Virus genome (UHGV): UHGV-1827629
DNA length: 16,097 bases
Reading direction: 5' to 3' (one strand)
Origin: a virus
Shown here: positions 1 through 16,097 of the stretch, piece by piece
How the letters are laid out: each line of letters starts with the position of its first letter
Numbering within the stretch: position 1 is the first letter of the stretch
The notes under the pieces: generated by a model
What the model was told of the DNA's origin: nothing
Databases searched by the model: none
Seen by the model: the letters and a program-made list of their open reading frames with translations, nothing else
Program-made: the position numbers and the translations under genes

Positions 1-853
1 TTGCATCTCCGCGCCGAAAGGTGCTTCCGGTATAGCGTGCGGAGCATATTAGCGGTTCAACCAGAGAGCTATCGAAATTCACCGAAATAAGCACGTTCTG
101 GCCCTTTTCAGGCATTCGCTCACTACAGCTTATCCAACCATCCGGAGTTACCGGAGAGCTGCCACCCTGAACAGTAGGCATATCCGGACCTTTGCGAATC
201 GCCCTGGCAAGATCGATTGGGTCGTCGTACAACCAGTCACCTGTTTGCGGATGATTGGCTTCTGCCAATTGTGCAGCCCATTCCAGGCCGTCTTTGTGTC
301 CTTGCAGATAGTCCAACGGCAACTCATCACGATTACTTACGGGTTCGATTTGTTCGGAATTACCGGACAACTGCATGGTACCTTCATTGGTGAGGGTACC
401 ATCTGCACCCTGAAGCATGGCTGCCCGGCACTCATCAACAGCCTGACACAGCTTGGCGCGGTGATGTCCAGCCATAGTCCCTTTGTTCCAGTCATGCCCC
501 ATTGTCATGCCGTAAGCATGGTGGAGAAGGCGCTTGAAACACTCAGGCACAGCTACCGGCGCTGGAGGGGCGGTGTAGAGCGGCATTACCTCAATATTGA
601 AGATATCCCCCTCGCTTGGACACGCCTCTGCGCTACCGTAAACCCAAGGGTGAACGACTCCGTTACGCTTGTTGATTAATCTGTGCGCCCACGCCACAGG
701 CTCCGCTTCGAGCGATGCCAGCGCGATACGCGCATTATTAATCAGGAGGCTATCAGCAGGAGATAAAACAACATGAGCGTTACCCTCCGCATCAATTTCA
801 GAATTCGTAATTTTTCTGAACAGCTTTGCCAGTTCTCTGGTAATAGTGCTCAT
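1..853 (-). CDS. Phage accessory protein, N-terminal 284 codons only (ORF continues past window start); DUF551-like motif WISCSERMPEKG near the edge
   Basis: ATG (cat at 851-853 on + strand) preceded by GGTGAGGA SD 7 nt upstream; I translated the reverse complement by hand and found no stop down to position 1. Absent from the ORF track because it has no in-window stop. Family name is from memory. Confidence 0.55.
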   Translation of the reverse strand, partial: MSTITRELAKLFRKITNSEIDAEGNAHVVLSPADSLLINNARIALASLEAEPVAWAHRLINKRNGVVHPWVYGSAEACPSEGDIFNIEVMPLYTAPPAPVAVPECFKRLLHHAYGMTMGHDWNKGTMAGHHRAKLCQAVDECRAAMLQGADGTLTNEGTMQLSGNSEQIEPVSNRDELPLDYLQGHKDGLEWAAQLAEANHPQTGDWLYDDPIDLARAIRKGPDMPTVQGGSSPVTPDGWISCSERMPEKGQNVLISVNFDSSLVEPLICSARYTGSTFRRGDA

Positions 854-856
854 GGG

Positions 857-1291
857 TTAGTCCTCACCTTTCTGTTGCACTACCGGAACCGATAAATCGA
901 CGCACCAGGAGATAACGCCGAATTGATCATCGTTCTGCGCTTCACCCCAAACGTAATATTTTGATCCTGGCCGACCCATTGCCGGGTCAAATACTTCTAT
1001 GCCGCGTTCTGCCGTTAACGACATCAGAATCTGATGCAGGCCGCCTTTGATGTTCAGTGACGGAACGGTCAGGAAGTAAATAAACCCGTAAAGCAATTCG
1101 GCCTTGCGCTGGCTTCCGTAAAAATACGGGATTTTGTAATAATCCAGCGCGTCGTCGAGCCAGTCTGTTTTGTCGTGGAATTTCTGATGCCAGCGTTCCA
1201 CTACCTCATCGACAGGTTGACCGGCAACCATTGCAACGCAGGTAGCCATGCAGGTGTTAAATGTTGGCTGCATTTGATGTTGAAGCATCAC
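857..1291 (-). CDS. Hypothetical phage protein (144 aa), Cys/His-containing
   Basis: ORF track; start overlaps the upstream gene's stop in an ATGA arrangement (1288-1291); stop sits inside the SD of the next gene. No confident family assignment. Confidence 0.5.
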   Translation of the reverse strand: MMLQHQMQPTFNTCMATCVAMVAGQPVDEVVERWHQKFHDKTDWLDDALDYYKIPYFYGSQRKAELLYGFIYFLTVPSLNIKGGLHQILMSLTAERGIEVFDPAMGRPGSKYYVWGEAQNDDQFGVISWCVDLSVPVVQQKGED

Positions 1292-1893
1292 TCCCCCTTA
1301 CCGATGCCAGCGGCGCGGTCTATGCGTTCGATTTCAGCCAGAATTAAAGCCCCTGCTTTTACCAGGTTGCGACGGCGGGCATTTGGCTTCCACCATGAAG
1401 CATCCCAAGGCCACCCCCACGGCTTGCCACCATTGCGGTTAACAGTTCCTGTTTCGTTTATGTAACAAACCGCCGCCATTGCCAGTTCCCCGTTGCAGTG
1501 TTCGTCATCATGCTCTGGCATCCACCCCTCAACCGATTGTTGCCGCTGGCGCTCTGCTATCACATCCAGAAGTGCAGGATTGAACGCCAGCACCTCCAGT
1601 TCAGCAATCCGCTCCTCATACCGAGCGCCAACGGAAACGGCTTTATGGAAGGCTTCGCACCATTTGGACGATTGCGCCTGCATCTTCTCCAGCTCATCCA
1701 TCAGCGCCAGCACGGTAGTGGGGTTTGCTGCGGAGTTCAGCGCGTTCAAGGCAGTGATATCTGCATCAAGCTGAGTTCCTTCTGCCAGTGAGATATCGAA
1801 AATGTCATCAGGCGGCATAACACTAAGGCGCTCATGTGCGCCAACTGCTGCCGCTGCGATTTCACGCAGCGCCTGTTTGTCGATGTTGCTCAT
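1288..1893 (-). CDS. Conserved phage protein (201 aa) with C-terminal motif WPW...WWKP...RRNLVKAGALILAEIER (Ead/Ea22- or DUF550-like, uncertain)
   Basis: Internal ATG at 1891-1893 (M19 of the track ORF, MSNIDKQALRE...) overlaps the upstream stop as ATGA; the track's N-terminal extension lies inside the upstream gene. Family from memory only. Confidence 0.5.
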   Translation of the reverse strand: MSNIDKQALREIAAAAVGAHERLSVMPPDDIFDISLAEGTQLDADITALNALNSAANPTTVLALMDELEKMQAQSSKWCEAFHKAVSVGARYEERIAELEVLAFNPALLDVIAERQRQQSVEGWMPEHDDEHCNGELAMAAVCYINETGTVNRNGGKPWGWPWDASWWKPNARRRNLVKAGALILAEIERIDRAAGIGKGE

Positions 1894-2507
1894 TGGGCTG
1901 CCTCCTGGCGAAGTTGGGCGGCGCGAATTGCTTTCCACTGCGACCACATTCCGTTGTAATCAGTACCGGAAAGAGTTGAGTTGCGGTAGCCGTCATCAGT
2001 GCGCAAACCTTCTAGCGTGGTCTTAGAGATGAATATCTTCTCCATTACCCATTCTTCGAATAAATCACGCTCCGTCGCTTCATCTGGAATAGCACTTGCC
2101 CGTACTTCAGCCAGGAAAGCGTCGGTGGCTGGGGTTTCACAGTAAGCAACACGCAAATTAGGCATGCACTTATCCATCATCTGCTCCATTTCGCCAGGCT
2201 CAGCAGCAGCCCAATGAGCCAATGTTTCTTTCGCTGCCGCCTTCAGCCCCGCATTCTCCGCCGCCAGCTCCCTGCACTTGCTCTCGGCGTTAGCGAGCTG
2301 TACTGCCATGTCTGTGACTTCGGCTTCAAGTTTTTCAGCATATTCAATCAGGAGATCGATTCTTTCCGGCGTTACGGTTTTAACGTATTTGCAAATCGAT
2401 GACGCATAATTATCATCCTGGAGTGTGCCAGCCAGGCCATTACAAAATTTGCGGTTCCCTTTTGTCGCCTTGATATCGGCGATGATTTTTTTAACATCTG
2501 GTTTCAT
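1890..2507 (-). CDS. Coiled-coil phage protein (205 aa), possibly Ead/Ea22-like
   Basis: Internal ATG at 2505-2507 (MKPDVKK...) overlaps the ren stop as ATGA; the upstream part of the track ORF is Arg/Gly/Pro-rich and lies inside ren. Confidence 0.5.
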   Translation of the reverse strand: MKPDVKKIIADIKATKGNRKFCNGLAGTLQDDNYASSICKYVKTVTPERIDLLIEYAEKLEAEVTDMAVQLANAESKCRELAAENAGLKAAAKETLAHWAAAEPGEMEQMMDKCMPNLRVAYCETPATDAFLAEVRASAIPDEATERDLFEEWVMEKIFISKTTLEGLRTDDGYRNSTLSGTDYNGMWSQWKAIRAAQLRQEAAQ

Positions 2508-2803
2508 GCTGACACCCTCCCGTAAAACGCCAGTACACGCTTCATTGCCACGCTGTTGCGGCATTCCTGAAATATTCCGTTGGTGCAGCTGCGCGCTGTA
2601 CCAGCTTGCTCTTCCGGCGTCGCCAGGCGATAAGTCACCGTTCGCCAGACCTTGCTCACGCGGACAATCTTGCGGGACCGTTCCAGATCGATAGCATTCT
2701 TCGTGATGCAGTTGATGGTCATGCCGCACTCTGTGGCCACATCCTTCGCGGTGAAGGTCCGGTGCGTTTCGAGATAACGCAGAATTGCCTGTTTGCCTTT
2801 CAT
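2504..2803 (-). CDS. ren: Ren-like protein (99 aa)
   Basis: MKGKQAILRYLETHRTF...KVWRTVTYRLATPEE...FQECRNSVAMKRVLAFYG matches my memory of lambda Ren (MTGKEAIIHYLGTH...KVWRTVYYRFATREE...FKECRQSAAMKRVLAVYG); located directly after P as in lambda; ATG 2801-2803 overlaps P stop. Confidence 0.7.
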   Translation of the reverse strand: MKGKQAILRYLETHRTFTAKDVATECGMTINCITKNAIDLERSRKIVRVSKVWRTVTYRLATPEEQAGTARSCTNGIFQECRNSVAMKRVLAFYGRVSA

Positions 2804-3594
2804 TGGATAAGCCCTCTCTCTTTCCCTCGCTGATACTCTTCCCAAAGCCATTGGGCCGGGGTTAGAGCTCCGAGAGTCGCTGCGTTTGGCATGCACCCGA
2901 AGCTTTTTCCTTCCGGGTGATAACCGGCCTGACGGCTCACGTGATTTGTCGGGATCACTTCATCAGAATTCTCGAGCGCCAGGACGGGGGATGGTATTTT
3001 TTCCCCACCAGCAACTTTCAGCGCCCATTCCTCAAGTTTTTTTGACGCGTATTTTTCAGTTTCAGCCTCGCTCAGCTGGCGCTGGTACATCGCTCTGCGC
3101 GTATCGGTCACAATCCAGTACATGACGTCATGAGACCACGGGAAAGCTTCTGCTCCGCCGGTATGCAGCCCTTTTTCGCGGCTATACCGATGGAACTCAT
3201 TCATCACATCAGCCAGGCCAATGCCAAGTACCGTGCCGCTATCCTTGCACCATTTGATGAATTGCCCCGGAGAAGGCCAGAAGGGTGATTCACTGGCGCG
3301 GGCATGCCGTACACCTGCGGAAAGTTGTTCGCGGGTGCGGATCCCATTCTCTGAAAACGCTGCGATCCACTGACGCTTTGCCGTTTTCTCGTCTGCGTCA
3401 GTTTTCAGGTTTGTCTGCGTAGACGCAGGGAAAATCTGCTTCAGCTGCCGAAAGAGAGAATCAACGAGGCTTTCCGCTTCGGGATTTATTACCTTCTGCT
3501 GGTCGGCGTTTCCGTTAGCCATTCTGGATAGCAGTGCCCCGTCACGCCCGTTAACTGCCTGCACAAGTTGGTTATTCACAGGAAGTCCTCCCAT
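2800..3594 (-). CDS. P: Replication protein P-like (DnaB helicase loader)
   Basis: Central block FPAS...RQWIAAFSENGIRTREQLSAGVRHARASESPFWPSPGQFIKWC resembles lambda P (FPAS...RQWVLAFRENGITTMEQVNAGMRVARRQNRPFLPSPGQFVAWC, from memory). Start uncertain: ATG at 3594 overlaps O by 19 nt; alternative ATG at 3522. Confidence 0.75.
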   Translation of the reverse strand: MGGLPVNNQLVQAVNGRDGALLSRMANGNADQQKVINPEAESLVDSLFRQLKQIFPASTQTNLKTDADEKTAKRQWIAAFSENGIRTREQLSAGVRHARASESPFWPSPGQFIKWCKDSGTVLGIGLADVMNEFHRYSREKGLHTGGAEAFPWSHDVMYWIVTDTRRAMYQRQLSEAETEKYASKKLEEWALKVAGGEKIPSPVLALENSDEVIPTNHVSRQAGYHPEGKSFGCMPNAATLGALTPAQWLWEEYQRGKERGLIQ

Positions 3595-4265
3595 CCCTCG
3601 CGGCTGTTCCAGTGAGGCGTTTCCTGCTCAGCACGTCCACGTTTAGCCAGCGGGTTAACCCTGGCGTTTCGAATCCAGACCCTGAAAGCCGAATTCCAGT
3701 CGATCAGCAGCGTGCCGCGGGAAAGGTGATAGTCCCGGAAGTTCAGCAGCTCAGTTTCAATGCTCACCCCCTTCTCGGCAGCCATGGCAATGTGATCTGC
3801 TGATGGCTTAAACAGGGGCGGGAATGGAATCTCCCCGTTTGGTGAAATCCCTATCCGACGTTTTGCGGCTTCGCTCATAAAACCTTCGCGCCCAGAGAGA
3901 GAGTTAGGTTCATTGACTGGTTCAAAAGAGTGACTGATTCTGGGTGCAGCTCCTGCACTACCCCCTAGTGAATCTGTTGCACTACCTAGTGAATCTCCTG
4001 CACTACCCCCTAGTGAATCTGTTGCACTAGGTAAGGTCAGGATGTAGATGTTTGTAGAGTTCCCTTTTGGCCCCTTCCTGAATACTTTTTTCAGTAATCC
4101 AGATTGGCAGAGATCATCAATGTGACTCATGACTGACCGCTTGCTAATTTCGCATTGGTCAGCAATGTATTGATAGCTTGGCCAGCATTCCCCTTGATCG
4201 CTTGCGTTATCTGCCAACTTCAGGAGTACGAGCTTACGCAATGGGTTACCAACCTTAATTTGCAT
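3576..4265 (-). CDS. O: Replication initiator O-like protein (replisome-organizer HTH N-terminus; ori iterons inside the gene)
   Basis: N-terminus [45 protein letters not shown] looks like a replisome-organizer HTH; gene lies between cII and P; contains direct repeats translated as [26 protein letters not shown]. Start ambiguous: ATG 4265 (SD-like GGTGA), 4277 or 4286; the track's 4376 is a TTG extension overlapping the zinc-finger gene. Confidence 0.7.
3952..4030. repeat. Candidate replication-origin iterons: alternating 24-bp (CCTGCACTACCCCCTAGTGAATCT) and 21-bp (GTTGCACTACCTAGTGAATCT) direct repeats, each with a CACTA...TAGTG dyad
   Basis: Read directly: units at 3952-3975, 3976-3996, 3997-4020 and partial 4021-4030, all inside the O reading frame, as lambda ori iterons are. 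Confidence 0.65.
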
Positions 4266-4464
4266 GGCTTTCACCATTAGCATCATGCTCACGATGCAGC
4301 CTCCTGTTATTACTGAATACAAGGTTGACACACTCAAATACGCACTCGTCGCAGATACAAACTCCATCACCGGCAATTATCATGGCGACTTCGTTGTTAT
4401 TTTTTCCGCAAAAAGAGCATTTGTGTGTCGGGTGTAAATTTGCTTTTTTCACATCAATTGGCAT
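4255..4464 (-). CDS. Small C4 zinc-finger protein (69 aa) resembling the ClpX N-terminal zinc-binding domain
   Basis: [32 protein letters not shown] parallels the ClpX ZBD as I recall it ([30 protein letters not shown]); strong SD AGGAG 5-6 nt before ATG at 4462-4464. Confidence 0.6.
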
Positions 4465-4546
4465 AATTGCTCCTGTGAATTGATCCAGTTAATTCCACCT
4501 GAAAGCCGTTGGTGTTCCAGCACCGCGGCTTTTCCCCTTTCTACGT

Positions 4547-4768
4547 TCATGCTTCAAAATCTCCATTCACCCCATCCCGGTTTGAAATCAGGATTGCCAG
4601 CAAAAGCGACATGTTCGGAAGCAGGTTTTCCCGCCAGCGACTCACCGTTGATTTGTTAACGCCAGCCACTTCTGCGATTTTTGTCGTACCCAGTTCTGCT
4701 ATCTGGCTGTGTAACCAGCTCTCTATCCTCCGGGCCTCCAGTTTGTTGCGTGTTGTTAAGGTGTCCAT
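4547..4768 (-). CDS. cII: CII-like transcriptional activator (73 aa)
   Basis: LEARRIESWLHSQIAELGTTKIAEVAGVNKSTVSRWRENLLPNMSLLLAIL resembles lambda CII (RIESALLNKIAMLGTEKTAEAVGVDKSQISRWKRDWIPKFSMLLAVL, from memory); GAGGAAG SD upstream; position immediately after cro. Confidence 0.7.
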   Translation of the reverse strand: MDTLTTRNKLEARRIESWLHSQIAELGTTKIAEVAGVNKSTVSRWRENLLPNMSLLLAILISNRDGVNGDFEA

Positions 4769-4808
4769 TTGCGATACTTCCTCTGATTTAATTGGTTATT
4801 GCCGCCGG

Positions 4809-5036
4809 TCAGGCAGCATGGTTCTCTGGGTGTGGAAACAGGTCGGGAAGATCAGGTCGAATTTCGTGTGCCTTAATCTCGCCACCAGTAGCGTTTACGA
4901 TGGCTGTTACTTTTTCCGGAGATACGGAACCACCGTTAAGCCACTTGTGAACCGCTGGCTGGCTAACGCCGCAAATATCTGCGAGTCGCTTCTGGCTGCC
5001 AACGATTTCTAAAGCTCGTTGAATAACTTTGTTCAT
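4809..5036 (-). CDS. cro: Cro-like HTH repressor (75 aa)
   Basis: Short HTH protein (LADICGVSQPAVHKWLNG) transcribed divergently from cI across the operator region. Confidence 0.65.
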   Translation of the reverse strand: MNKVIQRALEIVGSQKRLADICGVSQPAVHKWLNGGSVSPEKVTAIVNATGGEIKAHEIRPDLPDLFPHPENHAA

Positions 5037-5072
5037 GGATTTTACCTATCCGATTACTGGATTAATGAAAAG

Positions 5073-5135
5073 ATAACCTAAGTTATGACCATTGTCCATA
5101 ACCTTTGTTATTTTACTCTGCATAACCTGAGTTAT
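5073..5135. promoter_or_regulatory. OR: three 14-bp operators ATAACCTAAGTTAT (5073-5086), ATAACCTTTGTTAT (5098-5111), ATAACCTGAGTTAT (5122-5135); pR/pRM region
   Basis: Three near-palindromic sites spaced 25 and 24 bp between divergent cro and cI; TATATT -10-like hexamer at 5135-5140 ends 6 nt before the cI ATG. Confidence 0.7.
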
Positions 5136-5146
5136 ATATTGGCGCT

Positions 5147-5851
5147 ATGAAAACATTCGCAGATCGACTCAACGCGGCTATGAGAGCCGCAGGCATATCC
5201 CAAGGGCAGCTGGCTGAGAAAGTCGGCATATCTCAACCTGCAATTCAGAAAATGACATCAGGCAAAACCACAGGCAGCCGTAAGATGGTTGAGCTTGCTC
5301 ATGCATTGAACGTGCGTCCGGAATGGCTCAGTTCGGGCATAGGCTCAATGCAGGACGAAGGACGCAAGGACTCCGCTATCCCACCAGAATCGGAATGGGG
5401 TAAAGTTGACGCTTGGGATAGCAAAACAGATCTGCCAGATGACGAGGTCGAAGTGCCATATCTGAAAGACATAGAACTTGCGTGTGGTGATGGTTCCTGC
5501 TTGGAAGATGACTATAACGGATTCAAACTTCGTTTTGCGAAGTCTACCCTTCGTAAGGTGGGAGCCCAGAAAGATAGCGTGCTGTGCTTCCCGGCATCAG
5601 GAAATAGCATGGAGCCCATGATCCCGGAAGGGACGACGGTCGCCATCAACACGAACGACAAAAAGATCGTTGATGGCAAGGTTTATGCAATAAGCCAGGA
5701 CGGATGGAAAAGGCTAAAATCCATTTATCGTGTGAGTCCTACCCGCATCGTGATTCGCAGCTTCAACAGTGAAGAGTATCCTGATGAAGAAGCGGATATC
5801 GAGAGCGTAGAGATTATTGGTCGCATGTTCTGGACATCTACTATCTGGTAA
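5147..5851 (+). CDS. cI: CI-like phage repressor (N-terminal HTH, C-terminal S24 LexA-like peptidase domain)
   Basis: HTH motif QGQLAEKVGISQPAIQKM; C-terminal GNSMEPMIPEGTTVAINT...WKRLK is the S24 Ser/Lys signature; divergent from cro across OR; no SD and ATG close to the putative -10. Confidence 0.85.
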   Translation: MKTFADRLNAAMRAAGISQGQLAEKVGISQPAIQKMTSGKTTGSRKMVELAHALNVRPEWLSSGIGSMQDEGRKDSAIPPESEWGKVDAWDSKTDLPDDEVEVPYLKDIELACGDGSCLEDDYNGFKLRFAKSTLRKVGAQKDSVLCFPASGNSMEPMIPEGTTVAINTNDKKIVDGKVYAISQDGWKRLKSIYRVSPTRIVIRSFNSEEYPDEEADIESVEIIGRMFWTSTIW

Positions 5852-5865
5852 TCAAGAGGGAAGGG

Positions 5866-6555
5866 ATGAAATTAGAACTAATAGCATTATCTTTACTGGC
5901 TTTAACTACGAACGCAATCGGCTCTAGCACCCTGAGCTGCGATTACGCTAAGTCGGACATCAGTAATGGAGCTAATGCTCCAATGATTCCTAGCGGAAAA
6001 GGCACTGTCGAATTTGATGGAAAATCCTTTAAAGCCACACGTCCAAATGGTGGTGTGATCATTTCACCAATAATCAGTGAACAAAAAAATGGAATGCTTT
6101 TTCTTGACGACAAGACAAAAGTGTTCGCGGCAAGCCTTTCTAAAACTGATTTCGCTATCTCTGACCGAATTGCTCGAATTACTGAGCAATGGGCCAACTG
6201 CATTGATGTTAGTCCATCGCCGAACAATTCAGATAACGACAAACCGGCAACTGCCTGGAAATATAGGTCTCTCACGAAGCAGGAGATAAATGCTGTTGAG
6301 GCAGCAGTGAAAGACCAATTGAAGGATCCAGAAAGTGCCAGATTCAAGCACTCTAAGTTTGTGAGCAACGGGAAAGGCGCTTACTGCGGCCTGGTTAATT
6401 CCAAAAACTCATATGGCGGCTATGCTGGAAACACTCCTTTCATGGTCATGCTTATCAACAATGGCAAACCTCACGCTGGCTTTATTGGTATGGGCGGAGA
6501 TGATGCCGAGACCCTGTCAACGCTATCCGTCTGCAAAGACAGTGGTTATTTCTAA
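5866..6555 (+). CDS. Secreted (signal-peptide) protein of unknown function, 229 aa, 4 Cys; moron in the rexAB-equivalent slot
   Basis: N-terminus MKLELIALSLLALTTNAIG-SS is a typical Sec signal peptide (AxG cleavage site, not a canonical lipobox); SD GAGGGAAGGG before ATG; visibly more AT-rich than flanks with rare Leu/Ile codons; followed by an intrinsic terminator. Confidence 0.65.
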   Translation: MKLELIALSLLALTTNAIGSSTLSCDYAKSDISNGANAPMIPSGKGTVEFDGKSFKATRPNGGVIISPIISEQKNGMLFLDDKTKVFAASLSKTDFAISDRIARITEQWANCIDVSPSPNNSDNDKPATAWKYRSLTKQEINAVEAAVKDQLKDPESARFKHSKFVSNGKGAYCGLVNSKNSYGGYAGNTPFMVMLINNGKPHAGFIGMGGDDAETLSTLSVCKDSGYF

Positions 6556-6573
6556 ACCCCACCTTGATTGAAA

Positions 6574-6596
6574 GCCCCGCATTGCGGGGTTTTTTA
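6574..6596 (+). terminator. Rho-independent terminator ending the cI-moron transcript
   Basis: GCCCCGC-ATT-GCGGGGT hairpin followed by a T-run at 6590-6596, 19 nt after the moron stop codon. Confidence 0.75.
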
Positions 6597-6660
6597 TTGC
6601 CAGAAATCCCCCCACGCCACATTTTTTACAAAAATAAATTCATTTAGCTATCAGTGCATT

Positions 6661-6720
6661 ATAACTTATGTGATGATAATTATAAATTAGGTTATTGCCA
6701 TCACTCATAACTAAGGTTAT
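6661..6720. promoter_or_regulatory. OL: three operators ATAACTTATGTGAT (6661-6674), ATAAATTAGGTTAT (6682-6695), ATAACTAAGGTTAT (6707-6720), inverted relative to OR
   Basis: Reverse complements fit the OR consensus ATAACCTnAGTTAT; spacing 21 and 25 bp; positioned as in lambda between the cI operon terminator and the leftward early operon. Confidence 0.7.
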
Positions 6721-6723
6721 CTT
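6695..6723 (+). promoter_or_regulatory. Candidate pL (-35 TTGCCA 6695-6700, 17-bp spacer, -10 TATCTT 6718-6723)
   Basis: Sigma70-like hexamers with canonical spacing, overlapped by OL sites 1 and 2. Inference only. Confidence 0.5.
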
Positions 6724-7349
6724 TAATCCATCGAAACGAAACATCGACAGCTGAGCGAAGTTAGCCAGCGGCGGACAGCAAGTCGCCTGCTTCTTTAACA
6801 AATCAGACTGAGTGACAGGCAAGCCGTAGCTCTCCTGGCAAAAAGAAATGGCACCCGATGGGATCGAGGTAAGCACTGAGTCCGTATGCGTACGGTAGGT
6901 GTAGAGGACCACGCTGCGATGAGCTGATAAGTCACTCAATTTGAAGCGCTCCGATGATGGGGCGCTGATTCAACTTAGAGGAGTGATTCCAATGAAGAAC
7001 TAAAGCGGACAGACCGCAGCCTAAAGGCAATGCAGCAGTAATGATGCCGCCCTGAGTCGCCGAATGGCGAGCCTGTGTAGTGATGGGTCAAGGTTCTTAT
7101 ATCAAAACAAGCTCCGGTAAAGCAGCGCGAACGCCAGACGCGCACCGGTTATGAGCGGCGATGAGCGACAAGGTCTCAAGGGCATGTGCGCGGCCACTGC
7201 GAGAGTGTGGCGAAGTTTACCAGCAGCTCTTTGCGAGGGGCTGACGGTAAACAAAAAGAGGAGTGTGTATGGCAGATAAAAAAACGGCGCCACTACTGCT
7301 TAACGTAGACGCCAGCGAGGTACTTACTCAGACCGGGGAGCTTTTAAAG

Positions 7350-7571
7350 TTACTTGAACTTCCAGCCAGTTCCTTTCAGGGAATTCCTGAGCATGTCGTC
7401 GATCTGTTTTTTGACCGTGTCCGTGGCCTGATTGACAACATCGTCCTTAGTGATTTCTCGACCACAGTCAGCACAACTGACGCCGGTGAAATTTGTCTCA
7501 AAGTCAAAATCATCGGGCTGGTTGAACATCTCACTTCCGCAGTCAGGGCACACGGTCCGCATGGTTTGCAT
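7350..7571 (-). CDS. Small zinc-ribbon protein (73 aa; CPDCG...CADCG)
   Basis: Two CxxCG knuckles 22 residues apart; AAAGGA SD 7 nt before ATG (cat 7569-7571); by my hand count this frame is more coding-like than the overlapping + frame. The + ORF 7269-7610 is an unresolved alternative. Confidence 0.5.
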   Translation of the reverse strand: MQTMRTVCPDCGSEMFNQPDDFDFETNFTGVSCADCGREITKDDVVNQATDTVKKQIDDMLRNSLKGTGWKFK

Positions 7572-7829
7572 GAATATATCCTTTCTACTGTTGGGGAGAT
7601 TAAAGAGTAAGCGATTTCTTGCTGTTGGGGAATAGCGGGAAAGCGCGCGCCGGGCGCGGATAAATACCCCGGCACTAACTGGAATGTTTTGGGCTGGCAG
7701 ACGGTTATCAGCTAGTTGGTGAGGTAATGGCTCACCAAGGCGACGACGGCCTTCCCTGCTGCTTGAAAGCGGGGAGCCAGCACCAAAACATTTCTCCCGC
7801 ATCAGCGGGTAACGACAGAGGGTAAGGCT

Positions 7830-8105
7830 ATGAAAACAAGTAGCGGACAAGAGATTTTAAAGGGATTCAATGTTCGTGATATCTCTGCTGATTATGACGA
7901 GCCAAGGTTTGATGTTTTGTTTGTCCACGATGATGGCAAATGCCGGTATTCAAACGATGTTTTTGGTTCTGAGCAAGAAGCCATCAGTTACGCAGAAACA
8001 TGTAACGCCAGCACAGCAGACGATGAATGCTGGGACTACTACCAGCACTCTTCAAGCAGCGCCGACTGGAAGCTGATTCATCACATTGAAGCTAAAGCCG
8101 CCTAA
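7830..8105 (+). CDS. Hypothetical early protein (91 aa, acidic, Cys-containing)
   Basis: SD AGAGGGTAAGG before ATG at 7830; stop codon lies in the loop of an intrinsic terminator. Confidence 0.55.
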   Translation: MKTSSGQEILKGFNVRDISADYDEPRFDVLFVHDDGKCRYSNDVFGSEQEAISYAETCNASTADDECWDYYQHSSSSADWKLIHHIEAKAA

Positions 8106-8119
8106 CCAGCGGCTTTTTT
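8096..8119 (+). terminator. Rho-independent terminator (tL1-like)
   Basis: AGCCGC-CTAACCA-GCGGCT hairpin followed by TTTTTTA (8114-8120). Confidence 0.65.
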
Positions 8120-8260
8120 ATCGGCCATACATAGGCAGATTTTCGAGTCTGCCCATTTATGACAACCGGCGGCCATCCACCGCCCATTGAAACACTGAAT
8201 AAATGCGTTGAAGTCTTGTATTAACCGTTCCGTTCGCCGCGATAAGGCCAAGAGGAAATC

Positions 8261-8389
8261 ATGGTAAACCAGCAGCAGATCAGAGAGGCCCAACGGCTCG
8301 CGTCGTTCGCGGTGCTCCATCGCAATGCTCCGGCGTGGGAAGAAGCAAAACGCCTTTACGCCGTCGCCATCGGGAGGACTCTTCACTGA
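8261..8389 (+). CDS. Small hypothetical protein (42 aa)
   Basis: ATG at 8261 with AAGAGGA SD; stop TGA overlaps the next ATG (TGATG at 8387-8391). Below the ORF-track length cutoff; read by hand. Confidence 0.35.
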   Translation: MVNQQQIREAQRLASFAVLHRNAPAWEEAKRLYAVAIGRTLH

Positions 8390-8586
8390 TGGAAACTTTA
8401 TTCGCACTCGTCCTTACCGTGGCAATGACCAACGGTGATTATCAGGATGTCATTCTCGGCGTTTACGACAGCCAGCAGGAATGCAGCCTGGCAGCTACAG
8501 AGCAGAAAGTGTCAGCTGAGTGCTGGCCGGTAGAAAGCATCATCCGCAACGGCGAGTTCCCGGCGAAATCCATCGCGCAGCAGTAA
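8389..8586 (+). CDS. Small protein (65 aa) with hydrophobic N-terminus (METLFALVLTVAMT), possibly membrane-associated
   Basis: Internal ATG of track ORF 8335-8586; GGGAGG SD upstream; translationally coupled to the preceding small ORF. Confidence 0.5.
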   Translation: METLFALVLTVAMTNGDYQDVILGVYDSQQECSLAATEQKVSAECWPVESIIRNGEFPAKSIAQQ

Positions 8587-8656
8587 CCACCCTATTCAAC
8601 CGATCGGCCTGGCATTACGCGGGCGAGTTCTGCACATCCAAATTTCAGGAGAAACC

Positions 8657-9628
8657 ATGAGCGAAGTAACGGACTTAACTGTCATCGAAATCAAGCCGGA
8701 ACAGGCCCCAGTGCTTTACGTAGCGGGCGGCCTTGACGCGTACCTTGAGCAAATCCGCCAGGCTGTAAACGAAGTGCCGGACCTGTCCACGAAGAAAGGC
8801 CGTGACCGTGTTGCCTCTCTGGCAGCGCAGGTGTCCCGCAGCAAGACGGCAATCGAAAAGCCGGGCCGTGAGTACCTGAAGCGCCTGAAAGAGGCTGTGC
8901 GTCCGGCTGAGGCCGAAATTAAGCGATTCGTTGATGCCTGCGACGAGCTGCGCGATGCGACCCGCCGCCCACTCACCGAATGGGAAGCCGAGCAGGAACG
9001 CATTAAGGCTGAAGAAGCCATGAACGCGATGCACGCCGAAGCGCTGGAGATGAACATCAGGTTCGATCAGGAGCTGGCTGCCAAGTTCGAAGCGGACCAC
9101 GAAATGGCTCTACTGATGAACAAGGATTTTGACCGTGACCGCGAAGAGCAGCGCCGTCTGGCGGAACAGGCTCAGCGTGAACGTGATGAGCGGCTGAAAC
9201 AGGAAGCGGCAGAACAAGCCCGCCGCGATGCCGAAGCGAAGCACAAAGCGGAGATTGAAGCCGCAGCGCGCCGTGAAGCTGAAGAGAAAGCACGTGCAGA
9301 GCTGGCTGAACGCCAGCGCGTCGAAGCGGAACAGCGTACAGCTCGCGAGAAGCAGGAAGCAGAAGCCCGGGCAGAACGCGAAAAAGCCGCGGCGGTTGAA
9401 GCCGAGCGCCTGAAGGCCAAACAGGCCGAAGATGCCCGCCTGGCCGAAGAGAAGCGCCTCGCCGATGAGCAGGCAAAGCGTGAAGCTGACGTTAAGCACC
9501 GCAAGACGGTCGGCACCAACATCGTTAACGCGCTCACCAGCCACACCAGCTTAACCCGCGAACAGGCTATCGAAGTGCTTACCGCTCTGAAAGATGACCT
9601 CATCCCCTGCGCGAAAATTCATTACTGA
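8657..9628 (+). CDS. Large charged coiled-coil protein (323 aa) with an extended Glu/Arg/Lys/Ala-rich central helix; function unknown
   Basis: SD CAGGAG before ATG at 8657; ~150-residue central stretch of AEEKARAELAERQRVEAEQRTAREKQEAEARAEREK type; conserved-looking globular ends. Confidence 0.7.
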   Translation: MSEVTDLTVIEIKPEQAPVLYVAGGLDAYLEQIRQAVNEVPDLSTKKGRDRVASLAAQVSRSKTAIEKPGREYLKRLKEAVRPAEAEIKRFVDACDELRDATRRPLTEWEAEQERIKAEEAMNAMHAEALEMNIRFDQELAAKFEADHEMALLMNKDFDRDREEQRRLAEQAQRERDERLKQEAAEQARRDAEAKHKAEIEAAARREAEEKARAELAERQRVEAEQRTAREKQEAEARAEREKAAAVEAERLKAKQAEDARLAEEKRLADEQAKREADVKHRKTVGTNIVNALTSHTSLTREQAIEVLTALKDDLIPCAKIHY

Positions 9629-9635
9629 GGCAACC

Positions 9636-9761
9636 ATGAACGCATACCTCACTTACGACCGAATCGAAGATCGGCGCTGGGTTGAGCAGCAGCTCACCGA
9701 CGAGAAGGAGAAGTGGATCGACGACCGGGCGAAAGAACTGATCGCCATGTTCCCGAAATAG
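9636..9761 (+). CDS. gam: Gam-like (RecBCD inhibitor) N-terminal fragment, 41 aa, apparently truncated
   Basis: MNAYLTYDRIEDRRWVEQQL resembles the start of lambda GamS ([22 protein letters not shown], from memory); GAGG SD; sits immediately upstream of bet as gam does in lambda, but stops after 41 codons. Confidence 0.4.
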   Translation: MNAYLTYDRIEDRRWVEQQLTDEKEKWIDDRAKELIAMFPK

Positions 9762-9820
9762 AAGAAGAGTGGGATCGCCTTCATCCAACCTGCCCGTTTT
9801 AATTTTTGAGGGGATTAACG

Positions 9821-10666
9821 ATGGCAAACGAATTAACAATCACAGCGAAGTCGCTTCAGGAGATAGGCGTCGACGTCTCCACATGGAGTGCACTGAAGAA
9901 CAGCATCTACCCTGGCGCCAAAGACGAATCGGTAATGATGGCGCTTGACTACTGCCGCGCCCGCCAGCTGGATCCGTTGCTCAAACCTGTCCACCTCGTT
10001 CCGATGTACGTTAAAGACTCGAAAACAGGTAAAGGTGACTGGCGCGACGTGGTCATGCCGGGCATCGGGCTTTACCGCATTCAGGCAGACCGCTCTGGCG
10101 ATTATGCCGGGGCACGGGAGCCTGAGTTCGGGCCCGATGTAACTCAGACGCTTACTGGTGTCGAGGTGACCTTCCCTCAGTGGTGCAAATACACCGTTTT
10201 CAAGCGCATGCCCAGCGGCGAGATCGTCGAGTTCAGCGCCAAAGAATACTGGATTGAAAACTATGCCACCGGCGGCAGCGAAACAACGGCGCCGAATGCG
10301 ATGTGGAAAAAGCGCCCATACGGACAGCTGGCGAAATGCGCGGAAGCCCAGGCGTTGCGTAAGGCATGGCCTGAGATTGGACAGCAGCCTACCGCCGAAG
10401 AAATGGAAGGAAAATCACTGGATGTTGATATCCGTGACGTCACGCCGCGCAGCACAACAGAATCACTTCCACCAGCAGCAAGCGAAGAAACGCTTCAGGC
10501 GATAACCGATCTCTTAACATCGCTGAATAAAGACTGGGAGCAAGACTTCCTCCCAGTTTGCAGCGACATCTTCAAACGGCCAATTCTTGAGGCGTCAGAC
10601 CTCACTGAAGAAGAGGCACAGAAAGGGTTCAACTTCCTTCAGAAAAAAGCTAAGGCGGCAGCATGA
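9821..10666 (+). CDS. bet: Bet/Red-beta family single-strand annealing protein
   Basis: C-terminus [55 protein letters not shown] matches lambda Bet's C-terminus from memory; N-terminus divergent but same pattern; stop overlaps exo start (ATGA); SD GAGGGG before ATG 9821. Confidence 0.8.
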
Positions 10667-11343
10667 CACCAGAAATTATCTTTGCCCGCACCGGTGTTGA
10701 CGTAACCACTATCCAACAGGGCGATGAGGCGTGGCACCGGCTGCGCCTCGGCGTCATTACTGCCTCAGAAGTACACAACGTCATATCCAAGCCGAGATCG
10801 GGTAAGAAGTGGACAGATATGAAAATGTCCTACTTCCACACGCTGCTCGCGGAGGTATGCACAGGCGTGGCGCCAGAGGTTAACGCCAAGGCGCTGGCCT
10901 GGGGCAAGCAGTACGAGGAAGACGCCCGCACCCTCTTCGAGTTCACAACTGACGTGAAAGTCACGGAGTCTCCGATCCTGTTCCGTGACGAGAGCATGCG
11001 CACCGCGTGCTCCCCTGACGGCCTATGCAGTAACGGGTTCGGCCTTGAGCTTAAGTGCCCTTTCACCTCTCGCGATTTCATGAAGTTCCGCCTTGGCGGT
11101 TTCGAAGCCATCAAGTCTGCGTACATGGCCCAGGTGCAGTACAGCATGTGGGTTACCGGAAAAGACGCCTGGTTCTTTGCCAACTACGACCCGCGCATGA
11201 AACGCGAAGGTATTCACCACGTCGTCGTTGAGCGGGATCCACAGTACATGACCGATTTCAACGAAATGGTGCCGGATTTCATTGAGAAGATGGACGAAGC
11301 GCTGGCGGAGATCGGCTTCACGTTCGGAGAGCAGTGGAAATGA
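10663..11343 (+). CDS. exo: Lambda-type 5'-3' exonuclease (Red-alpha / YqaJ family)
   Basis: Near full-length similarity to lambda Exo as I recall it (MTP.II..RTG.DV...[63 protein letters not shown]...ALAEIGF.FGEQW). Confidence 0.95.
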
Positions 11344-11440
11344 AACGCACACCCTTCTATCGCCGGCCAGGGCGAGCCGGGCAATTCTCGGGCCTCCGCG
11401 AGCAAGTCCATGGAGAATTTGCAAATCATGGGGGCAAGTC

Positions 11441-11659
11441 ATGACATCTGAAACAGACAACGCCATCCGCGCCGCCTGCCGTCGCTGCACCGAGAAAATC
11501 CAGCAGGCCATGCGCAAGAAGCCAAAGCCTAACTGGAACGAAACGGTGCCTCCCATCATCAACAAGCATCATAAGAAAATTGAAGCTCTGGGAGTTAGCC
11601 TCCTGGAGTTCGTCGTATACACAGGGCGGCTTAATCGCCGCTTCGGAGCAGAACAATGA
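11441..11659 (+). CDS. Hypothetical protein (72 aa), first gene of a coupled three-gene cassette
   Basis: Internal ATG of track ORF 11282-11659 (MTSETDNAIRAACRRC...); stop overlaps the next ATG as ATGA. Confidence 0.5.
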   Translation: MTSETDNAIRAACRRCTEKIQQAMRKKPKPNWNETVPPIINKHHKKIEALGVSLLEFVVYTGRLNRRFGAEQ

Positions 11660-12522
11660 CAACAAAAAAATGGGGTCATAACGAGCTTGCTCATGACCTT
11701 GCAGAGCATTTGCGCCAGAACACAGCGCGCATCTGCTGGGAGGATATGCAGCTTGGGCCCGCCGGAACGTGCCGACCTGATGTCTACTCTATTGCTCACA
11801 GCTACAGCAAGTTCTGCCCAGTCGTCTATGAGGTTAAAGTCAGCGTAGGTGATTTCCGGGCTGACGTTACAGCAGGCAAATACACCAAATACTTCAGCTA
11901 TGCAGGTGGCGTTGTTTTTGCAGTTCCTGAAGGCATGCTCAAGAAAAGCGACATCCCAGATGGTTGTGGCTTGATGATCCGGAAGGAAACTGGATGGCAT
12001 ACCCTCAAGGGGCCGACAATGCGCCAGATTGATAACCTACCTCGCGACGCCTGGATGAAGTTGCTTATGGATGGCATGAAGCGACAGGCAGAGAGAACCC
12101 AAATAAAAAATCGCGTAATCAACACCTACCTCAGCGAACAAAAACTTATGAAGCGACATGGCAGCGAAATCGCCGATCTTGTTTGTCGAGCGCATCGGTC
12201 GAAGGAGCGGCTTGAGCAGCAGGTTAGGGATAACGATGAAAGGCTGAAGAACCTGCGCCAGGAAAGTGAGGAGGAGATGCAACGCCGACGTAAGCGCCGG
12301 GAGGAATCGGAGGAAAGGTTAACCGACGCTCAGCAAGGTCTGGCGAAAGCACTTGGCCTCGACCCGAATGTCCCTATGTATGTTCTGACAAGGACGCTAT
12401 GGGAAGCAATGCGCCGACTGACCGAGGATGAAGAGATAAAGAGGTTGCGAGGAATATTGTACAACCTTGAGCGCACGCTGAATGACGGTCTGAAACCATT
12501 ACCCGGGGAGAAAGCCGCATGA
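11656..12522 (+). CDS. PD-(D/E)XK nuclease-fold protein (MmcB-like N-terminal domain) with a charged coiled-coil C-terminal half
   Basis: Motif RPDVYSIAHSYSKFCPVVYEVKVS gives a D...EVK PD-(D/E)XK signature; C-terminal ~140 residues are Arg/Glu/Lys-rich coiled coil; ATGA overlaps at both ends. Confidence 0.65.
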   Translation: MTTKKWGHNELAHDLAEHLRQNTARICWEDMQLGPAGTCRPDVYSIAHSYSKFCPVVYEVKVSVGDFRADVTAGKYTKYFSYAGGVVFAVPEGMLKKSDIPDGCGLMIRKETGWHTLKGPTMRQIDNLPRDAWMKLLMDGMKRQAERTQIKNRVINTYLSEQKLMKRHGSEIADLVCRAHRSKERLEQQVRDNDERLKNLRQESEEEMQRRRKRREESEERLTDAQQGLAKALGLDPNVPMYVLTRTLWEAMRRLTEDEEIKRLRGILYNLERTLNDGLKPLPGEKAA

Positions 12523-12710
12523 ACAAAGCCTCGCCCGTTGATTTGAGGAAGAGCATCGAAATTGCCAATCACCTAGCCCACATCGGGATTCGCTTTGTGC
12601 CGATTCCTGTGGCGACCGAGGAAGAATTCCAGACGCTGGCCGCCGAGCTTTCACTACGGCTTGAGCAGATGGCAGTCGAAGCCGAGAAGAATGAAGGCGG
12701 TGCAGCATGA
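12519..12710 (+). CDS. Hypothetical protein (63 aa), last gene of the cassette
   Basis: ATG 12519 overlaps the upstream stop; GGGGAG SD; followed by an intrinsic terminator. Confidence 0.5.
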   Translation: MNKASPVDLRKSIEIANHLAHIGIRFVPIPVATEEEFQTLAAELSLRLEQMAVEAEKNEGGAA

Positions 12711-12725
12711 AGGCACTGATCACCG

Positions 12726-12750
12726 GGTCGCTAAAGCGGCCTTTTTTATT
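12726..12750 (+). terminator. Candidate rho-independent terminator
   Basis: GGTCGC-TAAA-GCGGCC hairpin (one G-U pair) followed by TTTTTTATT. Confidence 0.55.
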
Positions 12751-12798
12751 GCTGGCGTTCACCTTCAACCGAATTAACAGACAGTTCGCGGAGTGACT

Positions 12799-13098
12799 AT
12801 GGAAGATTTTAAAGGCACTAAAGGTAATTGGTCATATAGCAAAGAGACCGGAACAATTCGCGGTAATGGTGGCCTTCTCGCTGAGTTACTGATTAATGGT
12901 TCCGAAGACCATAACGGCACGCTCATGGCTGTCGCTCCTGAATTGCTGGAAGCACTGCAATTATCACTTACCGCCATGAATGAAATGGGTGACATCCTAA
13001 ATTTTCACGACATGGCAGATGCAGAATCAGTAGAGAAGCTCACTCCAGCATTTGAAATGGCTAGAACTGCTATCAACAATGCCCTCGGTAAGGAGTGA
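12799..13098 (+). CDS. Hypothetical protein (99 aa)
   Basis: ATG at 12799 with GCGGAG SD (the track's 12793 start is a GTG two codons upstream); stop adjacent to the next gene's SD. Confidence 0.5.
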   Translation: MEDFKGTKGNWSYSKETGTIRGNGGLLAELLINGSEDHNGTLMAVAPELLEALQLSLTAMNEMGDILNFHDMADAESVEKLTPAFEMARTAINNALGKE

Positions 13099-13100
13099 CC

Positions 13101-13322
13101 ATGTCCGATATCATCGACACAGCAGCAGAGATTGAAGAGCTTCAGCGTAACGCTGCCCTTTCCGCTCACCGGATCAACCGCAACGCCGTCTCAGCTGAGC
13201 ATTGCGCGGAATGCGACGAAAAAATCCCCGAGCCGCGCCGCGCTGCCGTTCCCGGCTGCAAGACGTGCTCCAGTTACCAGGAAGAAATCGAATTGAGGAA
13301 TAAGCAGAGGGGGATCCAGTGA
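13101..13322 (+). CDS. TraR/DksA-family C4 zinc-finger protein
   Basis: CAECDEKIPEPRRAAVPGCKTC shows the CxxC...CxxC spacing of the TraR/DksA zinc finger; AAGGAG SD before ATG 13101. Confidence 0.7.
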   Translation: MSDIIDTAAEIEELQRNAALSAHRINRNAVSAEHCAECDEKIPEPRRAAVPGCKTCSSYQEEIELRNKQRGIQ

Positions 13323-14004
13323 AAGATCGTGGAATGATTTTTAATGAGTATCAGGTGCGCGCCTTGCTTGATGGCAGCATGACGCAGGTTCGGCGCCCTT
13401 CAAATGGCGTCATACTCGGGCTACTGAAATTGCAGAGCGCGACGACGGAAGCATGTGGCCATGGAGCGAAGATGAGGAGCACGTGTGCGATTACTGGCAT
13501 CCATGTCCATTCGGTGCAGTTGGCGATGCGATTTATGTCAGAGAGTCATTTTCACGGCTCGACGCATTTAACTTCTTTGATCCGGCAGTTCCTCAAGAAG
13601 TCCCGGACTTCTGGTATTGGGCCGATGGTGAGCCAGAATGGGGAGACTGGACACGTCCACAATCTGGCGCAGTAATGCCTCGCGCCGCCAGCCGAATCAC
13701 CCTGGAGATAACCGGCATCCGAGTCGAGAAACTTCAGACGGCTAATGAATCAGACTTGCTGAATGACCTTGGCGACATGCTCGAACACTGCGAAACCGTA
13801 GCTGGACGAGCCTTCAACCATGCCGAGCATTATGCGATCGCTGGCGTTCCGGTAGGGCTGTGTCCAGAAATGCACGGCTTTAAAGCGTGGTGGGATAAGG
13901 CCAATGGCGAAGGTAGCTTCGACTCCAACCCTTGGGTCTGGGTAATCGAATTTAAGGTGGTGCCCAATGTTCCAGCTAATTCAACGGGGTCAGATTTACG
14001 CTGA
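13319..14004 (+). pseudogene. ASCH-like phage protein interrupted by a frameshift (N-terminus in one frame, C-terminus in another)
   Basis: Frame of 13319/13334 encodes MIFNEYQVRALLDGSMTQVRRP, then degenerates and stops at 13675; the frame ending at 14004 opens after a TGA at 13369-13371 and encodes ...CPFGAVGDAIYVRESF...PRAASRITLEITGIRVEKLQ. Both halves fit one ASCH-like protein family from memory. Confidence 0.5.
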
Positions 14005-14206
14005 CCAGCACGGTTGGCCCGTCATCATCCACAGTTGCACATCACAGATAGTCCGCTACTGGCGACAGGGCCGGATCAACACCGCTTCAATCGACCGCTT
14101 TAATAACGATTTCGAACACCTCGATCACCGTGAGGCGGCGCAGATACGCGCCGAACTGGAGACGAGCGAGCACATTAAATCGCTGCGTGCCCGGCGCGCG
14201 GCATGA
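13967..14206 (+). CDS. Hypothetical protein (79 aa)
   Basis: ORF track; overlaps the ASCH-like C-terminus by 38 nt; start uncertain. Confidence 0.4.
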   Translation: MFQLIQRGQIYADQHGWPVIIHSCTSQIVRYWRQGRINTASIDRFNNDFEHLDHREAAQIRAELETSEHIKSLRARRAA

Positions 14207-14215
14207 GGAGAGAGC

Positions 14216-14542
14216 GTGAAACCTTACGAATCGAAGAAATCACAGTTCACCAGAAACCTGATCCGTCGGCGCCACGCTGAATGGTCAGAAAAGACCTTCG
14301 GTAATGTCGGCCCTATCGGACCGCTGAAACACCTTTCGAAAGAAGCGCTGGAAGCTGCCGCCGATCCTGGCGACCTCAGCGAGTGGGCTGATATGCAGTT
14401 CCTGCTTTGGGACGCGCAGCGGCGCGCCGGTATCACCGATGAGCAAATCACCGCGGCGATGGAAGAAAAGCTGAAGGTGAATATGGCTCGCCAGTGTCCG
14501 GAGCCGAAAGACGGCGAACCGCGACTTCACATCAAATCCTGA
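14216..14542 (+). CDS. MazG-like nucleotide pyrophosphohydrolase-type small protein (DUF550-like)
   Basis: GTG start with AGGAG SD; LKHLSKEALEAAADPGDLSEWADMQFLLWDAQRRAGI resembles the MazG-type helical motif. Family from memory. Confidence 0.55.
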   Translation: MKPYESKKSQFTRNLIRRRHAEWSEKTFGNVGPIGPLKHLSKEALEAAADPGDLSEWADMQFLLWDAQRRAGITDEQITAAMEEKLKVNMARQCPEPKDGEPRLHIKS

Positions 14543-14649
14543 CGCAACTGATAGCCAGTTATGAGCTGGCTATTGGGTGCGAAAGCACTGCCACGTTATC
14601 CCCCATTTGCCCGGCCATAGTGCCGGGTTCTTTTTGCCTGGAGTATCCG

Positions 14650-14997
14650 ATGGAAGAAATAATTTTCACCCGCGACGAGGCGGCGAACTTCCTGCGCGTC
14701 AGTGAAGGGACTGTGGCCGAATGGATAAAGTCTGGAAGACTCGCCGCTACCCGCAAAAATCCCGCTAAAAAGAAAAGTCCATATCTCATCTGCAAGACAG
14801 ATTGCATTGCAGCGTTGAAGAACACGATCCACAATCAGCCGGTGAATGCGGTTGATGTGCAGGAGGGTAAAGCATGTCAATCAAACAACGTGCCGGTACG
14901 TGGCACTGCGACTTCGTTACGCCTGGTGGCGTCAGAATTAGACGGTCTCTTGGCACAACGGACAAAAGGCAAGCGCAGGAACTCCATGATCAGCTAA
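14650..14997 (+). CDS. xis: Excisionase (AlpA/Xis-type HTH), 116 aa
   Basis: [36 protein letters not shown] is an excisionase-type HTH; GGAG SD before ATG 14650; immediately upstream of and overlapping int by 124 nt in another frame. The track's 14494 start is probably an extension. Confidence 0.6.
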
Positions 14998-16037
14998 AAG
15001 CTGAAGCGTGGCGTGTAGACAAGATGGGGGAATATAAGGCGCACACTTTTGATGAAGCATGTGTGCGCTGGCTGAACGAGAAGCAGCATAAGAAGAGCCT
15101 GGACGATGATAAAAGCCGGATCGGATTCTGGCTTATGCATTTCCGGGGAATGGACCTGTCCGAGATTACAGAGGATAAAATTCTCTCGGCCGCCAGTGGA
15201 ATGGTAAACAGGAAGCACAGACTTAATTGGGAGTCACGGAGGGATAGTTGCCTCAGGATGGGTAAGCCTGTTCCCGAGTACAAGGAAAAGCCAGCAGCAC
15301 AGGCAACCAGAACAACACACCTTGCTTTCATTCGGGCTTTGCTCAGATGTGCGGCTAACGAATGGCGATGGATAGCCAAAGCGCCGAATATCAAATGCCC
15401 TGTTCCAAAGAACAAACGTATTCGATGGCTGACAAAAGATGAGGCGCAGTCATTAATACGTGAATTGCCTGACCACTTTAAGCCGGTGGTTGTTTTTGCT
15501 CTGGCAACGGGATTGAGGCGATCCAACATAACGGATCTGGAATGGTCTCAGATAGACATGCAGAGGAAGGTTGCGTGGATACACCCAGAGGATGCAAAAG
15601 CAGGCAGGGCGATTGGGGTCGCCCTTAATGATTCTGCATGCAGGGTATTACGCGATCAGGTAGGAAAGCACAATCGGTGGGTGTTCGTTCACACTGAATC
15701 ATCTGTTCGTCCGGATGGAACCAGGACTAAAGAGGTCAGGAAGATGAGGAGCGATGCTAACACAGCGTGGAGGGCTGCGTTAAGAAGAGCCGGAATTGAA
15801 AACTTCCGTTTCCATGATTTGCGGCACACCTGGGCAAGCTGGCTTGTGCAGTCCGGCGTTCCGTTATCAGCGCTTCAGGAAATGGGAGGTTGGGAGAGCA
15901 TTGAAATGGTTCAGCGCTATGCTCACTTAGCACCGAATCACCTGACGCAACATGCGATGCAAATTGACTCATTTCTGGCAGGAAATGGCACAAATATGGC
16001 ACAAGGCACGTTTGCAGACTTGGTGAATATCGCGTGA
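14874..16037 (+). CDS. int: Tyrosine site-specific integrase (P22/P4-like)
   Basis: N-terminal arm-binding motif [31 protein letters not shown]; C-terminal catalytic region [39 protein letters not shown] with the R..H.R.Y residues; strong SD AGGAGGG; ends 16 bp before the tRNA 3' end. Confidence 0.95.
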
Positions 16038-16052
16038 AGCCGCGTGGTTACT

Positions 16053-16097
16053 GGTGCCGATAATAGGAGTCGAACCTACGACCTTCGCATTACGAAT
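16053..16097 (-). tRNA. thrW: tRNA-Thr (anticodon CGU), 3' portion only (anticodon arm, T arm, acceptor 3' strand, CCA); 5' part lies beyond the window
   Basis: Reverse complement reads ATTCGTAATGCGAAGGTCGTAGGTTCGACTCCTATTATCGGCACCA: anticodon loop with CGT, GGTTCGA T-loop, 3' CCA. Matches my memory of enterobacterial thrW, a known prophage integration site. Confidence 0.75.

Follow-up and report, generated by a model that had tools for sequence, protein, structure and literature searches.

How genes packed head to tail behind the replication genes of a temperate phage are started, and what is gained from the nucleotides that they share, are the questions raised by positions 857 to 3,594 of the stretch of DNA analyzed here (the window, 16,097 nucleotides of the virus genome UHGV-1827629). 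The whole window is the early region of a lambdoid prophage, in which cI-like, cro-like, cII-like, O-like, P, ren, Bet, Exo and integrase genes are all found; profile searches returned PHROG family matches for Ren, the O-like protein and the products of other genes, and an Rfam scan of the whole window gave no match. The order on the minus strand is cro-like, cII-like, O-like, P, ren, two Ea-type genes, a gene for a protein of 143 residues and a DUF551 gene, and NinE and NinG come next in relatives (Table 1). The block downstream of P is very probably a nin-type accessory segment of the early-right operon, with genes starting at overlapped codons. It occupies the post-replication position of that operon, as the nin-region chain does in lambdoid phages, and in it successive genes of one orientation overlap at their stop and start codons, a pattern also displayed by lambda.

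Table 1. Genes, junctions and joint in the early-right block (positions in the window; distances are from the start codon).
Feature	Position	Strand	Basis or sequence
O-like replication initiator gene	3576..4292	-	PHROG replication-initiation O-like families; Pfam HTH_36
GTGA overlap, O-like stop and probable P start	3576..3579	-	TGA 3578-3576, GTG 3579
Replication protein P (helicase loader)	2800..3579	-	Pfam PF06992; phrog_109
ATGA overlap, P stop and ren start	2800..2803	-	TGA 2802-2800, ATG 2803-2801; GAGG 9 nt upstream
ren homologue, 99 aa	2504..2803	-	lambda Ren homology; phrog_142
ATGA overlap, ren stop and 205-aa gene start	2504..2507	-	GGAGG 8 nt upstream
205-aa accessory protein, predicted Ea-type/coiled-coil	1890..2507	-	phrog_26126; PGAP names in relatives
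ATGA overlap, 205-aa gene stop and Ead/Ea22 start	1890..1893	-	AGGAGG 7 nt upstream
Portable joint: SD, spacer, ATGA, first ~10 codons	1861..1912	-	GGAGGCAGCCCA ATG AGC AAC ATC GAC AAA CAG...
Ead/Ea22-like protein, 201 aa	1288..1893	-	Pfam PF13935
GTGATG junction, Ead/Ea22 stop and 143-aa gene start	1286..1291	-	TGA 1290-1288, conserved ATG 1288-1286, non-conserved GTG 1291-1289
143-aa protein	857..1288	-	phrog_4049
Chain end, 143-aa gene stop and DUF551 start	851..859	-	TAA 859-857, 3-nt gap CCC, ATG 853-851; GAGG 8 nt upstream
DUF551-domain gene, truncated by the window end	1..853	-	PF04448 at residues 239-283

The junctions were read directly on the minus strand and checked against the ends of the open reading frames (ORFs). 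In five consecutive ones the stop codon overlaps the next start (ATGA three times, GTGA once and TGATG once), and the sixth is a gap of 3 nt that is also annotated in relatives. The first-pass annotation had listed four ATGA junctions; those at 2803..2800, 2507..2504 and 1893..1890 are exact, whereas 1291..1288 reads GTGA, and the GTGA link between the O-like and P genes at 3579..3576 had been overlooked. The stop/start overlaps are not due to chance: among ORFs of at least 90 codons, the window holds five ATGA and two GTGA overlaps, compared with 0.02 and 0.03, respectively, per mononucleotide shuffle. Nor are they special to the minus-strand accessory block, since the plus-strand early-left operon is also overlapped, with ATGA at 10663, 11656 and 12519 and GTGA at 13319. 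The second codon is AAA in ren and in the 205-aa gene and AGC in the Ead/Ea22 gene, and ATGA is therefore built into all three. The tetranucleotide is thus partly a by-product of the second codons, and it is an overlap only if the upstream ORF enters in the right frame.

For these same three genes the ORF track proposes longer forms, starting at GTG 2896, 2729 and 1947, respectively, instead of ATG 2803, 2507 and 1893. Comparison with homologues has shown that, as far as their sequences can tell, the genes start at the overlapped codons rather than at the upstream GTGs. Each short start has a Shine-Dalgarno (SD) motif 7-9 nt upstream, and no well-spaced SD motif was found within range of the long GTG starts. 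The profiles align from the first residue of the short proteins, phrog_26126 positions 1-98 being aligned to residues 1-98 of the 205-aa protein, and PGAP, the annotation pipeline of NCBI, calls the same short starts in four E. coli relatives. The -4 overlap is present in all 23 distinct homologous contexts of the 205-aa gene and in 35/39 of those of the Ead/Ea22 gene. In the case of ren, 57 distinct contexts have the ATG in common, and their upstream stop lies at -4 in 17, -1 in 13, +1 in 13 and +4 in 14; these classes rest on locating the real end of the upstream ORF, as the TGA that follows the A of the ATG is guaranteed by the second codon AAA.

The longer track ORFs might nevertheless be real genes, with dual coding of 57-225 nt shared with the upstream gene. 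Their frames are open in the window, and 7 of the 23 homologous contexts of the 205-aa gene retain an in-frame start 74 codons ahead of it. Elsewhere, however, an in-frame stop lies closer than the long start of the window, in 17/44 contexts for ren, 16/23 for the 205-aa gene and 22/33 for the Ead/Ea22 gene, and for the latter there is no upstream start at all in 26 of the 33. The extension frame is interrupted by stops in 5/16 (ren) and 3/6 (205-aa gene) homologues. Synonymous and non-synonymous substitutions at the P/ren junction number 21/4 in the P frame against 4/21 in the ren-extension frame, and at the ren/205-aa junction 37/22 in the ren frame against 8/51 in the extension frame. The upstream extensions thus evolve as non-coding, to judge from these substitutions; for the 18-codon extension of the Ead/Ea22 gene there were no ungapped non-identical homologues, and that junction rests on the context test. 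Given these stops and mostly non-synonymous changes, long starts devoid of a usable SD, and the fit of the profiles, lambda Ren and PGAP to the short forms, it is extremely improbable that the longer ORFs are genes. The re-assignment of starts to internal ATGs made in the first-pass annotation is therefore borne out at the three true ATGA junctions by SD spacing, profiles, lambda Ren, PGAP, contexts and substitutions, and the search for homologues keeping the longer N-terminal extensions, which it had named as the evidence that would count against it, came out negative.

The start of P most likely coincides with GTG 3579, within the GTGA shared with the O-like stop, and not with ATG 3594, the upper edge given earlier, which is probably 15 nt too long. 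The sequence GGGAGGA lies 6 nt upstream of GTG 3579. In homologues of approximately 82% identity, an ATG that is part of ATGA aligns to 3579 and a CTG to 3594. The -4 overlap is found at this site in 49/49 distinct contexts, and M1 of lambda P aligns with V6 of the 3594 version. The protein would thus comprise 259 residues rather than 264, which suggests that the standard annotation of P in relatives (264 aa, from the ATG equivalent to 3594) is probably five codons too long. The O-like gene itself starts at GTG 4292, with AGGAGG 7 nt upstream, or at ATG 4286, and PGAP annotates it as 711-729 nt in relatives.

At the fourth junction of the first-pass chain, the sequence around 1291..1288 (GGGGGAGTGATGCTT) offers two possible starts for the 143-aa gene, GTG 1291 with a 4-nt overlap or ATG 1288-1286 with a 1-nt TGATG overlap. 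The ATG is kept in 22/22 distinct homologous contexts (TGATG in 14, TAATG in 6, a gap of 0 or +1 nt in 2), so that 20 of them display a -1 overlap, and the GTG is absent in every homologue whose stop is TAA. In E. coli relatives, PGAP likewise has the gene begin at the ATG, with the 1-nt overlap annotated. Conservation in homologues indicates that the start is ATG 1288..1286 and that the overlap is of 1 nt.

As regards the encoded proteins, P scored 196.6 bits against PF06992, above the Pfam gathering threshold of 26, and is 36% identical to lambda P. The 99-aa protein is, by sequence, a full-length homologue of lambda Ren (52% identity over residues 1-95, E 1e-31, with M1 aligned to M1), and it matches the Ren-like exclusion protein family phrog_142 with an E value of 2.7e-34; protection from Rex exclusion is a trait of lambda Ren. 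The Ead/Ea22 protein reached 62.7 bits against PF13935, for which the cut-off is 27, with residue 2 aligned to profile position 1, and a PDB sequence search with it gave no match. Relatives of the 205-aa protein are named ead/Ea22-like or coiled-coil protein by PGAP. That protein itself gave no Pfam match and so falls below the threshold of the Ead/Ea22-like family PF13935, its PHROG matches are to unknown-function families only, and sequence comparison detected no similarity to the neighboring Ead/Ea22 protein. The 143-aa protein has no match in Pfam, NCBIfam, PADLOC or PDB sequences, and its invariant residues are Q7, C13, H85 and D101. A papain-like cysteine peptidase, with its Gln/Cys/His/Asp set, was considered for it, and its structure model is poor. 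The frame of the DUF551 gene is open over 284 codons up to the window edge.

The arrangement lends itself to the following model. One transcript from a pR-like promoter near 5098-5070 would cover the genes, and a ribosome that has terminated on one gene could remain on the mRNA and initiate on the next (termination-reinitiation), aided by the SD 7-9 nt upstream, inside the 3' end of the preceding gene. The chain of overlaps would leave no stretch of the message free of ribosomes and would save genome space. Each gene, together with its initiation region, would also form an exchangeable module, as its SD, spacer and start codon are contained in the last part of the gene that precedes it. A promoter and terminator scan from 5098 to 1 found no promoter-like site on the minus strand and only one weak terminator-like site at 1842-1827; such a scan matches consensus sequences only and does not prove a single transcription unit.

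Like the -4 and -1 pairs known for termination-reinitiation (PMC6728339; reviewed in PMC12548453), the junctions combine ATGA or TGATG with an SD within the upstream gene, a likeness at the level of the sequence. Strict coupling was reported for 13/14 overlapping gene pairs tested (Huber et al., 2019; PMC6728339). By analogy, the tight translational coupling of the accessory block that the first-pass annotation had read into the overlaps is plausible. When 81-nt junction RNAs were folded and compared with shuffles, those at the five overlap junctions were less stable (z +0.4 to +1.65), that at the 3-nt gap had a z of -0.81, and no hairpin occluding the SD motifs was found at the junctions. Each downstream gene has a good SD of its own and the overlap junctions fold weakly, so that there is no structure that would tie its initiation to translation of the gene before it, and a large part of the expression may come from de novo initiation. 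Nor is the exact overlap necessary, since in other phages the ren gene works with a gap of +1 or +4 nt.

These properties might suggest that the overlaps are mere compaction, a neutral by-product, and that each gene is initiated independently from its own SD with no regulatory effect. A strong, well-spaced SD at every junction, RNAs less structured than their shuffles at the overlaps, ren homologues that work at -4, -1, +1 and +4 nt junctions in other phages, and an ATGA built into second codons AAA and AGC all agree with this proposal. On the other hand, 4/5 overlapping pairs tested in E. coli were coupled, the SD often serving reinitiation (PMC6728339), and the -4 state is kept in every context of the P and 205-aa junctions and in nearly all of those of the Ead/Ea22 junction. 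Mere compaction is consequently judged unlikely, although by no means negligible, and plausible coupling, to which de novo initiation may add, is retained.

The overlap pattern as such is already known, from O/P, P/ren and the nin genes of lambda and from lambdoid nin regions generally. The O-P-ren and ninR genes of lambda were described as a 'chain of interlinked genes' (Kroger and Hobom, 1982, Gene 20:25, as cited in PMC7166090 and PMC8022706), and the nin regions of all lambdoid phages are characterized by many ATGA stop/start motifs (PMC8022706). Lambda has 4-nt overlaps at O/P, P/ren, ninB/C, ninC/D, ninE/F, ninG/H and ninI/Q. The window shares with lambda the position after the replication genes of the early-right operon, homologous P and ren genes, and the overlaps at O/P and P/ren, with more through the accessory genes. 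It differs in that lambda ren is followed by a 73-nt gap and then ninB-ninI, whereas here Ea-type genes, the 143-aa gene and DUF551 follow directly. In addition, O and P overlap through GTGA, not ATGA, and TGATG forms one of the links.

One junction stands apart. The joint at 1861-1912 encodes the tail of the upstream protein, ...EAAQ*, and the head of the downstream one, MSNIDKQALR, and an exact 21-mer of it occurs in more than 120 viral contigs. It spans approximately 45 nt: across 99 distinct contexts, the median run of similarity covers 18 nt before the ATG and 26 nt after it. The bodies of the genes that it joins are unrelated, and they number at least 49 on the upstream side and at least 84 on the downstream side. 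Ea-gene junctions in P22, ST64T, an epsilon15-like phage, ES18 and Gifsy-2 carry it as well. The match to the eaD/eaF junction of P22 is of approximately 98% over 45 nt, and similar junctions are found in ST64T, ES18 and Gifsy-2. In P22, however, the ea genes lie in the early-left 'ea' region, whereas here they take the nin position of the early-right operon. Mosaic breakpoints in E. coli relatives fall at 832/833, 1861/1898/1912 and 2514/2515/2542, within approximately 30 nt of junctions, and those at 1861, 1898 and 1912 fit recombination at the joint, which is no proof of it.

A short conserved sequence between unrelated genes recalls the 'boundary sequence' model (Clark et al., 2001; Susskind and Botstein, 1978; both as cited in PMC3029335). 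Accordingly, the junctions could persist mainly as short homologous boundary sequences for swaps of accessory genes by recombinases of the phage or the host, translation signals being secondary. This published idea would account for the unrelated DNA on both sides of the joint in its 99 contexts, for its occurrence in P22-like, epsilon15-like and lambdoid phages, and for the breakpoints of close relatives near junctions, and the window does encode Bet and Exo. Nevertheless, a short conserved stretch with unrelated flanks was found at 1861-1912 only, ren is preceded by unrelated sequences in different contexts, breakpoints would cluster in the same way if joins arose at random and selection kept those with intact genes, and a conserved SD with an N-terminal peptide could persist for function alone. 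It is thus rather doubtful that boundary sequences are what mainly maintains the junctions, and the reading of the block as a nin-type operon started at overlapped codons is preferred.

For the joint itself, a bolder and decidedly improbable proposal is that it acts as a portable gene adaptor, through which unrelated accessory genes of P22-like, epsilon15-like and lambdoid phages would be exchanged in frame via short-homology recombination. Alternatively, it may be a passive remnant of common descent, or may already figure among the boundary sequences of HK620 and P22. If the adaptor proposal were true, each swap would stamp an ...EAAQ tail on the upstream gene and an MSNIDK head on the downstream one, and the role of stop/start overlaps would extend beyond translation to gene exchange.

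The pattern described here is ordinary lambdoid early-operon architecture rather than a discovery, and its practical value is for annotation. Longest-ORF tracks over-extend three genes of this block, by 31, 74 and 18 codons, and the overlap pattern can serve to guide the choice of start codons in the accessory regions of phages. Beyond annotation, the Ea-type joint provides a clean, countable example for an old question, namely whether the mosaicism of phages arises via short conserved boundary sequences.

The window is the early region of a lambdoid prophage (see the table below). None of the complete E. coli genomes and phage records searched spans more than 80% of it, and the E. coli prophages that resemble it best are mosaics integrated beside tRNA-Thr and proA. 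About 32-38 nt at the 3' end of the zinc-finger-like ORF also belong to the beginning of the O-like gene; in the relative L003, an ORF annotated 'ClpX C4-type zinc finger protein' lies at the equivalent place, in the YdaT/O-like interval. A Gam-like gene (9636-9761, +) looks truncated or replaced, as its sequence matches just the first 126 nt of a relative's 285-nt gamL and the ORF stops at TAG 9759-9761. A frameshift, pseudogene or sequencing error is likely at 13319-14004 (+), since this stretch aligns with one base missing to a 687-nt gene of the E. coli relative L004 and breaks up into two ORFs (13319-13675 and 13453-14004). The family of the 143-aa protein (857-1288, -) was found only in enterobacteria (27 clusters), and its invariant Q7, C13, H85 and D101 resemble a papain-like cysteine peptidase signature; family and PDB searches with this protein gave no match, and its structure model was poor (pLDDT 56).

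Genes and junction features of the window
Feature	Position	Strand	Remark
cro-like gene	4809-5036	-	
cII-like gene	4547-4768	-	
Small ClpX-zinc-finger-like ORF	4255-4464	-	69 aa, CxxC...CxxC motif; between cII-like and O-like genes
O-like initiator	3576 to about 4292	-	
Replication protein P, ren, 205-aa gene, Ead/Ea22-like gene, 143-aa gene, DUF551 gene		-	in this order after O-like; DUF551 gene runs off window edge
Conserved joint	1861-1912	-	Shine-Dalgarno (SD) motif, spacer, ATGA, MSNIDK codons; between unrelated genes
cI-like repressor, Bet, Exo, MmcB, other early-left genes, integrase		+	
ATGA overlap	10663-10666	+	bet/exo
ATGA overlap	11656-11659	+	hyp/MmcB
ATGA overlap	12519-12522	+	MmcB/DUF1382
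GTGA overlap	13319-13322	+	TraR/next gene

The first-pass annotation had described four consecutive minus-strand ATGA junctions. Direct reading of that strand bears out three of them exactly, at P/ren (2803..2800), ren/205-aa gene (2507..2504) and 205-aa gene/Ead-Ea22 gene (1893..1890), and in all three the upstream ORF terminates at the shared TGA. The fourth (1291..1288, -), inside GGGGGAGTGATGCTT, is instead GTGA, with its TGA at 1290-1288 and either GTG 1291 or ATG 1288 as candidate start. The last junction of the chain, from the 143-aa gene to DUF551, is a 3-nt gap (TAAcccATG, 859-851, -). One link, between the O-like gene and P, had been missed. Both the first-pass annotation and the NCBI pipeline PGAP (264-aa WP_000509243.1) start P at ATG 3594, which is probably wrong: this codon would give a 19-nt overlap with the O-like gene, and GAGGG directly abuts it, with zero spacer. 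GTG 3579 is preceded by GGGAGGA at a distance of 6 nt, and its overlap with the O-like stop gives GTGA (3576-3579, -). In P homologues of ~82% identity, the codon aligned to 3594 is CTG, and that aligned to 3579 is ATG within ATGA; a 4-nt overlap is found at the latter site in 49/49 distinct contexts. Moreover, M1 of lambda P pairs with V6 of the long P, and the phrog_109 profile match starts at residue 9. These observations argue that P most likely starts at GTG 3579, in which case five consecutive junctions with shared stop and start would precede the 3-nt gap.

The starts of the following genes had been moved from the longer ORFs of the annotation track to internal ATGs, and five concurring lines of evidence indicate that these internal starts (2803, 2507, 1893 and 1288) are correct. 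First, each has an SD motif 7-9 nt upstream (GAGG, GGAGG, AGGAGG and AAGG, respectively), and none was found within range of the long GTG starts 2896, 2729 and 1947. Second, matches to family profiles begin at residue 1 or 2 of the short proteins, and lambda Ren (52% identity) pairs with the window's ren M1 on M1. Third, PGAP starts are identical in four E. coli relatives. Fourth, homologous loci were gathered from viral contigs, and the true end of every upstream ORF was located. The ren ATG is retained in 57 distinct contexts, with the upstream stop at -4 (17), -1 (13), +1 (13) or +4 nt (14); since the second codon of ren is AAA, ATGA at this start is by itself automatic. The -4 overlap occurs in 23/23 contexts for the 205-aa gene and in 35/39 for the Ead/Ea22 gene. 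For the 143-aa gene, the overlap is -1 in 20/22 contexts; the ATG is present in all, and the GTG is missing in every homologue whose upstream stop is TAA. In-frame stops interrupt the extensions of ren (17/44 contexts), the 205-aa gene (16/23) and Ead/Ea22 (22/33). Fifth, substitutions in the extension regions concentrate at third codon positions as read in the upstream gene. Synonymous/non-synonymous counts in the P frame are 21/4, versus 4/21 in the ren-extension frame; in the ren frame they are 37/22, versus 8/51 in the 205-aa-gene extension frame. Context and substitution results thus go against conservation of the longer extensions in homologues.

The overlaps had also been taken to imply tight translational coupling. 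[quoted passage not shown] Termination-reinitiation would couple adjoining genes; in tests on other genes, 13/14 overlapping pairs were strictly coupled, and the SD was often important for reinitiation (PMC6728339). On this analysis, coupling may well contribute materially to expression, a reading that we moderately favor. That it is obligatory is doubtful, given that the RNAs of the five overlap junctions have less stable folds than their shuffled controls (z +0.4 to +1.65), that every start has its own SD, and that ren functions across small gaps in other phages.

The 1890-1893 junction sits in a conserved stretch of ~45 nt, GGAGGCNGCCCA-ATG-AGC-AAC-ATC-GAC-AAA, whose exact 21-mer occurs in >120 viral contigs. 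Across 99 distinct contexts (including comparison loci L120-L191 and L299-L378), similarity covers, in the median, 18 nt before the ATG and 26 nt after it; the gene bodies beyond it are unrelated, numbering at least 49 on the upstream side and at least 84 on the downstream side. All the unrelated upstream proteins end in EAAQ, and all the unrelated downstream proteins start with MSNIDK. One C-terminal domain ends in IERIDRAAGIGKGE in the window versus IERIDRQEAVQ where an MSNIDK gene comes next. Many Salmonella and E. coli phages carry the joint; it is found at Ea-gene junctions of P22 (eaD/eaF), ST64T, an epsilon15-like phage, ES18 and Gifsy-2, among others. Mosaic breakpoints relative to close E. 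coli relatives (832/833, 1861/1898/1912 and 2514/2515/2542) each fall no more than about 30 nt from a junction. Both patterns are compatible with the 'boundary sequence' idea (Susskind and Botstein; Clark et al.; as cited in PMC3029335); they would fit joining at random followed by selection as well. A second short conserved junction segment, 832-865 (-), with the SD and first DUF551 codons, is common to the window and L004, where DUF4014 rather than the 143-aa gene lies upstream of DUF551.

Among ORFs of at least 90 codons, the whole window has 5 ATGA and 2 GTGA overlaps, versus 0.02 and 0.03 per shuffle, a number far above chance. They are not peculiar to the 857-3594 block, as the early-left operon has them too. 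The pattern is already known: lambda has 4-nt overlaps at O/P, P/ren, ninB/C, ninC/D, ninE/F, ninG/H and ninI/Q, and many ATGA stop/start motifs are typical of the nin region of all lambdoid phages (PMC8022706). While P22 and mEp phages carry Ea-type genes in the early-left 'ea' region, those of the window (1288-2507, -) occupy the nin position in the early-right operon, directly after ren. The overlap chain is therefore textbook knowledge, correctly observed anew in a mosaic that is new but built from known genes.

Follow-up and report, generated by a model that had tools for sequence, protein, structure and literature searches.

Degradation of the lambda O initiator by the host protease ClpXP is a textbook case of regulated proteolysis, and the isolated N-terminal zinc-binding domain (ZBD) of ClpX is reported to inhibit it in trans, a result taken here as background and not counted as evidence. 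Phage proteins that act on host AAA+ proteases include lambda cIII, an inhibitor and competing substrate of FtsH that stabilises cII and acts on the protease through an amphipathic helix, and T7 Gp4.5 and T4 PinA, both directed at Lon. Gp53 of phage SPO1 is an adaptor-like modulator of Bacillus subtilis ClpCP and binds the ClpC unfoldase (PMC6873191). The ZBD of ClpX has to be present for lambda O to be degraded, and its F16/I46 hydrophobic region, to which SspB and RssB also bind, overlaps the lambda O binding site (PMC7804408). The ClpX N-terminal fold is also found in B. subtilis CsfB/Gin (PDB 5N7Y), a stand-alone dimeric treble-clef zinc finger that is a stoichiometric inhibitor; its identity to ClpX is only about 20% and an evolutionary relation is doubtful (PMC5890618).

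A gene for a free ZBD of the ClpX type lies in the replication module of virus genome UHGV-1827629, a lambda-like prophage. The window is the whole stretch of this DNA that was analysed (16,097 nt), and the features of the locus, in window positions, are as follows.

4255–4464, minus strand: ZBD gene, an ORF with an ATG start specifying a 69-aa stand-alone ClpX-type ZBD protein
4315–4431, minus strand: ZBD core, residues 12–50 (PTHK-CSFC...CxxC-helix), delimited by pLDDT, dN/dS and comparison with ClpX
4470–4474, minus strand: Shine-Dalgarno sequence AGGAG for the ZBD gene, with 5 nt between it and the ATG
4440–4467, plus strand: po-like antisense promoter, read from the sequence and aligning with lambda po
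4474–4541, plus strand: putative oop-like antisense RNA (approximate ends), from folding and a partial alignment with lambda oop
4300–4305, minus strand: Shine-Dalgarno sequence AGGAGG of the initiator gene, inside ZBD codons N53-R54-R55
3576–4292, minus strand: replication initiator ('O-like'), HTH_36 plus DnaD_N/DnaT-like, from Pfam and PHROG (phrog_8540/1032)
3944–4033, inside the initiator gene: iteron array, about four copies of CCTAGTGAATCTsyTGCACTA
2800–3594, minus strand: lambda-P-type helicase loader (PF06992, E = 3e-58; phrog_109)
4547–4768, minus strand: cII-like activator, the upstream neighbour of the ZBD gene (PF05269, phrog_3638)
4809–5036, minus strand: cro-like repressor, with which the rightward early operon begins (YdaS/HTH_3/P22_Cro)
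5147–5851, plus strand: cI-type repressor with HTH and S24 peptidase, divergent from the operon to which the ZBD gene belongs

The only Pfam match of the 69-aa protein was zf-C4_ClpX (PF06689; E = 2.3e-13, 50.2 bits, gathering cut-off 27), with residues 15–49 aligning to positions 2–37 of the 39-position profile. In the PDB, the closest sequences were those of 1ovx and 2ds5, both ZBDs of E. coli ClpX (E about 1e-8), and the identity to the enterobacterial (E. coli) domain is approximately 50% over 37 residues. The zinc ligands C16, C19, C38 and C41 align with C14, C17, C36 and C39 of ClpX, and the spacing CxxC-18-CxxC is identical in the two proteins. Modelling of a single chain (AF2) gave a core pLDDT of 82–89 and the elements of a treble clef (strands 29–32 and 35–38, and a helix from residue 39), and the model superposed on the ClpX ZBD crystal structures 2ds5, 2ds6, 2ds7 and 2ds8 with an rmsd of 0.7–0.9 Å over 37–38 residues (target-normalised TM-score 0.78–0.87, probability 1.00). 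The first-pass annotation had described the product, from its C4 pattern, as a look-alike of this domain, and the Pfam, PDB sequence and fold matches all agree with that description. The protein is a free copy of the ClpX N-terminal ZBD, a treble-clef C4 zinc finger; it presumably binds zinc and is probably dimeric, as is the domain in ClpX itself. It is not a ClpX, because the AAA+ module (Walker motifs, pore loops and IGF loop) is absent; the NCBIfam ClpX models TIGR00382 and NF003745 scored the protein at only 35.7 and 38.8 bits, where the cut-offs are 370.75 and 359, with matches confined to profile positions 5–53.

Related sequences were examined as a 'PTHKCSFC' family represented by 62 IMG/VR viral loci. 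Of the 42 distinct intact sequences of this family, nearly all keep the four cysteines; in two variants W or Y replaces the fourth. Family dN/dS was 0.12 in the ZBD core compared with 0.64–0.78 in residues 2–11, which marks the ZBD ORF as a genuine gene whose purifying selection is confined to the domain. Much of the ClpX hydrophobic patch can be recognised: F16 of ClpX corresponds to F18, which is invariant across the family, A29 to A31 (85% of the family), I46 to position 48 (I in 82%, L in the window protein) and L42 to position 44 (L in 72%, Glu in the window protein). Conservation extends to the helix hydrophobics V42, C45, I/L48 and V49, in a helix more hydrophobic than that of ClpX, a pattern that, on the single-chain model, is compatible with dimerisation. 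The position of ClpX Y34 is Cys or Ser in the family, and P12, T13, H14, K15, N23, F43, V46 and F50 are invariant residues of the family's own that do not occur in ClpX.

Other identities for the ORF were considered. The ORF is neither a chance one nor on the wrong strand, as the antisense ORFs at 4264–4437 and 4325–4483 lack support while the minus-strand ORF has a Shine-Dalgarno sequence, a Pfam match and the low core dN/dS. Nor is it a truncated or pseudogenised clpX: a size of 55–69 aa is conserved in the family, and no AAA+ remnant follows the gene, since the next gene is the initiator. Recent capture from a host clpX is unsupported given the level of identity to the E. coli ZBD, just 50% or so. 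A frameshifted read-through from the ZBD into the O frame (P0016) was found on a 1.7-kb contig and is probably an indel or error; programmed frameshifting from ZBD to O is unsupported because most family members have a gap of 14–17 nt between the genes and not an overlap. The first codons of the ZBD gene are DNA-homologous to those of lambda O, and it could be speculated that the protein carries a lambda-O-like N-terminal ClpX degron. That reading is weak, because the peptide fits the published N-motif unconvincingly and its conservation is explained by the −35 box of po.

The expression signals of the gene are those of a lambdoid replication module. Its Shine-Dalgarno sequence and ATG correspond by homology to the region where translation of lambda O starts (alignment with lambda 38,6xx). 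The po-like promoter on the opposite strand has a −35 box TTGCTT (4440–4445) and an extended −10 box TGgCATAAT (4459–4467), and the ZBD start codon is the complement of the CAT within this −10 box. The same layout is seen in nearly all family members (−35 TTTACC or TTGCTT, −10 CATACT or CATAAT). The oop-like RNA, the 5' part of which aligns with lambda oop, folds into two hairpins, the second of them terminator-like (AAAGCCG...CGGCUUU followed by a U/C-rich tail), with a minimum free energy of −24 kcal/mol (z = −4.8; 0 of 200 shuffles folded as well). A generic promoter/terminator scan flagged neither the po-like promoter nor the oop-like terminator, and no Rfam family was matched, the oop-like RNA included. 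Features of such modules that are present include the position after cII, po/oop lying over the start of the first cistron, an initiator with iterons and an adjacent loader, so that the ZBD gene takes the place of the first cistron in the order po/oop, O, P. The initiator probably starts at the GTG at 4292, so that it and the ZBD gene overlap by 38 nt; a 238-aa protein (P0168) 99% identical to it was called on 24 contigs. The overlap and the placement of the initiator Shine-Dalgarno sequence within the ZBD coding sequence fit coupled, near-equimolar synthesis of the two proteins. The iteron array is presumed to be the origin, and 'replication protein O' genes of Stx2 phages contain stretches 90% identical to this region. 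The first-pass annotation placed the gene between cII and O. The position holds, with cII at 4547–4768 and the initiator at 3576–4292, but the initiator is of the HTH_36/DnaD_N type and not a lambda O homologue (PF04492).

This arrangement would also suit a cis-acting leader, an ORF that carries po and delivers ribosomes to the initiator start, with the zinc domain as a tolerated passenger (moron). Relatives without a ZBD have a 33-aa leader ORF in the slot, its start region and its overlap with O being the same; the −35 box of po encodes the N-terminal K-A/V-N motif, and the Shine-Dalgarno sequence and first codons of the initiator gene encode the C-terminal NRR and tail, so that part of the protein conservation is conservation of DNA. 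The cII-O slot also takes other inserts, such as a T5orf172/GIY-YIG-like gene in one locus (L170), and degenerate variants exist, some without seven hairpin residues and some without the fourth Cys. Such a passenger would nevertheless be expected to decay, and only one frameshifted copy (L065) was found among the 62 loci. The purifying selection is strong and falls specifically on the domain, and the zinc ligands and core are kept between sequences just 45–60% identical and across five module types. A purely cis-acting role is regarded as quite improbable.

In all 62 loci the ZBD gene is next to an initiator gene, which starts 14–17 nt downstream or overlaps it, while the upstream neighbour is either cII or YdaT. 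At least five families of initiator are represented, true lambda O homologues among them: HTH_36/phrog_8540 (6 loci), phrog_1701 DnaD-like (34), DUF1376/phrog_6451 (17), lambda-O PF04492/phrog_345 (4), and phrog_2514 plus PF04492 (1). Two annotated Klebsiella phages have the same gene order with a DnaC-type loader. An intact ZBD ORF was found in 13 of the 13 examined loci whose O allele is of the window type (at least 88% identity). A prophage of E. coli EC09 carries a 99.5% identical gene, named 'ClpX C4-type zinc finger protein' by NCBI, within a 97% homology that spans 2701–4542 (oop-like element, ZBD, O and P); the immunity regions of the two differ, and the mosaic boundary at 4542 falls just after cII. 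To judge from these alignments, the ZBD gene belongs to the replication mosaic module and not to the immunity module. It was present in one of 5426 complete E. coli genomes. A scan of genome contigs with the pattern G[VA]CICDEC returned mostly full-length ClpX of Clostridia and Atribacterota, and one prophage-type locus, from Serratia (L072).

Tight adjacency and coupling to initiators would equally be expected of an initiator-specific accessory factor acting without ClpX, a small dimeric module that binds the initiator, the loader or the origin complex and serves in O-some assembly, chaperoning or regulation. The invariant residues absent from ClpX (PTHK, F43, V46, F50) are in keeping with this, and ZBD subgroups broadly co-vary with initiator family. 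In one locus (L068) a DnaC-like AAA+ protein, recognised by a weak match (phrog_50, E = 4.5e-6), carries two fused ZBDs, and the ZBD fold is used outside ClpX in many architectures and in the anti-sigma factor CsfB (PMC5890618). Against these points, recognition of five non-homologous initiator families would fall to one small conserved domain, no ZBD-initiator fusion (Rosetta stone) was found among the 120 best initiator homologues, and the retained ClpX patch fits a ClpX-related role more directly. This explanation is considered doubtful.

Beyond these loci, ZBD-type domains occur as tandem repeats and in fusions to TPR, OTCase and glyoxalase domains. An exhaustive search returned 15,149 cluster representatives at E ≤ 0.001, full-length ClpX included, many of them with tandem repeats. 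The ZBD-only protein orf93 of phage D6 is encoded among nin-like genes and not beside replication genes. The close likeness to the ClpX ZBD, including the dimer-helix hydrophobics and patch residues, could point to general modulation of host ClpX or of its adaptors, for a purpose other than protecting the initiator. A modulator of this kind might form heterodimers with nascent ClpX N-domains or sequester adaptors of the SspB/RssB type, and could thereby block ClpXP-dependent triggers of toxin‒antitoxin or abortive-infection systems, stabilise other phage proteins or bias the lysis-lysogeny decision; its place before O would merely reflect early expression. Phage interference with host AAA+ proteases has precedent in the action of SPO1 Gp53 on ClpCP (PMC6873191). 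On the other hand, placement and coupling upstream of the initiator at every one of the 62 loci would be left unexplained, other phage ZBD proteins being scattered among early accessory genes, and at about 50% identity there is no sign that the protein tracks the host domain, as heterodimers would seem to need. PADLOC returned no defence-system match. A general modulator is judged unlikely.

That the ZBD gene always stands directly in front of an initiator gene suggests that its product may shield the initiator from ClpXP. As the first cistron of the replication module, the gene is transcribed from pR after cro and cII; its translation begins at the start region that serves O in lambda and is coupled to that of the initiator gene overlapping its 3' end. 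By keeping the hydrophobic peptide-binding patch of ClpX, the free ZBD would bind the same determinants as the ZBDs tethered to the ClpX hexamer, either on newly made initiator or on host adaptors, and with no AAA+ motor attached the binding would be non-productive. It would then be a stoichiometric decoy, a competitive inhibitor of N-domain-dependent recognition by ClpXP, with the result that the initiator would last longer and origin firing would be favoured. We infer that a decoy against ClpXP recognition of the initiator, itself a putative substrate, is a plausible role, with a probability of about 0.4. Supporting this are the adjacency to initiators of five families while the upstream gene varies, the retained patch residues, the movement of the gene with oop-O-P and not with immunity, the intact ORF beside every window-type O allele examined, and the restriction of purifying selection to the domain. 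The first-pass annotation had proposed that a free ZBD could titrate substrates or adaptors and stabilise the initiator, and the link it drew to the initiator gains indirect support from the adjacency, the place in the replication module and the patch residues. Its premise is weaker than stated, because the O of the window is not a lambda O homologue. Several observations also count against the decoy: adjacency could come from the two genes being physically linked at a hot spot of recombination or insertion, the slot being held by the GIY-YIG-like gene in L170; alleles without a ZBD do well with the short leader ORF alone; and the gene is rare in E. coli genomes. The domain is moreover a promiscuous module, with other phage ZBD-only proteins encoded away from replication genes, the family's own invariant residues could define a different partner, and both the degenerate variants and the Glu at the L42 equivalent of the window protein fit poorly. 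The wider proposal, that enterobacterial temperate phages have copied the ClpX recognition domain as a coupled decoy cistron before their initiators, is put forward tentatively, with the odds against it.

If the decoy reading is true, this protein would be the first natural inhibitor of the 'receptor-domain mimic' kind to act on a bacterial AAA+ protease; in the literature searched, neither a phage countermeasure aimed at ClpX nor a free ZBD protein of a phage was found described. Attack by ClpXP on phage initiators would then be a general host-phage interface and not a peculiarity of lambda, given that one and the same decoy stands before initiators of five unrelated families. It would also provide a ready-made, genetically encoded, N-domain-specific inhibitor of ClpXP that should leave ssrA-type degradation unaffected. 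A free ZBD coupled to initiator synthesis makes initiator instability and its counteraction by the phage testable by simple genetics and in vitro assays. Should it prove to be a cofactor of the initiator with no relation to ClpX, lambdoid replication modules would still gain a new conserved component. The protein is also an entry point to a very large population of non-ClpX proteins with this domain. No functional study of this gene was found in the literature searched. What is new here is the fixed position before initiators of at least five families, the use of the lambda O start region, the overlap with po/oop and the 33-aa leader in relatives.

Among known systems, the nearest is the ClpX ZBD, with which the phage protein shares the CSFCGK...ICxECV motif and four identically spaced cysteines; it differs in being a free protein of 69 aa with neither linker nor AAA+ module, and in being encoded by a phage within a replication module. 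Like lambda cIII, it is an early lambdoid protein of small size and would, on the proposed reading, guard a short-lived phage regulator by interfering with a host AAA+ protease, but it has no sequence or fold relation to cIII and would copy the recognition domain of the protease itself. Like SPO1 Gp53, it is a small phage protein that would act on a Clp protease via substrate selection by the unfoldase, whereas Gp53 is adaptor-like and the ZBD protein resembles the N-domain of the unfoldase, and the host, protease and fold all differ. Searches of Pfam, PHROG and PDB returned only ClpX ZBD-type matches, and no homology to lambda cIII, T4 PinA, T7 Gp4.5 or SPO1 Gp53. With CsfB it shares, according to the model, a stand-alone treble-clef zinc finger of the ClpX N-terminal fold, but unlike CsfB it is a clear sequence homologue of ClpX. 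Proteins of similar size with the same domain, of phage or prophage origin and annotated without function, are represented by phrog_6797, 5259, 12435, 20296 and 3680 and by NCBI entries with the name 'ClpX C4-type zinc finger protein', WP_072052368.1 for example. Unlike these other ZBD-only families, the 'PTHKCSFC' family is defined by its fixed position before the initiator.

The window represents a lambdoid prophage early region with the following features.

14874–16037, integrase
9806–11343, RecT and YqaJ exonuclease
5147–5851 (+), cI-type repressor
4809–5036 (−), cro-like gene
4547–4768 (−), cII
4255–4464 (−), zinc-binding domain (ZBD) gene, coding for 69 aa from an ATG, with AGGAG lying 5 nt before it
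3576–4292 (−), initiator
2800–3594 (−), lambda-P-type loader
minus strand of the window, Ead/Ea22 genes

The first-pass annotation had located the ZBD gene exactly. Directly 3' of cI lies a 229-aa ORF (5866–6555, +) with a signal-peptide-like N-terminus MKLELIALSLLALTTNAIGSSTLSC, for which Pfam and PADLOC gave no match; it sits where rexAB sit in lambda, the position of an accessory gene expressed in lysogens. Two other early-region ORFs, of 323 aa (8657–9628, +) and 279 aa (1890–2729, −), were also without match in Pfam and PADLOC.

The 69-aa product is a ZBD of the ClpX N-terminal type, a match that is far beyond chance. It scores significantly against the Pfam zf-C4_ClpX profile (E = 2.3e-13, 50.2 bits, cut-off 27), a PDB sequence search ranks the ZBD of E. 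coli ClpX first (entries 1ovx and 2ds5, E ~1e-8), with CSFCGK and ICDECV identical, and its four cysteines are spaced as C14/C17/C36/C39 of ClpX. An AlphaFold2 model with 17 homologues as input (core pLDDT 82–89) superposes, as a predicted single chain, on ClpX ZBD crystal structures at 0.7–0.9 Å over 37–38 residues. The look-alike with a C4 pattern noticed in the first pass is thus borne out by profile, sequence match, cysteine spacing and predicted fold. Homology places the protein in the ClpX zinc-finger domain family; it is, by definition, no ClpX. NCBIfam ClpX models give 36–39 bits against cut-offs of about 360–370, covering the first 50 profile positions only, and the locus has no AAA+ module, since the next gene is the initiator. 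The domain assignment is not new, because a 99.5%-identical gene in a prophage of E. coli genome EC09 was named 'ClpX C4-type zinc finger protein' by the NCBI pipeline, and ZBD-only phage proteins make up five PHROGs families (four of 'unknown function', one labelled 'protease').

Scanning IMG/VR yielded 66 loci, 62 of which form one family marked by an invariant PTHKCSFC. In each of the 62, the gene that follows on the same strand codes for a protein of 200–355 aa and either starts 14–17 nt past the ZBD stop or overlaps it. By BLAST the downstream products separate into distinct clusters, all of them replication initiators or organisers: phrog_1701 DnaD-like (34 loci), DUF1376/phrog_6451 (17), HTH_36/DnaD_N (6, the type in the window), the genuine lambda-O family PF04492/phrog_345 (4) and phrog_2514 with PF04492 (1). 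The placement of the gene between cII and O in the earlier annotation holds for position, the initiator of the window being of the HTH_36/DnaD_N type and not of the genuine lambda-O family. The 5' neighbour is of the cII family or a YdaT-like protein, and two annotated Klebsiella phages show the order cII(YdaT)–ZBD–initiator–DnaC. A block of 97% identity shared with the EC09 prophage comprises P, O and the ZBD gene and extends to 4542, the end of an oop-like element; the immunity genes of the two differ. Every contig whose initiator is the same, or 89% identical, carries the ZBD gene, beside diverse cI/cro alleles. Judged by these block limits and neighbouring alleles, it belongs to the replication module.

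The ZBD gene is also built into the regulatory architecture of that module. Its SD, ATG and first codons can be aligned with the lambda O translation start region, and the complement of its ATG falls within the −10 box of a po-like promoter (4440–4467, +; −35 TTGCTT, 16-nt spacer, TGg-extended −10 CATAAT). This arrangement matches lambda po, the promoter of the antisense oop RNA, and the −35/−10 pair is present in nearly all ZBD relatives; the K-A/V-N of the N-terminal peptide is conserved because GTTTAC or TTGC is the po −35 box on the opposite strand. A putative oop-like antisense RNA follows 3' of the promoter (about 4474–4541, +), with two hairpins (MFE −24 kcal/mol, z = −4.8) and no match in Rfam. 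Promoter and RNA together (4440–4545, +) are homologous to lambda po/oop; unlike that of lambda oop, the terminator sits in the cII–ZBD spacer and scarcely touches cII. At the other end of the gene, the initiator SD AGGAGG (4300–4305) is coded by ZBD codons N53-R54-R55, and GTG 4292, 38 nt ahead of the ZBD stop, is the most likely initiator start; a 238-aa protein with 99% identity is called from that start on 24 contigs. Because the initiator SD and start sit inside the ZBD gene, the C-terminal tail of the ZBD protein, predicted to be disordered, is largely the alternative frame of the initiator start. Within the initiator gene, about four iterons (3944–4033; CCTAGTGAATCTsyTGCACTA) code a repeated TDSLGGSAG peptide and form the presumed origin; 90%-identical stretches of this region occur within O genes of Stx2 phages.

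In relatives with a different N-terminal initiator allele the domain is absent, and a 33-aa ORF stands at the same site, starting at the same SD/ATG and with an identical arrangement of start region and initiator overlap (L002, from E. coli KCJ3K291, 3305–3360; L168 and L169, 1458–1559). This ORF is conserved, reading MPSKSKRVNKPEVAREHVTYGESNGGQSGKLTA or, in other loci, MPGKSVRVNN..., is annotated as a gene by some pipelines, and may itself be a translational-coupling leader. In effect, the ZBD gene is this leader ORF with a zinc domain inserted inside. That it is essentially a cis-acting leader with a passenger domain is very improbable; dN/dS among 42 distinct coding sequences of the family is 0.12 for residues 12–50 and 0.64–0.78 for residues 2–11, which speaks against it. 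The ORF at 4255–4464 is a real gene.

Relative to a set of 77 full-length ClpX proteins and to that of E. coli, the family keeps the zinc knuckle, F16 (the invariant F18 of the phage proteins), E23/V24, L27-I28-A29-G30, V33, I35, C43, I46 and I47. The equivalent of ClpX L42 is leucine in 72% of the family and Glu in the window protein, and that of E. coli Y34 is Cys or Ser. ClpX needs its ZBD to degrade lambda O, whose binding site overlaps a hydrophobic region surrounding F16 and I46; SspB, RssB and trigger factor likewise bind that region (PMC7804408). The retained patch, the lambda O precedent and the invariant coupling to initiators, lambda-O homologues included, favour a decoy model in which the free ZBD spares the initiator from ClpXP, to which we assign a probability of roughly 40%. 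Synthesised in step with the initiator, the free ZBD would take up those determinants of the initiator, or of adaptors, that are recognised by the N-domains of ClpX, and the initiator would so escape ClpXP. We infer all steps beyond a ClpX-type ZBD encoded ahead of an initiator; the functional claim is attractive and easily tested.

The family also has invariants of its own, namely P12-T13-H14-K15 before the first Cys, N23 (ClpX Q21), V46, F50, and F43 where ClpX has an acidic residue. On sequence grounds these could tune specificity or mark a different partner, and the protein might then be an initiator cofactor independent of ClpX, a reading we hold doubtful beside the retained ClpX patch. 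A 7-residue deletion (VLIAGPG) shortens the hairpin in 14 loci (L038, L048 and relatives), where it is stably associated with DUF1376-type initiators. Further natural variants come from loci L027, L028, L042 and L065: two have Trp or Tyr in place of the fourth zinc Cys, and one copy (L065) carries a frameshift. The L027 gene is chimeric, with parts from two ZBD subgroups, implying that recombination has taken place within it. Since hairpin-deleted, Cys-less and frameshifted variants exist, the fold requirements may be looser here than in ClpX.

The togetherness of ZBD and initiator could be explained by linkage alone, since the genes physically overlap. The cII–O junction is a known type of mosaic joint, and in a related prophage (L170, 731–1504) a T5orf172/MUG113 gene (GIY-YIG-like, homing-endonuclease-type) fills the cII–initiator slot, which marks the junction as an insertion hot spot. 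The ZBD protein might be a general modulator of ClpX or of adaptors, the position of its gene being incidental; set against the invariant coupling to initiators, we regard this as unlikely. The gene is rare, being present in one of 5426 complete genomes of E. coli and in three or four of the phage collection's records. An exhaustive profile search returned 15,149 ZBD cluster representatives at E ≤ 0.001 (full-length ClpX counted too), headed mostly by proteins with 2–7 tandem ClpX-type ZBDs (P0018–P0166), some fused to TPR arrays, ornithine/aspartate carbamoyltransferase or glyoxalase domains, a large and apparently unstudied population. Since the ZBD is a widespread module in varied proteins, its presence alone is not enough to infer a ClpX-related function. 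In phage D6, a P1-like plasmid prophage, orf93 (L171, 2827–3147; 106 aa) has a C-terminal ZBD and lies among nin-like small genes with no adjoining replication gene; the name 'carboxylate--amine ligase' that it bears in one record is a mis-annotation. In a 546-aa viral protein (L068, 3327–4967), two ZBD-like fingers at the N-terminus precede a P-loop region weakly matching DnaC-like helicase loaders (phrog_50, E = 4.5e-6); the protein is a possible domain fusion joining the ZBD to replication proteins.

Neither a phage-encoded free ZBD nor a phage anti-ClpX protein was found described in the literature searched, where the mentions met of the domain in phage contexts were incidental. The domain and its annotation were known already; as far as we found, the new elements are its place as first cistron of lambdoid replication modules, which is fixed whichever of the five initiator families follows, the sharing of start region and po promoter, and the relationship to the leader ORF. 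In proposed action, the ZBD protein resembles lambda cIII with FtsH and SPO1 Gp53 with ClpCP, and is unrelated to both. Compared by its predicted single-chain fold, it is similar in architecture to CsfB, a free dimeric treble-clef inhibitor.

Follow-up and report, generated by a model that had tools for sequence, protein, structure and literature searches.

Organization of a lambda-style immunity region with two trios of putative 14-bp operators in UHGV virus genome UHGV-1827629

Genes and features of the region

The window analysed here is the whole 16,097-nt stretch of UHGV virus genome UHGV-1827629. Within it, cro and cI are divergent genes whose 110-bp intergenic region holds three operator-like sites and two pairs of promoter hexamers (Table 1). 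A second cluster of three such sites (6661-6720) lies beyond cI at pL, upstream of the leftward early operon.

Table 1. Positions of genes, sites and signals in the immunity region (window coordinates).
Feature	Position	Strand	Description
cII-like activator	4547-4768	-	First gene after cro on pR transcript; Pfam Phage_CII 2.3e-13; phrog_3638 CII-like 1.3e-44
cro	4809-5036	-	Lytic repressor, 75 aa; Pfam YdaS_toxin/HTH_3/P22_Cro; PDB Cro matches 3bd1, 2a63
pR	5070-5098	-	Candidate; TGGACA (5098-5093), 17 nt, TATCTT (5075-5070); promoter scan 9/12
OR1	5073-5086		ATAACCTAAGTTAT; 0 mismatches to ATAACCTNAGTTAT; overlaps pR -10 and spacer
OR2	5098-5111		ATAACCTTTGTTAT; 1 mismatch to ATAACCTNAGTTAT; abuts pRM -35, touches pR -35
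pRM	5112-5140	+	Candidate; TTTACT, 17 nt, TATATT; promoter scan 9/12
OR3	5122-5135		ATAACCTGAGTTAT; 0 mismatches to ATAACCTNAGTTAT; overlaps pRM spacer and first -10 base
cI	5147-5851	+	Repressor, 234 aa; Pfam HTH_3 1.4e-10, Peptidase_S24 4.9e-17
Accessory gene	5866-6555	+	229 aa; GAGGGAAGGG before ATG; starts 14 nt past cI stop
Intrinsic terminator	6570-6600	+	Ends cI operon; GCCCCGC-AUU-GCGGGG hairpin, then U run; -17.3 kcal/mol, z = -3.25
OL3	6661-6674		ATAACTTATGTGAT; 2 mismatches to ATAACCTNAGTTAT, 1 to ATAAC-N4-GTTAT
OL2	6682-6695		ATAAATTAGGTTAT; 1 mismatch to either consensus; touches pL -35
pL	6695-6723	+	Candidate; TTGCCA (6695-6700), 17 nt, TATCTT (6718-6723); promoter scan 9/12
OL1	6707-6720		ATAACTAAGGTTAT; perfect; covers pL spacer, overlaps pL -10

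Residues 1-64 of cI form a 434-like HTH domain, of the 434/XRE type and not the lambda cI type, and residues ∼76-234 a phi80 cI-like S24 autopeptidase domain (Ser154, Lys191, ACG-DG site). In a phmmer search of the PDB, residues 5-66 matched 1sq8, 2r63 and 1per (E 1.7e-8 to 5.9e-8), the 434 repressor being the closest solved structure to the N-terminal domain (E about 1e-8). The two HTH domains align in register, and the residue equivalent to Gln28 is kept. However, Gln29, Ser30 and Gln33 of 434 correspond to Pro, Ala and Lys in this cI, and the specificity is therefore expected to be different. As in 434, the recognition helices of repressor and Cro begin alike: SQPAI in cI and SQPAV in Cro, with SQPA common to both. 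The linker and C-terminal domain of cI are closely related to those of phi80 cI (IPPESEWG...DDEVEVP.LKDIE.ACGDG...FPASG.SMEP), and Ser154 and Lys191 are invariant across an alignment with the HK639, Stx1-phage and phi80 repressors.

The accessory gene, which sits where lambda has rexAB, is probably co-transcribed with cI. Its product has an N-terminal signal-peptide-like sequence and belongs to phrog_2578 and phrog_2320, both of unknown function; no match was found in Pfam or PADLOC.

Operators and promoters

A search for ATAAC-N4-GTTAT with at most one mismatch recovered the six sites and no others in 16 kb, with 0.20 expected. An earlier sequence-only reading had assigned all six operators a common 14-mer, ATAACCTNAGTTAT. 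With at most two mismatches, this consensus gave seven matches at six places (shuffled expectation 0.13; 0/200 shuffles equalled the count). It thus located all six operators but is exact in 3/6 only, and it demands too much of the central 4 bp, which vary, the CTnA there being unconserved across relatives. As far as the sequences define it, the conserved operator is ATAAC-N4-GTTAT. The OL copies had also been described as inverted, which holds for their asymmetric central bases only, since the outer 5+5 bp are palindromic.

The OR operators are centred at -18.5, -42.5 (OR2) and -67.5 relative to the cI ATG; the corresponding centres in lambda are -19, -42 and -66 relative to the cI start. Lambda and the window are also alike in gene order and orientation, in having three OR and three OL operators, in the 6 nt from the pRM -10 to the ATG without a Shine-Dalgarno sequence, and in the accessory genes after cI and the S24 domain. 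By contrast, the operators are of 14 bp, not the 17 bp of lambda, and OR and OL lie ∼1.6 kb apart, not 2.4 kb. In their length, palindromic form, conserved outer bases and variable centre, they resemble the operators of 434, whose half-site is ACAA as compared with ATAAC here. Indirect readout of central base pairs has been described for the 434 and P22 repressors (PMC3317979).

The hexamers of the pR, pRM and pL candidates are sigma-70-like and are placed relative to the operators nearly as in lambda; pR shares its -10 and layout with pL. The region contained seven promoter-like matches versus 3.2 ± 2.1 expected, an enrichment that is not significant by itself. The pL candidate is at the same place as the 'putative pL' annotated in phage HK639 (GenBank HM208537). 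The proposal that OL1 and OL2 overlap the pL hexamers was accurate for OL1, which lies over the spacer and 3 nt of the -10, but OL2 reaches merely 1 nt of the -35. A minus-strand promoter-like site in OL (6686->6658, 10/12), considered as a divergent promoter, is probably fortuitous because its -10 ends in a T that is unconserved among relatives. Rfam returned no match in the whole window at gathering thresholds, nor in 6600-7300 at E<=1.

Conservation and relationships of the cassette

An earlier count of conservation used loci that had been found by matching the operator pattern, which by construction fixes the outer bases of OR1 and OR2. We therefore repeated the test on 80 viral contigs for which the cI N-terminal domain was the sole search query. 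The OR trio was found at -74/-49/-25 from the cI ATG, or 1 nt further, in 80/80 of these protein-retrieved loci, OR1 accordingly lying at -74/-75 in 80/80. All 30 outer OR positions were perfect in 77/80 loci, and the central 4 bp and inter-operator spacers varied. Among the 47 unique OR regions of the pattern-retrieved set, OR2 was near-invariant (centre CTTT in 39/47) and the OR2-OR3 gap was exactly 10 nt in 47/47.

At the other end of the cassette, the OL1/OL2 pair, 25 bp apart, and the -10 TATCTT occurred in 74/80 loci, 0-2,400 nt past the cI stop. OL1 was perfect in 73/74 relatives, and OL2 carried one mismatch in 74/74 at the constant 25 bp from OL1. OL3 had the identical single mismatch (GTGAT) in 70/74 close relatives and was reduced to its left half in more distant ones. 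OL2 and OL3 are consistently imperfect, each having a single mismatch in almost every relative. The pL -10 was TATCTT in 73/74 relatives and the -35 TTGnnn in 74/74.

The region groups with HK639 (GenBank HM208537 / NC_016158) and, as a diverged form, with Stx1a phages. The Cro proteins of HK639 and the window are identical (75/75), as are 58/64 of cI residues 1-64, including all of residues 28-41 with the recognition helix. OL1-3 and OR2 are also identical, OR1 and OR3 differ in central bases only, and TATATT lies 6 nt from the ATG in both. Overall identity of the two cI proteins is 47%, concentrated in the N-terminal domain; the C-terminal domains are unrelated in detail, and the genes downstream of cI differ. 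The pL leader of HK639 contains a complete 'putL-like' RNA, of which only the second hairpin is present in the window. The HK639 record has no operator annotation, and its 'putative pR' is ∼18 bp away from the candidate proposed here. Judged by these identities, the cassette is of the HK639 immunity type.

In Stx1a-converting EHEC phages (e.g. SH2026Stx1, PA28), the cI N-terminal domain shows 81-83% identity to that of the window and has the recognition helix SQPAIQKM, and the OR trio and OL1/OL2 pair have the same spacings. The cassettes are ∼73% identical at the DNA level. The pRM -10 of these phages is TAGATT, 7 nt from the ATG; their C-terminal domain is different, and they carry an N gene downstream of pL.

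Two further phages share parts of the arrangement. In addition to the cI domain described above, phi80 has in common with the window the initial ∼85 nt of the pL transcript, in which boxA is annotated, but differs in its N-terminal domain, in its operators (19-bp sites annotated) and in a cI leader with a Shine-Dalgarno sequence. The lambdoid PaaR2/YdaS system of the cryptic prophage CP-933P has, like the window, divergently arranged repressor and Cro-like genes and operator clusters at both OR and OL (PMC8630535). Its repressor and operators, 18-bp palindromes with the consensus GTTTAGTAA, are unrelated to those of the window, and its switch, unlike that described here, is coupled to a toxin-antitoxin pair (PMC8630535).

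The region had been held to define the immunity specificity of the prophage. This agrees with a lambda-like cassette, but the type is not private to the prophage, being shared with HK639 and, in diverged form, with Stx1a phages. The region is thus nothing novel in kind, its immunity type being already known from HK639 and Stx1 phages. A full-text literature search with six operator 14-mers found no paper, and literature searches on HK639 and Stx1 phage operators yielded no binding, transcript or immunity data for the operator set.

The operators, Cro type and recognition helix are common to the window and the Stx1a phages, but the cleavage domain in the window is of a different, phi80 type; cross-immunity is therefore possible. 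We advance only tentatively, as somewhat less than an even prospect, that the prophage is cross-immune with Stx1 phages and so affects the spread and induction of toxin phages. If it were, superinfecting Stx1 phages would be excluded, and in a double lysogen the repressor could keep pR and pL of the Stx1 prophage shut or shift its SOS induction threshold.

The proposed switch and the start of cI

The lambda-like architecture proposed earlier was borne out by the gene order, the OR trio, the OL trio at pL and the HTH and Peptidase_S24 domains of cI. The region is a lambda-style lysis/lysogeny switch of repressor, Cro and two operator trios, and it is real and well conserved. That it is a lambdoid prophage immunity region acting as the lambda cI/Cro switch is, in our assessment, highly probable.

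With the sites, their significance, conservation and positions, the protein domains and the HK639 identity established, we infer a scheme for binding, occupancy order, activation, cooperativity or looping, and transcription start. Dimers of cI would bind the 14-bp palindromes ATAAC-N4-GTTAT via the 434-type helix-turn-helix. In a lysogen, cI on OR1 and OR2 would shut pR (cro, cII, replication genes), and cI on OL1 and OL2 would shut pL (leftward early operon). On OR2, centred at -42.5, cI would stand against the pRM -35 and probably activate pRM. At high cI, OR3, over the pRM spacer and -10, would be filled and pRM turned off. The predicted leaderless cI mRNA would continue through the gene for the putatively secreted accessory protein to the intrinsic terminator. 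In the lytic choice, Cro would occupy the same sites, and SOS induction would proceed via RecA-stimulated self-cleavage by the phi80-like S24 domain, with Cys113-Gly114 as the predicted scissile bond. The 933W repressor has been reported to lack cooperative binding to adjacent sites (PMC3317979); since details of the switch can thus differ between lambdoid phages, cooperativity and looping are only assumed here.

The region might be a relic in a defective prophage, its switch intact in sequence but no longer controlling a viable phage. We consider this unlikely. With 16 kb visible, the late genes fall outside the window, and the leftward operon contains no N-like ORF before 7269, as might be expected of a relic. 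However, the ORFs of cI, cro, cII, the O-like and P-like proteins, RecT, exonuclease and integrase are intact, the operators are perfect or carry the mismatches typical of the family, and HK639, which carries the same cassette, forms plaques (GenBank HM208537). Relic status would, moreover, leave the identity of the region unchanged.

For cI within the lambda-style switch, the sequence-only reading had suggested a leaderless pRM transcript. The ATG does lie 6 nt past TATATT (TATATT 5135-5140, GGCGCT, ATG 5147), and there is no Shine-Dalgarno-like tetramer within 16 nt 5' of it. The predicted pRM start, 7 nt past the -10, is the A of the ATG (5147). Translation of cI from further upstream is excluded by an in-frame TAA at 5123-5125, the start codon is ATG in 80/80 loci, and codons 1-46 vary mainly at third positions, as in translated sequence (entropy by codon position 13.5/8.9/54.1). 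Among the relatives, TTTAC of the pRM -35 is conserved, as are a -10 of the form TA(T/A/G/C)ATT and its distance of 6-7 nt to the ATG. The 6-7 nt before the ATG are variable, comprising at least 25 different sequences, none with a Shine-Dalgarno motif. In the lambdoid prophage CP-933P, the repressor gene paaR2 is leaderless by 5' RACE (PMC8630535).

Set against this is the reading that the operators and switch are as described but cI is not leaderless, its longer transcript coming from upstream, possibly from a cII-dependent pRE-type promoter within or close to cII or from some other promoter, with TATATT being mere AT-rich sequence beside OR3. Pairs scoring 9/12, as pRM does, are common in this AT-rich stretch; phi80, whose C-terminal domain resembles that of cI here, has a 20-nt cI leader with GGAG; and the presence of cII leads one to expect an establishment transcript through OR into cI besides that from pRM. 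Yet all relatives keep TTTAC(T) by OR2 and TAnATT 6-7 nt before the ATG while the bases separating the two hexamers and those preceding the ATG drift, a promoter-like pattern, and the geometry of the putative pRM is that of lambda pRM. Even a longer cI transcript would offer no Shine-Dalgarno sequence in the 16 nt preceding the ATG. We find this reading decidedly improbable. The geometry and conservation give the leaderless transcript comparative support, short of proof, and the cI mRNA very probably starts from pRM at the A of the ATG. This would make cI one further probable leaderless repressor gene, with no new mechanism revealed. Its annotation is sometimes 46 codons short because no ribosome-binding site precedes the true start.

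Although intergenic DNA can give rise to AT-rich palindromes, it is barely credible that the 14-mers are functionless repeats or are bound by a different protein (as iterons of a replication initiator, arm sites of integrase/Xis or sites of a host factor), because they occur only at the two places expected of lambdoid operators and both sets overlap promoter hexamers, they stay together with cro and the cI N-terminal domain as one cassette in 80/80 loci whereas the neighbouring replication genes, the accessory genes and the C-terminal domain of cI differ between loci, and a 14-bp palindrome suits a dimer of a 434-type HTH domain.

The analysis is of use for annotation and classification: ATAAC-N4-GTTAT, three times at OR and three at OL, provides a testable operator definition for an immunity group (HK639 and, diverged, Stx1a phages) found in ∼3% of complete E. 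coli genomes. In GTDB, with one genome per species, the operator-pair pattern gave two matches, one in Kluyvera sp. and one in Enterobacter bugandensis, a number too small to outline a host range. Among complete E. coli genomes, a megablast search with cro-OR-cI (N-terminal domain) matched strain ET729 only.

Operators and candidate promoters of the immunity region

The sequence-only reading had placed six operator-like sites in the immunity region: three (OR1–OR3) between cro and the repressor gene cI, and three (OL1–OL3) at pL beyond cI. A window scan with ATAACCTNAGTTAT, allowing up to two mismatches, returned matches at 5073, 5098, 5122, 6661, 6682 and 6707, far above chance (0.13 expected; reached in 0 of 200 shuffles). 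The pattern ATAAC-N4-GTTAT, with at most one mismatch, retrieved the same six sites and no others in 16 kb (0.20 expected), which bears out the sequence-only reading. The proposed consensus, ATAACCTNAGTTAT, fits three of the six sites exactly, but the remaining three deviate. Likewise, the description of the OL copies as inverted holds for the asymmetric centre only, because the outer 5 + 5 bp are palindromic.

The region held seven promoter-like hits versus 3.2 ± 2.1 expected. This number is not significant alone, so the argument for the candidate promoters is one of position and conservation. On pR, OR1 extends over the spacer and into 3 nt of the −10, and OR2 just reaches the −35. On pRM, OR2 lies directly beside the −35, and OR3 extends over the spacer and the first −10 base. 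OL1 and OL2 overlap the pL hexamers, as had been claimed, in the same arrangement as OR1 and OR2 on pR. The OR operator centres lie at −18.5, −42.5 and −67.5 relative to the A of the cI ATG, compared with −19, −42 and −66 in lambda.

Features of the immunity region (window coordinates)
Feature	Position	Strand	Details
cro	4809–5036	minus	75 aa
cro–cI intergenic region			110 bp
pR candidate	5098→5070	minus	TGGACA-17-TATCTT, 9/12 in consensus scan
pRM candidate	5112–5140	plus	TTTACT-17-TATATT, 9/12 in consensus scan
cI	5147–5851	plus	234 aa
Second ORF, downstream of cI	5866–6555	plus	229 aa
Intrinsic terminator, strong	6570–6600		−17.3 kcal/mol, z = −3.25
pL candidate	6695–6723	plus	TTGCCA-17-TATCTT, 9/12 in consensus scan
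AT-rich stretch	ends at 6723		downstream of terminator

Of the promoter-like sites in the region, TTTATA-17-TATAAT at 6658–6686 on the minus strand scored highest (10/12). It points leftward from inside OL2/OL3, toward the terminator and antisense to the putative accessory gene; the last T of its −10 is not kept in relatives. In phage HK639 (GenBank HM208537), a minus-strand gene, HK639_46, lies on the corresponding side of OL.

Operators and cI start in relatives

Viral contigs were scanned for two operators 25 bp apart, yielding at least 120 loci, of which 107 had a third operator exactly 10 nt on and a cI beginning ATGAAAAC. Because the outer operator bases of this set were fixed by construction, a second set of 80 loci was retrieved by the cI N-terminal domain alone (78–100% identity). 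In this second set, all 80 loci had three OR sites, at −74/−49/−25 or one nt further, and 74 had an OL1/OL2 pair, spaced 25 bp apart and 0 to about 2,400 nt past the cI stop. Of the six loci that lack the pair, four have <1.6 kb of downstream sequence. All 30 outer OR positions were perfect in 77 loci, with one OR2 mismatch in the other three; the central four operator bases and the inter-operator spacers were variable. OL1 was perfect in 73 of the 74 loci, OL2 carried one mismatch (ATAAA) in every one, and OL3 carried one (GTGAT) in 70. That these mismatches are conserved suggests that affinities are graded, as in lambda. More distant relatives keep the left half of OL3 alone. The cro gene co-varied with the cassette of operators and cI N-terminal domain.

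Between the end of the pRM −10 and the cI ATG lie 6 nt, the distance originally noted for TATATT, so a start 7 nt downstream would fall on the A of the ATG. Family members retain the hexamer TA(T/A/G/C)ATT 6 or 7 nt from the ATG, with at least 25 different versions of the sequence in between. The last 16 nt before the ATG contain no Shine-Dalgarno-like tetramer in 39 of 47 unique OR regions; the remaining eight have only GGTG or GTGA, beginning 6 nt upstream of the ATG. The start codon is ATG in all 80 protein-retrieved cI genes, and an in-frame TAA at 5123–5125 rules out an upstream start. Codons 1–46 vary mostly in their third base (entropy by codon position 13.5/8.9/54.1), which shows that they are translated, and the HTH domain requires the residues that they encode. 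In the Stx1 phage SH2026Stx1 (MG986485), the CI CDS is annotated from 3139, 46 codons after the homology-supported start at 3001 (gene 3001–3708), which leaves the deposited protein without its helix-turn-helix. This is the type of error provoked by a missing ribosome-binding site. In CP-933P, another lambdoid prophage, 5' RACE identified a leaderless repressor mRNA (PMC8630535). Judged from these sequence features, the cI mRNA is quite likely leaderless, the alternative being translation of cI exclusively from longer transcripts.

Overall, the anatomy of the region and its conservation support a lambda-like switch logic. cI on OR1/OR2 and OL1/OL2 would repress pR and pL; on OR2 it would activate pRM, and on OR3 limit it. 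Cro would act through the same operators, and RecA-stimulated self-cleavage would inactivate cI. Protein binding to these operators, the order in which they fill, activation, cooperativity and looping are inferred; the 933W repressor demonstrates that details of this sort can vary between lambdoid phages (PMC3317979). By analogy with the 434 and P22 repressors, whose affinity is reportedly tuned by indirect readout of the operator centre (PMC3317979), the variable centre probably tunes affinity in the same way.

Repressor, Cro and immunity type

cI contains HTH_3 (1.4e-10) and Peptidase_S24 (4.9e-17) domains. Its N-terminal domain aligns in register with the 434 repressor DNA-binding domain (1sq8, 2r63, 1per; E about 1e-8). 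The equivalent of Gln28 is retained, whereas Gln29, Ser30 and Gln33 are replaced by Pro, Ala and Lys, consistent with a half-site that is related but not the same. Cro matched Pfam YdaS/HTH_3/P22_Cro and the solved Cro proteins 3bd1 and 2a63. The cI and Cro recognition helices (SQPAIQKM and SQPAVHKW, respectively) share their opening residues, as would be predicted if both proteins read the same sites. In the S24 domain, Ser154 and Lys191 did not vary when cI was aligned with the repressors from phi80, HK639 and one Stx1 phage. cI is a mosaic: residues 1–64 are the HK639 DNA-binding domain, and residues ~76–234 form a linker and S24 domain of phi80 type, ACGDG motif included; the junction lies near a conserved RPEWLSSG motif. 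The phi80 repressor is cleaved at Cys-Gly.

In a megablast search of phage genomes, HK639 was 91% identical over window 4801–5337. Its Cro is identical (75/75), its cI residues 1–64 differ at six positions, none in 28–41, and its OL sites are the same; its OR sites (ATAACCCAAGTTAT, ATAACCTTTGTTAT and ATAACCTCGGTTAT) differ solely in central bases. The HK639 record has no annotated operators, and its 'putative pL' coincides with ours. Its 'putative pR' (TGGGTT...GTAATC, 3752–3780) lies ~18 bp downstream of our preferred pR, TGGACA-17-TATCTT; this pair mirrors pL and overlaps OR1/OR2. Stx1a-converting EHEC phages, whose cI N-terminal domain is 81–83% identical to that of the window, have the same three OR sites and OL1/OL2 pair. 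Among 5,426 complete E. coli genomes, the window's variant occurred in one strain, ET729, and a diverged version (69–73% identity, ≥80% of the query) in another 163. The kind of system is textbook, and the cassette is already known in HK639 and, diverged, in Stx1a phages; the searchable literature yielded no description of the operators of the HK639-type cassette. Cross-immunity between the window's prophage and Stx1a phages is a possibility; its repressor, whose cleavage domain is of another type, might also act in trans on the promoters of an Stx1 prophage.

Neighbouring genes and the pL leader

Genes for a cII-like protein, for O-like and P-like replication proteins, and for RecT, YqaJ exonuclease and integrase complete a lambdoid early region. 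Immediately downstream of cI, where lambda carries rexAB, lies an ORF that has its own SD and ends at the terminator. Its product has a signal-peptide-like N-terminus and PHROG domains of unknown function (phrog_2578 and phrog_2320), with no match in Pfam or PADLOC; it is probably an accessory gene expressed in the lysogen. Between cII and the O-like gene, 4255–4464 (minus) encodes a 69-aa protein consisting solely of a ClpX-type C4 zinc finger (PF06689, 2.3e-13), which may interfere with, or mimic, ClpX substrate/adaptor recognition. Within the cII start, at 4740–4780 (plus) and pointing to cI, GTTGCgtgttGTTAA followed ~20 nt on by GATACT might serve as a pRE-like promoter dependent on cII.

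Over its first ~85 nt (6723–6807), the predicted pL transcript is 95% identical to phi80 and HK225, the first ~57 nt being common to HK639 too. This stretch contains a hairpin (6770–6787) and a boxA-like TGCTTCTTTAACAA (6788–6801), the counterpart of the boxA annotated in phi80 nutL. Between pL and the first operon gene (7269–7610, a homologue of HK639_45), 6808–7268 contained no N-like ORF and had no Rfam match. The second hairpin of the HK639 'putL-like antiterminator RNA' is identical to a window hairpin at 7215–7252, whereas the first is replaced by other stems; the leader may be a variant RNA-based (put-like) antiterminator. It also contains a three-codon mini-ORF, ATG AAG AAC TAA (6992–7003, plus), with GGAG 8 nt upstream.

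Follow-up and report, generated by a model that had tools for sequence, protein, structure and literature searches.

What a lysogen would gain from making an exported protein together with its repressor is the question raised by a gene lying between a cI-type repressor gene and the left operator in the viral genome UHGV-1827629, of which the whole stretch analysed (16,097 nt) is referred to here as the window. The element that hosts this gene, designated X, is a lambdoid (HK639/phi80-like) prophage, and the locus comprises the following features.

5073-5135, no strand assigned: right operator OR, three 14-nt operators (ATAACCTAAGTTAT, ATAACCTTTGTTAT, ATAACCTGAGTTAT) with spacings of 25 and 24 nt.
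5112-5140, plus strand: PRM-like promoter, TTTACT-17-TATATT.
5147-5851, plus strand: cI-type repressor, first gene of the operon, 234 aa, HTH_3 and Peptidase_S24.
5853-5863, plus strand: Shine-Dalgarno-like AAGAGGGAAGG / AAGAGGGAAGGG, within the 14-nt cI-X gap, just 5' of X.
5866-6555, plus strand: X, the gene under study, ATG start, 229 aa plus stop.
6570-6598, plus strand: intrinsic terminator predicted to close the cI-X transcript, GAAAGCCCCGC-AUU-GCGGGGUUUUU and a U-run.
6661-6720, no strand assigned: left operator OL, three operator repeats related to the OR set.
6695-6723, plus strand: PL-like promoter, TTGCCA-17-TATCTT, ahead of a phi80-like leader that contains boxA.

The repressor was assigned from its matches to Peptidase_S24 (Pfam, E 4.9e-17) and PHROG 4 (E 2.7e-55), and the operators at OR are 14-mers of the ATAACCTnAGTTAT type. 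The -10 element of the PRM-like promoter ends 6 nt 5' of the cI ATG, so that the cI-X mRNA is probably leaderless or nearly so, a property which, as judged from this spacing, it would share with the lambda PRM transcript. The initial annotation had placed X directly 3' of cI on the same strand, ahead of a strong terminator and OL, and had proposed that the two genes form an operon. Both points agree with the present analysis: the cI stop and the X start are separated by 14 nt, the scan for terminators was negative in this gap, and the hairpin at 6570-6594 with its U-run has a folding energy of -17.3 kcal/mol (z -3.4) and is also kept in two homologous loci (L002 and L013). The PRM-like promoter, cI, X and the terminator are thus read, from gene order and signals, as a single predicted transcription unit. 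Further downstream, positions 6723-6807 show ~95% identity to the phi80 PL leader with its nutL boxA. A promoter-like site on the minus strand (6686-6658) was treated as a chance occurrence, and the Rfam scan of the window returned nothing at gathering level.

Comparison with four homologous loci gave a dN/dS of 0.05-0.11 for X, which is therefore a real and constrained gene. Purifying selection is strong on both domains of the product, dN/dS giving no sign of diversifying selection. Several minus-strand ORFs run across X (5943-6368 and others) and these were dismissed as chance in view of the plus-frame dN/dS. The product is divided as follows.

5866-5922, plus strand: predicted signal peptide, residues 1-19, MKLELIALSLLALTTNAIG, with a predicted SPase-I site between A-I-G and S, from hydropathy.
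5926-6201, plus strand: N-domain, residues 21-112, all-beta with nine strands and invariant C25 and C112, PHROG 2578/14768.
6202-6255, plus strand: linker, residues 113-130, disordered and weakly conserved, pLDDT 53-73.
6256-6552, plus strand: C-domain, residues 131-229, helix, 4-5-stranded sheet, helix, PHROG 2320.

The Sec signal peptide noted earlier is again predicted, as one of the SPase-I type. It contains the only hydrophobic stretch of X (residues 3-13), the mature part having none, and residues 1-20 have an AF2 pLDDT of ~50. Homologues carry AXA-type SPase-I sites ahead of the conserved cysteine, the residue preceding this cysteine being S, E, H, I, Q, R, N, L or V; a lipoprotein reading of X was ruled out, as the lipobox (L-[AS]-[GA]-C) is absent. 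The product is predicted to be a soluble periplasmic protein of 22 kDa without a membrane anchor. The four cysteines, from which two disulfides had been thought possible, occupy positions 25, 112, 174 and 223 and are all invariant in 22 full-length homologues; two disulfides are likely, one per domain (C25-C112 and C174-C223). The N-domain bears the motif FA[VI]SDRIxKTTEQWAxC, and the C-domain, besides the conserved C174 and C223, bears LKDPxSAxF and YCGxVNxKNSYGGYxGxxPF. The AF2 model reaches a pLDDT of ~90 in each domain, and X is thereby modelled with confidence as two independently folding domains, an N-terminal beta-barrel and a C-terminal cystatin-like alpha/beta domain. Identity in the linker is 0-39% against homologues, except for the closest of these (P0001), with 83%.

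That X has no recognisable domain, as first stated, holds for the Pfam, NCBIfam and PADLOC scans, which assigned it to no family, and fails for PHROG. The N-domain matches PHROG 2578 (E 6e-30) and PHROG 14768 (E 2e-28), with the invariant cysteine pair and the TEQW motif present, and the C-domain matches PHROG 2320 (E 5e-21), with both family motifs and the cysteine pair. The latter family includes ES18 gp20 (E 3e-35); ES18 gp20/PHROG 2320 and PHROG 2578 are true homologues of X and belong to families without known function. A profile search retrieved 7,086 clusters (50% identity) at E<=1e-3 and, among the 150 matches listed, nearly all were stand-alone proteins of ~110-150 aa aligned to the C-domain part of the profile. 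The C-domain family is a large, uncharacterised one without a Pfam entry, found in phages whose hosts live in soil, on plants or in water (Paracoccus, Comamonas, Rhizobium plasmids, Xanthomonas and Pectobacterium phages). The N-domain family is found in Enterobacteriaceae prophages. In other phages the C-domain is either fused to SPOR or PG_binding_1 or stands by itself behind a signal peptide or a lipoprotein signal, and 60 of the 162 stand-alone members have lipobox-like signals. Among the alternative C-terminal partners of the N-domain, one resembles IalB ('invasion-associated locus B') and matches VasI of the T6SS weakly (E 0.011), and in several Enterobacteriaceae an N-domain protein occurs with two other exported proteins in a non-prophage islet. 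Among the stand-alone relatives and alternative architectures, IalB, SPOR and PG_binding_1 were the only families returned by Pfam, NCBIfam and PADLOC. Neither phmmer and profile hmmsearch of PDB sequences with X nor Foldseek of its model against the PDB gave, respectively, a meaningful match or anything at E<1e-3. Structural relatives in BFVD were uncharacterised phage proteins and 'putative lipoproteins' only, some of them from virulent phages. A literature search with the RefSeq accession returned no mention of it. A match to a housekeeping periplasmic protein, which the initial annotation had named as an outcome that would count against its proposal, is not what the distribution indicates: X is present in 1 of 5,426 complete E. 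coli genomes, and the five single-domain relatives sampled all lie inside prophages.

The composition of the gene points to a separate origin. Its GC content is 44.3%, compared with 49.5% for cI and 52.1% for the window, and it is mainly the N-terminal half that is low (GC 41.6%, GC3 35%; C-terminal half, GC 47.2%, GC3 52%). The C-domain segment itself forms an exchangeable cassette.

6201-6574, plus strand: exchangeable cassette (C-domain segment), DNA homology absent in L013 and L030.

These two loci are homologous to the window on both sides of the cassette (4793-6200, and 6575 onward) and carry at its site an unrelated C-terminal domain, 'type B'. Members of PHROG 2578 also have the 'type B' domain, and X is for this reason regarded as a chimera of a 2578 N-terminal half and a 2320 domain. 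The earlier suggestion of atypical composition and separate acquisition holds up on these sequence grounds. So does the view of the cI-OL interval as a slot for variable cargo, occupied by gene 40A in phi80 and by three other genes, of unknown function, in HK639, and comparable with the K139 cI operon, which carries glo. X is a moron-type cargo gene in a repressor operon, a moron in the sense of Juhala and Hendrix being an additional phage gene with expression of its own: it is replaced or absent between otherwise homologous phages, deviates in base composition, and appears to have its own transcription signals, using PRM through cI and its own terminator.

Relatives are found in the classic positions of morons, either immediately 3' of a repressor gene or immediately 5' of the tape-measure gene, where HK97 has gp15. 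An X-type gene lies 14 nt after the same cI in 13 IMG/VR loci and in L002-L005, L013 and L030, and stand-alone C-domain genes touch or overlap unrelated S24 repressor genes (L063, L068, L080) or share one operon with such a gene (L021). The two-domain type is also found 43-105 nt upstream of a tape-measure (TMP) gene, in 18 IMG/VR loci and in P0006, P0007, P0020 and P0044. Of 48 IMG/VR loci with a single-domain gene, 19 have an ORF of tape-measure size (500 aa or more) no further than 600 nt away, and five of the seven such large ORFs tested had tape-measure Pfam matches. ES18 gp20, annotated as a 'possible moron', occupies this slot, as do P0057, Pkon1 p57, Klebsiella phage 5 and P0089. The TMP-slot homologues examined have an intrinsic terminator on their 3' side, one of them with a terminator and one with a promoter-like site on the 5' side as well. 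TMP-slot copies are mostly co-oriented with the late tail operon, and some lie on the opposite strand, an arrangement typical of independently expressed morons. In Mu-like prophages the family gene is located between mor and the holin/endolysin genes, beside the lysis cassettes. The possibility that TMP-adjacent copies encode tail assembly chaperones or structural proteins was rejected because of their signal peptide, conserved cysteine pairs and bracketing terminators, and because this protein is also encoded in the cI operon. Adjacency to the tape-measure gene may reflect only a permissive insertion site for morons.

From this context, X is tentatively predicted to be a periplasmic superinfection-exclusion factor that is expressed in the lysogen and intervenes at the cell-wall/tape-measure step of DNA entry, a reading that is preferred here at somewhat less than an even chance. 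The proposal of superinfection exclusion or envelope modification in the initial annotation is in this sense partly supported, by family context, namely homologues that follow the same or unrelated S24 repressors and others that occupy the tape-measure moron slot. In a lysogen, X would be produced at all times along with the repressor, leave the cytoplasm through Sec, be oxidised, and stay soluble in the periplasm. The C-domain would be an autonomous unit that works at the level of the cell wall by means of its invariant DPxSAxF / VNxKNSYGGYxG surface, and the Enterobacteriaceae-specific N-terminal barrel would serve as an adaptor or tether for alternative effector domains; this division into tether and effector is argued from domain architecture, and a link of the C-domain to the cell wall is suggested by its SPOR and PG_binding_1 fusions and by the lipobox-like signals. 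The step affected would be the periplasmic genome delivery of superinfecting siphophages, that is, tail-tip/tape-measure insertion or the crossing of peptidoglycan, possibly through inhibition of a tail-associated peptidoglycan hydrolase. The C-domain motif hardly varies over a very broad family, which speaks for binding to a conserved host ligand and not to a phage target that evolves rapidly; this and the lack of diversifying selection by dN/dS count against the preferred reading.

Other functions have been considered for an exported protein of this kind. A periplasmic inhibitor or 'orphan immunity' protein against T6SS amidase/muramidase effectors, colicin M, pesticin-type bacteriocins or host lysozyme would benefit the lysogen in bacterial competition and not in phage defence, and is thought unlikely. 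It would suit a protein predicted to be soluble, periplasmic and disulfide-bonded, with an invariant motif of the protruding-hairpin type akin to the inhibitory loops that are conserved in the Ivy and PliC/MliC families, and it would also suit the peptidoglycan-binding fusions of the C-domain, the position beside lysis cassettes in Mu-like prophages, and the weak VasI match of the IalB-like partner. However, X has no Pfam match to Ivy, MliC/PliC or other inhibitor families and no resemblance by profile or fold to the periplasmic lysozyme inhibitors (Ivy, MliC/PliC, PliG/PliI), none of the ~10 neighbourhoods inspected had an adjacent toxin or T6SS gene, every sampled relative was within prophages, and virulent phages, in which structural relatives occur, would gain little from toxin immunity.

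The occurrence of relatives in virulent phages likewise fits a phage-versus-phage role better than one in host virulence, and it is considered less probable again that X is a lysogenic-conversion factor that, like lambda Bor or Lom, alters the envelope for host fitness or virulence (adhesion, serum/stress resistance or cell-wall remodelling) and excludes neither phages nor toxins. A predicted exported product encoded in a repressor operon would be expected of such a factor, and the IalB-like partner and the non-prophage islet are in keeping with it, but the C-domain family is strongly tied to tail and tape-measure genes and, being present in phages whose hosts live in soil, on plants or in water, is not pathogen-specific, and the rarity of X in E. 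coli adds to these objections. The association with tail and lysis genes could instead suggest a late periplasmic role in the lytic cycle, with X masking receptors or cell-wall sites against loss of progeny on debris, as T5 Llp masks its receptor, or modulating lysis, and with its place in the cI operon being secondary. The co-orientation of most TMP-slot copies with the late tail operon and the position between mor and holin/endolysin in Mu-like phages would agree with this. Such a role is nevertheless regarded as very improbable, as X is predicted to be insulated by its terminator from PL and PR and lies in the only operon active in a lysogen, and TMP-slot copies are bracketed by terminators, some being on the strand opposite to the tail genes.

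Exclusion in the periplasm remains the preferred reading, and it would matter beyond this prophage. How the siphophage tape-measure protein crosses the periplasm is poorly understood; if the family blocks this crossing, it would make the process accessible by means that are both widespread and genetically simple, a single small exported protein, of which domain-swap variants occur naturally while the rest of the immunity region is identical. The family would then also account for a 'hypothetical protein' that is very common beside tape-measure genes and repressors in prophages of many Proteobacteria, among them Klebsiella, Enterobacter, Citrobacter and Cronobacter, with relevance to failures of host range in phage therapy of lysogens. 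Should X prove to inhibit a peptidoglycan hydrolase or toxin, the family would represent a new inhibitor fold. A broader proposition, which is put forward as a doubtful one, is that the ES18 gp20-like C-domain defines one of the largest unrecognised families of phage periplasmic exclusion proteins in Proteobacteria, acting at the cell-wall/tape-measure step of siphophage DNA entry, and that in Enterobacteriaceae prophages it is one of at least four interchangeable effector cassettes on a shared N-barrel adaptor, the whole forming a modular, soluble system whose specificity would be changed by cassette exchange and not by point mutation. Soluble periplasmic exclusion proteins are rare among those characterised, and K139 Glo has been called an exception (PMC3952083).

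A survey of the literature on characterised periplasmic prophage exclusion proteins returned the known systems only (SieA, gp15, Ltp, Glo, DicB, Tab and Tai), and no kinship of X to any characterised exclusion protein was found by sequence or fold. The slot and transcription logic of X, 3' of cI, from PRM and ending before OL, are those of lambda rexA/rexB. Rex, however, is a two-protein cytoplasmic/inner-membrane abortive-infection system in which RexB is polytopic, whereas X is a single gene for one exported protein, with no hydrophobic segment beyond the signal peptide, no Pfam match and no homology to Rex. Cor (phi80/N15/HK022), Llp (T5) and Sp (spackle, T4) are small phage envelope proteins that prevent superinfection, as is proposed for X, and T4 Sp is a periplasmic inhibitor of the tail lysozyme, a route considered as one sub-mechanism for X. 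None of the three has a Pfam or fold match with X, and Cor and Llp, unlike X, which has no lipobox, are outer-membrane lipoproteins. Tai systems, located mainly upstream of the packaging module according to the Tai paper, were judged unrelated. HK97 gp15 is made by the prophage, and its block of DNA entry depends on the tail region of the infecting phage (Cumby et al. 2012; PMC3594210). Its gene has the tail assembly chaperone gene on one side and the tape-measure gene on the other (PMC3594210), exactly the slot of many two- and single-domain genes of the X family, but gp15 is a small YebO-like inner-membrane protein, whereas X has no transmembrane segment in its mature part and no YebO or other Pfam match. 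Ltp of the Streptococcus thermophilus phage TP-J34 is an exclusion lipoprotein encoded in the lysogeny module; the prophage expresses it, and after export it blocks DNA injection, the tape-measure protein having been identified as its target (Bebeacua et al. 2013, cited in PMC3952083). This mechanism is the one proposed for X, which differs in lacking a lipobox and in having instead an all-beta barrel and a cystatin-like alpha/beta domain. Exclusion by X would be independent of the repressor, as with gp15, Ltp and Glo of the Vibrio cholerae phage K139. The last carries a signal peptide and is described as a soluble protein of the periplasm with a part in phage exclusion (Nesper et al. 1999; PMC3952083); its gene belongs to a lysogenic operon of the order cI-orf2-glo-int. 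Homology between X and Glo was rejected (hhalign probability 0.6%, BLASTP E 24). In wiring and localisation, as predicted for X from sequence features and gene order, Glo is the best analogue, a single domain of 137 aa compared with the two domains and swappable C-terminal cassette of X.

The gene at 5866-6555, referred to here as X, lies in a lambdoid immunity region, recognised as such because cro, cII and an O-like replication gene diverge from cI. The features of this region are as follows:

4547-4768: cII, divergent from cI
4809-5036: cro, divergent from cI
5073-5135: three 14-nt operators upstream of cI
5147-5851: cI repressor, 234 aa, with HTH_3 and Peptidase_S24 domains
5866-6555 (+): X, ATG start, 229 aa
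6570-6598: intrinsic terminator hairpin GAAAGCCCCGC-AUU-GCGGGGUUUUU followed by a U-run, 3' of X
6661-6720: three further operators, downstream of the X terminator
6695-6723: PL-like promoter, after the X terminator

The cI product matches Pfam HTH_3 (E 1.4e-10) and Peptidase_S24 (E 4.9e-17) as well as PHROG 4 'transcriptional repressor' (E 2.7e-55). The 14-nt gap between the cI stop and the X start carries AAGAGGGAAGGG, and a terminator scan of this gap found none. A PRM-like promoter follows the operators at 5073-5135; its -10 ends at 5140, 6 nt ahead of the cI ATG, a spacing (5112-5147) that makes the cI-X mRNA probably leaderless, as at lambda PRM. The hairpin after X folds at -17.3 kcal/mol (z -3.4), with 0 shuffles folding equally well. 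X has a GC content of 44.3% (cI, 49.5%; window, 52.1%), and most of the shortfall is in its first half (41.6%, GC3 35%; second half 47.2%, GC3 52%). Codon-level comparison with four homologous loci gave a dN/dS of 0.05-0.11, and the X frame is therefore translated and constrained. The initial annotation, which had placed a low-GC gene directly after cI and ahead of a terminator and OL, was thus borne out in each of these respects. In the early-right operon, downstream of cII, a 69-aa ORF (4255-4464, minus strand) that overlaps the O-like replication gene at the latter's 5' end encodes a C4 zinc finger of the ClpX type (Pfam zf-C4_ClpX, E 2.3e-13).

The 85 nt after the PL-like promoter (6723-6807) are ~95% identical to the phi80 PL leader, including nutL boxA. 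No N-like ORF (at least 40 aa, plus strand) was found between PL and 7263, and 7216-7253 keeps the 3' stem-loop of the HK639 'putL-like antiterminator RNA', with a diverged 5' part; antitermination in this prophage is probably of the put RNA type. The segment at ~6990-7243 shows a ~84% match to unannotated DNA in other phages. Further along, a structured RNA candidate (7683-7793, plus strand) lies between ORFs 7263-7610 and 7830-8105. The fold of 7660-7815 (-69.2 kcal/mol, z -5.3) has a long closing stem around two hairpins, of which that at 7704-7750 matches bacterial 16S rRNA positions 237-283 (Rfam SSU, 32 bits, E 2.8e-7, below the gathering score). The flanks of this RNA are conserved in HK639, where they surround an ARAGORN-called tRNA-Ile(GAT), and the closing stem shows apparent compensatory changes; the same 36-mer recurs in an IMG/VR locus (L033). 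The candidate looks like a cassette-like variable RNA of the PL operon. ORF 7263-7610 (plus strand), the counterpart of HK639_45 (97% DNA identity), is overlapped on the opposite strand by ORF 7350-7850, whose C-terminal part resembles a zinc ribbon (PHROG 4852, E 3e-8) and whose N-terminal part, which crosses the structured RNA region, is doubtful. ORF 8657-9628 (plus strand, 323 aa) has an unusually high GC content (59%) and a strong purine/AT skew. Related prophages (L002, L003, L013 and E. coli ET729) have a called gene of equal length in their PL operon, without a Pfam match or an assigned function.

X has a single hydrophobic segment, limited to residues 3-13 and followed by NAIG|SS. Cleavage sites of the classic AXA type occur in homologues, in which the residue before the first conserved cysteine is highly variable; this indicates that X is a predicted signal-peptidase-I substrate; a lipoprotein was ruled out on the same grounds. 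An AlphaFold2 model built on a 90-sequence alignment (mean pLDDT 85.8) resolves two domains, both at ~90 or higher, joined by a disordered linker: an N-terminal beta-barrel (N-domain, residues 21-112), with nine beta-strands within residues 21-114, and an alpha/beta C-domain (residues 131-229), modelled over residues 132-225 as a 4-5-stranded sheet that follows one helix and precedes the C-terminal one. All 22 full-length homologues retain C25, C112, C174 and C223; C25 and C112 are also invariant in 27 diverse N-domains, and of 192 C-domains 98% carry C174 and 94% carry C223, so that each domain is predicted to hold one disulfide. X has no match in Pfam, NCBIfam or PADLOC. Residues 17-117 match PHROG 2578 (E 6e-30) and PHROG 14768 (E 2e-28), and residues 126-201 match PHROG 2320 (E 5e-21), both parts being annotated as of unknown function.

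The C-terminal part of X is exchanged as a cassette. L013 (Enterobacter mori) and L030 (a metagenome) are homologous to the window over 4793-6200, i.e. cro, cI and the first 112 codons of X, and again from 6575 onwards (terminator, OL, PL); over 6201-6574 they show no homology and encode an alternative C-terminal domain, type B. L037 matches the window exactly in the DNA of the C-domain, whereas its N-domain has a dS of 0.68, and the two halves of X have thus had different histories. Variation proceeds by whole domain cassettes rather than by point substitution.

A profile search of 1.84 billion representatives (E<=1e-3) matched 7,086 clusters, and among the 150 matches listed nearly all were stand-alone proteins of 110-150 aa aligning to the C-domain, which belongs to the ES18 gp20 family. 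Near-invariant across this family are the motifs L-K-D-P-x-S-A-x-F and Y-C-G-x-V-N-x-K-N-S-Y-G-G-Y-x-G-x-x-P-F, and the distal cysteine. A lipobox-like signal is present in 60/162 stand-alone proteins, and fusions to SPOR (Pseudomonas phage AUS531phi) and PG_binding_1 (Paracoccus phage Pkon1) also occur. The N-domain is much rarer and was seen in Enterobacteriaceae only. Its C-terminal partners in 62 proteins fall into at least four unrelated classes: the C-domain as in X (23 proteins), type B (28 proteins; full-length PHROG 2578), a ~220-aa domain (P0044 and P0097; PHROG 11231) and an IalB-like domain (P0094 and P0095). In a further form, a Cys-rich segment precedes the N-domain. A small N-domain islet outside recognisable prophage genes was observed in eight loci (L117-L124; Enterobacter, Kosakonia, Kluyvera, Buttiauxella, Scandinavium, Pseudenterobacter and Citrobacter), encoding an exported protein of 186-199 aa with a signal peptide, a Cys-rich KNCKKGIPCGNSCI segment, a Ser-rich linker and the N-domain. 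The gene for this protein is followed at a fixed distance by a 165-aa ORF in 7/8 loci (148 aa in L124); in L118 the product of that ORF bears a signal peptide, and the next gene encodes a lipoprotein. The chromosomal sites differ, with a trpE-yciO neighbour in L118 and miaE with an integrase fragment in L123.

Members of the X family have been placed, repeatedly and independently, in lysogen-expressed or moron positions, a moron being an extra, independently expressed gene in a phage genome. A family gene lies 14 nt after a 94-100% identical cI in 13 IMG/VR loci and in L002-L005, L013 and L030. Stand-alone C-domain genes overlap or directly follow unrelated S24 repressor genes in L063, L068 and L080, and one lies within the repressor operon of a Mu-like prophage (L021). 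The cI-to-OL slot had been proposed as a cargo site, and relatives carry other genes there, 40A in phi80 and three unknown ones in HK639. The second recurrent position is ahead of the tape-measure protein (TMP) gene, found 43-105 nt downstream in 18 IMG/VR two-domain loci and in those of P0006, P0007, P0020 and P0044 (Klebsiella, Leclercia and Cronobacter hosts). In the IMG/VR loci, the neighbouring ORFs encode 859-1,151 aa. Tape-measure Pfam matches were obtained for 5/7 neighbouring ORFs tested, and in 3/3 loci scanned an intrinsic terminator separated the family gene from the TMP gene. An ORF of at least 500 aa lies within 600 nt in 19/48 single-domain IMG/VR loci. ES18 gp20 itself, annotated as a 'possible moron', has its own terminator just ahead of the TMP gene gp21; Klebsiella phage 5 and P0089 are other examples, and P0057 and Pkon1 p57 occupy this slot on the strand opposite to the tail genes. 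HK97 gene 15, the archetypal moron at the tail-chaperone/TMP junction, a slot shared with these family genes, encodes a prophage-expressed superinfection-exclusion protein (PMC3594210). Other accessory positions are beside integrase, between tail genes and before a Mu-like lysis cassette. In L021, the C-domain gene is two ORFs upstream of an Amidase_2 gene, and in L127, another Mu-like prophage, the lysis cassette (holin and SLT) comes directly after it, an arrangement which makes a link to peptidoglycan hydrolases possible. The X gene is present in 1/5,426 complete E. coli genomes, so that a housekeeping protein is ruled out, and 5/5 stand-alone relatives sampled from the general database lie inside prophages.

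Of the functions considered, the most likely, at somewhat below even chances, is an exclusion of superinfecting siphophages that does not depend on the repressor and takes effect at the periplasmic stage. X would be produced together with the repressor, exported and oxidised, and would act in the periplasm. The C-domain may be the active unit at the cell-wall layer, because elsewhere it occurs alone, tethered by a lipid anchor, SPOR or PG_binding_1, and the N-barrel could be an adaptor able to bear other effector domains. The block might concern tape-measure or tail-tip insertion or the crossing of peptidoglycan, possibly through inhibition of a tail-associated hydrolase. This reading has three weak points: X has no homology to any characterised exclusion protein (direct comparison with Glo of phage K139 was negative), TMP adjacency may simply mark a permissive insertion site, and a C-domain motif so nearly invariant suggests that the ligand is conserved and on the host side. 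That X inhibits toxins or lysozymes acting in the periplasm, or confers immunity to them, appears unlikely, a fitness or virulence conversion factor rather less likely still, and a role in the lytic cycle, such as receptor masking or lysis modulation, quite improbable.

A repressor-operon moron encoding an envelope protein is of a kind already known; X itself belongs to uncharacterised families, with neither a Pfam model nor a structural relative of known function. That the family constitutes a very large set of periplasmic exclusion modules, with specificity swapped by cassette, is conceivable if on the doubtful side. The proposed exclusion at the periplasmic stage has precedents: the tape measure has been identified as the target of TP-J34 Ltp, and K139 Glo is presented as an exception among exclusion proteins in being soluble and periplasmic (PMC3952083). 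The glo gene, like X, belongs to the cI operon of its phage. The predicted modular, soluble periplasmic architecture of X sets it apart from the membrane-anchored exclusion proteins known to date.

What the first reader, a model, noticed from the sequence alone, without database searches (positions are those of the whole stretch)
6721..7268. About 550 bp downstream of OL/pL with no credible ORF and no N-like gene
In lambda the first pL gene, N, starts about 220 bp after the promoter. Here roughly 550 bp follow OL with only short or implausible ORFs, yet an intrinsic terminator lies further downstream at 8096-8119 that should need antitermination. The leader contains palindromes (for example CCGTATGCGTACGG at about 6882-6895) and an orphan strong SD with a three-codon mini-ORF (AGAGGAG then ATG AAG AAC TAA at about 6978-7003). 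This fits an RNA-based element (HK022-type put RNA, a nut site for a factor encoded elsewhere, or an sRNA) but nothing is proven.
Basis: partly seen in the sequence, partly recalled or inferred. Interest (0 to 1): 0.5.

Follow-up and report, generated by a model that had tools for sequence, protein, structure and literature searches.

The report
Modular structured-RNA leader after phage pL
The long gene-free stretch after this prophage's early promoter consists of conserved RNA elements (a ribosomal-operon-type BoxA site, two folded RNA domains missing from the RNA family catalogue, and a conserved three-codon mini-gene), sits exactly where a close relative carries its anti-termination RNA, and so probably marks an undescribed protein-N-independent way for lambda-like phages to keep early transcription going.

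Summary
Window 6724-7268 has no credible gene, and no N-family protein is found in the pL operon (through int) or in the pR genes present. The terminator at 8094-8119 is real.

The leader is a mosaic of conserved RNA modules:
- an rrn-like hairpin plus BoxA (6770-6801);
- a hairpin, then SD plus mini-ORF (6977-7003), conserved in 92 of 106 homologues;
- a ~210-nt pseudoknotted domain "C" (7004-7212) with strong covariation, more than 120 viral-contig hits, restricted to Enterobacterales.

Neither B nor C matches any Rfam family.

The HK022/HK639-type put core is absent. This cassette replaces HK639's put between identical flanks.

Best reading: BoxA plus B is an N-independent, Nus-factor-dependent processivity/antitermination leader. 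C with its mini-ORF behaves like a mobile accessory RNA of unknown function.

The untranslated leader probably runs to 7829, because the "first gene" at 7269 looks like the shadow of a minus-strand zinc-ribbon gene. Function is inferred, not shown.

The parts
6695..6723 (+). pL promoter (-35 TTGCCA, -10 TATCTT) inside the OL operator region; transcript start near 6730
   Evidence: Consensus scan. Aligns with phi80's annotated pL -35/-10 and HK639's putative pL. In 12 E. coli genomes, homology to the leader begins at ~6722, i.e. at the immunity/leader boundary.
6724..6769 (+). 5' leader segment shared with HK639, phi80 and many prophages
   Evidence: 94-97% identity to HK639 and phi80.
6770..6787 (+). 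Hairpin GGCGGACAGCAAGTCGCC immediately 5' of BoxA (the position boxB holds in rrn leaders)
   Evidence: Conserved in phi80-type and window-type leaders. Same order as the rrnB hairpin-BoxA arrangement.
6788..6801 (+). BoxA-like TGCTTCTTTAACAA, followed by ATCAGAC and a GU-rich stretch as in the rrnB leader
   Evidence: 10 of 11 positions match the BoxA consensus GYTCTTTAANA (PMC5725501). rrnB has GCTCTTTAACA...ATCAGAC...TGTGTGGG. All 104 unique copies of module B carry a BoxA with 0-1 mismatch 62-72 nt upstream.
6810..6937 (+). Module B: multi-branched structured RNA domain closed by GAGUGAC (6810-6816) / GUCACUC (6931-6937)
   Evidence: RNAalifold on 26 type-1 copies: 43 pairs, 5 with compensatory changes. 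The closing-stem pair occurs as C-G, A-U and U-A. More than 120 viral-contig hits. No Rfam match.
6882..6895 (+).
   Evidence: Invariant except for one compensatory A-U to G-C change in L188.
6945..6966 (+). Hairpin AGCGCUCC-GAUGAU-GGGGCGCU between module B and the SD
   Evidence: -15.7 kcal/mol, z = -3.8. Conserved with G-C to G-U variation.
6977..7003 (+). Shine-Dalgarno AGAGGAG (6977-6983) and mini-ORF ATG AAG AAC TAA (6992-7003)
   Evidence: SD plus a 1-3 codon mini-ORF ending a few nucleotides before helix P1 in 92 of 106 unique copies. The peptide is not conserved (MKH, MKQ, M*, MVH and others).
7004..7212 (+). Module C: ~210-nt structured RNA. Helices: P1 7005-08/7014-17, P1b 7019-21/7026-28, P2 7032-37/7045-50, P3 7057-61/7066-70, P4a 7072-75/7084-87, pseudoknot 7079-81/7111-13, P5 7114-18/7144-48 and 7125-29/7139-43, P6 7155-56/7165-66, P7 7193-97/7207-11
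   Evidence: 64-sequence MAFFT alignment. RNAalifold gives 17 of 27 pairs with compensatory changes. For the hand-specified structure, 87.4% of cells are paired vs 30-40% when slid, 269 compensatory cells vs at most 96, and 0 of 500 shuffles reach it. G-U pairs lie on the + strand. More than 120 viral contigs, 118 of 5426 E. coli genomes and 41 species genomes carry it. No Rfam hit.
7215..7252 (+). Hairpin UUUACC-AGCAGCUC...GGGGCUGA-CGGUAAA: the only part of HK639's annotated 'putL-like' feature retained; it lies 3' of the HK022-like put core
   Evidence: 98% identity to HK639 L001:3242 onward. -20.5 kcal/mol, z = -3.5.
7350..7571 (-). ECs_2282-family CxxC...CxxC zinc-ribbon gene, antisense to pL transcription; the + ORF 7269-7610 is probably its shadow
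   Evidence: NCBIfam NF047912, 80.6 bits vs cut-off 37. Against L129 the minus frame is 71% identical and the plus frame 59%. Substitutions fall mainly at minus-frame third positions. RefSeq annotates the minus-strand gene in L005 and L007.
7704..7750 (+). 47-nt copy of a 16S rRNA hairpin (Rfam SSU model positions 237-283) in the distal leader
   Evidence: cmscan SSU_rRNA_bacteria, 31.3 bits, E = 3.9e-8. The same insert is seen in L148.
7777..8105 (+). Conserved translation-initiation region (7777-7829) and the probable first real + strand gene (7830-8105, 91 aa, phrog_33140)
   Evidence: The same upstream sequence precedes phi80 'N', HK639_44 and this ORF, yet the three proteins are unrelated.
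8094..8184 (+). Intrinsic terminator (stem 8094-8116, U-run to 8119) followed by two more hairpins (8134-8153, 8167-8184)
   Evidence: Folding. 97% identical to the HK639 region carrying two annotated terminators.

Best explanation
The leader is a cassette of cis-acting RNA modules that takes the place of a put RNA or an N/nut system.

Proposed mechanism:
1. About 60 nt into the pL transcript, an rrn-type hairpin plus BoxA recruits host NusB-NusE(S10). With NusA, NusG and SuhB this forms a Nus-factor complex on RNA polymerase.
2. As at rRNA operons and CRISPR arrays, that complex protects a long untranslated transcript from Rho. Here the transcript is about 1.1 kb, G-rich and C-poor.
3. By holding the 5' strand near the polymerase, the complex helps the adjacent domain B close its long-range helix. 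The strand next to BoxA pairs with a strand 120 nt downstream, as in the 16S processing stem.
4. BoxA plus domain B is the candidate N-independent device that lets polymerase pass the terminators at 8094-8184, which HK639 passes with put.
5. The SD/mini-ORF plus domain C is a separate, mobile structured-RNA unit. It also occurs after Q/tR' and beside anti-defence genes. A ribosome terminating on the mini-ORF would sit on helix P1, so C's fold may depend on translation. What C does is unknown.

Shown here: the modules, their conservation and structure, the obligate BoxA-B linkage, the absence of put and of N, and the occupation of the same slot as put.

Inferred: Nus binding, antitermination activity, and any role for C.
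For: 1. Same slot as put. The window and HK639 are 94-98% identical on both sides (window 6625-6773 and 7216-7691). Between those flanks HK639, Ec205 and L6-21 carry a 92-nt put, and the window carries the 442-nt BoxA-B-miniORF-C cassette. The downstream terminators are shared.
2. BoxA. It matches 10 of 11 consensus positions and is followed by the rrnB-like ATCAGAC and a GU-rich stretch. All 104 unique module B copies have a BoxA with 0-1 mismatch at fixed spacing. In 33 non-lambdoid prophages the match is perfect.
3. No N. There is none in the window. None appears among 145 small ORFs within 2.5 kb downstream of module B in 35 loci, while two positive controls scored. phi80's annotated 'N' has no N-family signature, and the first gene after the shared initiation region differs between phages.
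4. B and C are real structured RNAs on the transcribed strand.
5. The leader has positive GC skew (+0.10 to +0.19), the opposite of a rut site.
6. BoxA/Nus complexes are known to block Rho on untranslated RNA without N (PMC7665894, PMC5725501).
Against: - No experiment links B or C to termination.
- rrn-type Nus complexes are known mainly to counter Rho, not intrinsic terminators. Read-through of 8094-8119 therefore needs an additional, unproven activity of B.
- The window's BoxA departs from the consensus at one position.
- Covariation in B is modest: 5 of 43 pairs, because the copies are very similar. The single-sequence folding z-score is only -1.8.
- Module C co-occurs with genuine N genes (mEp213; yong1 matches phrog_271 only weakly, E 8.4e-6) and with Q. 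It is therefore not a substitute for them.
- An unrecognised protein factor is not excluded.
- The King et al. 2011 paper on HK639 put could not be read.
Confidence: 0.45

Rival explanations
1. Module C (perhaps also B) is an accessory non-coding RNA that works by binding some host or defence component, or acts in trans after processing. It merely rides in strongly transcribed leaders. BoxA and the mini-ORF serve only to get it transcribed, folded and stabilised.
For: - C sits at the classic accessory-gene ('moron') sites of lambdoid phages. Those sites are: after the repressor/pL (21 loci); directly after Q and its terminator (13 loci, PF06323 or PF03589); and downstream of Acb2/Tad1-like anti-defence genes (10 loci).
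- It is inserted or absent as a discrete cassette in otherwise identical phi80-type leaders.
- Loop sequences are nearly invariant, which suggests a macromolecular partner.
- C co-occurs with N and Q, so it is not needed for antitermination there.
Against: - No promoter or terminator of its own. P7 is not followed by a U-run in most copies, and only 12 of 106 have a terminator-like site within 120 nt.
- No known partner and no similarity to any Rfam family.
- This does not explain module B's obligate link to BoxA.
Confidence: 0.25
2. The mini-ORF plus module C is a translation- or mRNA-stability device. A ribosome loaded on the strong SD and terminating at the edge of P1 remodels the RNA or blocks 5'-end-dependent RNase E and Rho. 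This would control expression or stability of the downstream genes (N, lysis genes and others).
For: - A stop codon lies a few nucleotides before P1 in 87% of copies, although the peptide varies.
- The 3' strand of P1 (CCGC) can instead pair with GCGYG near the 3' end, which would make a ribosome-sensitive switch.
- C often lies directly upstream of N genes.
- Precedents from my own knowledge: the lambda N leader, BoxA-mediated translational repression (PMC5725501) and the lambda bar minigenes.
Against: - The downstream genes and their distances from C vary (18-406 nt).
- The alternative pairing is almost invariant, so it is untested by covariation.
- A 210-nt pseudoknotted fold is more than a stabiliser needs.
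Confidence: 0.15
3. BoxA plus module B is a nut-like site for a phage antiterminator protein that is not N-family. The protein would be encoded in the window (for example the 91-aa ORF at 7830, the DUF1482 protein or the zinc-ribbon protein) or elsewhere.
For: - BoxA followed by a structured element is the nut layout.
- Small uncharacterised proteins follow in every locus.
- mEp021 shows that atypical N-like proteins exist (PMC11893012).
Against: - The gene after the shared initiation region is different and unrelated in the window, phi80 and HK639.
- No arginine-rich-motif candidate is conserved across loci.
- No N-family hit in 145 ORFs.
Confidence: 0.1
4. The leader contains an HK022/HK639-type put RNA that binds the beta' zinc-binding domain.
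For: - The closest phage relative, HK639, has an annotated putL-like RNA at this position.
- The window keeps the 3' 57 nt of that annotated feature.
Against: - The HK022-homologous put core is exactly the part that is replaced.
- The core pattern is absent from the whole window with up to 3 mismatches.
Confidence: 0.03

Closest known systems
HK022 putL/putR and the HK639 putL-like antiterminator RNA
   Same: - Lies just downstream of pL in an N-less lambdoid phage.
- Occupies the identical slot, between identical flanks, as the put of HK639, Ec205 and L6-21.
- Followed by the same terminators.
- An RNA-only candidate.
   Different: - No sequence or motif similarity to the two-stem put core.
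- 442 nt against about 70-90 nt.
- Carries a BoxA, which put lacks; by my own knowledge put works without Nus factors.
- Activity is untested.
Lambda-type nut site (boxA-boxB) with N protein
   Same: - A BoxA near the 5' end of the pL transcript is followed by RNA structure.
- A long structured leader precedes the first gene.
   Different: - No N-family protein.
- No 15-nt boxB hairpin with a GNRA-like loop after BoxA.
- The hairpin precedes BoxA, as in rrn leaders.
- The BoxA is closer to the rrn consensus than lambda's is, by my recollection of the lambda nut boxA sequences.
rrn leader antitermination signal (boxB-boxA-boxC; NusA/B/E/G, SuhB, S4) and BoxA leaders of CRISPR arrays
   Same: - Hairpin, then GCU(U)CUUUAACAA, then AUCAGAC and a GU-rich stretch, as in rrnB.
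- Heads a long untranslated, highly structured RNA.
- The strand next to BoxA forms a long-range closing helix, like the 16S processing stem.
- N-independent.
   Different: - Phage context.
- The enclosed RNA (B) is about 130 nt and unrelated to rRNA.
- It would need to overcome intrinsic terminators, which rrn-type complexes do poorly.
- Nus binding has not been tested.
Lambda bar minigenes and start-stop mini-ORFs
   Same: A strong SD is followed by a 1-3 codon ORF in the pL operon. The peptide is irrelevant.
   Different: - Here the mini-ORF is tightly coupled to a large structured RNA.
- It is conserved across about 90% of more than 100 copies.
- No link to peptidyl-tRNA drop-off is known.

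Membership tests
HK022-type put RNA | Conserved two-stem core (GAACGGCNCG... and GGCGNGNUCANGANGA...CAAU) | tested here: not met
   The core shared by HK022 putL/putR and HK639 is absent. The pattern gives 0 matches with up to 3 mismatches. The window lacks HK639 L001:3150-3241.
HK022-type put RNA | Located shortly downstream of an early promoter in a phage without N | tested here: met
   The leader starts at pL. There is no N-family protein.
HK022-type put RNA | Acts in cis through the beta' zinc-binding domain, independently of Nus factors | not testable with these tools
   Needs rpoC (Y75N) and nus mutant hosts or in vitro transcription.
Lambda-type N/nut antitermination | BoxA sequence in the early transcript | tested here: met
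   CTTCTTTAACA at 6790-6800 matches 10 of 11 positions of GYTCTTTAANA.
Lambda-type N/nut antitermination | boxB hairpin a few nucleotides 3' of BoxA | tested here: not met
   In the predicted and consensus folds of this stretch, the closing strand of the 130-nt domain B starts 9 nt after BoxA, and no short hairpin lies between them. The small hairpin lies 5' of BoxA. phi80-type relatives do have a CACG-NAAA-CGUG hairpin.
Lambda-type N/nut antitermination | N-family protein with an arginine-rich motif encoded in the early operon | tested here: not met
   No hit to PF11438, PF25694 or phrog_271 in the window or in 145 ORFs from 35 related loci. Positive controls hit.
rrn-type BoxA / Nus-factor leader (also CRISPR-array leaders) | Consensus BoxA GYTCTTTAANA near the 5' end of a long untranslated RNA | tested here: met
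   One mismatch in the window and a perfect match in 33 type-1 relatives. The leader is untranslated for about 1.1 kb apart from the mini-ORF.
rrn-type BoxA / Nus-factor leader (also CRISPR-array leaders) | Flanking boxB hairpin (5') and GU-rich boxC (3') | tested here: inconclusive
   The 5' hairpin is present. The 3' AUCAGAC is identical to rrnB, but UGAGUGACAGG only resembles UGUGUGGG.
rrn-type BoxA / Nus-factor leader (also CRISPR-array leaders) | Binding of NusB/NusE and Nus-dependent resistance to Rho | not testable with these tools
   Needs ChIP or reporter assays in nusB, nusE or suhB mutants, with and without bicyclomycin.
Any Rfam 15 family | Covariance-model match at or near the gathering score | tested here: not met
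   No hit at gathering threshold. Only noise (E > 2) in 6724-7268 with the laxest filters. No tRNA or tmRNA.

The most novel reading that the evidence does not exclude
BoxA plus module B is a new class of cis-acting, N-independent but Nus-factor-dependent processive antiterminator RNA. It would be used by phi80-like and HK639-like lambdoid phages and by a large group of non-lambdoid Enterobacterales prophages. In addition, the mini-ORF plus module C would be a new, widespread translation-coupled structured RNA whose fold is set by a ribosome terminating at its 5' edge.
Probability: 0.3. Interest if true: 0.85.

Novelty: new variant of a known kind. Interest (0 to 1): 0.68.

Why it matters
Early antitermination in lambdoid phages is explained by two paradigms: N/nut and the rare put RNA. 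Many lambdoid phages have no recognisable N, and published genome analyses simply guess "maybe put" (PMC12315714).

This leader offers a concrete third candidate. It is a consensus-type BoxA fused to a conserved structured RNA, found in more than 100 distinct phage loci. Those include the classical phage phi80, whose annotated "N" shows no N-family signature.

It also uncovers a second abundant structured RNA with a conserved mini-ORF. That RNA sits at accessory-gene hot spots of Enterobacterales phages, is missing from Rfam, and is unannotated in RefSeq genomes.

Both elements can be tested directly with simple reporter fusions and existing nus and rpoC mutants. Either result would extend what BoxA/Nus complexes and phage leader RNAs are known to do.

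Tried and rejected
- **Rfam.** Scanned at gathering threshold and, for three sub-regions, at E up to 10. Nothing for the leader. The only real hit is the 16S fragment at 7704-7750.
- **ARAGORN.** No tRNA or tmRNA.
- **put.** The core pattern and the stem-I pattern found no put; the stem-I matches were at chance level.
- **N search.** PHROG, Pfam and NCBIfam found none. A crude arginine-rich-motif screen of small ORFs gave only out-of-frame artefacts, plus one 94-aa protein (MADDDYTMGEFW...) present in a few loci but not in the window.
- **Small ORFs in the leader.** No family hits and no conserved frame.
- **All-against-all column covariation.** My own scan was too noisy to use for long-range pairs. 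Helices were defined by inspection and then tested with the count of structure pairs.
- **Single-sequence folding of module B.** Not significantly better than shuffles (z = -1.8). Support for B comes from the alignment only.
- **Are B and C rRNA-derived?** Rejected.
- **Is the ORF at 7830 related to phi80 'N' or HK639_44?** Rejected.
- **King et al. 2011 on HK639 put.** Could not be retrieved. What I say about put beyond PMC9378689 and the GenBank annotation rests on my own knowledge.
- **The Pas sRNA preprint and the mEpimmI paper.** Checked; they describe unrelated elements.
Full report
**Layout.** All coordinates below are on the + strand.
- A cI-like repressor (5147-5851; phrog_4) and a 229-aa ORF (5866-6555) are followed by a terminator.
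- The OL/pL region comes next. The promoter TTGCCA-17-TATCTT at 6695-6723 aligns with phi80's annotated pL hexamers and HK639's putative pL.
- The pL transcript therefore starts near 6730 and runs rightward through the finding.

**Checking the observation.**
- None of the six ORFs overlapping 6724-7268 on either strand hits Pfam or NCBIfam.
- PHROG and Pfam scans of every sizeable ORF found recombination, xis and int genes on the pL side (7830 to int at 16037) and cro, cII and replication genes on the pR side, but no N-family protein.
- The same libraries do recognise the two N proteins of mEp213.
- The terminator is real: stem 8094-8116, U-run to 8119, -12.7 kcal/mol.
- With the two hairpins that follow it, the terminator is 97% identical to the HK639 region carrying two annotated terminators.

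**Relation to HK639 and put.**
- The nearest phage relative is HK639, whose GenBank record annotates a "putL-like antiterminator RNA" downstream of pL.
- The window matches HK639 at 6625-6773 (94%) and 7216-7691 (98%). Between those blocks, 442 nt of the window replace 92 nt of HK639.
- Comparing HK639 with HK022 located the put core shared by HK022 putL, putR and HK639 at L001 ~3165-3240. That is exactly the replaced segment.
- A degenerate put-core pattern has no match in the window with up to three mismatches.
- Other E. coli prophages (strain 205, L6-21) carry the HK639-type put in the same slot.
- The window is therefore not a put carrier. A different cassette occupies put's place.

**What the cassette contains.**

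*(i) BoxA region.*
- A hairpin (6770-6787) is followed by TGCTTCTTTAACAA (6788-6801). This matches 10 of 11 positions of the BoxA consensus GYTCTTTAANA derived by Baniulyte et al. (PMC5725501).
- The E. coli rrnB leader reads hairpin-ACTGCTCTTTAACAATTTATCAGACAATCTGTGTGGG. The window reads hairpin-TGCTTCTTTAACAAATCAGACTGAGTGACAGG.
- The resemblance thus extends beyond BoxA itself. It is the only BoxA-like site in the window.

*(ii) Module B (6810-6937).*
- It is 86% identical to a sequence downstream of the repressor in non-lambdoid prophages of the vB_EcoM-606R2 type. It is more distantly similar to the phi80 leader.
- All 104 unique copies carry a BoxA with at most one mismatch, 62-72 nt upstream. 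The match is perfect in 33 type-1 copies.
- RNAalifold on 26 type-1 copies gives a multi-branched fold closed by GAGUGAC/GUCACUC. The variable pair in that stem occurs as C-G, A-U and U-A.
- Four further pairs show compensatory change.

*(iii) Hairpin, SD and mini-ORF.* A hairpin (6945-6966) is followed by the SD and mini-ORF (6977-7003).

*(iv) Module C (7004-7212).*
- Distant BLAST found it in Klebsiella phages RothC/D, mEp213, mEp237, phiKO2, Hafnia phage yong1, Stx2c phages, Providencia phage PSTCR7lys and others. It is never annotated.
- A 30-nt degenerate pattern hit the 120-contig limit in IMG/VR.
- The same pattern hit 41 species-representative genomes. All are Enterobacterales except one probable contaminant.
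- BLAST finds it in 118 of 5426 complete E. coli genomes.

**Evidence that module C is a structured RNA.**
- The test used a 64-sequence MAFFT alignment that was not fitted to any structure.
- A 43-pair structure, including an H-type pseudoknot, has 87.4% of cells paired against 30-40% when partners are slid.
- It has 269 doubly changed cells against at most 96 for the slid controls, and no shuffle out of 500 reaches any of the five measures.
- RNAalifold independently recovers P2, P5 and P7, with 17 of 27 pairs compensatory.
- G-U pairs lie on the + strand, so the structure belongs to the pL-sense transcript.
- Peripheral helices vary in length while junction and loop sequences are nearly invariant. 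That pattern is typical of an RNA with a specific partner.
- Indels are overwhelmingly not multiples of three (248 of 287), which rules out a conserved small protein.
- Neither B nor C matches any Rfam 15 family, even with the laxest filters.

**The mini-ORF.**
- Of 106 unique copies of C, 92 have an SD and an ORF of 1-3 sense codons ending a few nucleotides before P1. The peptides vary: MKH, MKQ, M-stop, MVH and others.
- Selection is therefore on ribosome loading and termination at the 5' edge of C, not on a peptide.
- The 3' strand of P1 (CCGC) can alternatively pair with GCGYG near the 3' end. A ribosome sitting on P1 could therefore switch the global fold. This is speculation.

**Genomic contexts of C.** Nearest upstream genes fall into three main groups:
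- cI/LexA-type repressors (21 loci, the pL context);
- Q antiterminators of two families (13 loci), where C follows a terminator-like hairpin directly after Q;
- Acb2/Tad1-like anti-defence proteins (10 loci).

Downstream genes include genuine N proteins (mEp213; a weaker N-like match in yong1) and DUF2560. These positions are the classic accessory-gene sites of lambdoid genomes. C is present or absent as a cassette in otherwise identical phi80-type leaders. C therefore behaves as a mobile accessory RNA and is not a replacement for N or Q.

**Contexts of BoxA plus B.**
- No N-family protein was found among 145 small ORFs within 2.5 kb downstream in 35 loci of both types. Two positive controls were found.
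- phi80's annotated "N" has no N-family signature.
- The gene that follows the conserved initiation region (window 7777-7829) is unrelated in the window, phi80 and HK639.
- The only conserved pL-proximal components in this phage group are therefore RNA modules.
- In the non-lambdoid prophages the order is promoter, perfect BoxA, B, small gene, terminator, early genes.

**Extent of the leader.**
- The + ORF at 7269-7610 (HK639_45) has no family hit.
- The overlapping minus-strand ORF (7350-7571; CPDC...CADC) scores 80.6 bits on NF047912 and has a good SD.
- It is more conserved than the plus frame (71% vs 59% against L129).
- Its substitutions are biased to its third codon positions (24 vs 13 and 10).
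- The pL transcript is thus probably untranslated, apart from the mini-ORF, until 7830. That is about 1.1 kb.
- Across the leader GC skew is positive (+0.10 to +0.19), the opposite of a C-rich, G-poor Rho loading site.

**Mechanism proposed.**
- Established knowledge: BoxA-bound NusB/NusE, with NusA, NusG and SuhB, can block Rho on untranslated RNA without N. This complex also chaperones long-range RNA folding at rRNA operons and CRISPR arrays (PMC5725501, PMC7665894).
- Proposal: the leader's BoxA does the same for this long structured leader.
- Proposal: BoxA plus B supplies the read-through function that put supplies in HK639.
- The basis is the same-slot substitution and the shared terminators. 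This is inference. rrn-type complexes are poor against intrinsic terminators, so B would need an activity of its own.
- I put this reading at about 0.45.

**Rival explanations.** The alternatives are:
- an accessory or trans-acting RNA, mainly for C;
- a translation or mRNA-stability device;
- a nut site for an unrecognised protein;
- put itself, which is essentially excluded.

**Verdict.** The finding is real and more interesting than a missing gene. It contains two widespread structured RNA families that are not catalogued in Rfam, one obligately tied to BoxA and one to a mini-ORF. They lie in an N-less, put-less pL leader. Function remains to be tested.

Noticed in passing
window 7704-7750 (+); also L148 about 170-230 nt after its module B': A 47-nt stretch (GUUAUCAGCUAGUUGGUGAGGUAAUGGCUCACCAAGGCGACGACGGC) matches positions 237-283 of the bacterial 16S rRNA model (E = 3.9e-8). 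It sits in a variable hairpin slot of the distal leader. By my recollection the sequence is closer to non-E. coli gammaproteobacterial 16S (not tested here). A 16S rRNA hairpin copy inside a leader that also has an rrn-like BoxA is curious.
   Followed up: partly
window 7269-7610 (+) versus 7350-7571 (-): The ORF annotated in HK639 as gene 45 (+ strand) is probably a shadow of a minus-strand ECs_2282-family zinc-ribbon gene. That gene is transcribed against pL. RefSeq annotates the minus-strand gene in some E. coli genomes.
   Followed up: yes
window 7777-7829; L002 (phi80) ~2865-2917; L001 (HK639) ~3786-3835: An almost identical translation-initiation region (CATTTCTCCCGCATCAGCGGGTAACGACAGAGGGTAAGG) precedes three unrelated first genes in three phages. 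It looks like a conserved expression slot with exchangeable cargo.
   Followed up: partly
L002 2918-3214 (phi80 gene annotated N): phi80's annotated 'early transcription antiterminator protein N' has no hit to the N families (PF11438, PF25694, phrog_271). By eye its translation shows no obvious N-terminal arginine-rich motif. The same protein also occurs in prophage L6-21, which carries an HK639-type put.
   Followed up: partly
IMG/VR loci upstream of module C (cluster of 10; e.g. L013 2162-2455): In ten loci the gene just upstream of the mini-ORF/module C unit is an Acb2/Tad1-hairpin-domain protein, a family of anti-CBASS/anti-Thoeris nucleotide sponges. Downstream is often DUF2560.
   Followed up: partly
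L137 3180-3235: In a 606R2-like E. coli prophage, module B is followed by an SD, a mini-ORF (ATG CAC AAG TAA) and only the first ~25 nt of module C. A small zinc-ribbon gene comes next. This appears to be a truncated remnant of the C cassette.
   Followed up: no
window 5866-6555 (+): A 229-aa ORF with a signal/lipobox-like N-terminus sits between cI and the terminator before OL, the position of rex in lambda. It matches only PHROGs of unknown function.
   Followed up: no
L259 (Vagococcus sp. WN89Y contig): This is the only module C hit outside Enterobacterales, on a Firmicute assembly. It is probably contamination of the assembly and was not examined.
   Followed up: no

What the first reader, a model, noticed from the sequence alone, without database searches (positions are those of the whole stretch)
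7269..7610. Fully overlapping antisense ORF pair: a minus-strand zinc-ribbon gene versus a plus-strand ORF with a near-perfect ribosome-binding site
The minus-strand 73-aa ORF (7350-7571) has two CxxCG knuckles, an SD, and by my hand count higher third-position GC and more purine-rich first positions. The plus-strand ORF (7269-7610, 114 aa, MADKKTAPLLL...) is in the pL direction and follows an AAGAGGAG SD at ideal spacing, but uses many CTT/TTA/CTA codons. If the minus gene is real it is convergent with pL transcription, which would be unusual for this operon. Which strand codes, or whether both do, is unresolved.
Basis: seen in the sequence. Interest (0 to 1): 0.5.

Follow-up and report, generated by a model that had tools for sequence, protein, structure and literature searches.

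The report
Two genes on opposite strands
In this prophage one stretch of DNA appears to encode two proteins, one on each strand: a small zinc-ribbon protein nested inside a larger gene. Related phages have kept both reading frames intact together, which is rare for bacteria and their viruses.

Summary
Both ORFs exist as described: plus 7269-7610 (113 aa, AAGAGGAG SD) and minus 7350-7571 (73 aa, CPDCG/CADCG, AAGGA SD). They lie in codon-opposite register. The window is an HK639-like lambdoid prophage, downstream of pL.

The minus ORF is certainly a gene. It matches NCBIfam ECs_2282_CxxC (83 bits, cut-off 37). Substitutions fall 101/50/262 on its codon positions, and its median dN/dS is 0.12. 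The plus gene avoids TTA/CTA/TCA only inside the overlap.

The plus ORF is very probably a gene too:
- It is open in all 172 loci found through the zinc protein, and 7 of 7 distant plus-like families keep the zinc ORF.
- The ATG, the SD and the 93-127 aa length are conserved.
- Its 27 non-overlapping N-terminal codons evolve as coding in three families (omega 0.28-0.48; other frames at or above 1).
- Zinc-gene-silent changes that would truncate it (0 seen, about 9 expected) or alter it radically (2 seen, about 20 expected) are depleted.
- It always points with the surrounding operon.

Within the overlap the zinc frame dominates. Databases annotate either strand for identical DNA. Expression and function are untested. 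A hypervariable tRNA-like slot lies just downstream.

The parts
7269..7610 (+). Plus ORF, 113 aa (MADKKTAPLLL...GEIKE), in the pL direction. It belongs to an uncharacterised family of 93-127 aa.
   Evidence: Annotated as HK639_45 and as WP_059343109.1 in E. coli TC24. The frame is open in 172 of 172 related loci.
7256..7263 (+). Shine-Dalgarno AAGAGGAG, 5 nt before the plus ATG
   Evidence: SD-like sequences precede the aligned ATG in the other families, while the upstream DNA is unrelated.
7269..7349 (+). The 27 N-terminal codons of the plus ORF that lie outside the overlap. They carry the conserved AP..L.(I/V)DA(S/T)E motif.
   Evidence: Substitutions at codon positions 1/2/3 are 76/64/111. 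Omega is 0.28, 0.39 and 0.48 in three families, while other frames are at or above 1. The one other low-omega frame carries stop codons in most lineages. NG86 median is 0.40. Indels are in frame.
7350..7571 (-). Zinc-ribbon ORF, 73 aa, ECs_2282 family, nested antisense in the plus ORF
   Evidence: NCBIfam NF047912 scores 83.3 bits against a cut-off of 37. Substitutions at its codon positions 1/2/3 are 101/50/262. Median dN/dS is 0.12. RefSeq annotates it in most E. coli genomes that carry this DNA.
7536..7550 (-). First knuckle, CPDCG
   Evidence: The Cys, Pro and Gly are invariant in the 16 nucleotide clusters and retained in the distant families.
7461..7475 (-). Second knuckle, CADCG
7579..7583 (-). 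Shine-Dalgarno AAGGA, 7 nt before the minus ATG
   Evidence: An A/G-rich SD is present before the ATG in the families compared.
7588..7631 (-). Two direct repeats (TCCCCAACAG on the minus strand; CTGTTGGGGA at 7588-7597 and 7622-7631 on the plus strand) in the leader of the zinc-ribbon gene. The first overlaps the plus C-terminal tail.
   Evidence: Equivalent repeats (TTCCACAG...GGAA) occur in the diverged pL-context relatives L004, L007, L091 and L177. Their function is unknown.
7643..7659 (-). GC-rich hairpin followed by TTTCC, on the minus strand upstream of the repeats
   Evidence: The hairpin is conserved with apparent compensatory changes (CCACGC/GCGTGG against CCATGC/GCATGG). This was read by eye and not tested statistically.
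6695..6723 (+). pL-like promoter that would transcribe the plus ORF
   Evidence: Promoter-like site TTGCCA-17-TATCTT. It lies in a 150-nt block that is 94% identical to the region annotated 'putative pL' in HK639.
7216..7268 (+). 3' half of a putL-like antiterminator RNA that abuts the plus SD and start
   Evidence: 98% identical to HK639 locus positions 4001-4057, which lie inside the annotated putL-like RNA at 3932-4057. The 5' half is replaced in the window.

Best explanation
The locus is a nested antisense gene pair, and both strands encode a protein that selection maintains.

**Minus strand.** It encodes a 73-aa C4 zinc-ribbon protein with a C-terminal helix (ECs_2282 family). Inside the overlap this frame dictates sequence evolution.

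**Plus strand.** It encodes a 113-aa acidic protein. Its first 27 codons lie outside the overlap and evolve as ordinary coding sequence. The rest is read from the reverse complement of the zinc-ribbon codons. There it is constrained mainly against stop codons and radical replacements.

**A mobile unit.** The pair travels as one moron-like cassette. It sits in early-left (pL) operons, after tape-measure genes and in myovirus baseplate modules. The plus gene always points with the host operon and the zinc-ribbon gene always points against it.

**Inferred mechanism (not shown).**
- The plus protein is made from read-through operon transcripts. Here that means pL transcripts carrying a put-like antiterminator, so during lytic growth.
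- The zinc-ribbon gene has its own SD and a conserved leader, and in some families a terminator beyond the plus start. It is expressed when the operon is silent, that is, in the lysogen.
- Convergent transcription would make the two proteins mutually exclusive.
- Their biochemical roles are unknown. The zinc-ribbon protein is most likely a small regulatory or defence-related binding protein.
For: **Zinc-ribbon frame is coding (shown).**
- NF047912 scores 83 bits against a cut-off of 37.
- Substitutions at its codon positions 1/2/3 are 101/50/262 (chi-square p = 2e-39).
- Median NG86 dN/dS is 0.12 over 28 pairs.
- The four Cys are invariant in 16 nucleotide clusters, although the facing plus Ala/Thr codons could vary freely.
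- The plus gene uses TTA/CTA/TCA for 34 of 147 Leu+Ser codons in its N-terminus but for 2 of 305 elsewhere. Both of those lie beyond the zinc-ribbon start (Fisher 5e-16).

**Plus frame is coding (shown outside the overlap, partial inside).**
- The frame is open in 172 of 172 loci that were found without reference to it.
- There is a sharp conservation boundary at a conserved ATG and SD, with unrelated upstream DNA.
- Length stays at 93-127 aa in 86 proteins across Enterobacterales.
- N-terminal substitutions fall 76/64/111 on codon positions (p = 8e-4). The upstream control gives 191/191/179.
- Omega is 0.28, 0.39 and 0.48 in three families. Other frames are at or above 1, including the codon-opposite antisense frame at 1.04-1.47.
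- The synonymous to non-synonymous ratio is 49:63 in the N-terminus against 74:282 upstream (p = 4e-6).
- Indels are in frame.
- Zinc-frame-silent changes that would create a plus stop: 0 observed, about 9 expected.
- Zinc-frame-silent transitions that are radical in the plus protein: 2 observed, about 20 expected.
- The zinc-ribbon gene has no TTA or CTA, and TCA occurs only where it forms the natural plus stop. Background usage is 14-18%.
- It also uses atypical codons: CTC for 29 of 53 Leu, AGG/AGA/CGA for Arg, and CCC for 12 of 12 at one Pro.

**The two ORFs always occur together.** All 7 distant families found through the plus protein keep the zinc-ribbon ORF.

**Context.**
- The plus gene is co-directional with the operon in every setting examined.
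- Terminators bracket the cassette in L128 and L094.
Against: - There is no expression data for either strand.
- No sigma-70-type promoter was found for the zinc-ribbon gene in the window or in two other families.
- Within the overlap, class rates do not show omega below 1 for the plus frame. NG86 median is 1.1, and the ratios conditioned on the effect in the zinc frame range from 0.4 to 1.4.
- Synonymous divergence of the zinc-ribbon gene (0.6-2.0) is as high as that of the plus N-terminus. Any constraint from the plus protein in the overlap is therefore weak.
- AlphaFold models of both proteins have low confidence (pLDDT 55 and 58).
- The plus protein matches no Pfam, NCBIfam or PDB entry.
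- Sequences are phylogenetically related, so the P values that treat clusters as independent are optimistic.
- Parsimony on neighbour-joining trees ignores recombination.
Confidence: 0.72

Rival explanations
1. Only the zinc-ribbon gene makes a functional protein. The plus ORF is kept open and translated only so that ribosomes cover the operon transcript while it crosses the antisense gene. This would prevent Rho-dependent polarity, and the plus product itself would have no function.
For: - In the overlap the plus frame shows no omega below 1.
- The plus gene is always co-directional with an operon and has a strong SD.
- The AlphaFold model is poor.
- The plus protein has no known domain.
Against: - The non-overlapping N-terminus is under amino-acid-level purifying selection in three families (omega 0.28-0.48).
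- It carries a motif, (I/V)D(A/T)SE, shared by families whose zinc-ribbon proteins are only about 40% identical.
- Radical plus replacements caused by zinc-frame-silent changes are depleted about tenfold.
- Protein length is tightly conserved.
Confidence: 0.17
2. Only the zinc-ribbon gene is real. The plus ORF is a passive shadow ORF that stays open because the codon-opposite antisense frame of a gene poor in Leu and Ser rarely acquires stops.
For: - In a single sequence the antisense frame across the 73 codons would be open with probability of about 0.4 (estimated).
- Shadow ORFs in this register are the commonest kind (general knowledge; the topic is reviewed in PMC7457138).
Against: - No stop-creating change is seen among about 9 expected zinc-frame-silent ones.
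- The plus ORF extends beyond the zinc-ribbon ORF on both sides and has a conserved ATG and SD.
- N-terminal omega is below 0.5 only in this frame.
- The frame is open in all 172 loci.
Confidence: 0.07
3. Only the plus ORF is a gene, as annotated in HK639 and several phage records. The zinc ribbon is then a chance shadow.
For: - Phage annotators and some PGAP runs call only the plus ORF.
- The plus ORF fits the operon orientation.
Against: - Substitutions concentrate on plus codon position 1, which is zinc-ribbon position 3.
- Median dN/dS is 0.12 in the zinc-ribbon frame against 1.1 in the plus frame.
- The four Cys are invariant across all families.
- The plus gene avoids TTA/CTA/TCA only inside the overlap.
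- A curated NCBIfam model matches.
Confidence: 0.02

Closest known systems
NCBIfam NF047912, ECs_2282 family putative zinc-binding protein (CxxC...CxxC)
   Same: The minus ORF scores 83 bits against a cut-off of 37 and aligns over the whole model. RefSeq uses this name for the identical DNA.
   Different: The family is only a name, with no tested function. The records seen here do not annotate the opposite-strand ORF together with it. Many RefSeq models start too far upstream, at 109-150 aa against the conserved 63-76 aa.
Antisense overlapping genes of bacteria, such as the oloz genes of E. coli O157:H7 EDL933 (PMC9927249) and the long overlapping genes olg1 and olg2 of Pseudomonas aeruginosa (PMC8850804)
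   Same: A protein-coding ORF lies antisense to another coding gene. Evidence comes from ORF integrity and from purifying selection.
   Different: The published cases are taxonomically young, and the mother gene is found more widely without the overlapping gene (PMC9927249). Here neither ORF was found without the other, down to about 20-30% identity of the plus protein. The pair also moves between phage modules as one unit. No expression data exist for it.
Morons of temperate phages: autonomous cassettes inserted between phage genes, usually with their own promoter and terminator and expressed from the prophage (general knowledge)
   Same: The cassette occupies several unrelated positions: the pL operon, after the tape-measure gene, and the baseplate module. 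Terminators bracket it in some families.
   Different: A classical moron carries one gene on one strand. This one is read on both strands, and no promoter consensus was found for it.
Small zinc-ribbon phage and antitoxin proteins: Lar restriction alleviation (TIGR03655) and the MqsA/YgiT zinc finger (TIGR03830, TIGR03831)
   Same: They share the two CxxC(G) knuckles and the small size. Lar also lies in the early-left region of a lambdoid prophage (general knowledge).
   Different: Scores are below the curated cut-offs (17 against 39.6; 16.7 against 20.2; 16.9 against 61.8). The zinc-ribbon protein is therefore not a member of these families.
PADLOC candidate defence component PDC-M14A
   Same: It is the only defence-library hit: E = 6e-6, residues 6-72 against profile positions 20-90.
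   Different: The match covers only part of a 152-position profile. No partner gene of that candidate system was identified, and I found no literature on it.

Membership tests
NCBIfam NF047912 ECs_2282_CxxC | HMM score at or above the curated cut-off of 37 bits over the full model | tested here: met
   83.3 bits, residues 7-63 against model positions 4-60 of 60
NCBIfam NF047912 ECs_2282_CxxC | Two CxxC pairs | tested here: met
   CPDCG and CADCG. They are invariant in the homologues.
C4 zinc ribbon (fold and metal binding) | Two beta-hairpin knuckles that coordinate one zinc ion | tested here: inconclusive
   The sequence pattern fits. The AlphaFold model shows strands around both knuckles but has a mean pLDDT of only 58. 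Pfam zinc-ribbon models score below their gathering thresholds. Metal binding cannot be tested here.
Lar restriction-alleviation family (TIGR03655) | HMM score at or above 39.6 bits | tested here: not met
   17 bits
MqsA / YgiT-type zinc finger (TIGR03830, TIGR03831) | HMM score at or above 61.8 and 20.2 bits respectively, and an HTH domain for MqsA | tested here: not met
   16.9 and 16.7 bits. The 73-aa protein has no HTH domain.
Antisense overlapping protein-coding gene pair | Both ORFs intact across diverged homologues | tested here: met
   172 of 172 loci found through the zinc protein and 7 of 7 families found through the plus protein
Antisense overlapping protein-coding gene pair | Purifying selection attributable to each frame | tested here: met
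   Zinc-ribbon frame: dN/dS 0.12 and a 101/50/262 pattern. Plus frame: omega 0.28-0.48 outside the overlap. Inside the overlap only nonsense and radical changes are depleted, while overall omega is about 1.
Antisense overlapping protein-coding gene pair | Transcription and translation of both strands | not testable with these tools
   No RNA-seq, ribosome-profiling or proteomic data are available here. Both ORFs have SD sequences.
Phage moron | The same cassette occurs at different positions in different phage genomes | tested here: met
   pL operon; after the tape-measure gene; baseplate or Rha/KilA region
Phage moron | Own promoter and terminator | tested here: inconclusive
   Terminator-like hairpins flank the cassette in L128 and L094. 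No sigma-70 consensus promoter was found.
PADLOC PDC-M14 candidate defence system | Full-length match to component A together with the partner component(s) | tested here: inconclusive
   Partial match, E = 6e-6, profile positions 20-90 of 152. No neighbouring ORF matched a PADLOC model.

The most novel reading that the evidence does not exclude
The two proteins read from opposite strands of the same DNA form one functional two-component module. For example, a prophage-state zinc-ribbon factor (defence, exclusion or regulation) could be paired with a lytic-phase partner or antagonist. Mutually exclusive expression would be hard-wired by convergent transcription. Inseparability would be guaranteed because both partners share the same base pairs. 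That would explain why neither ORF has been found without the other, and why the cassette always inserts with the plus gene in the operon direction.
Probability: 0.3. Interest if true: 0.85.

Novelty: new variant of a known kind. Interest (0 to 1): 0.66.

Why it matters
Antisense overlapping protein genes in bacteria and phages remain controversial. The accepted cases are young and lineage-restricted.

This pair differs in three ways. Neither frame was found without the other across Enterobacterales phages: Escherichia, Klebsiella, Enterobacter, Citrobacter, Edwardsiella, Yersinia, Brenneria and Providencia. The non-overlapping N-terminus acts as an internal control. Clean strand-specific knock-outs are also possible.

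It is therefore a tractable model for how two proteins share one sequence, and for how convergent transcription could switch between them in the lysogenic and lytic states.

There is also a practical consequence. RefSeq and GenBank annotate one strand or the other for identical DNA. Pipelines that forbid antisense overlaps will keep losing one of the two genes.

Tried and rejected
- **AlphaFold2 of both proteins.** Mean pLDDT was 55 and 58, too low to discriminate. I did not run fold searches on such models.
- **Sequence search of solved structures.** The zinc protein gave only generic zinc-finger hits and the plus protein gave nothing.
- **Pfam.** The plus ORF had no match and the zinc-ribbon ORF had only sub-threshold zinc-ribbon hits.
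- **PHROGs.** Only families of unknown function matched.
- **Rfam at gathering thresholds.** Nothing matched in the window.
- **GTDB genome scan.** It gave only 5 loci. One of them, L008 from an actinobacterial MAG, is a doubtful relative in a high-GC genome where antisense ORFs carry no information.
- **Literature.** Searches for ECs2282, PDC-M14 and tRNA-like elements in lambdoid phages found nothing relevant. The HK639 paper is not held.
- **A third minus-strand coding frame under the plus N-terminus.** I rejected this because that frame carries stop codons in most lineages.
- **Consensus promoter scans.** They found no promoter for the zinc-ribbon gene.
- **Between-family N-terminal similarity.** Six-frame local alignment favours the plus frame (576 against 369-429 summed score; best in 11 of 19 pairs). 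The scores are low, so I treat this as supporting evidence only.

Full report
**1. Setting**

The window is a lambdoid prophage. Positions 7200-7700 are 100% identical to prophage DNA in ten complete E. coli genomes. Positions 7216-7691 are 98% identical to phage HK639.

A cI-like repressor lies at 5147-5851 (HTH plus S24 peptidase). It is followed by a 229-aa gene, a terminator, and a promoter-like site at 6695-6723. That site falls in a block 94% identical to the 'putative pL' of HK639.

It starts right after the 3' half of the putL-like antiterminator RNA that HK639 annotates.

**2. The observation**

Both ORFs are present as described.
- Plus ORF: 7269-7610, 113 aa, with AAGAGGAG 5 nt upstream of the ATG.
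- Minus ORF: 7350-7571, 73 aa, with CPDCG and CADCG knuckles and AAGGA 7 nt upstream of the ATG.

The register is codon-opposite. Plus position 1 faces minus position 3, and position 2 faces position 2. This is the register in which shadow ORFs are most common. In one sequence the coincidence is only mildly improbable, roughly 0.06 by my estimate from the codon usage. The question has to be settled by comparison.

**3. Annotation is split**

- HK639 and Klebsiella phage records annotate the plus ORF.
- RefSeq/PGAP annotates the minus ORF as 'ECs_2282 family putative zinc-binding protein' in most E. coli genomes.
- In strain TC24 the identical DNA carries the plus ORF as a hypothetical protein.
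- The protein database holds both sets: 23 relatives of the minus protein and 25 of the plus protein.

**4. The minus (zinc-ribbon) frame is under strong selection**

- It matches NCBIfam NF047912 at 83 bits against a cut-off of 37.
- On 49 unique coding sequences, parsimony counts at its codon positions 1/2/3 are 101/50/262 (p = 2e-39).
- NG86 over 28 pairs of diverged relatives gives a median dN/dS of 0.12 in this frame and 1.1 in the plus frame.
- The four Cys are invariant in 16 nucleotide clusters, and in families where the protein is only about 40% identical. The facing plus codons (Ala or Thr) would be free to vary if only the plus frame mattered.
- The plus gene uses TTA/CTA/TCA, which are stops on the other strand, for 34 of 147 Leu+Ser codons in its non-overlapping N-terminus. 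Elsewhere it uses them for 2 of 305, and both of those lie beyond the zinc-ribbon start (Fisher 5e-16).

'Only the plus strand codes' is rejected.

**5. The plus frame is also maintained**

(a) ORF integrity.
- I collected 172 loci through the zinc-ribbon motif alone. In every one the plus frame is open across the whole zinc-ribbon ORF. The only stops are the natural plus stop, within 1-4 codons of the zinc-ribbon start.
- On the tree of 79 unique sequences, changes that are silent in the zinc-ribbon frame and would create a plus stop number 0. About 9 are expected at the observed synonymous rates, or about 5-6 if rare-codon bias is allowed for.
- The zinc-ribbon genes contain no TTA or CTA. 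TCA occurs only as codon 2, where it is the plus stop. Neighbouring genes use these codons at 14-18%.

(b) The start.
- The aligned ATG is preceded by an SD in the families compared.
- The DNA upstream of it is unrelated between families and full of stops.
- The sequence downstream is conserved at the amino-acid level.

(c) The 27 codons outside the overlap.
- Substitutions fall 76/64/111 on plus codon positions (p = 8e-4). The 60 nt upstream give 191/191/179.
- In three families analysed separately, omega in the plus frame is 0.28, 0.39 and 0.48. All other frames give 1 or more, including the codon-opposite antisense frame, which serves as a built-in negative control.
- The single exception is the antisense frame that shares the wobble position. 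It carries stop codons in most lineages, so it is not an ORF.
- The synonymous to non-synonymous ratio is 49:63 in the N-terminus against 74:282 upstream (p = 4e-6).
- Indels are whole codons.
- The motif (I/V)D(A/T)SE in this segment recurs in families whose zinc-ribbon proteins are about 40% identical.

(d) Inside the overlap.
- The class rates are dominated by the zinc-ribbon frame.
- Changes silent in that frame are nevertheless biased towards conservative plus replacements (P < 2e-4 by resampling).
- Transitions that would be radical in the plus protein (BLOSUM62 of -2 or lower) occur at about one tenth the rate of conservative ones: 2 observed against about 20 expected.
- The zinc-ribbon gene also uses atypical codons that fix plus residues: CTC for 29 of 53 Leu, AGG/AGA/CGA for Arg, and CCC in 12 of 12 at one Pro.

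(e) Independent ascertainment.
- A profile of plus-like proteins finds 86 proteins of 93-127 aa across Enterobacterales.
- I fetched DNA for seven of the most distant: Providencia, Brenneria, Citrobacter, Yersinia and three metagenomic contigs.
- All seven keep an intact 63-76-aa antisense ORF in the same register, with an ATG, CPxCG and CxxC.

**6. Limits**

- Within the overlap the plus frame does not show omega below 1 by class rates or NG86.
- Synonymous divergence of the zinc-ribbon gene (0.6-2.0) is about as high as that of the plus N-terminus (0.3-3.5).
- The C-terminal three quarters of the plus protein are therefore only loosely constrained.
- There is no expression evidence, and no consensus promoter for the zinc-ribbon gene.
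- Both AlphaFold models are poor.
- P values that treat clusters as independent are optimistic.
- This leaves room for the rival in which the plus ORF is translated only to keep ribosomes on the operon transcript. I give that rival about 0.17.

**7. Context and likely mode of operation**

The pair occurs in at least three kinds of place:
- early-left operons of lambdoid phages (the window, HK639, Edno5 and Citrobacter);
- directly after the tape-measure gene of siphoviruses;
- myovirus baseplate or Rha/KilA regions.

In every case the plus gene is co-directional with the operon. In the tail-module and KP12-like families a strong hairpin plus T-run sits immediately before the plus SD. In L128 that hairpin reads as a terminator on both strands, and a second terminator follows the plus stop. 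That is the anatomy of a moron.

The inference, which is not shown, has three steps. The plus protein is made from antiterminated operon transcripts during lytic growth. The zinc-ribbon gene is a separate, opposing transcription unit that is active when the operon is silent. Convergent transcription makes the two proteins mutually exclusive.

The zinc-ribbon protein is acidic (pI 4.5), with a zinc ribbon followed by a helix and a basic tail. Its only functional lead is a partial match to a PADLOC candidate defence component (E = 6e-6). It fails the Lar and MqsA/YgiT thresholds.

**8. Comparison and novelty**

The zinc-ribbon family is already named by NCBI, so that gene is not new.

What is not described, as far as the held literature and libraries show, is that it is always nested antisense inside a second conserved ORF. 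Published bacterial antisense overlapping genes are young, and their mother genes occur more widely without them (PMC9927249). Here neither ORF was found without the other. I therefore rate it a new variant of a known kind.

**9. By-product**

Immediately downstream, at 7681-7800 on the plus strand, lies a slot bounded by conserved flanks that pair with each other. Among phages that are otherwise at least 96% identical at the protein level, it holds at least nine unrelated inserts. Each of the eight folded forms a cloverleaf-like RNA closed by a 6-11-bp stem, most with a 3' NCCA tail.
- The HK639 insert is called tRNA-Ile by ARAGORN.
- The window's insert carries a 47-nt SSU-rRNA-like hairpin (E = 6e-7).
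- The others match no Rfam family and are not called tRNAs.

This may deserve its own study.

Noticed in passing
window 7681-7800 (+); same slot in L001 4465-4560 and in L009, L014, L030, L032, L049, L050, L054, L023: A hypervariable slot lies between the conserved flanks GGAATGTTTTG and AAACATTTCTCCCGC, which pair with each other. Phages that are otherwise at least 96% identical at the protein level carry at least 9 unrelated inserts of 64-155 nt. Each of the 8 folded forms a multi-branched, cloverleaf-like RNA closed by a 6-11-bp 'acceptor' stem, most with a 3' NCCA tail and often a T-arm-like hairpin with a 7-nt loop. Only the HK639 insert is called a tRNA (Ile, GAT). No Rfam family matches the others. 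The window element folds to -60 kcal/mol (z = -6.4).
   Followed up: partly
window 7704-7750 (+): A 47-nt stretch inside that slot matches a small-subunit rRNA helix (Rfam SSU model positions 172-218, 32 bits, E = 6e-7). From memory it looks like the 16S sequence of Vibrio-type gamma-proteobacteria rather than that of E. coli.
   Followed up: partly
window 7572-7680 (- strand); L075, L082, L004, L007, L091, L177: A leader upstream of the zinc-ribbon ATG is shared by very diverged pL-context families. It has a GC hairpin with apparently compensatory changes followed by TTTCC, then two direct repeats (TCCCCAACAG / TTCCACAG...GGAA) about 33 nt apart. The second repeat includes the SD. An alternative pairing (GCCGGG/CCCGGC) would compete with the hairpin. 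This was seen by eye only.
   Followed up: partly
window 6773-7216 (+): Between pL and the ORF pair the window has about 440 nt where HK639 has about 93 nt. Only the 3' half of the HK639 putL-like RNA is retained (7216-7268). Positions 7012-7210 are 90% identical to a segment downstream of the Q antiterminator gene and upstream of tRNA genes in Klebsiella phages RothC and RothD.
   Followed up: partly
window 7350-7850 (-); RefSeq models such as WP_411690179.1, P0001, P0002, P0007: Many database models of the zinc-ribbon protein are extended N-terminally to 109-150 aa, because the frame is open up to a TTG at 7850. Across families the conserved protein is 63-76 aa with its own SD. The extension runs antisense through the leader and the tRNA-like slot and is probably an annotation artefact.
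   Followed up: partly
protein clusters P0011, P0017, P0019-P0021 (Klebsiella): One large cluster (122 member sequences, K. quasipneumoniae) has the first Cys replaced by Arg. If this is the single-base change TGC to CGC, the facing plus Ala codon (GCA to GCG) is unchanged. A few other clusters carry frameshifted C-termini. These are possible cases of decay of the zinc-ribbon gene in some lineages. I did not examine them at the DNA level.
   Followed up: no
window 5866-6555 (+): A 229-aa gene directly downstream of the cI-like repressor occupies the position that rexA/rexB hold in lambda. It has no Pfam, NCBIfam or PADLOC match and matches only PHROGs of unknown function. It could be a prophage-expressed exclusion or defence gene.
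   Followed up: no
window 7830-8105 (+): This 91-aa ORF is the next gene after the tRNA-like slot and matches phrog_33140 (unknown function). It has no Arg-rich N-terminus, so it does not look N-like, although about 50 nt around its start (7783-7833) are 94% identical to DNA under the phi80 N gene.
   Followed up: no

Follow-up and report, generated by a model that had tools for sequence, protein, structure and literature searches.

Bacteria classically control their own ribosomal proteins through mRNA leaders that mimic rRNA. Autoregulatory leaders of this kind, including those for S15, S8/spc, S4/alpha, and L20, are covered in the 2018 review by Meyer, as cited in PMC10931766. Ribosomal protein uS17 contacts helix 11 (h11) of 16S rRNA as its principal site, in addition to h7, h9, and h20/21 (PMC4604426, PMC3359968), and helix 11 of T. 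thermophilus holds a complex k-turn, Kt-11, k-turns being general architectural elements (PMC5061560). In rrn operons, a long RNase III stem with boxC, located just downstream of boxA, encloses the 16S rRNA (PMC8632103). A 2023 review of the extraribosomal functions of ribosomal proteins names uS17 only once, as a primary 16S binder, and mentions neither a uS17 mimic nor uS17 autoregulation.

Here, we compared with these systems a locus on a stretch of 16,097 nucleotides from a virus, UHGV virus genome UHGV-1827629 (referred to as the window). A sequence-only reading had pointed out an intergenic hairpin resembling 16S rRNA, for which it listed coincidence, a captured fragment, a structured RNA element, and an assembly artefact as options; it included neither the larger three-way junction nor the position in a phage early leader described below. 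Full-text searches of the literature, including those with literal sequences, yielded no description of a helix-11 element.

RESULTS

The hairpin copies helix 11 of bacterial 16S rRNA

Direct reading of the window placed the hairpin sequence, GCTAGTTGGTGAGGTAATGGCTCACCAAGGCGACGA, at 7711-7746, exactly where it had been reported, and it is indeed intergenic, lying between a zinc-ribbon gene on the minus strand (7350-7571) and an ORF on the plus strand (7830-8105). The apical stem is composed of 8 bp, in which TTGGTGAG (7715-7722) is paired with CTCACCAA (7730-7737), and is closed by the 7-nt loop GTAATGG (7723-7729), both as described before. When 401 nt were searched with Infernal, window positions 7704-7750 (+) were aligned to positions 237-283 of the bacterial small-subunit (SSU) rRNA model, which correspond to helix 11, at 32.2 bits (E 8.4e-8), and a search of the whole 16-kb window gave 37 bits (E 9.5e-8). 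The score is lower than the 50-bit gathering score because a single helix is present. The 47-nt alignment has a posterior of 1.00, and every consensus-uppercase position is retained. Furthermore, the 37-nt core (AGCTAG...GCGACGA) is identical to the 16S rRNA of Salmonella LT2 at 36 of the 37 positions and to an E. coli 16S copy at 35 (2 differences). The likeness to 16S rRNA noted earlier is borne out by these matches. The label "Vibrio/Aeromonas type" attached to it is too narrow, since the core agrees with the consensus common to bacteria.

The base of the helix reads GGTTATC...GACGGCC in the window versus GGGATT...GATCCC in host 16S, being unlike both Salmonella and E. coli. It matches the general bacterial consensus AUCAGCU...GACGACGG, and the internal loop AUCA...GACGA agrees with the bacterial consensus over the Kt-11 region. 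Sequences flanking the hairpin are unrelated to 16S; the similarity does stop on both sides, as had been noted. It is therefore only partly true that the element departs from helix 11 of its host: the apical 37 nt are 35 to 36/37 identical to enterobacterial 16S, and the base alone differs. The hairpin shares with helix 11 the secondary structure and the conserved nucleotides, including the Kt-11 internal loop, which may adopt the three-dimensional k-turn. The resemblance is real and far beyond chance.

A genuine 16S rRNA gene was rejected, as the scores (32.2 to 37 bits) fall below 50, the match is confined to model positions 237-283, and the flanks do not continue into 16S. At gathering thresholds, no Rfam family was detected in the window, and no dedicated Rfam family was found for the element or its relatives, which yielded SSU, tRNA, and hammerhead matches only. 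The earlier statement that the hairpin is not a terminator was correct: there is no T-run after 7737 or 7794, and the terminator scan found nothing there. The promoter and terminator scan likewise revealed no element-specific promoter or terminator.

Helix 11 forms one arm of a conserved three-way junction

RNAfold predicted for 7676-7812 a three-way junction of -69 kcal/mol (z -6.4). The whole element, defined by fold and covariation, spans 7681-7794 (+) and comprises P1, P2, and P3. In P1, the 5' arm GGAATGTTTTGGGCTGGC (7681-7698) pairs with the 3' arm (7776-7794), giving 18 bp with a bulged A at 7782 that is conserved among the relatives. P2 (7703-7751) is the helix 11 mimic, including the Kt-11 internal loop, the apical stem, and the loop (Rfam SSU_rRNA_bacteria 237-283), and P3 (7753-7775) is a variable hairpin at the position of 16S helix 12. 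Following the element is a small predicted leader hairpin, CCCGC-ATCA-GCGGG (7796-7809, +), conserved copies of which are found in HK639, phi80, and at least 120 viral contigs.

Thirty distinct relatives were aligned, among them E. coli and Enterobacter prophages, viral contigs, a Yersinia phage, and two Shewanella-type sequences. Paired cells made up 96.1% of this alignment versus 38 to 54% pairing in slid controls, and 13 both-side pair changes were counted against 3.3 ± 1.5 in shuffles, with none of the 500 shuffles reaching the observed number. Covariation extends to P1, to the basal part of P2, and to P3, with both-side changes in six P1 pairs and 5 of the 8 P3 pairs. In P2, it is the basal stem (7703-7706/7748-7751) that covaries; the sequence-only reading had proposed looking for such compensatory changes in the hairpin. 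Invariance of the apical stem among the h11 matches is partly imposed by the search pattern. P3 exists in two length variants, and as unrelated sequences in Yersinia and Shewanella phages, with a hairpin formed in all. In addition, the junction contains G-U pairs (e.g., 7705-7749, 7706-7748, 7713-7739, and 7757-7771), which would be A-C mismatches on the minus strand; therefore, the plus strand is the RNA. The element is a selected, plus-strand structured RNA, the P2 of which copies 16S helix 11 faithfully.

The element is located in the pL leader of a lambdoid prophage

The window covers the immunity and early region of a lambdoid prophage, with a cI-like repressor gene at 5147-5851 (+). At 6695-6723 (+) there is a promoter-like site, the homologous counterpart of the putative pL annotated in HK639. 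Downstream, 6770-6807 (+) contains a hairpin (6770-6787), an rrn-type boxA, TGCTTCTTTAACAA (6788-6801), and then ATCAGAC (to 6807), and the whole stretch aligns locally to the boxB-boxA region of the E. coli rrn leader. The homologous boxA site is annotated in phi80 as nutL boxA, and the pL transcripts of the window and of phi80 both open with an rrn-leader-like boxB-boxA arrangement. Since the pL-like site and boxA are on the plus strand, this strand is the direction of pL transcription. The element thus lies in the untranslated early-left (pL) leader, downstream of pL and the rrn-type boxA and ca. 35 nt upstream of the first ORF. The latter (7830-8105, +) starts with ATG at 7830, has a Shine-Dalgarno sequence, AGAGGG, at 7817-7822, and codes for 91 aa. 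Its product is acidic, not arginine-rich, and no protein family match was found for it.

A promoter, a hairpin with an rrn-type boxA, and an extended untranslated leader follow one another in the window before a long stem that surrounds a 16S-like segment. This layout resembles a scaled-down rrn operon. The leader, ca. 440 nt at 6775-7215, stands in place of the first half of the HK639 putL-like RNA, and no unusual fold stability was found for 6801-7215 (415 nt; z -0.16). It is followed, at 7216-7680, by an antisense insertion carrying the zinc-ribbon gene. In many relatives, the leader end GCGAGAGTGTGGCGAAG is joined straight to the helix-11 element, and in relatives devoid of the zinc-ribbon gene, ...GTGTGGCGAAG is joined straight to it. 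At the far end of the window, the 3' half of a tRNA (27.8 bits) at 16055-16097 (-) is cut by the window end and adjoins a 387-aa ORF (14874-16037), which we take to be an integrase; if so, the tRNA half is probably the prophage attachment site.

The inserted gene (7350-7571, -) encodes a CxxC zinc ribbon of the ECs_2282 family; it lies in the pL operon in antisense orientation and separates the long leader from the RNA element. NCBIfam NF047912 matches it at 80.6 bits and covers residues 100-155 of a long minus-strand ORF; as these residues alone are covered, the true start is Met94 at 7571. The 150-aa minus-strand CDS that PGAP draws across the RNA element is an over-extension, the model covering only residues downstream of Met94. 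Stops interrupt each of the three minus-strand frames over the element in 43 of 66 distinct contexts; therefore, the element is not coding on that strand. HK639_45 and some PGAP annotations show a 115-aa ORF on the plus strand at 7263-7610, which is probably a shadow ORF because the minus strand there encodes a well-supported zinc-ribbon protein.

These annotations bear on the reading of the hairpin as a neutral relic, be it a captured fragment of 16S rDNA, a chimera or mis-assembly, or part of a minus-strand protein gene. The near identity of the core to enterobacterial 16S would agree with such an origin, as would the PGAP CDS laid across the element in some genomes. We consider this reading most improbable. 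A stretch of 219 nt is matched at 100% identity in complete E. coli chromosomes, with at least 80% of it occurring in 11 of 5426 complete E. coli genomes, and close variants are present in isolated phages, which excludes an assembly artefact. The element is conserved while its flanks recombine, it shows compensatory changes, its helix base is not host-like, and the zinc-ribbon family model is restricted to the C-terminal 56 residues of the minus-strand ORF. Coincidence is excluded by the E-value and the recurrence described below. Capture of a fragment may fit a remote origin but leaves the present state unexplained, namely, the non-host base, the conserved junction flanks, and the compensatory changes in relatives. 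It was the option of a structured RNA element that proved correct, given the covariation, the conservation in more than 100 contigs, and the recurrence in several scaffolds.

The setting also calls to mind a site for a phage-encoded RNA-binding regulator, acting in nut/boxB-like or put-like antitermination. Such a site would be in place in a pL leader downstream of an rrn/nut-type boxA, the homologous leader of phi80 precedes the N gene, and a put-like RNA is found upstream in HK639 relatives. Nevertheless, 37 different proteins come after the element and at least five different sequences before it; Streptomyces, Shewanella, and N4-like phages carry the module and share no such regulator; a 7-nt loop on an 8-bp stem is unlike boxB; and the annotated putL of HK639 is a different, upstream sequence. 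A regulator site is, in our judgment, very improbable, and both this reading and that of a neutral relic are poorly supported.

Known types of leader RNA were examined individually. A lambda-type nut site, which would combine boxA with a short boxB hairpin bearing a GNRA-like pentaloop and a cognate N protein having an arginine-rich N-terminus, was rejected: a boxA-like site is present 900 nt upstream, but the 8-bp stem bears a 7-nt loop identical to rRNA, and the ORF lacks an arginine-rich product. An HK022-type put RNA, a two-stem element expected immediately downstream of pL or pR, was rejected as well: the HK639 putL-like RNA maps to ca. 7147-7272 of the window, where only half of it is retained, and 7681-7794 is a separate structure; the helix-11 element accompanies put-type as well as boxA-type leaders. 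An autoregulatory leader of a ribosomal protein was rejected because the element sits in the wrong operon: the downstream ORF encodes a 91-aa phage protein, and the proteins that follow in relatives are diverse. The AgvB/AsxR and Pas sRNAs map elsewhere, to the PR' moron site.

Helix 11 recurs in different RNA scaffolds of diverse phages

The position in the pL operon is common to the window, the E. coli prophages, and a Yersinia phage. In another E. coli prophage, a put-like RNA is immediately followed by a variant of 93% identity that differs in P3. The junction is also present in Yersinia phage vB_YenM_30.14, where P1 shows compensatory changes and P3 is unrelated; it is located downstream of cI and upstream of an ORF. 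In this phage, the CDS vBYenM3014_026 (L005 2252-2914) is annotated across the RNA junction; its true start is probably the ATG at ca. 2609, after a GGAGG located 3' of P1.

A degenerate scan of IMG/VR revealed the h11 core in at least 120 viral contigs, and among the matches listed, none continued into 16S or a 16S gene. At least six distinct RNA scaffolds (classes A, B, B', C, and others) contain the core, and the phages concerned are those of Enterobacteria, Yersinia, Shewanella, Stenotrophomonas, and Streptomyces, with the window-type scaffold constituting the largest group among the matches listed. A genome-wide scan with a class-A-specific pattern retrieved 3 Enterobacter species representatives only, so the exact window version is narrow in host range.

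Class B is a four-way-junction scaffold, in which the h11 stem shows a compensatory swap from U-A to A-U. In Escherichia phage ZCEC13 and Klebsiella phage SBP, it occurs as a stand-alone RNA with its own terminator. Its consensus fold is the expected four-way junction, the sequences being too similar for useful covariation. We had taken TGCTCTTTCC, upstream of class B copies, for an rrn boxA; this was withdrawn, since the motif is likelier a 3' stem strand pairing with GGTAAGGGCA, as in the tandem units of a P1-like plasmid described below. The withdrawal leaves the boxA at window 6788-6801 standing. At L019 4032-4049, the hairpin of the four-way-junction scaffold, GCCGGAGATCAGCGCCGG, resembles the E. 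coli sRNA rydB weakly (17.7 bits, E 0.14), which hints that rydB might be a relic of this scaffold family. Further scaffold types include a shorter one beside T-arm-like hairpins, an AT-rich type, a GC-rich type, and that of Streptomyces phages, and the Stenotrophomonas N4-like phage Paxi has its h11 copy within a tRNA cluster.

Two actinophage copies extend further into 16S. Streptomyces phage Omar (L008 550-667) matches SSU model positions 106-311 at 62.6 to 68.4 bits, and an actinophage contig (L236 692-796) matches positions 108-309 at 72.9 bits. Both score above the Rfam rRNA threshold and lie in non-coding phage DNA. Both lack h8 to h10 through deletion, and their h7, h11, and h12 stems carry compensating changes relative to each other, including a change from A-U to G-C. 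They are miniature 16S h7-h11-h12 junctions. Phage Omar also contains two matches to type II hammerhead ribozymes, at 1717-1781 and 2113-2175 (47.8 and 44.6 bits), located between small ORFs.

Helix 11 is one of many cargos in a constant scaffold

Viral contigs were then scanned for the conserved 3' leader, AARCATTTCTCCCGCATCNGCGGGTAAC. Among the matches listed, an h11 matching the core pattern was present in 2 of 92 new loci, with near-variants in 3 more; the remaining leader loci hold more than 20 other inserts within the same outer stem, GGAATGTTTTGG/CCAAARCATTTC. With re-found loci counted, h11 is the cargo in roughly one-fifth of the leaders among the matches listed, and it is the commonest single cargo type among them. 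The scaffold loci comprise 7681-7698/7776-7794 of the window, L001 2965-3062, L002 2365-2512, and L136 to L234, and the outer 12 bp of P1 are common to HK639, phi80, and more than 20 other cargo variants. The HK639 cargo is a truncated tRNA-like insert, which ARAGORN calls a tRNA but the Rfam tRNA model does not, and that of phi80 is a distinct insert just upstream of the N gene. Several other cargos end in T-arm-like hairpins. The idea that all cargos are tRNAs was rejected, as only the HK639 type and one further type were recognized as tRNA-like when 30 cargo loci were submitted to tRNA prediction. The cargo is thus hypervariable within a constant scaffold. Among the matches listed, 37 different N-termini follow h11-bearing leaders, and at least 5 different sequences precede them; therefore, the module is not tied to one particular protein.

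The 5' part of the four-way-junction scaffold was found in 1116 of 5426 complete E. coli genomes (ca. 20%), including P1-like plasmids, and is annotated in none of them. One such plasmid, NZ_CP032875.1 (L239 2930-3545), has three tandem scaffold units with different cargos in a tRNA cluster, adjoining TerB, DUF3927, and a Tad2 anti-Thoeris gene. In each unit, a stem formed by GGTAAGGGCA and TGCTCTTACC surrounds a T-arm-like hairpin and is followed by a second stem, GTTGTGRTG/CATCACAAC.

Hypervariable cargo in a constant scaffold is also what would be expected of host-RNA decoys in a defence arms race, with the h11 and tRNA-like cargos as bait, and the h11 module attracting a host nuclease, toxin, or sensor directed at this part of 16S rRNA rather than uS17. 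Phage tRNAs and RNA anti-CRISPRs provide precedents for RNA decoys, some cargos here are tRNA-like, the tandem plasmid units lie in a tRNA cluster beside an anti-Thoeris gene, and the hypervariable small ORFs that come after the leader are typical of accessory or anti-defence loci. We regard a decoy function as unlikely: no defence gene is consistently linked to the element, helix 11 is not known to be the target of any toxin or defence system, and the imitation of an entire h7-h11-h12 junction by actinophages is easier to reconcile with a platform for protein binding than with a cleavage site.

That other cargos fill the same place could alternatively mean that h11, as a stable hairpin with a k-turn, is purely architectural, i.e., a rigid building block with no ligand, in a leader devoted to RNase III processing or to controlling the translation or stability of the first gene. 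The general use of k-turns as architectural elements (PMC5061560) agrees with this reading. We nevertheless think it unlikely, and distinctly so, because if shape alone mattered, the apical stem and loop would be free to drift as P3 does, whereas the rRNA sequence is kept in otherwise unrelated scaffolds across phyla and independent phages mimic further 16S helices. Among the observations in favour of an architectural role is the position of the long P1 just upstream of the first pL ORF, for which the RNase III hairpin of the lambda N leader is a parallel.

DISCUSSION

Taken together, the results described above suggest that the imitation of part of the host ribosome by phages is purposeful. 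Our best inference from sequence is that the element is a processed or cis-acting RNA that would bind host uS17. Such binding would explain most economically why phages as distant as those of Streptomyces and E. coli retain, in scaffolds that are otherwise unrelated, the sequence of rRNA and not just any hairpin, and why h7 and h12 are added in some. The early transcript would fold into a pre-16S-like module, the long P1 stem of which would be a substrate of RNase III, like the stems on either side of 16S and that of the lambda N leader; P1 is accordingly proposed, by analogy, to be the processing stem that releases the module. The cut would part the leader from the downstream mRNA and free a stable RNA of ca. 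95 nt. The helix-11 mimic could then bind free host uS17, a primary assembly protein having helix 11 as its main rRNA site, and the resulting uS17-binding RNP would act as a sponge or decoy or as a recruited cofactor; it would not be the operator of a particular gene. An RNP acting in trans is probable, as opposed to an operator of the downstream gene, because stand-alone and tRNA-cluster copies carry the same module. Possible outcomes include reduced 30S assembly through uS17 titration, stabilization or protection of the early transcript, and sensing of free ribosomal protein. Binding of uS17 is proposed from the identity with its rRNA site, and a few bulged stems of 18 bp do not prove cleavage by RNase III; the mechanism as a whole, in which RNase III would release a helix-11 RNA acting as a uS17-binding RNP, we rate as a near-even prospect at best. 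Since tRNA-like and unrelated structures can take the place of this cargo, the general role of the scaffold may not need uS17 at all.

A broader view can be put forward more tentatively, as a possibility rather than an expectation. Phages of several phyla may encode mini 16S 5'-domain junctions (h11 or h7-h11-h12) that capture uS17, within a large, hypervariable, and unannotated family of host-RNA look-alikes (rRNA-like, tRNA-like, and others), carried in a common processing scaffold of lambdoid early leaders and tRNA clusters; these would serve to manipulate or sense host translation or to defeat RNA-directed defences. There is a realistic chance that the element is the visible tip of a larger, undescribed phage family of this kind. 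What is new here is a virus-borne rRNA mimic that is far more faithful than usual, directed at the uS17 site, for which no described mimic was found. Helix-11 mimics persist across phyla in RNA scaffolds that have no relationship to one another, and the most complete are entire miniature 16S junctions. Should uS17 binding hold true, it would represent a new phage route into, or sabotage of, ribosome assembly, would allow a first approach to the function of the small stable RNAs of phage tRNA clusters, which have long gone unexplained, and would bring to light a widespread family of modular RNAs that now lacks annotation. At a practical level, such elements yield spurious 16S matches in viromes, and genome pipelines annotate them as protein.

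Comparison with known systems places the element between several of them. It shares with 16S h11/Kt-11 a stretch of 47 nt with identical stem, loop, and internal-loop sequences, to which the actinophage relatives add h7, h12, and the closing pairs. It differs in being located in an mRNA leader, in having a phage-specific long enclosing stem, and in its non-host helix base. Compared with the ribosomal uS17 site, the window version lacks the h7, h9, and h20/21 contacts. Like the leaders of ribosomal protein operons, it belongs to an mRNA leader that imitates the rRNA site of a ribosomal protein just upstream of a start codon; unlike them, it is phage encoded and far closer to rRNA in sequence, and stand-alone sRNA versions exist.

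With the RNase III stems of the lambda N leader and pre-16S rRNA, the element has in common a long bulged duplex built from the flanks of a structured insert. The P1 duplex consists of 18 bp with one bulge, and of up to 22 bp in HK639, against about two helical turns for an RNase III stem. The position is also the same, i.e., between the nut/boxA region and the first pL gene in lambda and between boxA-boxC and 16S in rrn operons. In contrast to the lambda N leader, with which there is no sequence similarity, the apical part of the element is a swappable cargo, and cleavage of P1 by RNase III is putative. The put RNAs of HK022 and HK639 are likewise structured, cis-acting RNAs in the pL leader, and the HK639 putL-like RNA lies a few hundred nucleotides upstream of the scaffold; however, their sequence and fold are different, and the window is devoid of the first half of the HK639 putL-like sequence. 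Finally, phage tRNA clusters are known to produce small stable RNAs, such as species 1 and 2 of T4. The copies in phage Paxi and the scaffold relatives on P1-like plasmids are situated in tRNA clusters, and some cargos are tRNA-like, whereas the cargo in the window imitates rRNA, not tRNA.

Follow-up and report, generated by a model that had tools for sequence, protein, structure and literature searches.

A phi80 agt/Mog ortholog with a long charged helix at the head of a lambdoid phage recombination module

Recombination modules of phages, among them lambda Red, RecET and related systems, play a central part in genome mosaicism and in recombineering technology. In phage phi80 (Lula), one such module has the gene order agt-gamL-recT-exo, and the GenBank record describes agt (PHI80_40, AFV29176.1) as 'anti-toxin for Gam; Mog (modifier of Gam)' and gamL as 'toxic without Mog'. 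Homologs of agt from PHROG 1376, a family of unknown function, are found in Sf6 (gene 33), HK544, mEp234 and HF4s, where they encode proteins of 322 aa and occupy a site in the pL operon ahead of the recombination genes. Literature searches on agt/Mog, the Gam antitoxin and PHROG 1376 returned nothing relevant, and the gene is not discussed in the searched parts of a 2025 survey on lambdoid Rec modules (PMC12315714).

Here we describe an agt-like gene in a stretch of 16,097 nt from the virus genome UHGV-1827629 (hereafter, the window). In the window the gene lies in the leftward early operon of a lambdoid prophage, in the order cI (5147-5851), agt-like gene, gamL, recT, exo and, at the end, int (14874-16037). 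The agt-like ORF occupies positions 8657-9628 on the plus strand, starts with ATG and encodes 323 aa plus a stop codon. It resembles phi80 agt (322 aa) in its family, in its position within the agt-gamL-recT-exo order and in the three parts of its product, and it shares both the architecture and the pL-operon site with the Sf6-type homologs.

Family membership and three-part architecture

The product of the agt-like gene is 80% identical overall to phi80 Agt (BLASTP, E=7e-153), and the identity reaches about 99% over residues 1-175, that is, in the N-terminal half. Its residues 1-323 align with profile positions 1-362 of PHROG 1376 (E=2.8e-99), and a 'hypothetical protein' of Enterobacter hormaechei is 97% identical to it. 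Judged by these similarities, the window gene is an ortholog of phi80 agt/Mog and a member of PHROG 1376, or one more copy of a named but little-studied family. The family comprises 4230 clusters at 50% identity, and the three-part architecture recurs in about 100 representatives taken at that threshold, nearly all of which end in [IV]-x-[YF].

Scans of Pfam and NCBIfam assigned the protein to no family, and PADLOC models of anti-phage defence gave no match to it. Pfam also had no match in 100 diverse Agt relatives and no fused domain in 10 unusually long ones. Sequence searches of the PDB with the single sequence and with full, N-domain and C-domain profiles retrieved only low-complexity helices or weak, non-significant matches. 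Foldseek comparison of the full model with the PDB and BFVD produced nothing significant, the BFVD matches being uncharacterised homologs. The sequence-only reading had named a confident assignment to a well-characterised structural family of unrelated role as the result that would speak against it; Pfam, NCBIfam, PADLOC, the PDB and Foldseek yielded no such assignment. One candidate, DUF1351 (PF07083), was considered separately. It was absent from all 100 full-length Agt members at E<=0.01 and gave a subthreshold match with a single one of the 21 N-domains (E=0.0047, 17.1 bits versus a cutoff of 27.8). Homology was rejected because hhalign against a verified DUF1351 alignment, for which genuine DUF1351 proteins were obtained via Enterococcus phage LG62, gives a probability of 3.4%.

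The AlphaFold2 model of the full protein (pLDDT 89.4) has one long helix at residues 46-154, a second at 162-296 and a hairpin at the C-terminus. The conserved N-terminal module (residues 1-155; 8657..9121, plus strand) is predicted to begin with about 45 residues that contain two short helices, followed by the helix 46-154. The sequence-only reading had described both ends of the protein as globular; this does not fit the N-terminal end, which AlphaFold2 models mostly as one long helix. Across the family, the conserved N-terminal module measures about 120-155 aa and has a core at approximately residues 38-112, in which D42, T45, G48, R49, S54, K63, G70, K78, D96, R103, P105 and E110 are nearly invariant. 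In parts of residues 8-98, a fraction of 0.5-0.75 of the heptad a/d positions is hydrophobic.

The central segment (residues 161-285; 9137..9511, plus strand) is of the ER/K type. Its 125 residues are 75% E/R/K/A and 55% charged, with a net charge of -1 and about 7% hydrophobic residues. AlphaFold2 predicts a single unbroken helix from residue 162 to 296 with pLDDT above 90, so that the helix of about 150 residues proposed from the sequence was close in length to both the compositional (125 aa) and the modelled (162-296) estimates. Opposite-charge pairs at i/i+3 and i/i+4 number 57, compared with 37.4 +/- 4.6 after shuffling (z=4.25, 2000 shuffles). At the heptad a/d positions the hydrophobic fraction is only 0.12-0.25 in the best register across residues 162-266, and a canonical coiled-coil heptad with hydrophobic a/d positions is absent from this region. 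The tests therefore favour a single alpha-helix, as predicted from composition and modelling, over a coiled coil; the first reading had left both options standing.

Single alpha-helix (SAH) domains of the ER/K type are known from proteins such as myosin VI/X, Zuotin and caldesmon. The Agt-like segment resembles them in being rich in E, R and K, in the lack of a hydrophobic heptad core, in the enrichment of i/i+4 ion pairs and in the long predicted helix, and the only proteins that match it in PDB sequence searches, Zuotin and myosin VI among them, carry long charged helices. It differs from them in having unusually many alanines (31 of 125 residues) and in belonging to a phage protein. We consider this likeness an analogy of composition and predicted structure rather than homology.

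The length of the segment also varies. Where relatives share 94% identity or more in the flanking modules, the in-frame indels that separate them (10-51 aa) all fall inside the charged segment, while the modal protein length of 322-323 aa is kept in 71 of 82 loci. The charged helix, of about 125-135 residues, would act as a semi-rigid, length-variable spacer that spans roughly 19-20 nm if wholly helical.

The conserved C-terminal mini-domain (residues about 281-323, or ~40 aa; 9497..9625, plus strand) has a basic H-R-K motif, a helix, a turn of the G-L-T-E type, a second helix and an extended tail that closes with I-x-Y at the C-terminus. Its isolated AlphaFold2 model has a pLDDT of 94.7 and a pTM of 0.71. 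At least two sequence types of this mini-domain exist, and the type in the window is not that of phi80. The best Foldseek match of the isolated model in the PDB was HU (1hue; 30 columns, rmsd 1.5), at a non-significant E=2.0 and a probability of 0.63. A comparison with HU/IHF by hhalign gave 19.5%. Searching the PDB with the C-domain profile (hmmsearch) gave weak matches to the LATS2 UBA domain (E=0.018) and to RuvA domain III (E=0.11-1). We treat the HU/IHF-like, UBA-like and RuvA-domain-III-like folds as non-significant resemblances and assign none of them.

Position in recombination modules and relation to GamL

In the window, the agt-like gene is the first of the recombination module, and 7 nt separate it from the downstream gamL. 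The next genes, both on the plus strand, encode a single-strand annealing protein of the RecT family (9821..10666, with the start as in the L272 gene call) and a YqaJ/lambda-Exo-type exonuclease (10663..11343). The position directly ahead of a recombination module is shared by phi80, Mulock and 60 of 80 IMG/VR relatives. The modules that directly follow agt across phages are diverse: GamL-RecT-Exo, GamL-Bet-Exo, Arf-Erf-SSB, Erf, Erf-exonuclease, Sak4-SSB, SSB, NinB and ExoVIII. The gene also precedes that of an annealing protein, an SSB or an exonuclease in very divergent phages, among them Pseudomonas and metagenomic viruses whose Agt proteins are only 30-40% identical. The site of agt is always the promoter-proximal head of a recombination module, whichever annealing protein (RecT/Bet, Erf or Sak4) follows.

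For the DUF1351, Sipho_Gp157, DUF2483 and Mu-Gam-like genes of Firmicutes phages, the authors of PMC8093625 have argued that a shared location upstream of erf-ssb, sak4 or recT modules implies analogous function. Synteny inside one long operon is not proof of a shared function. In Sf6-like phages cIII, kil and small ORFs separate the agt homolog from erf, and hence its membership in the Rec module is positional only. In about half of the distant Agt loci the downstream genes are unrecognisable.

This surrounding could also be read in another way, in which Agt interferes with a host process unrelated to recombination (envelope, division or nucleoid) and the proximity to Rec genes is incidental. 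The gene does lie in the pL operon among host-takeover genes; cIII and kil directly follow it in Sf6 and in a Yersinia phage, and a cell-division inhibitor precedes the homolog in Mulock. Both C-terminal types, as well as identical N-domains, occur ahead of GamL modules and Erf modules alike, and this independence of the end modules from the phage Rec genes fits a host target. In addition, several phage records label Agt homologs 'TolA' or 'cell envelope biogenesis protein'. The protein shares with TolA a long helical middle rich in Ala, Glu and Lys, but lacks the N-terminal membrane anchor and the C-terminal domain of TolA. With no hydrophobic stretch in the window protein and no Pfam TolA domain in it or in 100 relatives, the label is a low-complexity artefact produced by the charged helix. 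The sequence-only reading had likened the position of the gene to that of the kil/cIII-type genes of lambda. This comparison was not borne out: tblastn searches of the window with Kil, CIII and N from phi80, Sf6 and CobraSix as queries detected no homologs of these types, and the gene at this position is the phi80 agt/Mog ortholog, the first of the recombination module. The Agt-like gene and lambda kil/cIII are alike in lying in the early-left operon near gam; at 323 aa, its product differs from Kil and CIII (about 45-70 aa) in size and architecture and has no similarity to their phi80, CobraSix or Sf6 versions. Since the site upstream of annealing protein, SSB or exonuclease genes also recurs in very divergent phages, and PADLOC has no match, we regard a role outside recombination as unlikely.

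The phi80 annotation itself suggests that Agt is a dedicated antitoxin whose sole function is to bind and neutralise GamL, the product of the gene 7 nt downstream, in the manner of a two-gene toxin-antitoxin pair. In agreement with this, a full-length gamL begins 7 nt past the agt stop codon in 60 of 80 close relatives, and in every locus with both genes agt immediately precedes gamL on the same strand. The two genes are nevertheless separable. Among 148 IMG/VR GamL loci, an Agt N-domain is encoded upstream in only 64 and is missing in 84; extending the search to +/-3 kb in either direction recovers it in just 68 of 160 GamL loci. Loci without Agt include GamL copies 97-99% identical to that of phi80, and the isolated phage CobraSix has the order kil-gamL-recT-exo with no agt. 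Conversely, 20 of the 80 close Agt relatives are located ahead of Erf-type modules without GamL, and the same holds for Agt of Sf6, HF4s, a Yersinia phage and the Pseudomonas phage phiAH14a. Neither the type nor the presence of GamL tracks the C-terminal type of Agt. The obligatory linkage expected of a type II toxin-antitoxin pair was therefore not observed between agt and gamL, and we consider a dedicated antitoxin improbable. The pairing is frequent yet not obligatory, and for this reason we read Agt as an accessory or tether of the Rec module.

The gamL gene of the window (9636..9761, plus strand), for the host-nuclease inhibitor GamL, reads as a stub of 41 aa that matches positions 1-41 of the 89 in NF033500. 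Relative to phi80 gamL, 115 nt are absent at the junction 9760|9761. No truncated GamL was found in 160 GamL loci (0/160), the identical phage is broken at precisely this junction in other assemblies, and one scaffold of that phage has N's plus 55 nt of extra gamL sequence there. The truncation is probably an assembly artefact. We dropped the notion that agt was retained while gamL decayed, because the junction coincides with assembly breakpoints.

Coding capacity and the antisense ORFs

The start codon of the agt-like gene is preceded, at a distance of 5 nt, by the Shine-Dalgarno motif AGGAG (8647..8651, plus strand; read directly from the sequence), which is also kept in phi80. In comparison with phi80, dN/dS is 0.019 for codons 1-160, which encode the N-terminal module, and 0.28 for codons 161-240. 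Third codon positions hold 43 of the 58 substitutions between the two genes, which identifies the plus frame as the coding one. [quoted passage not shown]

Five overlapping ORFs of 113-144 aa lie on the minus strand across the gene (span 8675..9603; individually 8675-9100, 8716-9057, 9057-9476, 9110-9544 and 9172-9603). The sense strand of the central segment is 64% purine, and the sense triplets TTA, CTA and TCA, which correspond to antisense stops, occur there at 5.3 per kb compared with 37.4 per kb in the whole window. The antisense ORFs stay open because this bias removes their stop codons. Together with the third-position pattern of substitutions in the plus frame, the depletion of these triplets confirms that they are spurious, as had been supposed from the start. 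Their origin in repetitive DNA, also supposed, was not confirmed: Tandem Repeats Finder found no tandem repeats in the DNA of the agt-like gene, and direct repeats comprise just three short, imperfect families of 16-19 nt. The sequence is thus compositionally biased, by amino-acid and codon usage, rather than repetitive.

Proposed role and comparison with known systems

On balance, we lean towards Agt being an accessory of the Rec module, an adaptor or tether that acts on the end-processing and anti-nuclease branch of recombination. The gene is transcribed from pL as the first of its module, and its product is predicted to be elongated and almost entirely alpha-helical, composed of the N-terminal module, the single-helix spacer and the C-terminal mini-domain. 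We infer that both end modules bind partners, and that these partners remain unchanged when the phage recombination genes are swapped; they would most likely be host proteins or DNA. Through them Agt would modulate this branch, and the relief of GamL toxicity in phi80 could be one visible consequence of this action.

A broader and more tentative proposal is that the family constitutes an unrecognised, widespread core accessory of recombination modules in phages of Proteobacteria. As a rod-like tether tens of nanometres long, Agt might tune how strongly RecBCD/SbcCD are disabled and the handover of DNA ends to the annealing protein. Its conserved ends would dock on host factors or DNA ends, the helix would set a working distance, and GamL toxicity would be relieved as a by-product.

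The family heads recombination modules in thousands of phage lineages; it lacks a Pfam entry and a structure and is all but absent from the literature searched. If Agt tunes anti-RecBCD activity or tethers recombination proteins, this could explain how the host tolerates Gam-type inhibitors during infection, and Agt could improve those recombineering systems in which Gam is toxic.

Among known systems, the slot directly upstream of the recombination genes in Firmicutes phages offers a possible parallel under the broader proposal. The DUF1351 (PF07083), Sipho_Gp157, DUF2483 and Mu-Gam-like genes occupy there the same niche as agt, although homology to them is without support. The Sf6-type homologs are about 51% identical to the window protein overall (39% in the best tblastn segment); in those phages cIII, kil, Erf, SSB and Abc2 come after the gene, and the GamL that accompanies it in the window is absent. 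The closest counterpart, phi80 Agt, differs from the window protein in the last ~40 residues, which are of another sequence type and only 22% identical. The mosaic junction between the two phages falls inside the region coding for the charged helix, and the RecT protein of the window is likewise of a different sequence type from that of phi80.

Identity and coding frame of the agt-like gene

The ATG ORF at 8657-9628 (+), 323 aa in the ORF listing of the window, has AGGAG 5 nt upstream of its start codon, as read from the sequence. Its product aligns over its whole length with PHROG 1376 (function unknown; E=2.8e-99), and no family was found for it in Pfam or NCBIfam. In a tblastn search of GenBank phages, residues 1-158 were 98.7% identical to phage phi80 agt; over the full length the identity to phi80 Agt is 80%. 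Divergence starts within the charged segment, and the final ~40 residues belong to a different sequence type. The phi80 record describes agt as 'anti-toxin for Gam; Mog (modifier of Gam)' and the gene after it, gamL, as 'host RecBCD/SbcCD enzymes inhibitor; toxic without Mog'. In a large protein collection, the closest relative (97% identity) is a 'hypothetical protein' of Enterobacter hormaechei, and the best 120 matches are all unnamed or 'hypothetical' and lack a Pfam domain.

By sequence, architecture, and synteny, the protein belongs to Agt/Mog (PHROG 1376). The window copy is an ordinary, new member of a known family without mechanistic characterisation, and the family is a reasonable target for experiment. 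The name agt was reportedly given by Rotman et al. 2012, and our literature search for agt found no mention beyond the naming paper. GamL is described in a 2025 survey of lambdoid recombination (Rec) modules (PMC12315714), in the examined sections of which the agt-like gene is not mentioned. The sequence-only reading had recognised a real protein with a charged helical spacer but missed both its orthology to phi80 agt and its position at the head of the Rec module.

Five antisense ORFs (113-144 aa) overlap the gene. Its central segment is 64% purine on the sense strand and contains 5.3 TTA/CTA/TCA triplets per kb, which would be stops if the antisense strand were read, versus 37.4 per kb window-wide; these ORFs are thus a product of composition. 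The + frame is the coding frame: third codon positions hold 43 of the 58 substitutions separating codons 1-240 from phi80, and dN/dS rises from 0.019 in codons 1-160 to 0.28 in codons 161-240. The earlier dismissal of the antisense ORFs as spurious is therefore borne out, as is the description of a 323-aa charged-helix protein encoded at 8657-9628. The claim of repetitive DNA made in the sequence-only reading does not hold, since Tandem Repeats Finder reported nothing and the three direct-repeat families present are all short and imperfect. The bias lies at the amino-acid and codon level, and the DNA itself is not repetitive.

Predicted architecture and family conservation

The AlphaFold2 model, built with a 100-sequence alignment, has a mean pLDDT of 89.4 and a pTM of 0.35, the latter as expected for a rod. 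In this prediction, two short helices (14-20 and 27-36) precede two long ones (46-154 and 162-296) separated by a low-confidence break (155-161); after a turn come a further helix (301-312) and a non-helical tail (313-323). In a separate model of the last 57 residues (pLDDT 94.7, pTM 0.71), the long helix ends in a turn of four residues, which leads into a 12-residue helix and then an extended tail of 11 residues. Residues 161-285 are 75% E/R/K/A and 55% charged, with a net charge of -1 and ~7% hydrophobic residues. The hydrophobic fraction at heptad a/d positions is 0.12-0.25, and there are 57 opposite-charge i/i+3 and i/i+4 pairs versus 37.4 +/- 4.6 after shuffling (z=4.25). Because a/d hydrophobics are few and ion pairs in excess, the segment bears the sequence signature of an ER/K single alpha-helix (SAH) rather than a coiled coil; it scores as an SAH on the computable measures and fails as a coiled coil, which favours the first of the two structures proposed earlier. 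PDB sequence matches to the charged part are only to long-charged-helix proteins, including Zuotin and myosin VI. The TolA label attached to some records is a low-complexity artefact, as the protein has neither a membrane anchor nor a TolA domain.

When residues 1-160 were searched by phmmer against 1.84 billion cluster representatives, 4230 clusters passed E<=1e-3 and 1236 passed E<=1e-10; nearly all full-length representatives share one three-part plan. The conserved module at the extreme N-terminus has near-invariant residues D42, T45, G48, R49, S54, K63, G70, K78, D96, R103, P105, and E110. It is followed by an E/R/K/A/Q/D-rich stretch of ~60-240 residues and a C-terminal module with the rough consensus ...A-D-x-x-H-R-x-x-[IV]-N-x-x-A-L-x-x-L-V-x-x-G-L-T-E-E-Q-A-K-x-[IV]-[VI]-x-A-I-A-K-G-x-[IV]-P-x-[VL]-x-I-x-Y, which stops exactly at the protein C-terminus. 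Among relatives with end modules at least 94% identical (272-334 aa in total), in-frame indels of 10-51 residues are confined to the charged segment, yet the modal length of 322-323 aa is kept in 71 of 82 close loci; Sf6 gp33 has 322 aa despite 51% identity to the agt-like protein. The segment thus acts like a spacer that favours a particular length but tolerates change.

A mosaic junction lies at ~9330-9500 (codons ~225-280), where phi80-like sequence (~99% upstream) passes into the different C-terminal domain type. It falls inside the low-complexity charged-helix coding region, where the in-frame indels of relatives also cluster, and this biased DNA may serve as a recombination-permissive linker for end-module swaps. 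Two variants were also observed: a decayed, frameshifted agt of 251 aa in a related locus (L061, 6001-6756), and a 258-aa family representative (P0134) with an Agt N-terminus and an end putatively resembling the C-terminus of the window exonuclease, which may reflect a deletion that took out gamL and recT.

Several likenesses of the protein were weighed. In shape, the C-terminal hairpin is similar to the helix-turn-helix at the N-terminus of HU/IHF (Foldseek, 30 columns, rmsd 1.5, E=2, not significant) and is weakly similar in sequence to UBA and RuvA domain III (E=0.018-1, not significant). Homology to DUF1351 was not supported, with one subthreshold match and an hhalign probability of 3.4% against a verified DUF1351 alignment.

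Position at the head of recombination modules

The window spans the immunity and early-left genes of a lambdoid phage or prophage. Its - strand bears a replication O-like gene, cII, and cro; cI (5147-5851), small genes of no known function with a DUF1482 gene, the agt-like gene, the gamL remnant, RecT, a YqaJ/lambda-type exonuclease, further small genes, and the integrase (14874-16037) follow on the + strand. This order confirms the early-left operon placement proposed before. Searches of the window by tblastn with Kil, CIII, and N from phi80, CobraSix, and Sf6 brought up no homologs of these kinds.

Three other genes of the window deserve mention. Directly 3' of cI, in the slot of lambda rexA/rexB, a 229-aa gene (5866-6555, +) matches solely PHROGs without known function (2578, 2320) and has no PADLOC match; it is a candidate for expression from the lysogen. 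The 288-aa gene 3' of exo (11656-12522, +) weakly matches a 'DNA repair protein' PHROG (5429), and its counterpart in a related contig has a weak MmcB-like Pfam match; a ZorA match (E=0.02) is not credible. Within the leftward operon but on the opposite strand, 7350-7570 (-), inside the 7350-7850 ORF, encodes a CxxC...CxxC zinc-ribbon-like protein (MQTMRTVCPDCGSE...CADCGREI...). The RefSeq features of this region in phi80 and some E. coli prophages include a 'zf-TFIIB domain-containing protein', a positional likeness, and the equivalent place in phi80 holds the mutually antisense ORF pair PHI80_43/44.

Whatever the make-up of the recombination module, the Agt-family gene always shares its strand and lies at the promoter-proximal end. 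The gene precedes GamL-RecT-Exo in the window, phi80, and Mulock, and elsewhere GamL-Bet-like-Exo or GamL-unknown-Exo; a 65-aa ORF, Arf, an Erf-like protein, and SSB; a small 'recombinase' PHROG and Erf; or, in a Pseudomonas phage, Erf-exonuclease. In Sf6 it is followed by cIII-kil-...-Erf-SSB-Abc2, and HF4s and a Yersinia phage resemble Sf6 in gene order. In metagenomic viruses (30-40% identity), the neighbours are Sak4-SSB, SSB, NinB/Orf, ExoVIII-like, and EndoVII-like genes; at around half of the distant loci, the neighbouring genes could not be recognised. PHROG 1366 (function unknown, ~300 aa) recurs 3' of Agt-like genes in two loci (L102, 7309-8190; L106, 7134-8087), in one case adjoining an ExoVIII-like nuclease, and may be an overlooked annealing protein.

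Anatomy, conservation, and synteny are what we observe directly for Agt. The reading we lean towards, at slightly better than even chances, is that Agt is a Rec-module accessory or tether. That it serves host interference unrelated to recombination appears unlikely to us. All likelihoods expressed here are rough.

Relation to GamL and proposed role

That Agt is a dedicated GamL antitoxin is more doubtful still. Full-length gamL begins 7 nt past agt in 60 of 80 close relatives; however, the association is much weaker in reverse: among GamL loci from IMG/VR, the Agt N-domain is found upstream in only 64 of the 148 with enough upstream sequence, and anywhere within +/-3 kb in 68 of 160. The loci without Agt include GamL copies 97-99% identical to that of phi80. 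The isolated Enterobacter phage CobraSix (NC_071003, 5992-8157) carries kil-gamL-recT-exo, in which gamL follows kil without an intervening agt; it is viable, and GamL is therefore tolerated there without Agt. Since agt and gamL are frequent neighbours yet separable, a strict toxin-antitoxin relationship is unsupported, and the relief of Gam toxicity in phi80 fits better as one effect of a broader activity. Some other function altogether has the slimmest chance.

In the window, gamL is reduced to a 41-aa stub (9636-9761, +), as 115 nt present in phi80 are absent at 9760|9761, creating a stop codon. None of the other 160 GamL loci is truncated. Four other human-gut metagenome contigs encode an identical Agt protein and match the window at 100% identity over the shared sequence. 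One stops exactly at window position 9760 and another at 9756, the third has 'TG' followed by a poly-G run at the junction, and the fourth, a scaffold, spans it with 66 N's and 55 nt of genuine gamL 3' sequence absent from the window. Because the sister assemblies break there and no other GamL is truncated, the truncation is probably an assembly artefact in the source contig, and we draw no biological inference from a junction that coincides with assembly breaks.

As a Rec-module accessory or tether, Agt would be a rod-like adaptor, with two conserved end modules held apart by a ~20-nm single alpha-helix, and the first expressed product of the module. Among close relatives, both C-terminal types, and identical N-modules, precede GamL-type and Erf-type modules alike; the ends thus vary independently of the recombination proteins that the phage itself encodes, and for this reason host proteins or DNA would be their likeliest targets. 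What we infer for Agt is that it binds partners, which ones these are, and that it affects recombination. In Firmicutes phages, the parallel slot is occupied by Mu-Gam-like end-binding proteins, DUF1351, DUF2483, or Gp157, for which analogous functions have been argued (PMC8093625). By this analogy, Agt may act in the control of DNA ends and host nucleases.

Follow-up and report, generated by a model that had tools for sequence, protein, structure and literature searches.

The locus upstream of bet in the virus genome UHGV-1827629 raises the question of whether a lambdoid prophage has kept Red-type recombination while losing its RecBCD inhibitor. At face value, this is what the assembled sequence describes, and such a loss, if true, would bear on the balance that a phage strikes between using and replacing host recombination. 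The original prediction, made from the letters of the window (the whole 16,097-nt stretch of DNA that was analysed), placed a 41-codon ORF of the Gam family upstream of bet and exo, and this ORF is present as described. As set out below, gamL is most likely intact and ordinary, the assembly being in error; both the gene and its arrangement are known.

The whole window corresponds to the immunity and early-left region of a lambdoid prophage. Its gene set comprises P, cII, cro, a cI-like repressor, DUF1482, agt, gamL, bet, exo, an MmcB-like gene, and an integrase. The locus as assembled contains the following features.

8657–9628, + strand: agt/mog homologue, 323 aa, apparently intact, 80% identity to phi80 Agt
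9636–9761, + strand: 41-codon ORF, 5' part of gamL, with ATG at 9636 and TAG at 9759–9761; product MNAYLTYDRIEDRRWVEQQLTDEKEKWIDDRAKELIAMFPK
9760–9761, no strand: joint inside gamL, with 115 nt of gamL absent between both bases
9761–9802, + strand: 3' end of gamL, codons for EEEWDRLHPTCPF and TAA, out of frame with respect to the ATG at 9636
9821–10666, + strand: bet, 281 aa, RecT/Bet-family single-strand annealing protein, intact (PF03837, E = 6.8e-28; TIGR01913 bet_lambda, 129 bits)
10663–11343, + strand: exo, 226 aa, lambda exonuclease family, intact (PF09588 YqaJ, E = 2.6e-31)

The end of the 41-codon ORF is separated by 60 nt from the bet ATG at 9821, the ribosome-binding site of bet (GAGGGG) lies at 9808–9813, and exo comes next after bet. 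The bet product has the same length as in E. coli 20A24, and the annotation of exo in relatives reads 'lambda exonuclease family protein'. The alignment of the window Agt with phi80 Agt extends over the full length (E = 7e-153). The protein belongs to PHROG 1376, which is placed in the function class unknown, and its 323-aa sequence matched no Pfam, NCBIfam, or PADLOC family. In the phi80 record, the gene is named 'anti-toxin for Gam' or 'modifier of Gam' (Mog).

Three further observations concern other parts of the window. Adjacent direct repeats of ~41 nt, 95% alike and detected as secondary BLAST matches, were located at 3944–3984 and 3989–4029 within the replication-protein gene (O-like, HTH_36); they look like iteron-type origin repeats. 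Downstream of exo, at 11656–12522, lies the gene for the 288-aa MmcB-like protein (PF06319, E = 3.8e-6), which has a long charged C-terminal coiled-coil tail and whose relatives are labelled 'MmcB family DNA repair protein'. Chi sites (GCTGGTGG) were found on the minus strand at 3005–3012 and 10469–10476, one of them within bet. Chi enrichment, which might mark a phage that lives without inhibiting RecBCD, was not significant in the window (2 sites versus 0.56 expected, with 23 of 200 shuffles reaching 2).

Family identity and predicted fold of the gamL product

The ORF had been described as beginning like lambda GamS. Its resemblance to the Gam family held up, and its assignment to lambda GamS gave way to one to phi80-type GamL. 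The translated ORF matched the NCBIfam model NF033500 (phi80 GamL) with 80.6 bits (cut-off 40; E = 6.5e-23) over model positions 1–41 of 89, and PHROG 1050, 'gam-like host nuclease inhibitor', with an E-value of 4e-20 over positions 1–41 of 92. The match to the Pfam Gam model PF06064 reached 14.9 bits, under the gathering score of 25 (E = 0.033), and covered the N-terminal 30 residues only, while the pairwise comparison with lambda Gam gave a marginal alignment with 15/33 identities (E = 4e-5). At the DNA level, the ORF is ~97–99% identical to the 5' part of intact gamL genes, and DNA searches matched phi80 and about 105–115 complete E. coli genomes. The matching gene in these complete genomes is annotated as gamL, encodes 93–94 aa, and is located between a 323-aa gene and bet or recT. 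The order agt, gamL, annealing protein, exonuclease was also found in phi80, E. coli 20A24, 1218KP, and many NCBI assemblies. Judged by these sequence matches, the 41-codon ORF is the 5' 44% of a phi80-type gamL, far beyond chance.

The lengths of related proteins set the ORF apart. No homologues conserved at its length appeared in our survey of GamL, in which 120 of the 131 significant clusters were listed and about 100 of those 120 are 92–94 aa. Measured against this full length and the conserved C-terminal half, the ORF as assembled falls short, ending after residue 41, whereas gamL as rebuilt with contigs from the run's other assemblies encodes 93 aa, including that C-terminal half. The nearly invariant C-terminal residues of GamL are Y68, N69, D70, A80, E81, W84, C91, P92, and F93. 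A 41-aa product would lose these residues. If the truncation were real, the original inference of a non-functional inhibitor would be reasonable.

The AlphaFold model of a full-length member of the family, P0035 (pLDDT 80.3), contains helices at residues 3–38, 43–46, 53–58, and 62–87. A Foldseek search of this model against the PDB returned lambda GamS for all top matches (TM 0.57–0.74), including 5mbv_A (TM 0.74/0.70) and 2uuz_A (TM 0.71/0.74), and the Gam fold, a long N-terminal helix followed by a C-terminal helical part, is present in the P0035 monomer model. Furthermore, GamS ranked first when the GamL profile was compared with PDB sequences (E = 0.1). The predicted fold agrees with the published description of Gam and GamL as different sequence types with similar predicted folds, in which the mechanism of GamL is not established (PMC12315714). 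Based on the full-length model, the stub is predicted to cover only the long N-terminal helix (3–38), and it would lack everything corresponding to the dimerisation part, as the original prediction had anticipated.

In lambda, a GamS dimer occupies the DNA site of RecBCD, and one N-terminal helix plugs the 3'-ssDNA channel of RecB (PMC5218532). The inhibitor role of GamL is taken from record annotations and from Rotman et al. 2012 as cited in PMC12315714; the phi80 records annotate gamL as 'host RecBCD/SbcCD enzymes inhibitor' and as 'toxic without Mog'. An intact GamL would be expected to adopt the lambda-Gam fold as a small helical protein, to inhibit host RecBCD (the phi80 record adds SbcCD), and to be expressed from pL along with Bet and Exo. 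We also observed full-length gamL without the upstream 323-aa agt/mog gene in three E. coli prophages (L021, 5310–5591; L034, 13067–13351; L035, 13297–13581), although the phi80 record calls gamL toxic in the absence of Mog.

The joint within gamL and other assemblies of the run

The alignment with full-length Gam proteins and with the downstream frames, which had been proposed as a check, revealed the origin of the early stop. In comparison with phi80 and with closer intact 93-aa gamL alleles, the window lacks 115 nt between ...CCCGAAATA, which ends at 9760, and GAAGAAGAG..., which begins at 9761. The joint 9760|9761 converts Tyr42 (TAT) to a TAG stop, and the 41-codon truncation is therefore due to an internal loss whose joint makes the stop codon. 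The 3' remnant, EEEWDRLHPTCPF followed by TAA, is out of frame in the window and has the same frame and sequence as the end of intact GamL once the 115 nt are restored. No microhomology was detected at the joint with either phi80 or the closest intact allele as the parent. A deletion via a nearby CCGAA repeat was considered and rejected, as was an overlap-merge of contig ends through the same repeat; each would yield a different product.

The joint was not found in any of 5426 complete E. coli genomes, in which all matching records hold an extra 115–118 nt, nor in 50,697 phage records. It was likewise absent from 185,579 species-representative genomes (exact 34-mer and 22-mer scans) and from IMG/VR and the JGI metagenomes (exact 22-mer scans). 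This comparison with relatives, which had also been suggested at the outset, showed that complete E. coli genomes with the matching gene carry gamL at its full length. A look-up of the 41-aa product retrieved no complete gene, only partial genes at contig ends; the four contigs that encode exactly this product are all cut by the contig end and have no stop codon. The 55-aa product from an alternative start of the ORF was not on record in the same type of look-up.

Contigs 100% identical to the window came only from the run ERR1018312, as determined by exact-protein look-ups of the window Agt and Bet. Corresponding look-ups of the repressor and the P protein returned isolate genomes only, both proteins being too common. 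This run (PRJEB10878, sample SAMEA3541596, a human gut metagenome) has been assembled by several pipelines, with the following records at the locus.

ERZ28661497 scaffold_1894, 16033 nt: 100% identical to window 186–9760 and 9761–16097
ERZ27260299 k119_98841 (Megahit): ends exactly at 9760
ERZ27260299 k119_28816: first base exactly 55 nt upstream of 9761; carries wild-type gamL in frame
ERZ920118 k127_56270: no difference from the window as far as 9760, followed by T and about 88 G (poly-G read tail)
Logan contig _25854: ends at 9756
Logan contig _11072: starts 46 nt before 9761, with in-frame wild-type gamL

The scaffold differs from the window solely at the joint, where 66 N and 55 nt of wild-type gamL are inserted. 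The left contig ends at 9760 in three records (L004, L041, and L043), and in two (L009 and L041) the right contig has its first base 55 nt upstream of 9761. Additionally, codon 42 in k127_56270 is TAT (Tyr), as in the intact genes, and not TAG. The missing 115 nt thus consist of ~60 nt that were never assembled and the first 55 nt of the right-hand contig, and the scaffold gap estimate of 66 N fits the 60 nt required for an intact gene. When the 5' part in the window, 60 nt from a near-identical relative, and the right contig were combined, we obtained a 282-nt ORF, the 93-aa product of which is identical to GamL of the E. coli assembly L021. The breakpoints of the truncation are contig ends, and assemblies of the same run hold wild-type gamL on both sides; the proposal that this prophage carries Bet and Exo without an intact Gam was not borne out. 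The window reaches 185 nt further left than scaffold_1894 and therefore represents an independent assembly.

The positions of contig ends elsewhere provide a background to this locus. In public assemblies, contigs often end within the first ~120 nt of gamL, which are highly conserved; many GamL proteins of 45–63 aa are recorded as 'partial', mostly at contig ends, and four unrelated contigs end at codon 41 or within 2 nt of it. These contig ends are likely attributable to a 5' part that is common to alleles or co-resident prophages, followed by a variable middle. In the window itself, a second collapsed gap was considered near 2123–2240, where megahit contigs of ERR1018312 have ends as well (at 2123 and 2131). 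Relatives match this region either up to about 2137 or from about 2236 on, so that it forms a mosaic boundary, and the ERR1018312 sample probably contains several related prophages.

The sole other carrier of the window Agt came from another sample. This contig, ERZ1745020 NODE_2145_length_15579_cov_82.6 (L042), has no gamL. It is 99.885% identical to window 85–9632 over 9.5 kb, with 11 mismatches, and then diverges. Its prophage arm ends 4 nt after the agt stop and enters gloC (last 53 nt), an E. coli core gene present in all 5426 complete E. coli genomes, and the host is therefore E. coli. The contig is either a real prophage remnant without gamL, bet, exo, and int, or a chimeric contig end.

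Origin of the truncation

We attribute the truncation, with a probability of roughly 85%, to an assembly mis-join across a coverage gap and not to biology, the gene in the sample most likely being an intact 93-codon gamL. The locus, which comes from a human gut metagenome as one whole contig, would then be an ordinary recombination module (agt–gamL–bet–exo) of a lambdoid E. coli prophage resembling phi80. The central ~60 nt of gamL would not have been bridged by usable reads, one read there appearing to degenerate to poly-G, which would explain why other assemblies of ERR1018312 stop at 9760 and resume 55 nt before 9761. The assembler of the window may have linked the two dead-end edges as de Bruijn neighbours with a gap of 0 and written the join with a k-base overlap, so that the left contig is followed by the right contig from its 56th base onward (k = 55). 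Consecutive edges of a de Bruijn path are written as e1 + e2[k:], and for ~100-nt reads the default k values of SPAdes/metaSPAdes go no higher than 55. Such a mis-join would remove 60 + 55 = 115 nt, shift the frame, create the TAG, and leave a blunt joint free of homology. With k = 55, both breakpoints would be explained to the base, whereas a real deletion would need a double coincidence. It is from the numerical agreement with 55 that we infer the overlap mechanism; the type of assembler is likewise a presumption.

Some points argue against an artefact. A contiguous de Bruijn contig normally needs k-mers across the joint, and reads with the joint may exist, derived from a real minority deletion or from a chimeric read. 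The window is, moreover, an independent assembly, and real GamL stubs of similar length occur in nature, for instance in Klebsiella aerogenes. A genuine 115-bp deletion allele of gamL, fixed or carried by a sub-population of the prophage in the sample, would inactivate the RecBCD inhibitor and leave agt, bet, and exo intact, and it would perhaps be tolerated or even favoured as GamL is toxic to the host. The window contig reads through the joint free of gaps and of N, the phi80 record lists gamL as toxic when Mog is missing, and disrupted gamL genes are found in databases, among them the frameshifted P0027, P0029, and P0032 and the 46-aa K. aerogenes stub. We nevertheless consider such an allele unlikely. 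Its left breakpoint would coincide to the base with contig ends, and its right breakpoint would fall exactly 55 nt inside the right contig. The same run has wild-type sequence on both sides (T at codon 42; 46–55 nt of the 3' part), the 66-nt scaffold estimate fits the intact length, and the joint occurs in no other genome or metagenome searched. The lack of any microhomology at the joint also argues against this allele, as short direct repeats are usually involved when deletions arise spontaneously in E. coli.

The remaining readings take the short product as it stands. A natural, functional short GamL, in which the N-terminal helix alone acts on RecBCD or Agt, finds some encouragement in lambda Gam, whose N-terminal helix plugs the single-strand DNA channel of RecB (PMC5218532), and in the recurrence of N-terminal GamL stubs in K. 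aerogenes prophages. This form appears very improbable, since we found no conserved family of ~41-aa homologues, the short entries being mostly contig-end partials, and since nearly invariant residues lie in the C-terminal half. The out-of-frame 3' remnant marks a damaged long gene and not a designed short one, and the K. aerogenes stub is accounted for by replacement with a defence-type gene. The chances are just as slim that some of the phage population truly lacks the 115 nt and that the 41-residue helix is a working product. Such a helix could plug the RecB channel as a monomer, or could bind Agt or titrate it, and the K. aerogenes and other N-terminal stubs would then, if this were true, be a retained minimal anti-nuclease peptide and not debris. 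An ORF that arose by chance and is unrelated to Gam could be argued from the sub-threshold Pfam match to lambda Gam (14.9 versus 25 bits). The matches to the two GamL models (6.5e-23 and 4e-20), with which real similarity to Gam is evident, the ~97–99% DNA identity to the 5' part of intact gamL, and the retained synteny with agt, bet, and exo make this the least credible reading, with a probability close to nil. The collapsed gap, our preferred reading, implies that a gene that looks broken in a metagenome contig should be compared with other assemblies or with the reads.

Comparison with known systems

The assembled locus shares several traits with a collapsed-gap mis-join: breakpoints at the contig ends of other assemblies, a missing part equal to the gap plus exactly 55 nt, a blunt join without homology, and an independent scaffold with Ns at the same place.

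The K. aerogenes prophages (L025–L028) provide a biological likeness. They encode, at 2501–2641, a 46-aa GamL stub in which ~38 GamL residues are followed by KGKPVPLI, and the stub was seen in at least five contigs from several samples. Directly downstream lies a gene for a 390-aa protein with a RelA_SpoT domain (2686–3858), which matched PADLOC PDC-S33, a candidate defence family (E = 1.2e-95). In two of the loci, an Arf gene comes next, followed by an AAA_24 gene. Both this stub and the window ORF are N-terminal remnants of GamL at the same place in the early-left operon. In K. aerogenes, the 3' half of gamL appears to have given way to a defence-type moron, and unlike in the window, no agt, bet, or exo was found in the stub loci.

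Like the ORF, lambda Gam (GamS; PDB 2UUZ, 2UV1, 5MBV; PF06064) precedes bet and exo in the pL operon, and the N-terminal motifs of the two are similar (MNAY..DR.E...W). Lambda Gam and GamL are, by contrast, separate sequence families, with 12–17% identity in structural alignments. The names clash as well, 'GamL' in the lambda literature being the long isoform of lambda Gam.

Another close counterpart is GamL of phi80/Lula (YP_007947960, 93 aa; NF033500, PF28165, PHROG 1050), which differs by one residue from the first 41 residues of the ORF and by one residue from the 13-codon 3' remnant in the window. In comparison with phi80 GamL, the window as assembled lacks codons 42–80 and carries a frameshift. 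The annealing proteins differ, that of the window being of the lambda-Bet type with 281 aa and that of phi80 being RecT-like with 305 aa. Both have the same order of agt, gamL, annealing protein, and exo, and the rebuilt gamL of the window encodes 93 aa, as in phi80.

Follow-up and report, generated by a model that had tools for sequence, protein, structure and literature searches.

An MmcB-like nuclease gene as one occupant of a variable slot between orfA and orf63 in the early operon of a lambdoid prophage

Comparison of related prophages gives good support to the view that orfA and orfC, two small genes in the early-left region of an Enterobacter-group lambdoid prophage, are backbone genes around a variable slot and that orfB, the gene between them, is one interchangeable occupant of this slot. 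The explanation that we regard as probable as a whole combines this backbone slot with a role of orfB as an early-expressed DNA-processing nuclease of the MmcB family. As far as the available literature shows, the slot between orfA and orf63 (as orfC is also called here, after its lambda homologue) and a long-form MmcB subfamily with a fixed-length helix have no prior description.

Genomic context of orfA, orfB and orfC

The genes around orfA, orfB and orfC show that the window, that is, the whole stretch of 16,097 nt that was analysed, represents the immunity and early-left region of an Enterobacter-group lambdoid prophage. The features relevant to this context are as follows:

5147-5851, + strand: cI-like S24 repressor
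9806-10666, + strand: RecT
10663-11343, + strand: exo (YqaJ/lambda-type exonuclease)
11441-11659, + strand: orfA, 72 aa, small basic backbone gene just 3' of exo
11656-12522, + strand: orfB, 288 aa, predicted MmcB-family PD-(D/E)XK nuclease with helical tail
12519-12710, + strand: orfC, 63 aa, homologue of lambda Orf63 (DUF1382)
3' of orfC: P22 Y8K6-family gene
13095-13322, + strand: TraR/DksA-type zinc-finger gene (orf73-like)
Between the TraR/DksA-type gene and the xis candidate: DUF4222 gene and dATP/dGTP pyrophosphohydrolase gene
14650-14997, + strand: HTH_17 excisionase (xis) candidate
14874-16037, + strand: tyrosine integrase (int)
On the minus strand: an Ead/Ea22-like gene, replication genes of the lambda-P and O-like types, CII and Cro

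The order proposed for the + strand is cI-like repressor, RecT, exo, orfA, orfB, orfC, TraR-like gene, xis and int. An initial reading of the DNA, made from the sequence only, had placed three ORFs of 72, 288 and 63 aa in the accessory region between exo and xis and had described them as translationally coupled through ATGA overlaps. This description was borne out: exo (10663-11343) lies upstream and the HTH_17 candidate and the integrase lie downstream, all three ORFs are on the + strand, and the ATGA start/stop overlaps are at 11656-11659 (orfA/orfB) and 12519-12522 (orfB/orfC). The three ORFs are taken to be real genes, since each has many homologues and since gene callers made the same three calls on independent gut-metagenome contigs carrying the same prophage. 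A megablast search of the region against cultured phages matched orfA only, in Enterobacter phages, with 89-96% identity.

[quoted passage not shown] In lambda, however, orf60a overlaps orf63 directly, whereas here the unrelated orfA replaces orf60a and a cargo slot intervenes before orf63. The literature on the lambda exo-xis region that was examined, including a review, does not mention a nuclease in this region.

A consensus scan of the + strand from 10500 to 13050, which covers the sigma-70 consensus only and could miss weak or unusual promoters, found no sigma-70-like promoter, and a scan for E. coli-type LexA boxes from 9200 to 14000 found no site near orfA-orfB-orfC. Because no promoter-like site precedes the three genes on the + strand, expression from the early transcript would be expected, and synteny with lambda suggests that this expression would be driven by pL. 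After induction or infection, orfB would then be translated from this transcript by coupling.

Identity of the flanking genes

By sequence, orfC is a homologue of lambda Orf63, to which it is 66% identical. It matched the Pfam family PF07131 (DUF1382) with 105 bits (E 1.6e-30), and the sole solved chain that it matched was PDB 8DSB (E 5.7e-18), which we take to be the NMR structure of lambda Orf63 reported in PMC10869804. The Orf63 protein of lambda is produced early, is small and dimeric and has pro-lytic effects, while no biochemical activity is known for it (PMC10869804, PMC8614690); its dimer carries a hydrophobic ligand-binding cleft (PMC10869804).

orfA belongs to phrog_303 and was found in prophages of Enterobacter, Klebsiella, Lelliottia and E. 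coli only. It had no match in Pfam and no sequence match in the PDB, and its predicted structure is a three-helix bundle with uninformative structural neighbours. Lambda orf60a (DUF1317) has the same position, and an identity of orfA with Orf60a was ruled out by the missing Pfam match together with a BLASTP comparison that produced no alignment up to E 100.

Distribution of the three genes across prophages and genomes

Co-occurrence was analysed with orfA, orfB and orfC as separate anchors. The set anchored on orfB comprised 128 loci, of which 80 were from viral contigs and 48 from species-representative genomes spanning gamma-, beta- and alpha-proteobacteria and beyond. A contiguous trio was found in 22 of the 80 viral loci; these 22 are all closely related lambdoid prophages of enterobacteria, and their orfB is at least 69% identical to the window copy. 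The 47 viral loci in which orfB is more distant and the 48 genome loci contained no contiguous trio. orfB occurred without orfA and orfC in 97 of the 128 loci (49/80 viral and 48/48 genome loci). The remaining viral loci were variants, with an extra gene between orfA and orfB (L069, L071 and L072), with orfC missing (L075, L077, L079 and L083) or with orfC upstream (L080). No conserved neighbour family of orfB was found across the 48 genome and 80 viral loci.

The flanking genes told the same story from their own side. Among the 80 closest orfC loci, orfB was absent from 65 and present in 15, and 58 carried orfA and orfC without orfB; among the 80 closest orfA loci, orfB was present in a single one and absent from the other 79. 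Roughly 430 orfA loci and 326 orfC loci are present in IMG/VR. The earlier reading of the three genes as a cassette did not hold up, given that the contiguous trio is confined to one narrow clade. Failure of the genes to co-occur elsewhere had been named beforehand as the outcome that would speak against a cassette, and this is largely what was observed.

Even within loci that carry the trio, the identities to the window copies differ among the genes. In L073, orfA is 58%, orfB 90% and orfC 92% identical; in L081, the respective values are 56%, 69% and 90%, and in L061, orfA is 76% and orfB 95% identical. Independent assortment of orfA, orfB and orfC, including among the trio-bearing loci, is well supported by these comparisons. 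The 22 trio-bearing prophages also differ in their flanks, which carry different exonuclease and integrase types. Since the trio is kept in prophages with differing flanks, there may be some local functional interplay of orfB with orfA or with Orf63.

A stronger version of this idea would be that orfA-orfB-orfC form a functional module, with a nuclease and two small partners, for example an inhibitor or a specificity factor. Such a module would be in keeping with the 22 loci, among the 80 viral ones, in which the trio is contiguous and joined by ATGA overlaps, and the cleft of the Orf63 dimer could in principle bind a helical partner (PMC10869804). Nevertheless, a module appears highly improbable, as orfA and orfC usually occur without orfB, 97 of the 128 orfB loci lack both orfA and orfC, lambda orf63 is present without any such nuclease, and the variant loci described above break the order or the content of the trio. 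Moreover, the overlaps and the terminator are common to all other cargo genes that were found between orfA and orf63.

A variable slot between orfA and orf63

Three short elements delimit the slot and the end of orf63:

11642-11659, + strand: left slot junction, TTCGGAGCAGAACAATGA, with GGAG as ribosome-binding site in the last orfA codons, then the ATGA overlap
12508-12522, + strand: right slot junction, GGGGAGAAAGCCGCATGA, in which the cargo gene ends, with a ribosome-binding site and the stop/start overlap for orf63
12725-12752, + strand: candidate intrinsic terminator attached to orf63, a hairpin (12725-12742) followed by a T-run

At least eight size classes, ranging from 197 to 813 nt, can be distinguished in the spacing between orfA and orfC, and the gap was never empty when orfB was absent. 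At least nine unrelated cargo genes fill the slot in other prophages. These include genes for a DUF4406 (nucleoside deoxyribosyltransferase-like) protein and for an endonuclease with HNH_3 and AP2 domains, as well as several families of unknown function; members of phrog_1372, 3451, 18739, 3205 and 4657 are among the occupants. In the related prophages, the motif TTYGGAGnnGAAnnRTGA ends orfA before every alternative downstream gene, and the GCnGCATGAACA junction precedes orfC irrespective of the upstream gene. Most cargo genes begin at the RTGA that ends orfA and finish at the start of orfC, and most of the alternative cargo proteins terminate in "...AA". The 4-nt overlap is also a habit of orfB itself, as orfB homologues in all lineages overlap by 4 nt with whichever gene adjoins.

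These observations indicate an exchange of whole genes in the slot among related prophages, in which an occupant runs from the RTGA at the end of orfA to the ATGA at the start of orf63. The short conserved junctions, which hold ribosome-binding sites, may serve as crossover points in this exchange. Mosaic gene exchange at gene boundaries is reportedly a classic property of lambdoid phages, described in work by Juhala, Hendrix and Clark. Lambdoid mosaics and the hotspots of P2/P4 (PMC9122126) likewise show conserved flanks around unrelated cargo with exchange at gene boundaries, whereas in the present case the boundaries lie within an operon and consist of short conserved motifs for translational coupling. 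A further difference is that the cargo of the orfA-orf63 slot has no predicted promoters of its own and includes no recognised defence systems.

The hairpin at 12725-12742 has 7 pairs and a 4-nt loop and folds with -10.7 kcal/mol (z = -2.4), although the count of terminator-like sites (1 observed, against 3.2 expected in shuffles) is not above chance. In related prophages, the stem variants of which were folded individually, the hairpin is kept with differing stem sequences (GGUCGC/GCGGCC versus GGGAGCU/GGCUCC) and the pairing is preserved. Because pairing is retained despite the different stems, the hairpin is probably real. The hairpin and T-run follow orfC regardless of whether a locus contains orfB. 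An intrinsic terminator had been proposed as the end of a three-gene unit; the terminator itself is likely to stand, but it goes with orf63 and not with such a unit.

The description of orfA, orfB and orfC as a discrete unit could, consequently, not be maintained. The same junctions are found with at least nine other cargo genes and the hairpin is present without orfB, which assigns the overlaps and the terminator to the backbone genes, and orfA and orfC mostly occur without orfB. This has a corrective value beyond the present locus, as overlapping starts and stops and a common terminator in a lambdoid early operon do not delimit a functional module and should not be taken for one in sequence scans. 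The slot could, in addition, represent a natural catalogue of early accessory genes in the poorly understood exo-xis region.

The nuclease domain of orfB

Features of the orfB protein were assigned as follows:

11656-12039, + strand: N-terminal nuclease domain (aa 1-128), PD-(D/E)XK, MmcB/DUF1052 family
11779-11781, + strand: predicted catalytic residue D42
11830-11832, + strand: predicted catalytic residue E59
11836-11838, + strand: predicted catalytic residue K61
12040-12522, + strand: C-terminal tail (aa 129-288 and stop), with linking helices, charged helix and conserved terminal module

orfB matched the Pfam family MmcB-like (PF06319) over residues 28-134 with 27.1 bits (E 3.8e-6), a modest score although above the family cutoff of 22. 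Precomputed PF06319 matches are found for most close homologues of orfB and are missing for many of the more distant ones; the NCBI name of close homologues is already "MmcB family DNA repair protein". Twenty homologues from Enterobacterales, Pseudomonas, Burkholderia and Ralstonia, with identities down to 43%, were aligned, and the residues D14, D42 (in RPDVY), E59-x-K61 (in YEVKVS), D66, R68, D70 and K75 are invariant in this alignment. The D...EVK signature that had been noted in the middle protein is thus present as D42 and E59-V-K61, and its assignment as a PD-(D/E)XK nuclease with a motif conserved in homologues was confirmed at the level of the alignment.

Structure prediction agrees with this assignment. 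The AF2 model of orfB (mean pLDDT 82) has a PD-(D/E)XK core in residues 1-125, predicted as a restriction-endonuclease-like alpha-beta-beta-beta-alpha-beta arrangement with a DUF1052 structure as its nearest neighbour. Foldseek searches against viral models (BFVD) found many phage proteins labelled as MmcB-like DNA repair proteins, and the fold neighbours also include Can2/Card1-type and restriction nucleases. Searches of PDB sequences with orfB, both as a single sequence and as a profile, gave nothing real, and the profile did not reach 3DNX. The alignment and the model together support well the classification of orfB as a long-form MmcB/DUF1052 PD-(D/E)XK nuclease with an intact D...ExK triad, which would be expected to have enzymatic activity.

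The closest known family to orfB is MmcB/DUF1052 (PF06319), represented by Caulobacter crescentus MmcB and by the structure 3DNX (SPO1766). The classical members are mostly chromosomal alpha-proteobacterial genes (PMC3424549). Their proteins have about 145-170 aa, whereas orfB adds a 160-residue helical tail that is specific to its subfamily.

The C-terminal tail of orfB

The AF2 model places tail helices at residues 130-154, 157-168, 170-232, 241-257 and 259-279. Charged residues make up 40% of residues 129-288 and 51% of residues 170-232. The segment from G169 to L233 has exactly 65 residues and is gapless in 20 of 20 sequences, yet no other part of the protein is less conserved. The helical module at the terminus, by comparison, contains the conserved motifs LAxxLGL, RRLxxDxEIxRLR and PLPGE. 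A crude heptad test found no strong a/d seam in residues 170-232, and the charged segment looks in part like an E/R/K-rich single helix. The tail, which had been read as a charged coiled coil, is therefore helical and highly charged as described, while the coiled coil itself was not backed by the heptad test.

When the tail alone was searched against 1.84 billion representatives, 53 proteins were found, nearly all of which have the nuclease-plus-tail architecture or are fragments of it. One match was a 715-aa protein that aligned over a short charged stretch only. Since the tail-only matches nearly all share the same architecture, the tail is, on these sequence matches, a signature of the subfamily and not a domain common to other types of proteins.

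Possible functions of orfB

The only studied relative of orfB is Caulobacter MmcB, a PD-(D/E)XK endonuclease that the cells need in order to tolerate mitomycin C and cisplatin (PMC9578287). The modest Pfam score and a profile that does not reach 3DNX make this relation a distant one, and the repair role may not transfer to orfB. Caulobacter mmcB is SOS-regulated (PMC9578287), while orfB is located in a temperate-phage early operon and no LexA-box-like site was found nearby. The literature searched contained no functional study of any long-form MmcB protein from a phage.

Homologues of orfB were also found in cultured phages, namely Ralstonia phages Eline, YL1 and RPZH6, Burkholderia phages BgManors32 and Bups phi1, Pseudomonas phage Itty13 and Microcystis phage MACPNOA1. 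In cultured temperate phages, these homologues are located in early operons beside replication or exonuclease genes; in Eline the neighbours are a replication initiator and a helicase loader, and in Itty13 the neighbour is an exonuclease. The genes that repeatedly lie near orfB homologues in other proteobacterial prophages encode DNA methyltransferases, DnaB, DUF1376 proteins and YbcO. Judging from Caulobacter MmcB and from the genes for recombination, replication and methylases that neighbour orfB homologues in other phages, the most likely role of orfB would be that of a metal-dependent endonuclease that aids the phage's own recombination and replication. Taken by itself, this functional step, with orfB as an early endonuclease on damaged or branched DNA, is a tentative proposal by analogy and somewhat more doubtful than not. 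Long-form MmcB-like phage nucleases represent a widespread subfamily, and the cultured Ralstonia, Burkholderia, Pseudomonas and Microcystis phages make their genetics feasible.

The three genes had initially been suggested to carry a defence or anti-defence function, and orfB could indeed be a stand-alone effector, such as a nuclease for counter-defence, for superinfection exclusion or for length-measured cleavage, with the slot as a new accessory hotspot for effector cargo. A hypervariable slot between conserved genes is a layout typical of the P2/P4 accessory and defence hotspots (PMC9122126). orfB is, moreover, patchily distributed among related prophages, has an intact nuclease triad and is occasionally inactivated (by frameshifts in L102 and in L003/L085), and Can2/Card1-type and restriction nucleases are among its fold neighbours. 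However, PADLOC found no match for orfA or orfC and matched orfB in the charged tail only, with E 0.016 or weaker, and the NCBIfam scan of the three proteins likewise gave weak charged-tail noise only. No promoter of its own is predicted for orfB, which is embedded by its overlaps in an early lytic operon, unlike a gene expressed in lysogeny. The other slot occupants are no known defence genes, and the homologues in cultured phages sit amid replication and recombination genes. A defence or counter-defence function is, consequently, considered unlikely. If the slot were such a hotspot, the other occupants (phrog_1372, 3451, 18739, 3205 and 4657) would likewise be unexplored effectors.

T4 seg and mob genes spread by cutting empty sites. 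In a similar manner, orfB could be a selfish, free-standing homing-type endonuclease that invades empty slots by cutting them. As expected for such an element, the nuclease gene lies between conserved genes, occurs in many unrelated contexts without a conserved partner having been found, and is patchily present with some degenerate copies; another slot occupant, the HNH_3+AP2 protein, has the typical architecture of a homing endonuclease. Against homing, all cargo genes use the same junction motifs and most have no recognisable nuclease domain, so that exchange at these junctions does not need self-encoded cleavage. The flanks are not co-converted, as orfA is 58% and orfB 90% identical in L073 and the respective values are 76% and 95% in L061, and no sequence-specific DNA-binding domain was recognised in orfB. 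Furthermore, the entire 288-aa architecture, including the fixed-length tail, is retained, with 43-48% identity, in homologues as far apart as those of Enterobacter and those of Burkholderia and Pseudomonas, which points to a conserved cellular or phage target and not to changing homing sites. Homing thus seems improbable, even more so than defence, and the exchange of orfB as backbone-slot cargo with a DNA-processing role is the preferred explanation.

Type II restriction endonucleases have the PD-(D/E)XK fold in common with orfB, and an unprotected restriction enzyme would not be tolerated. A restriction-modification pair was rejected for this locus, as no methyltransferase was identified among those of the window ORFs that were scanned against Pfam and none was seen beside orfB in the trio-carrying prophages. 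In other lineages, about a quarter of the orfB homologues directly adjoin a DNA methyltransferase gene.

Gene boundaries and broken gene copies around the trio

The 3' end of orfC, the lambda Orf63 homologue that closes the trio, consists of GGxGCxGCATGA (window 12700-12712), and the identical junction motif terminates the cargo genes of the slot, i.e., the orfA-orfC interval. In some related prophages, a gene encoding a 106-aa predicted membrane protein begins at the orfC-terminal ATG (L056/L057 position). Since the end of orfC carries a cargo-type junction motif and a further gene can start there, these motifs may recur at successive gene boundaries of the early-left operon.

orfB, the gene encoding the MmcB/DUF1052-family nuclease, is frameshifted in one near-identical prophage (L102, 4001-4865) and in the copy from Pantoea stewartii (L003 and L085, 4001-4862), and several fragments of 155-176 aa are present among its database homologues. 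orfB appears to be dispensable and to be lost now and then. For the backbone gene orfA, some homologues (P0214, P0229 and P0235) diverge completely past approximately residue 40, a pattern resembling a switch of reading frame or a site of recombination within the gene.

Downstream of the trio, two ORFs overlap in different frames:

Window 13319-13675: first ORF of the overlapping pair
Window 13453-14004: second ORF of the overlapping pair

The second ORF covers only positions 109-265 of the phrog_874 profile (277 positions), and it also matches a 229-aa protein encoded upstream of orfB in L119, over the C-terminal portion of that protein; the two ORFs may represent a split or frameshifted gene.

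Methyltransferase genes beside orfB homologues

In about one quarter of the loci carrying an orfB homologue (L002-L132), a DNA methyltransferase gene directly adjoins the nuclease gene (e.g., L013, L028, L094, L106 and L020), frequently with a 4-nt overlap between the two. These loci are mostly from Burkholderia, Cupriavidus and Comamonas, along with some enterobacterial prophages. Several methyltransferase families are represented; the N6_N4, C-5 and Dam-type families were confirmed with Pfam for representatives only, and the remaining methyltransferases were judged from motif alone. No methyltransferase gene was found beside the nuclease gene in the window or its close relatives.

Other ORFs in the window

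Two further ORFs were considered:

Window 7350-7850, - strand: 166-aa ORF, opposite to the early-left operon
Window 5866-6555, + strand: 229-aa ORF, immediately downstream of the cI-like repressor gene

The 166-aa ORF showed a weak PADLOC match to the candidate defence protein PDC-M14A (E 5.4e-5) and no match in Pfam. Its orientation is similar to that of a moron or sieB-like gene, and for this reason a defence role is more plausible for this ORF than for the trio. The 229-aa ORF, which occupies the position of rexAB in lambda, had no match in Pfam or PADLOC.

The window also encodes a TraR/DksA zinc-finger protein (13095-13322), which is 59% identical to a product encoded in the ea22-orf61 interval of lambda, where the RefSeq record (NC_001416) has no annotated CDS:

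L001 2902-3114 (lambda 30401-30613), - strand: homologue of the TraR/DksA zinc-finger protein

This lambda coding stretch corresponds to orf73 as described in PMC8614690.
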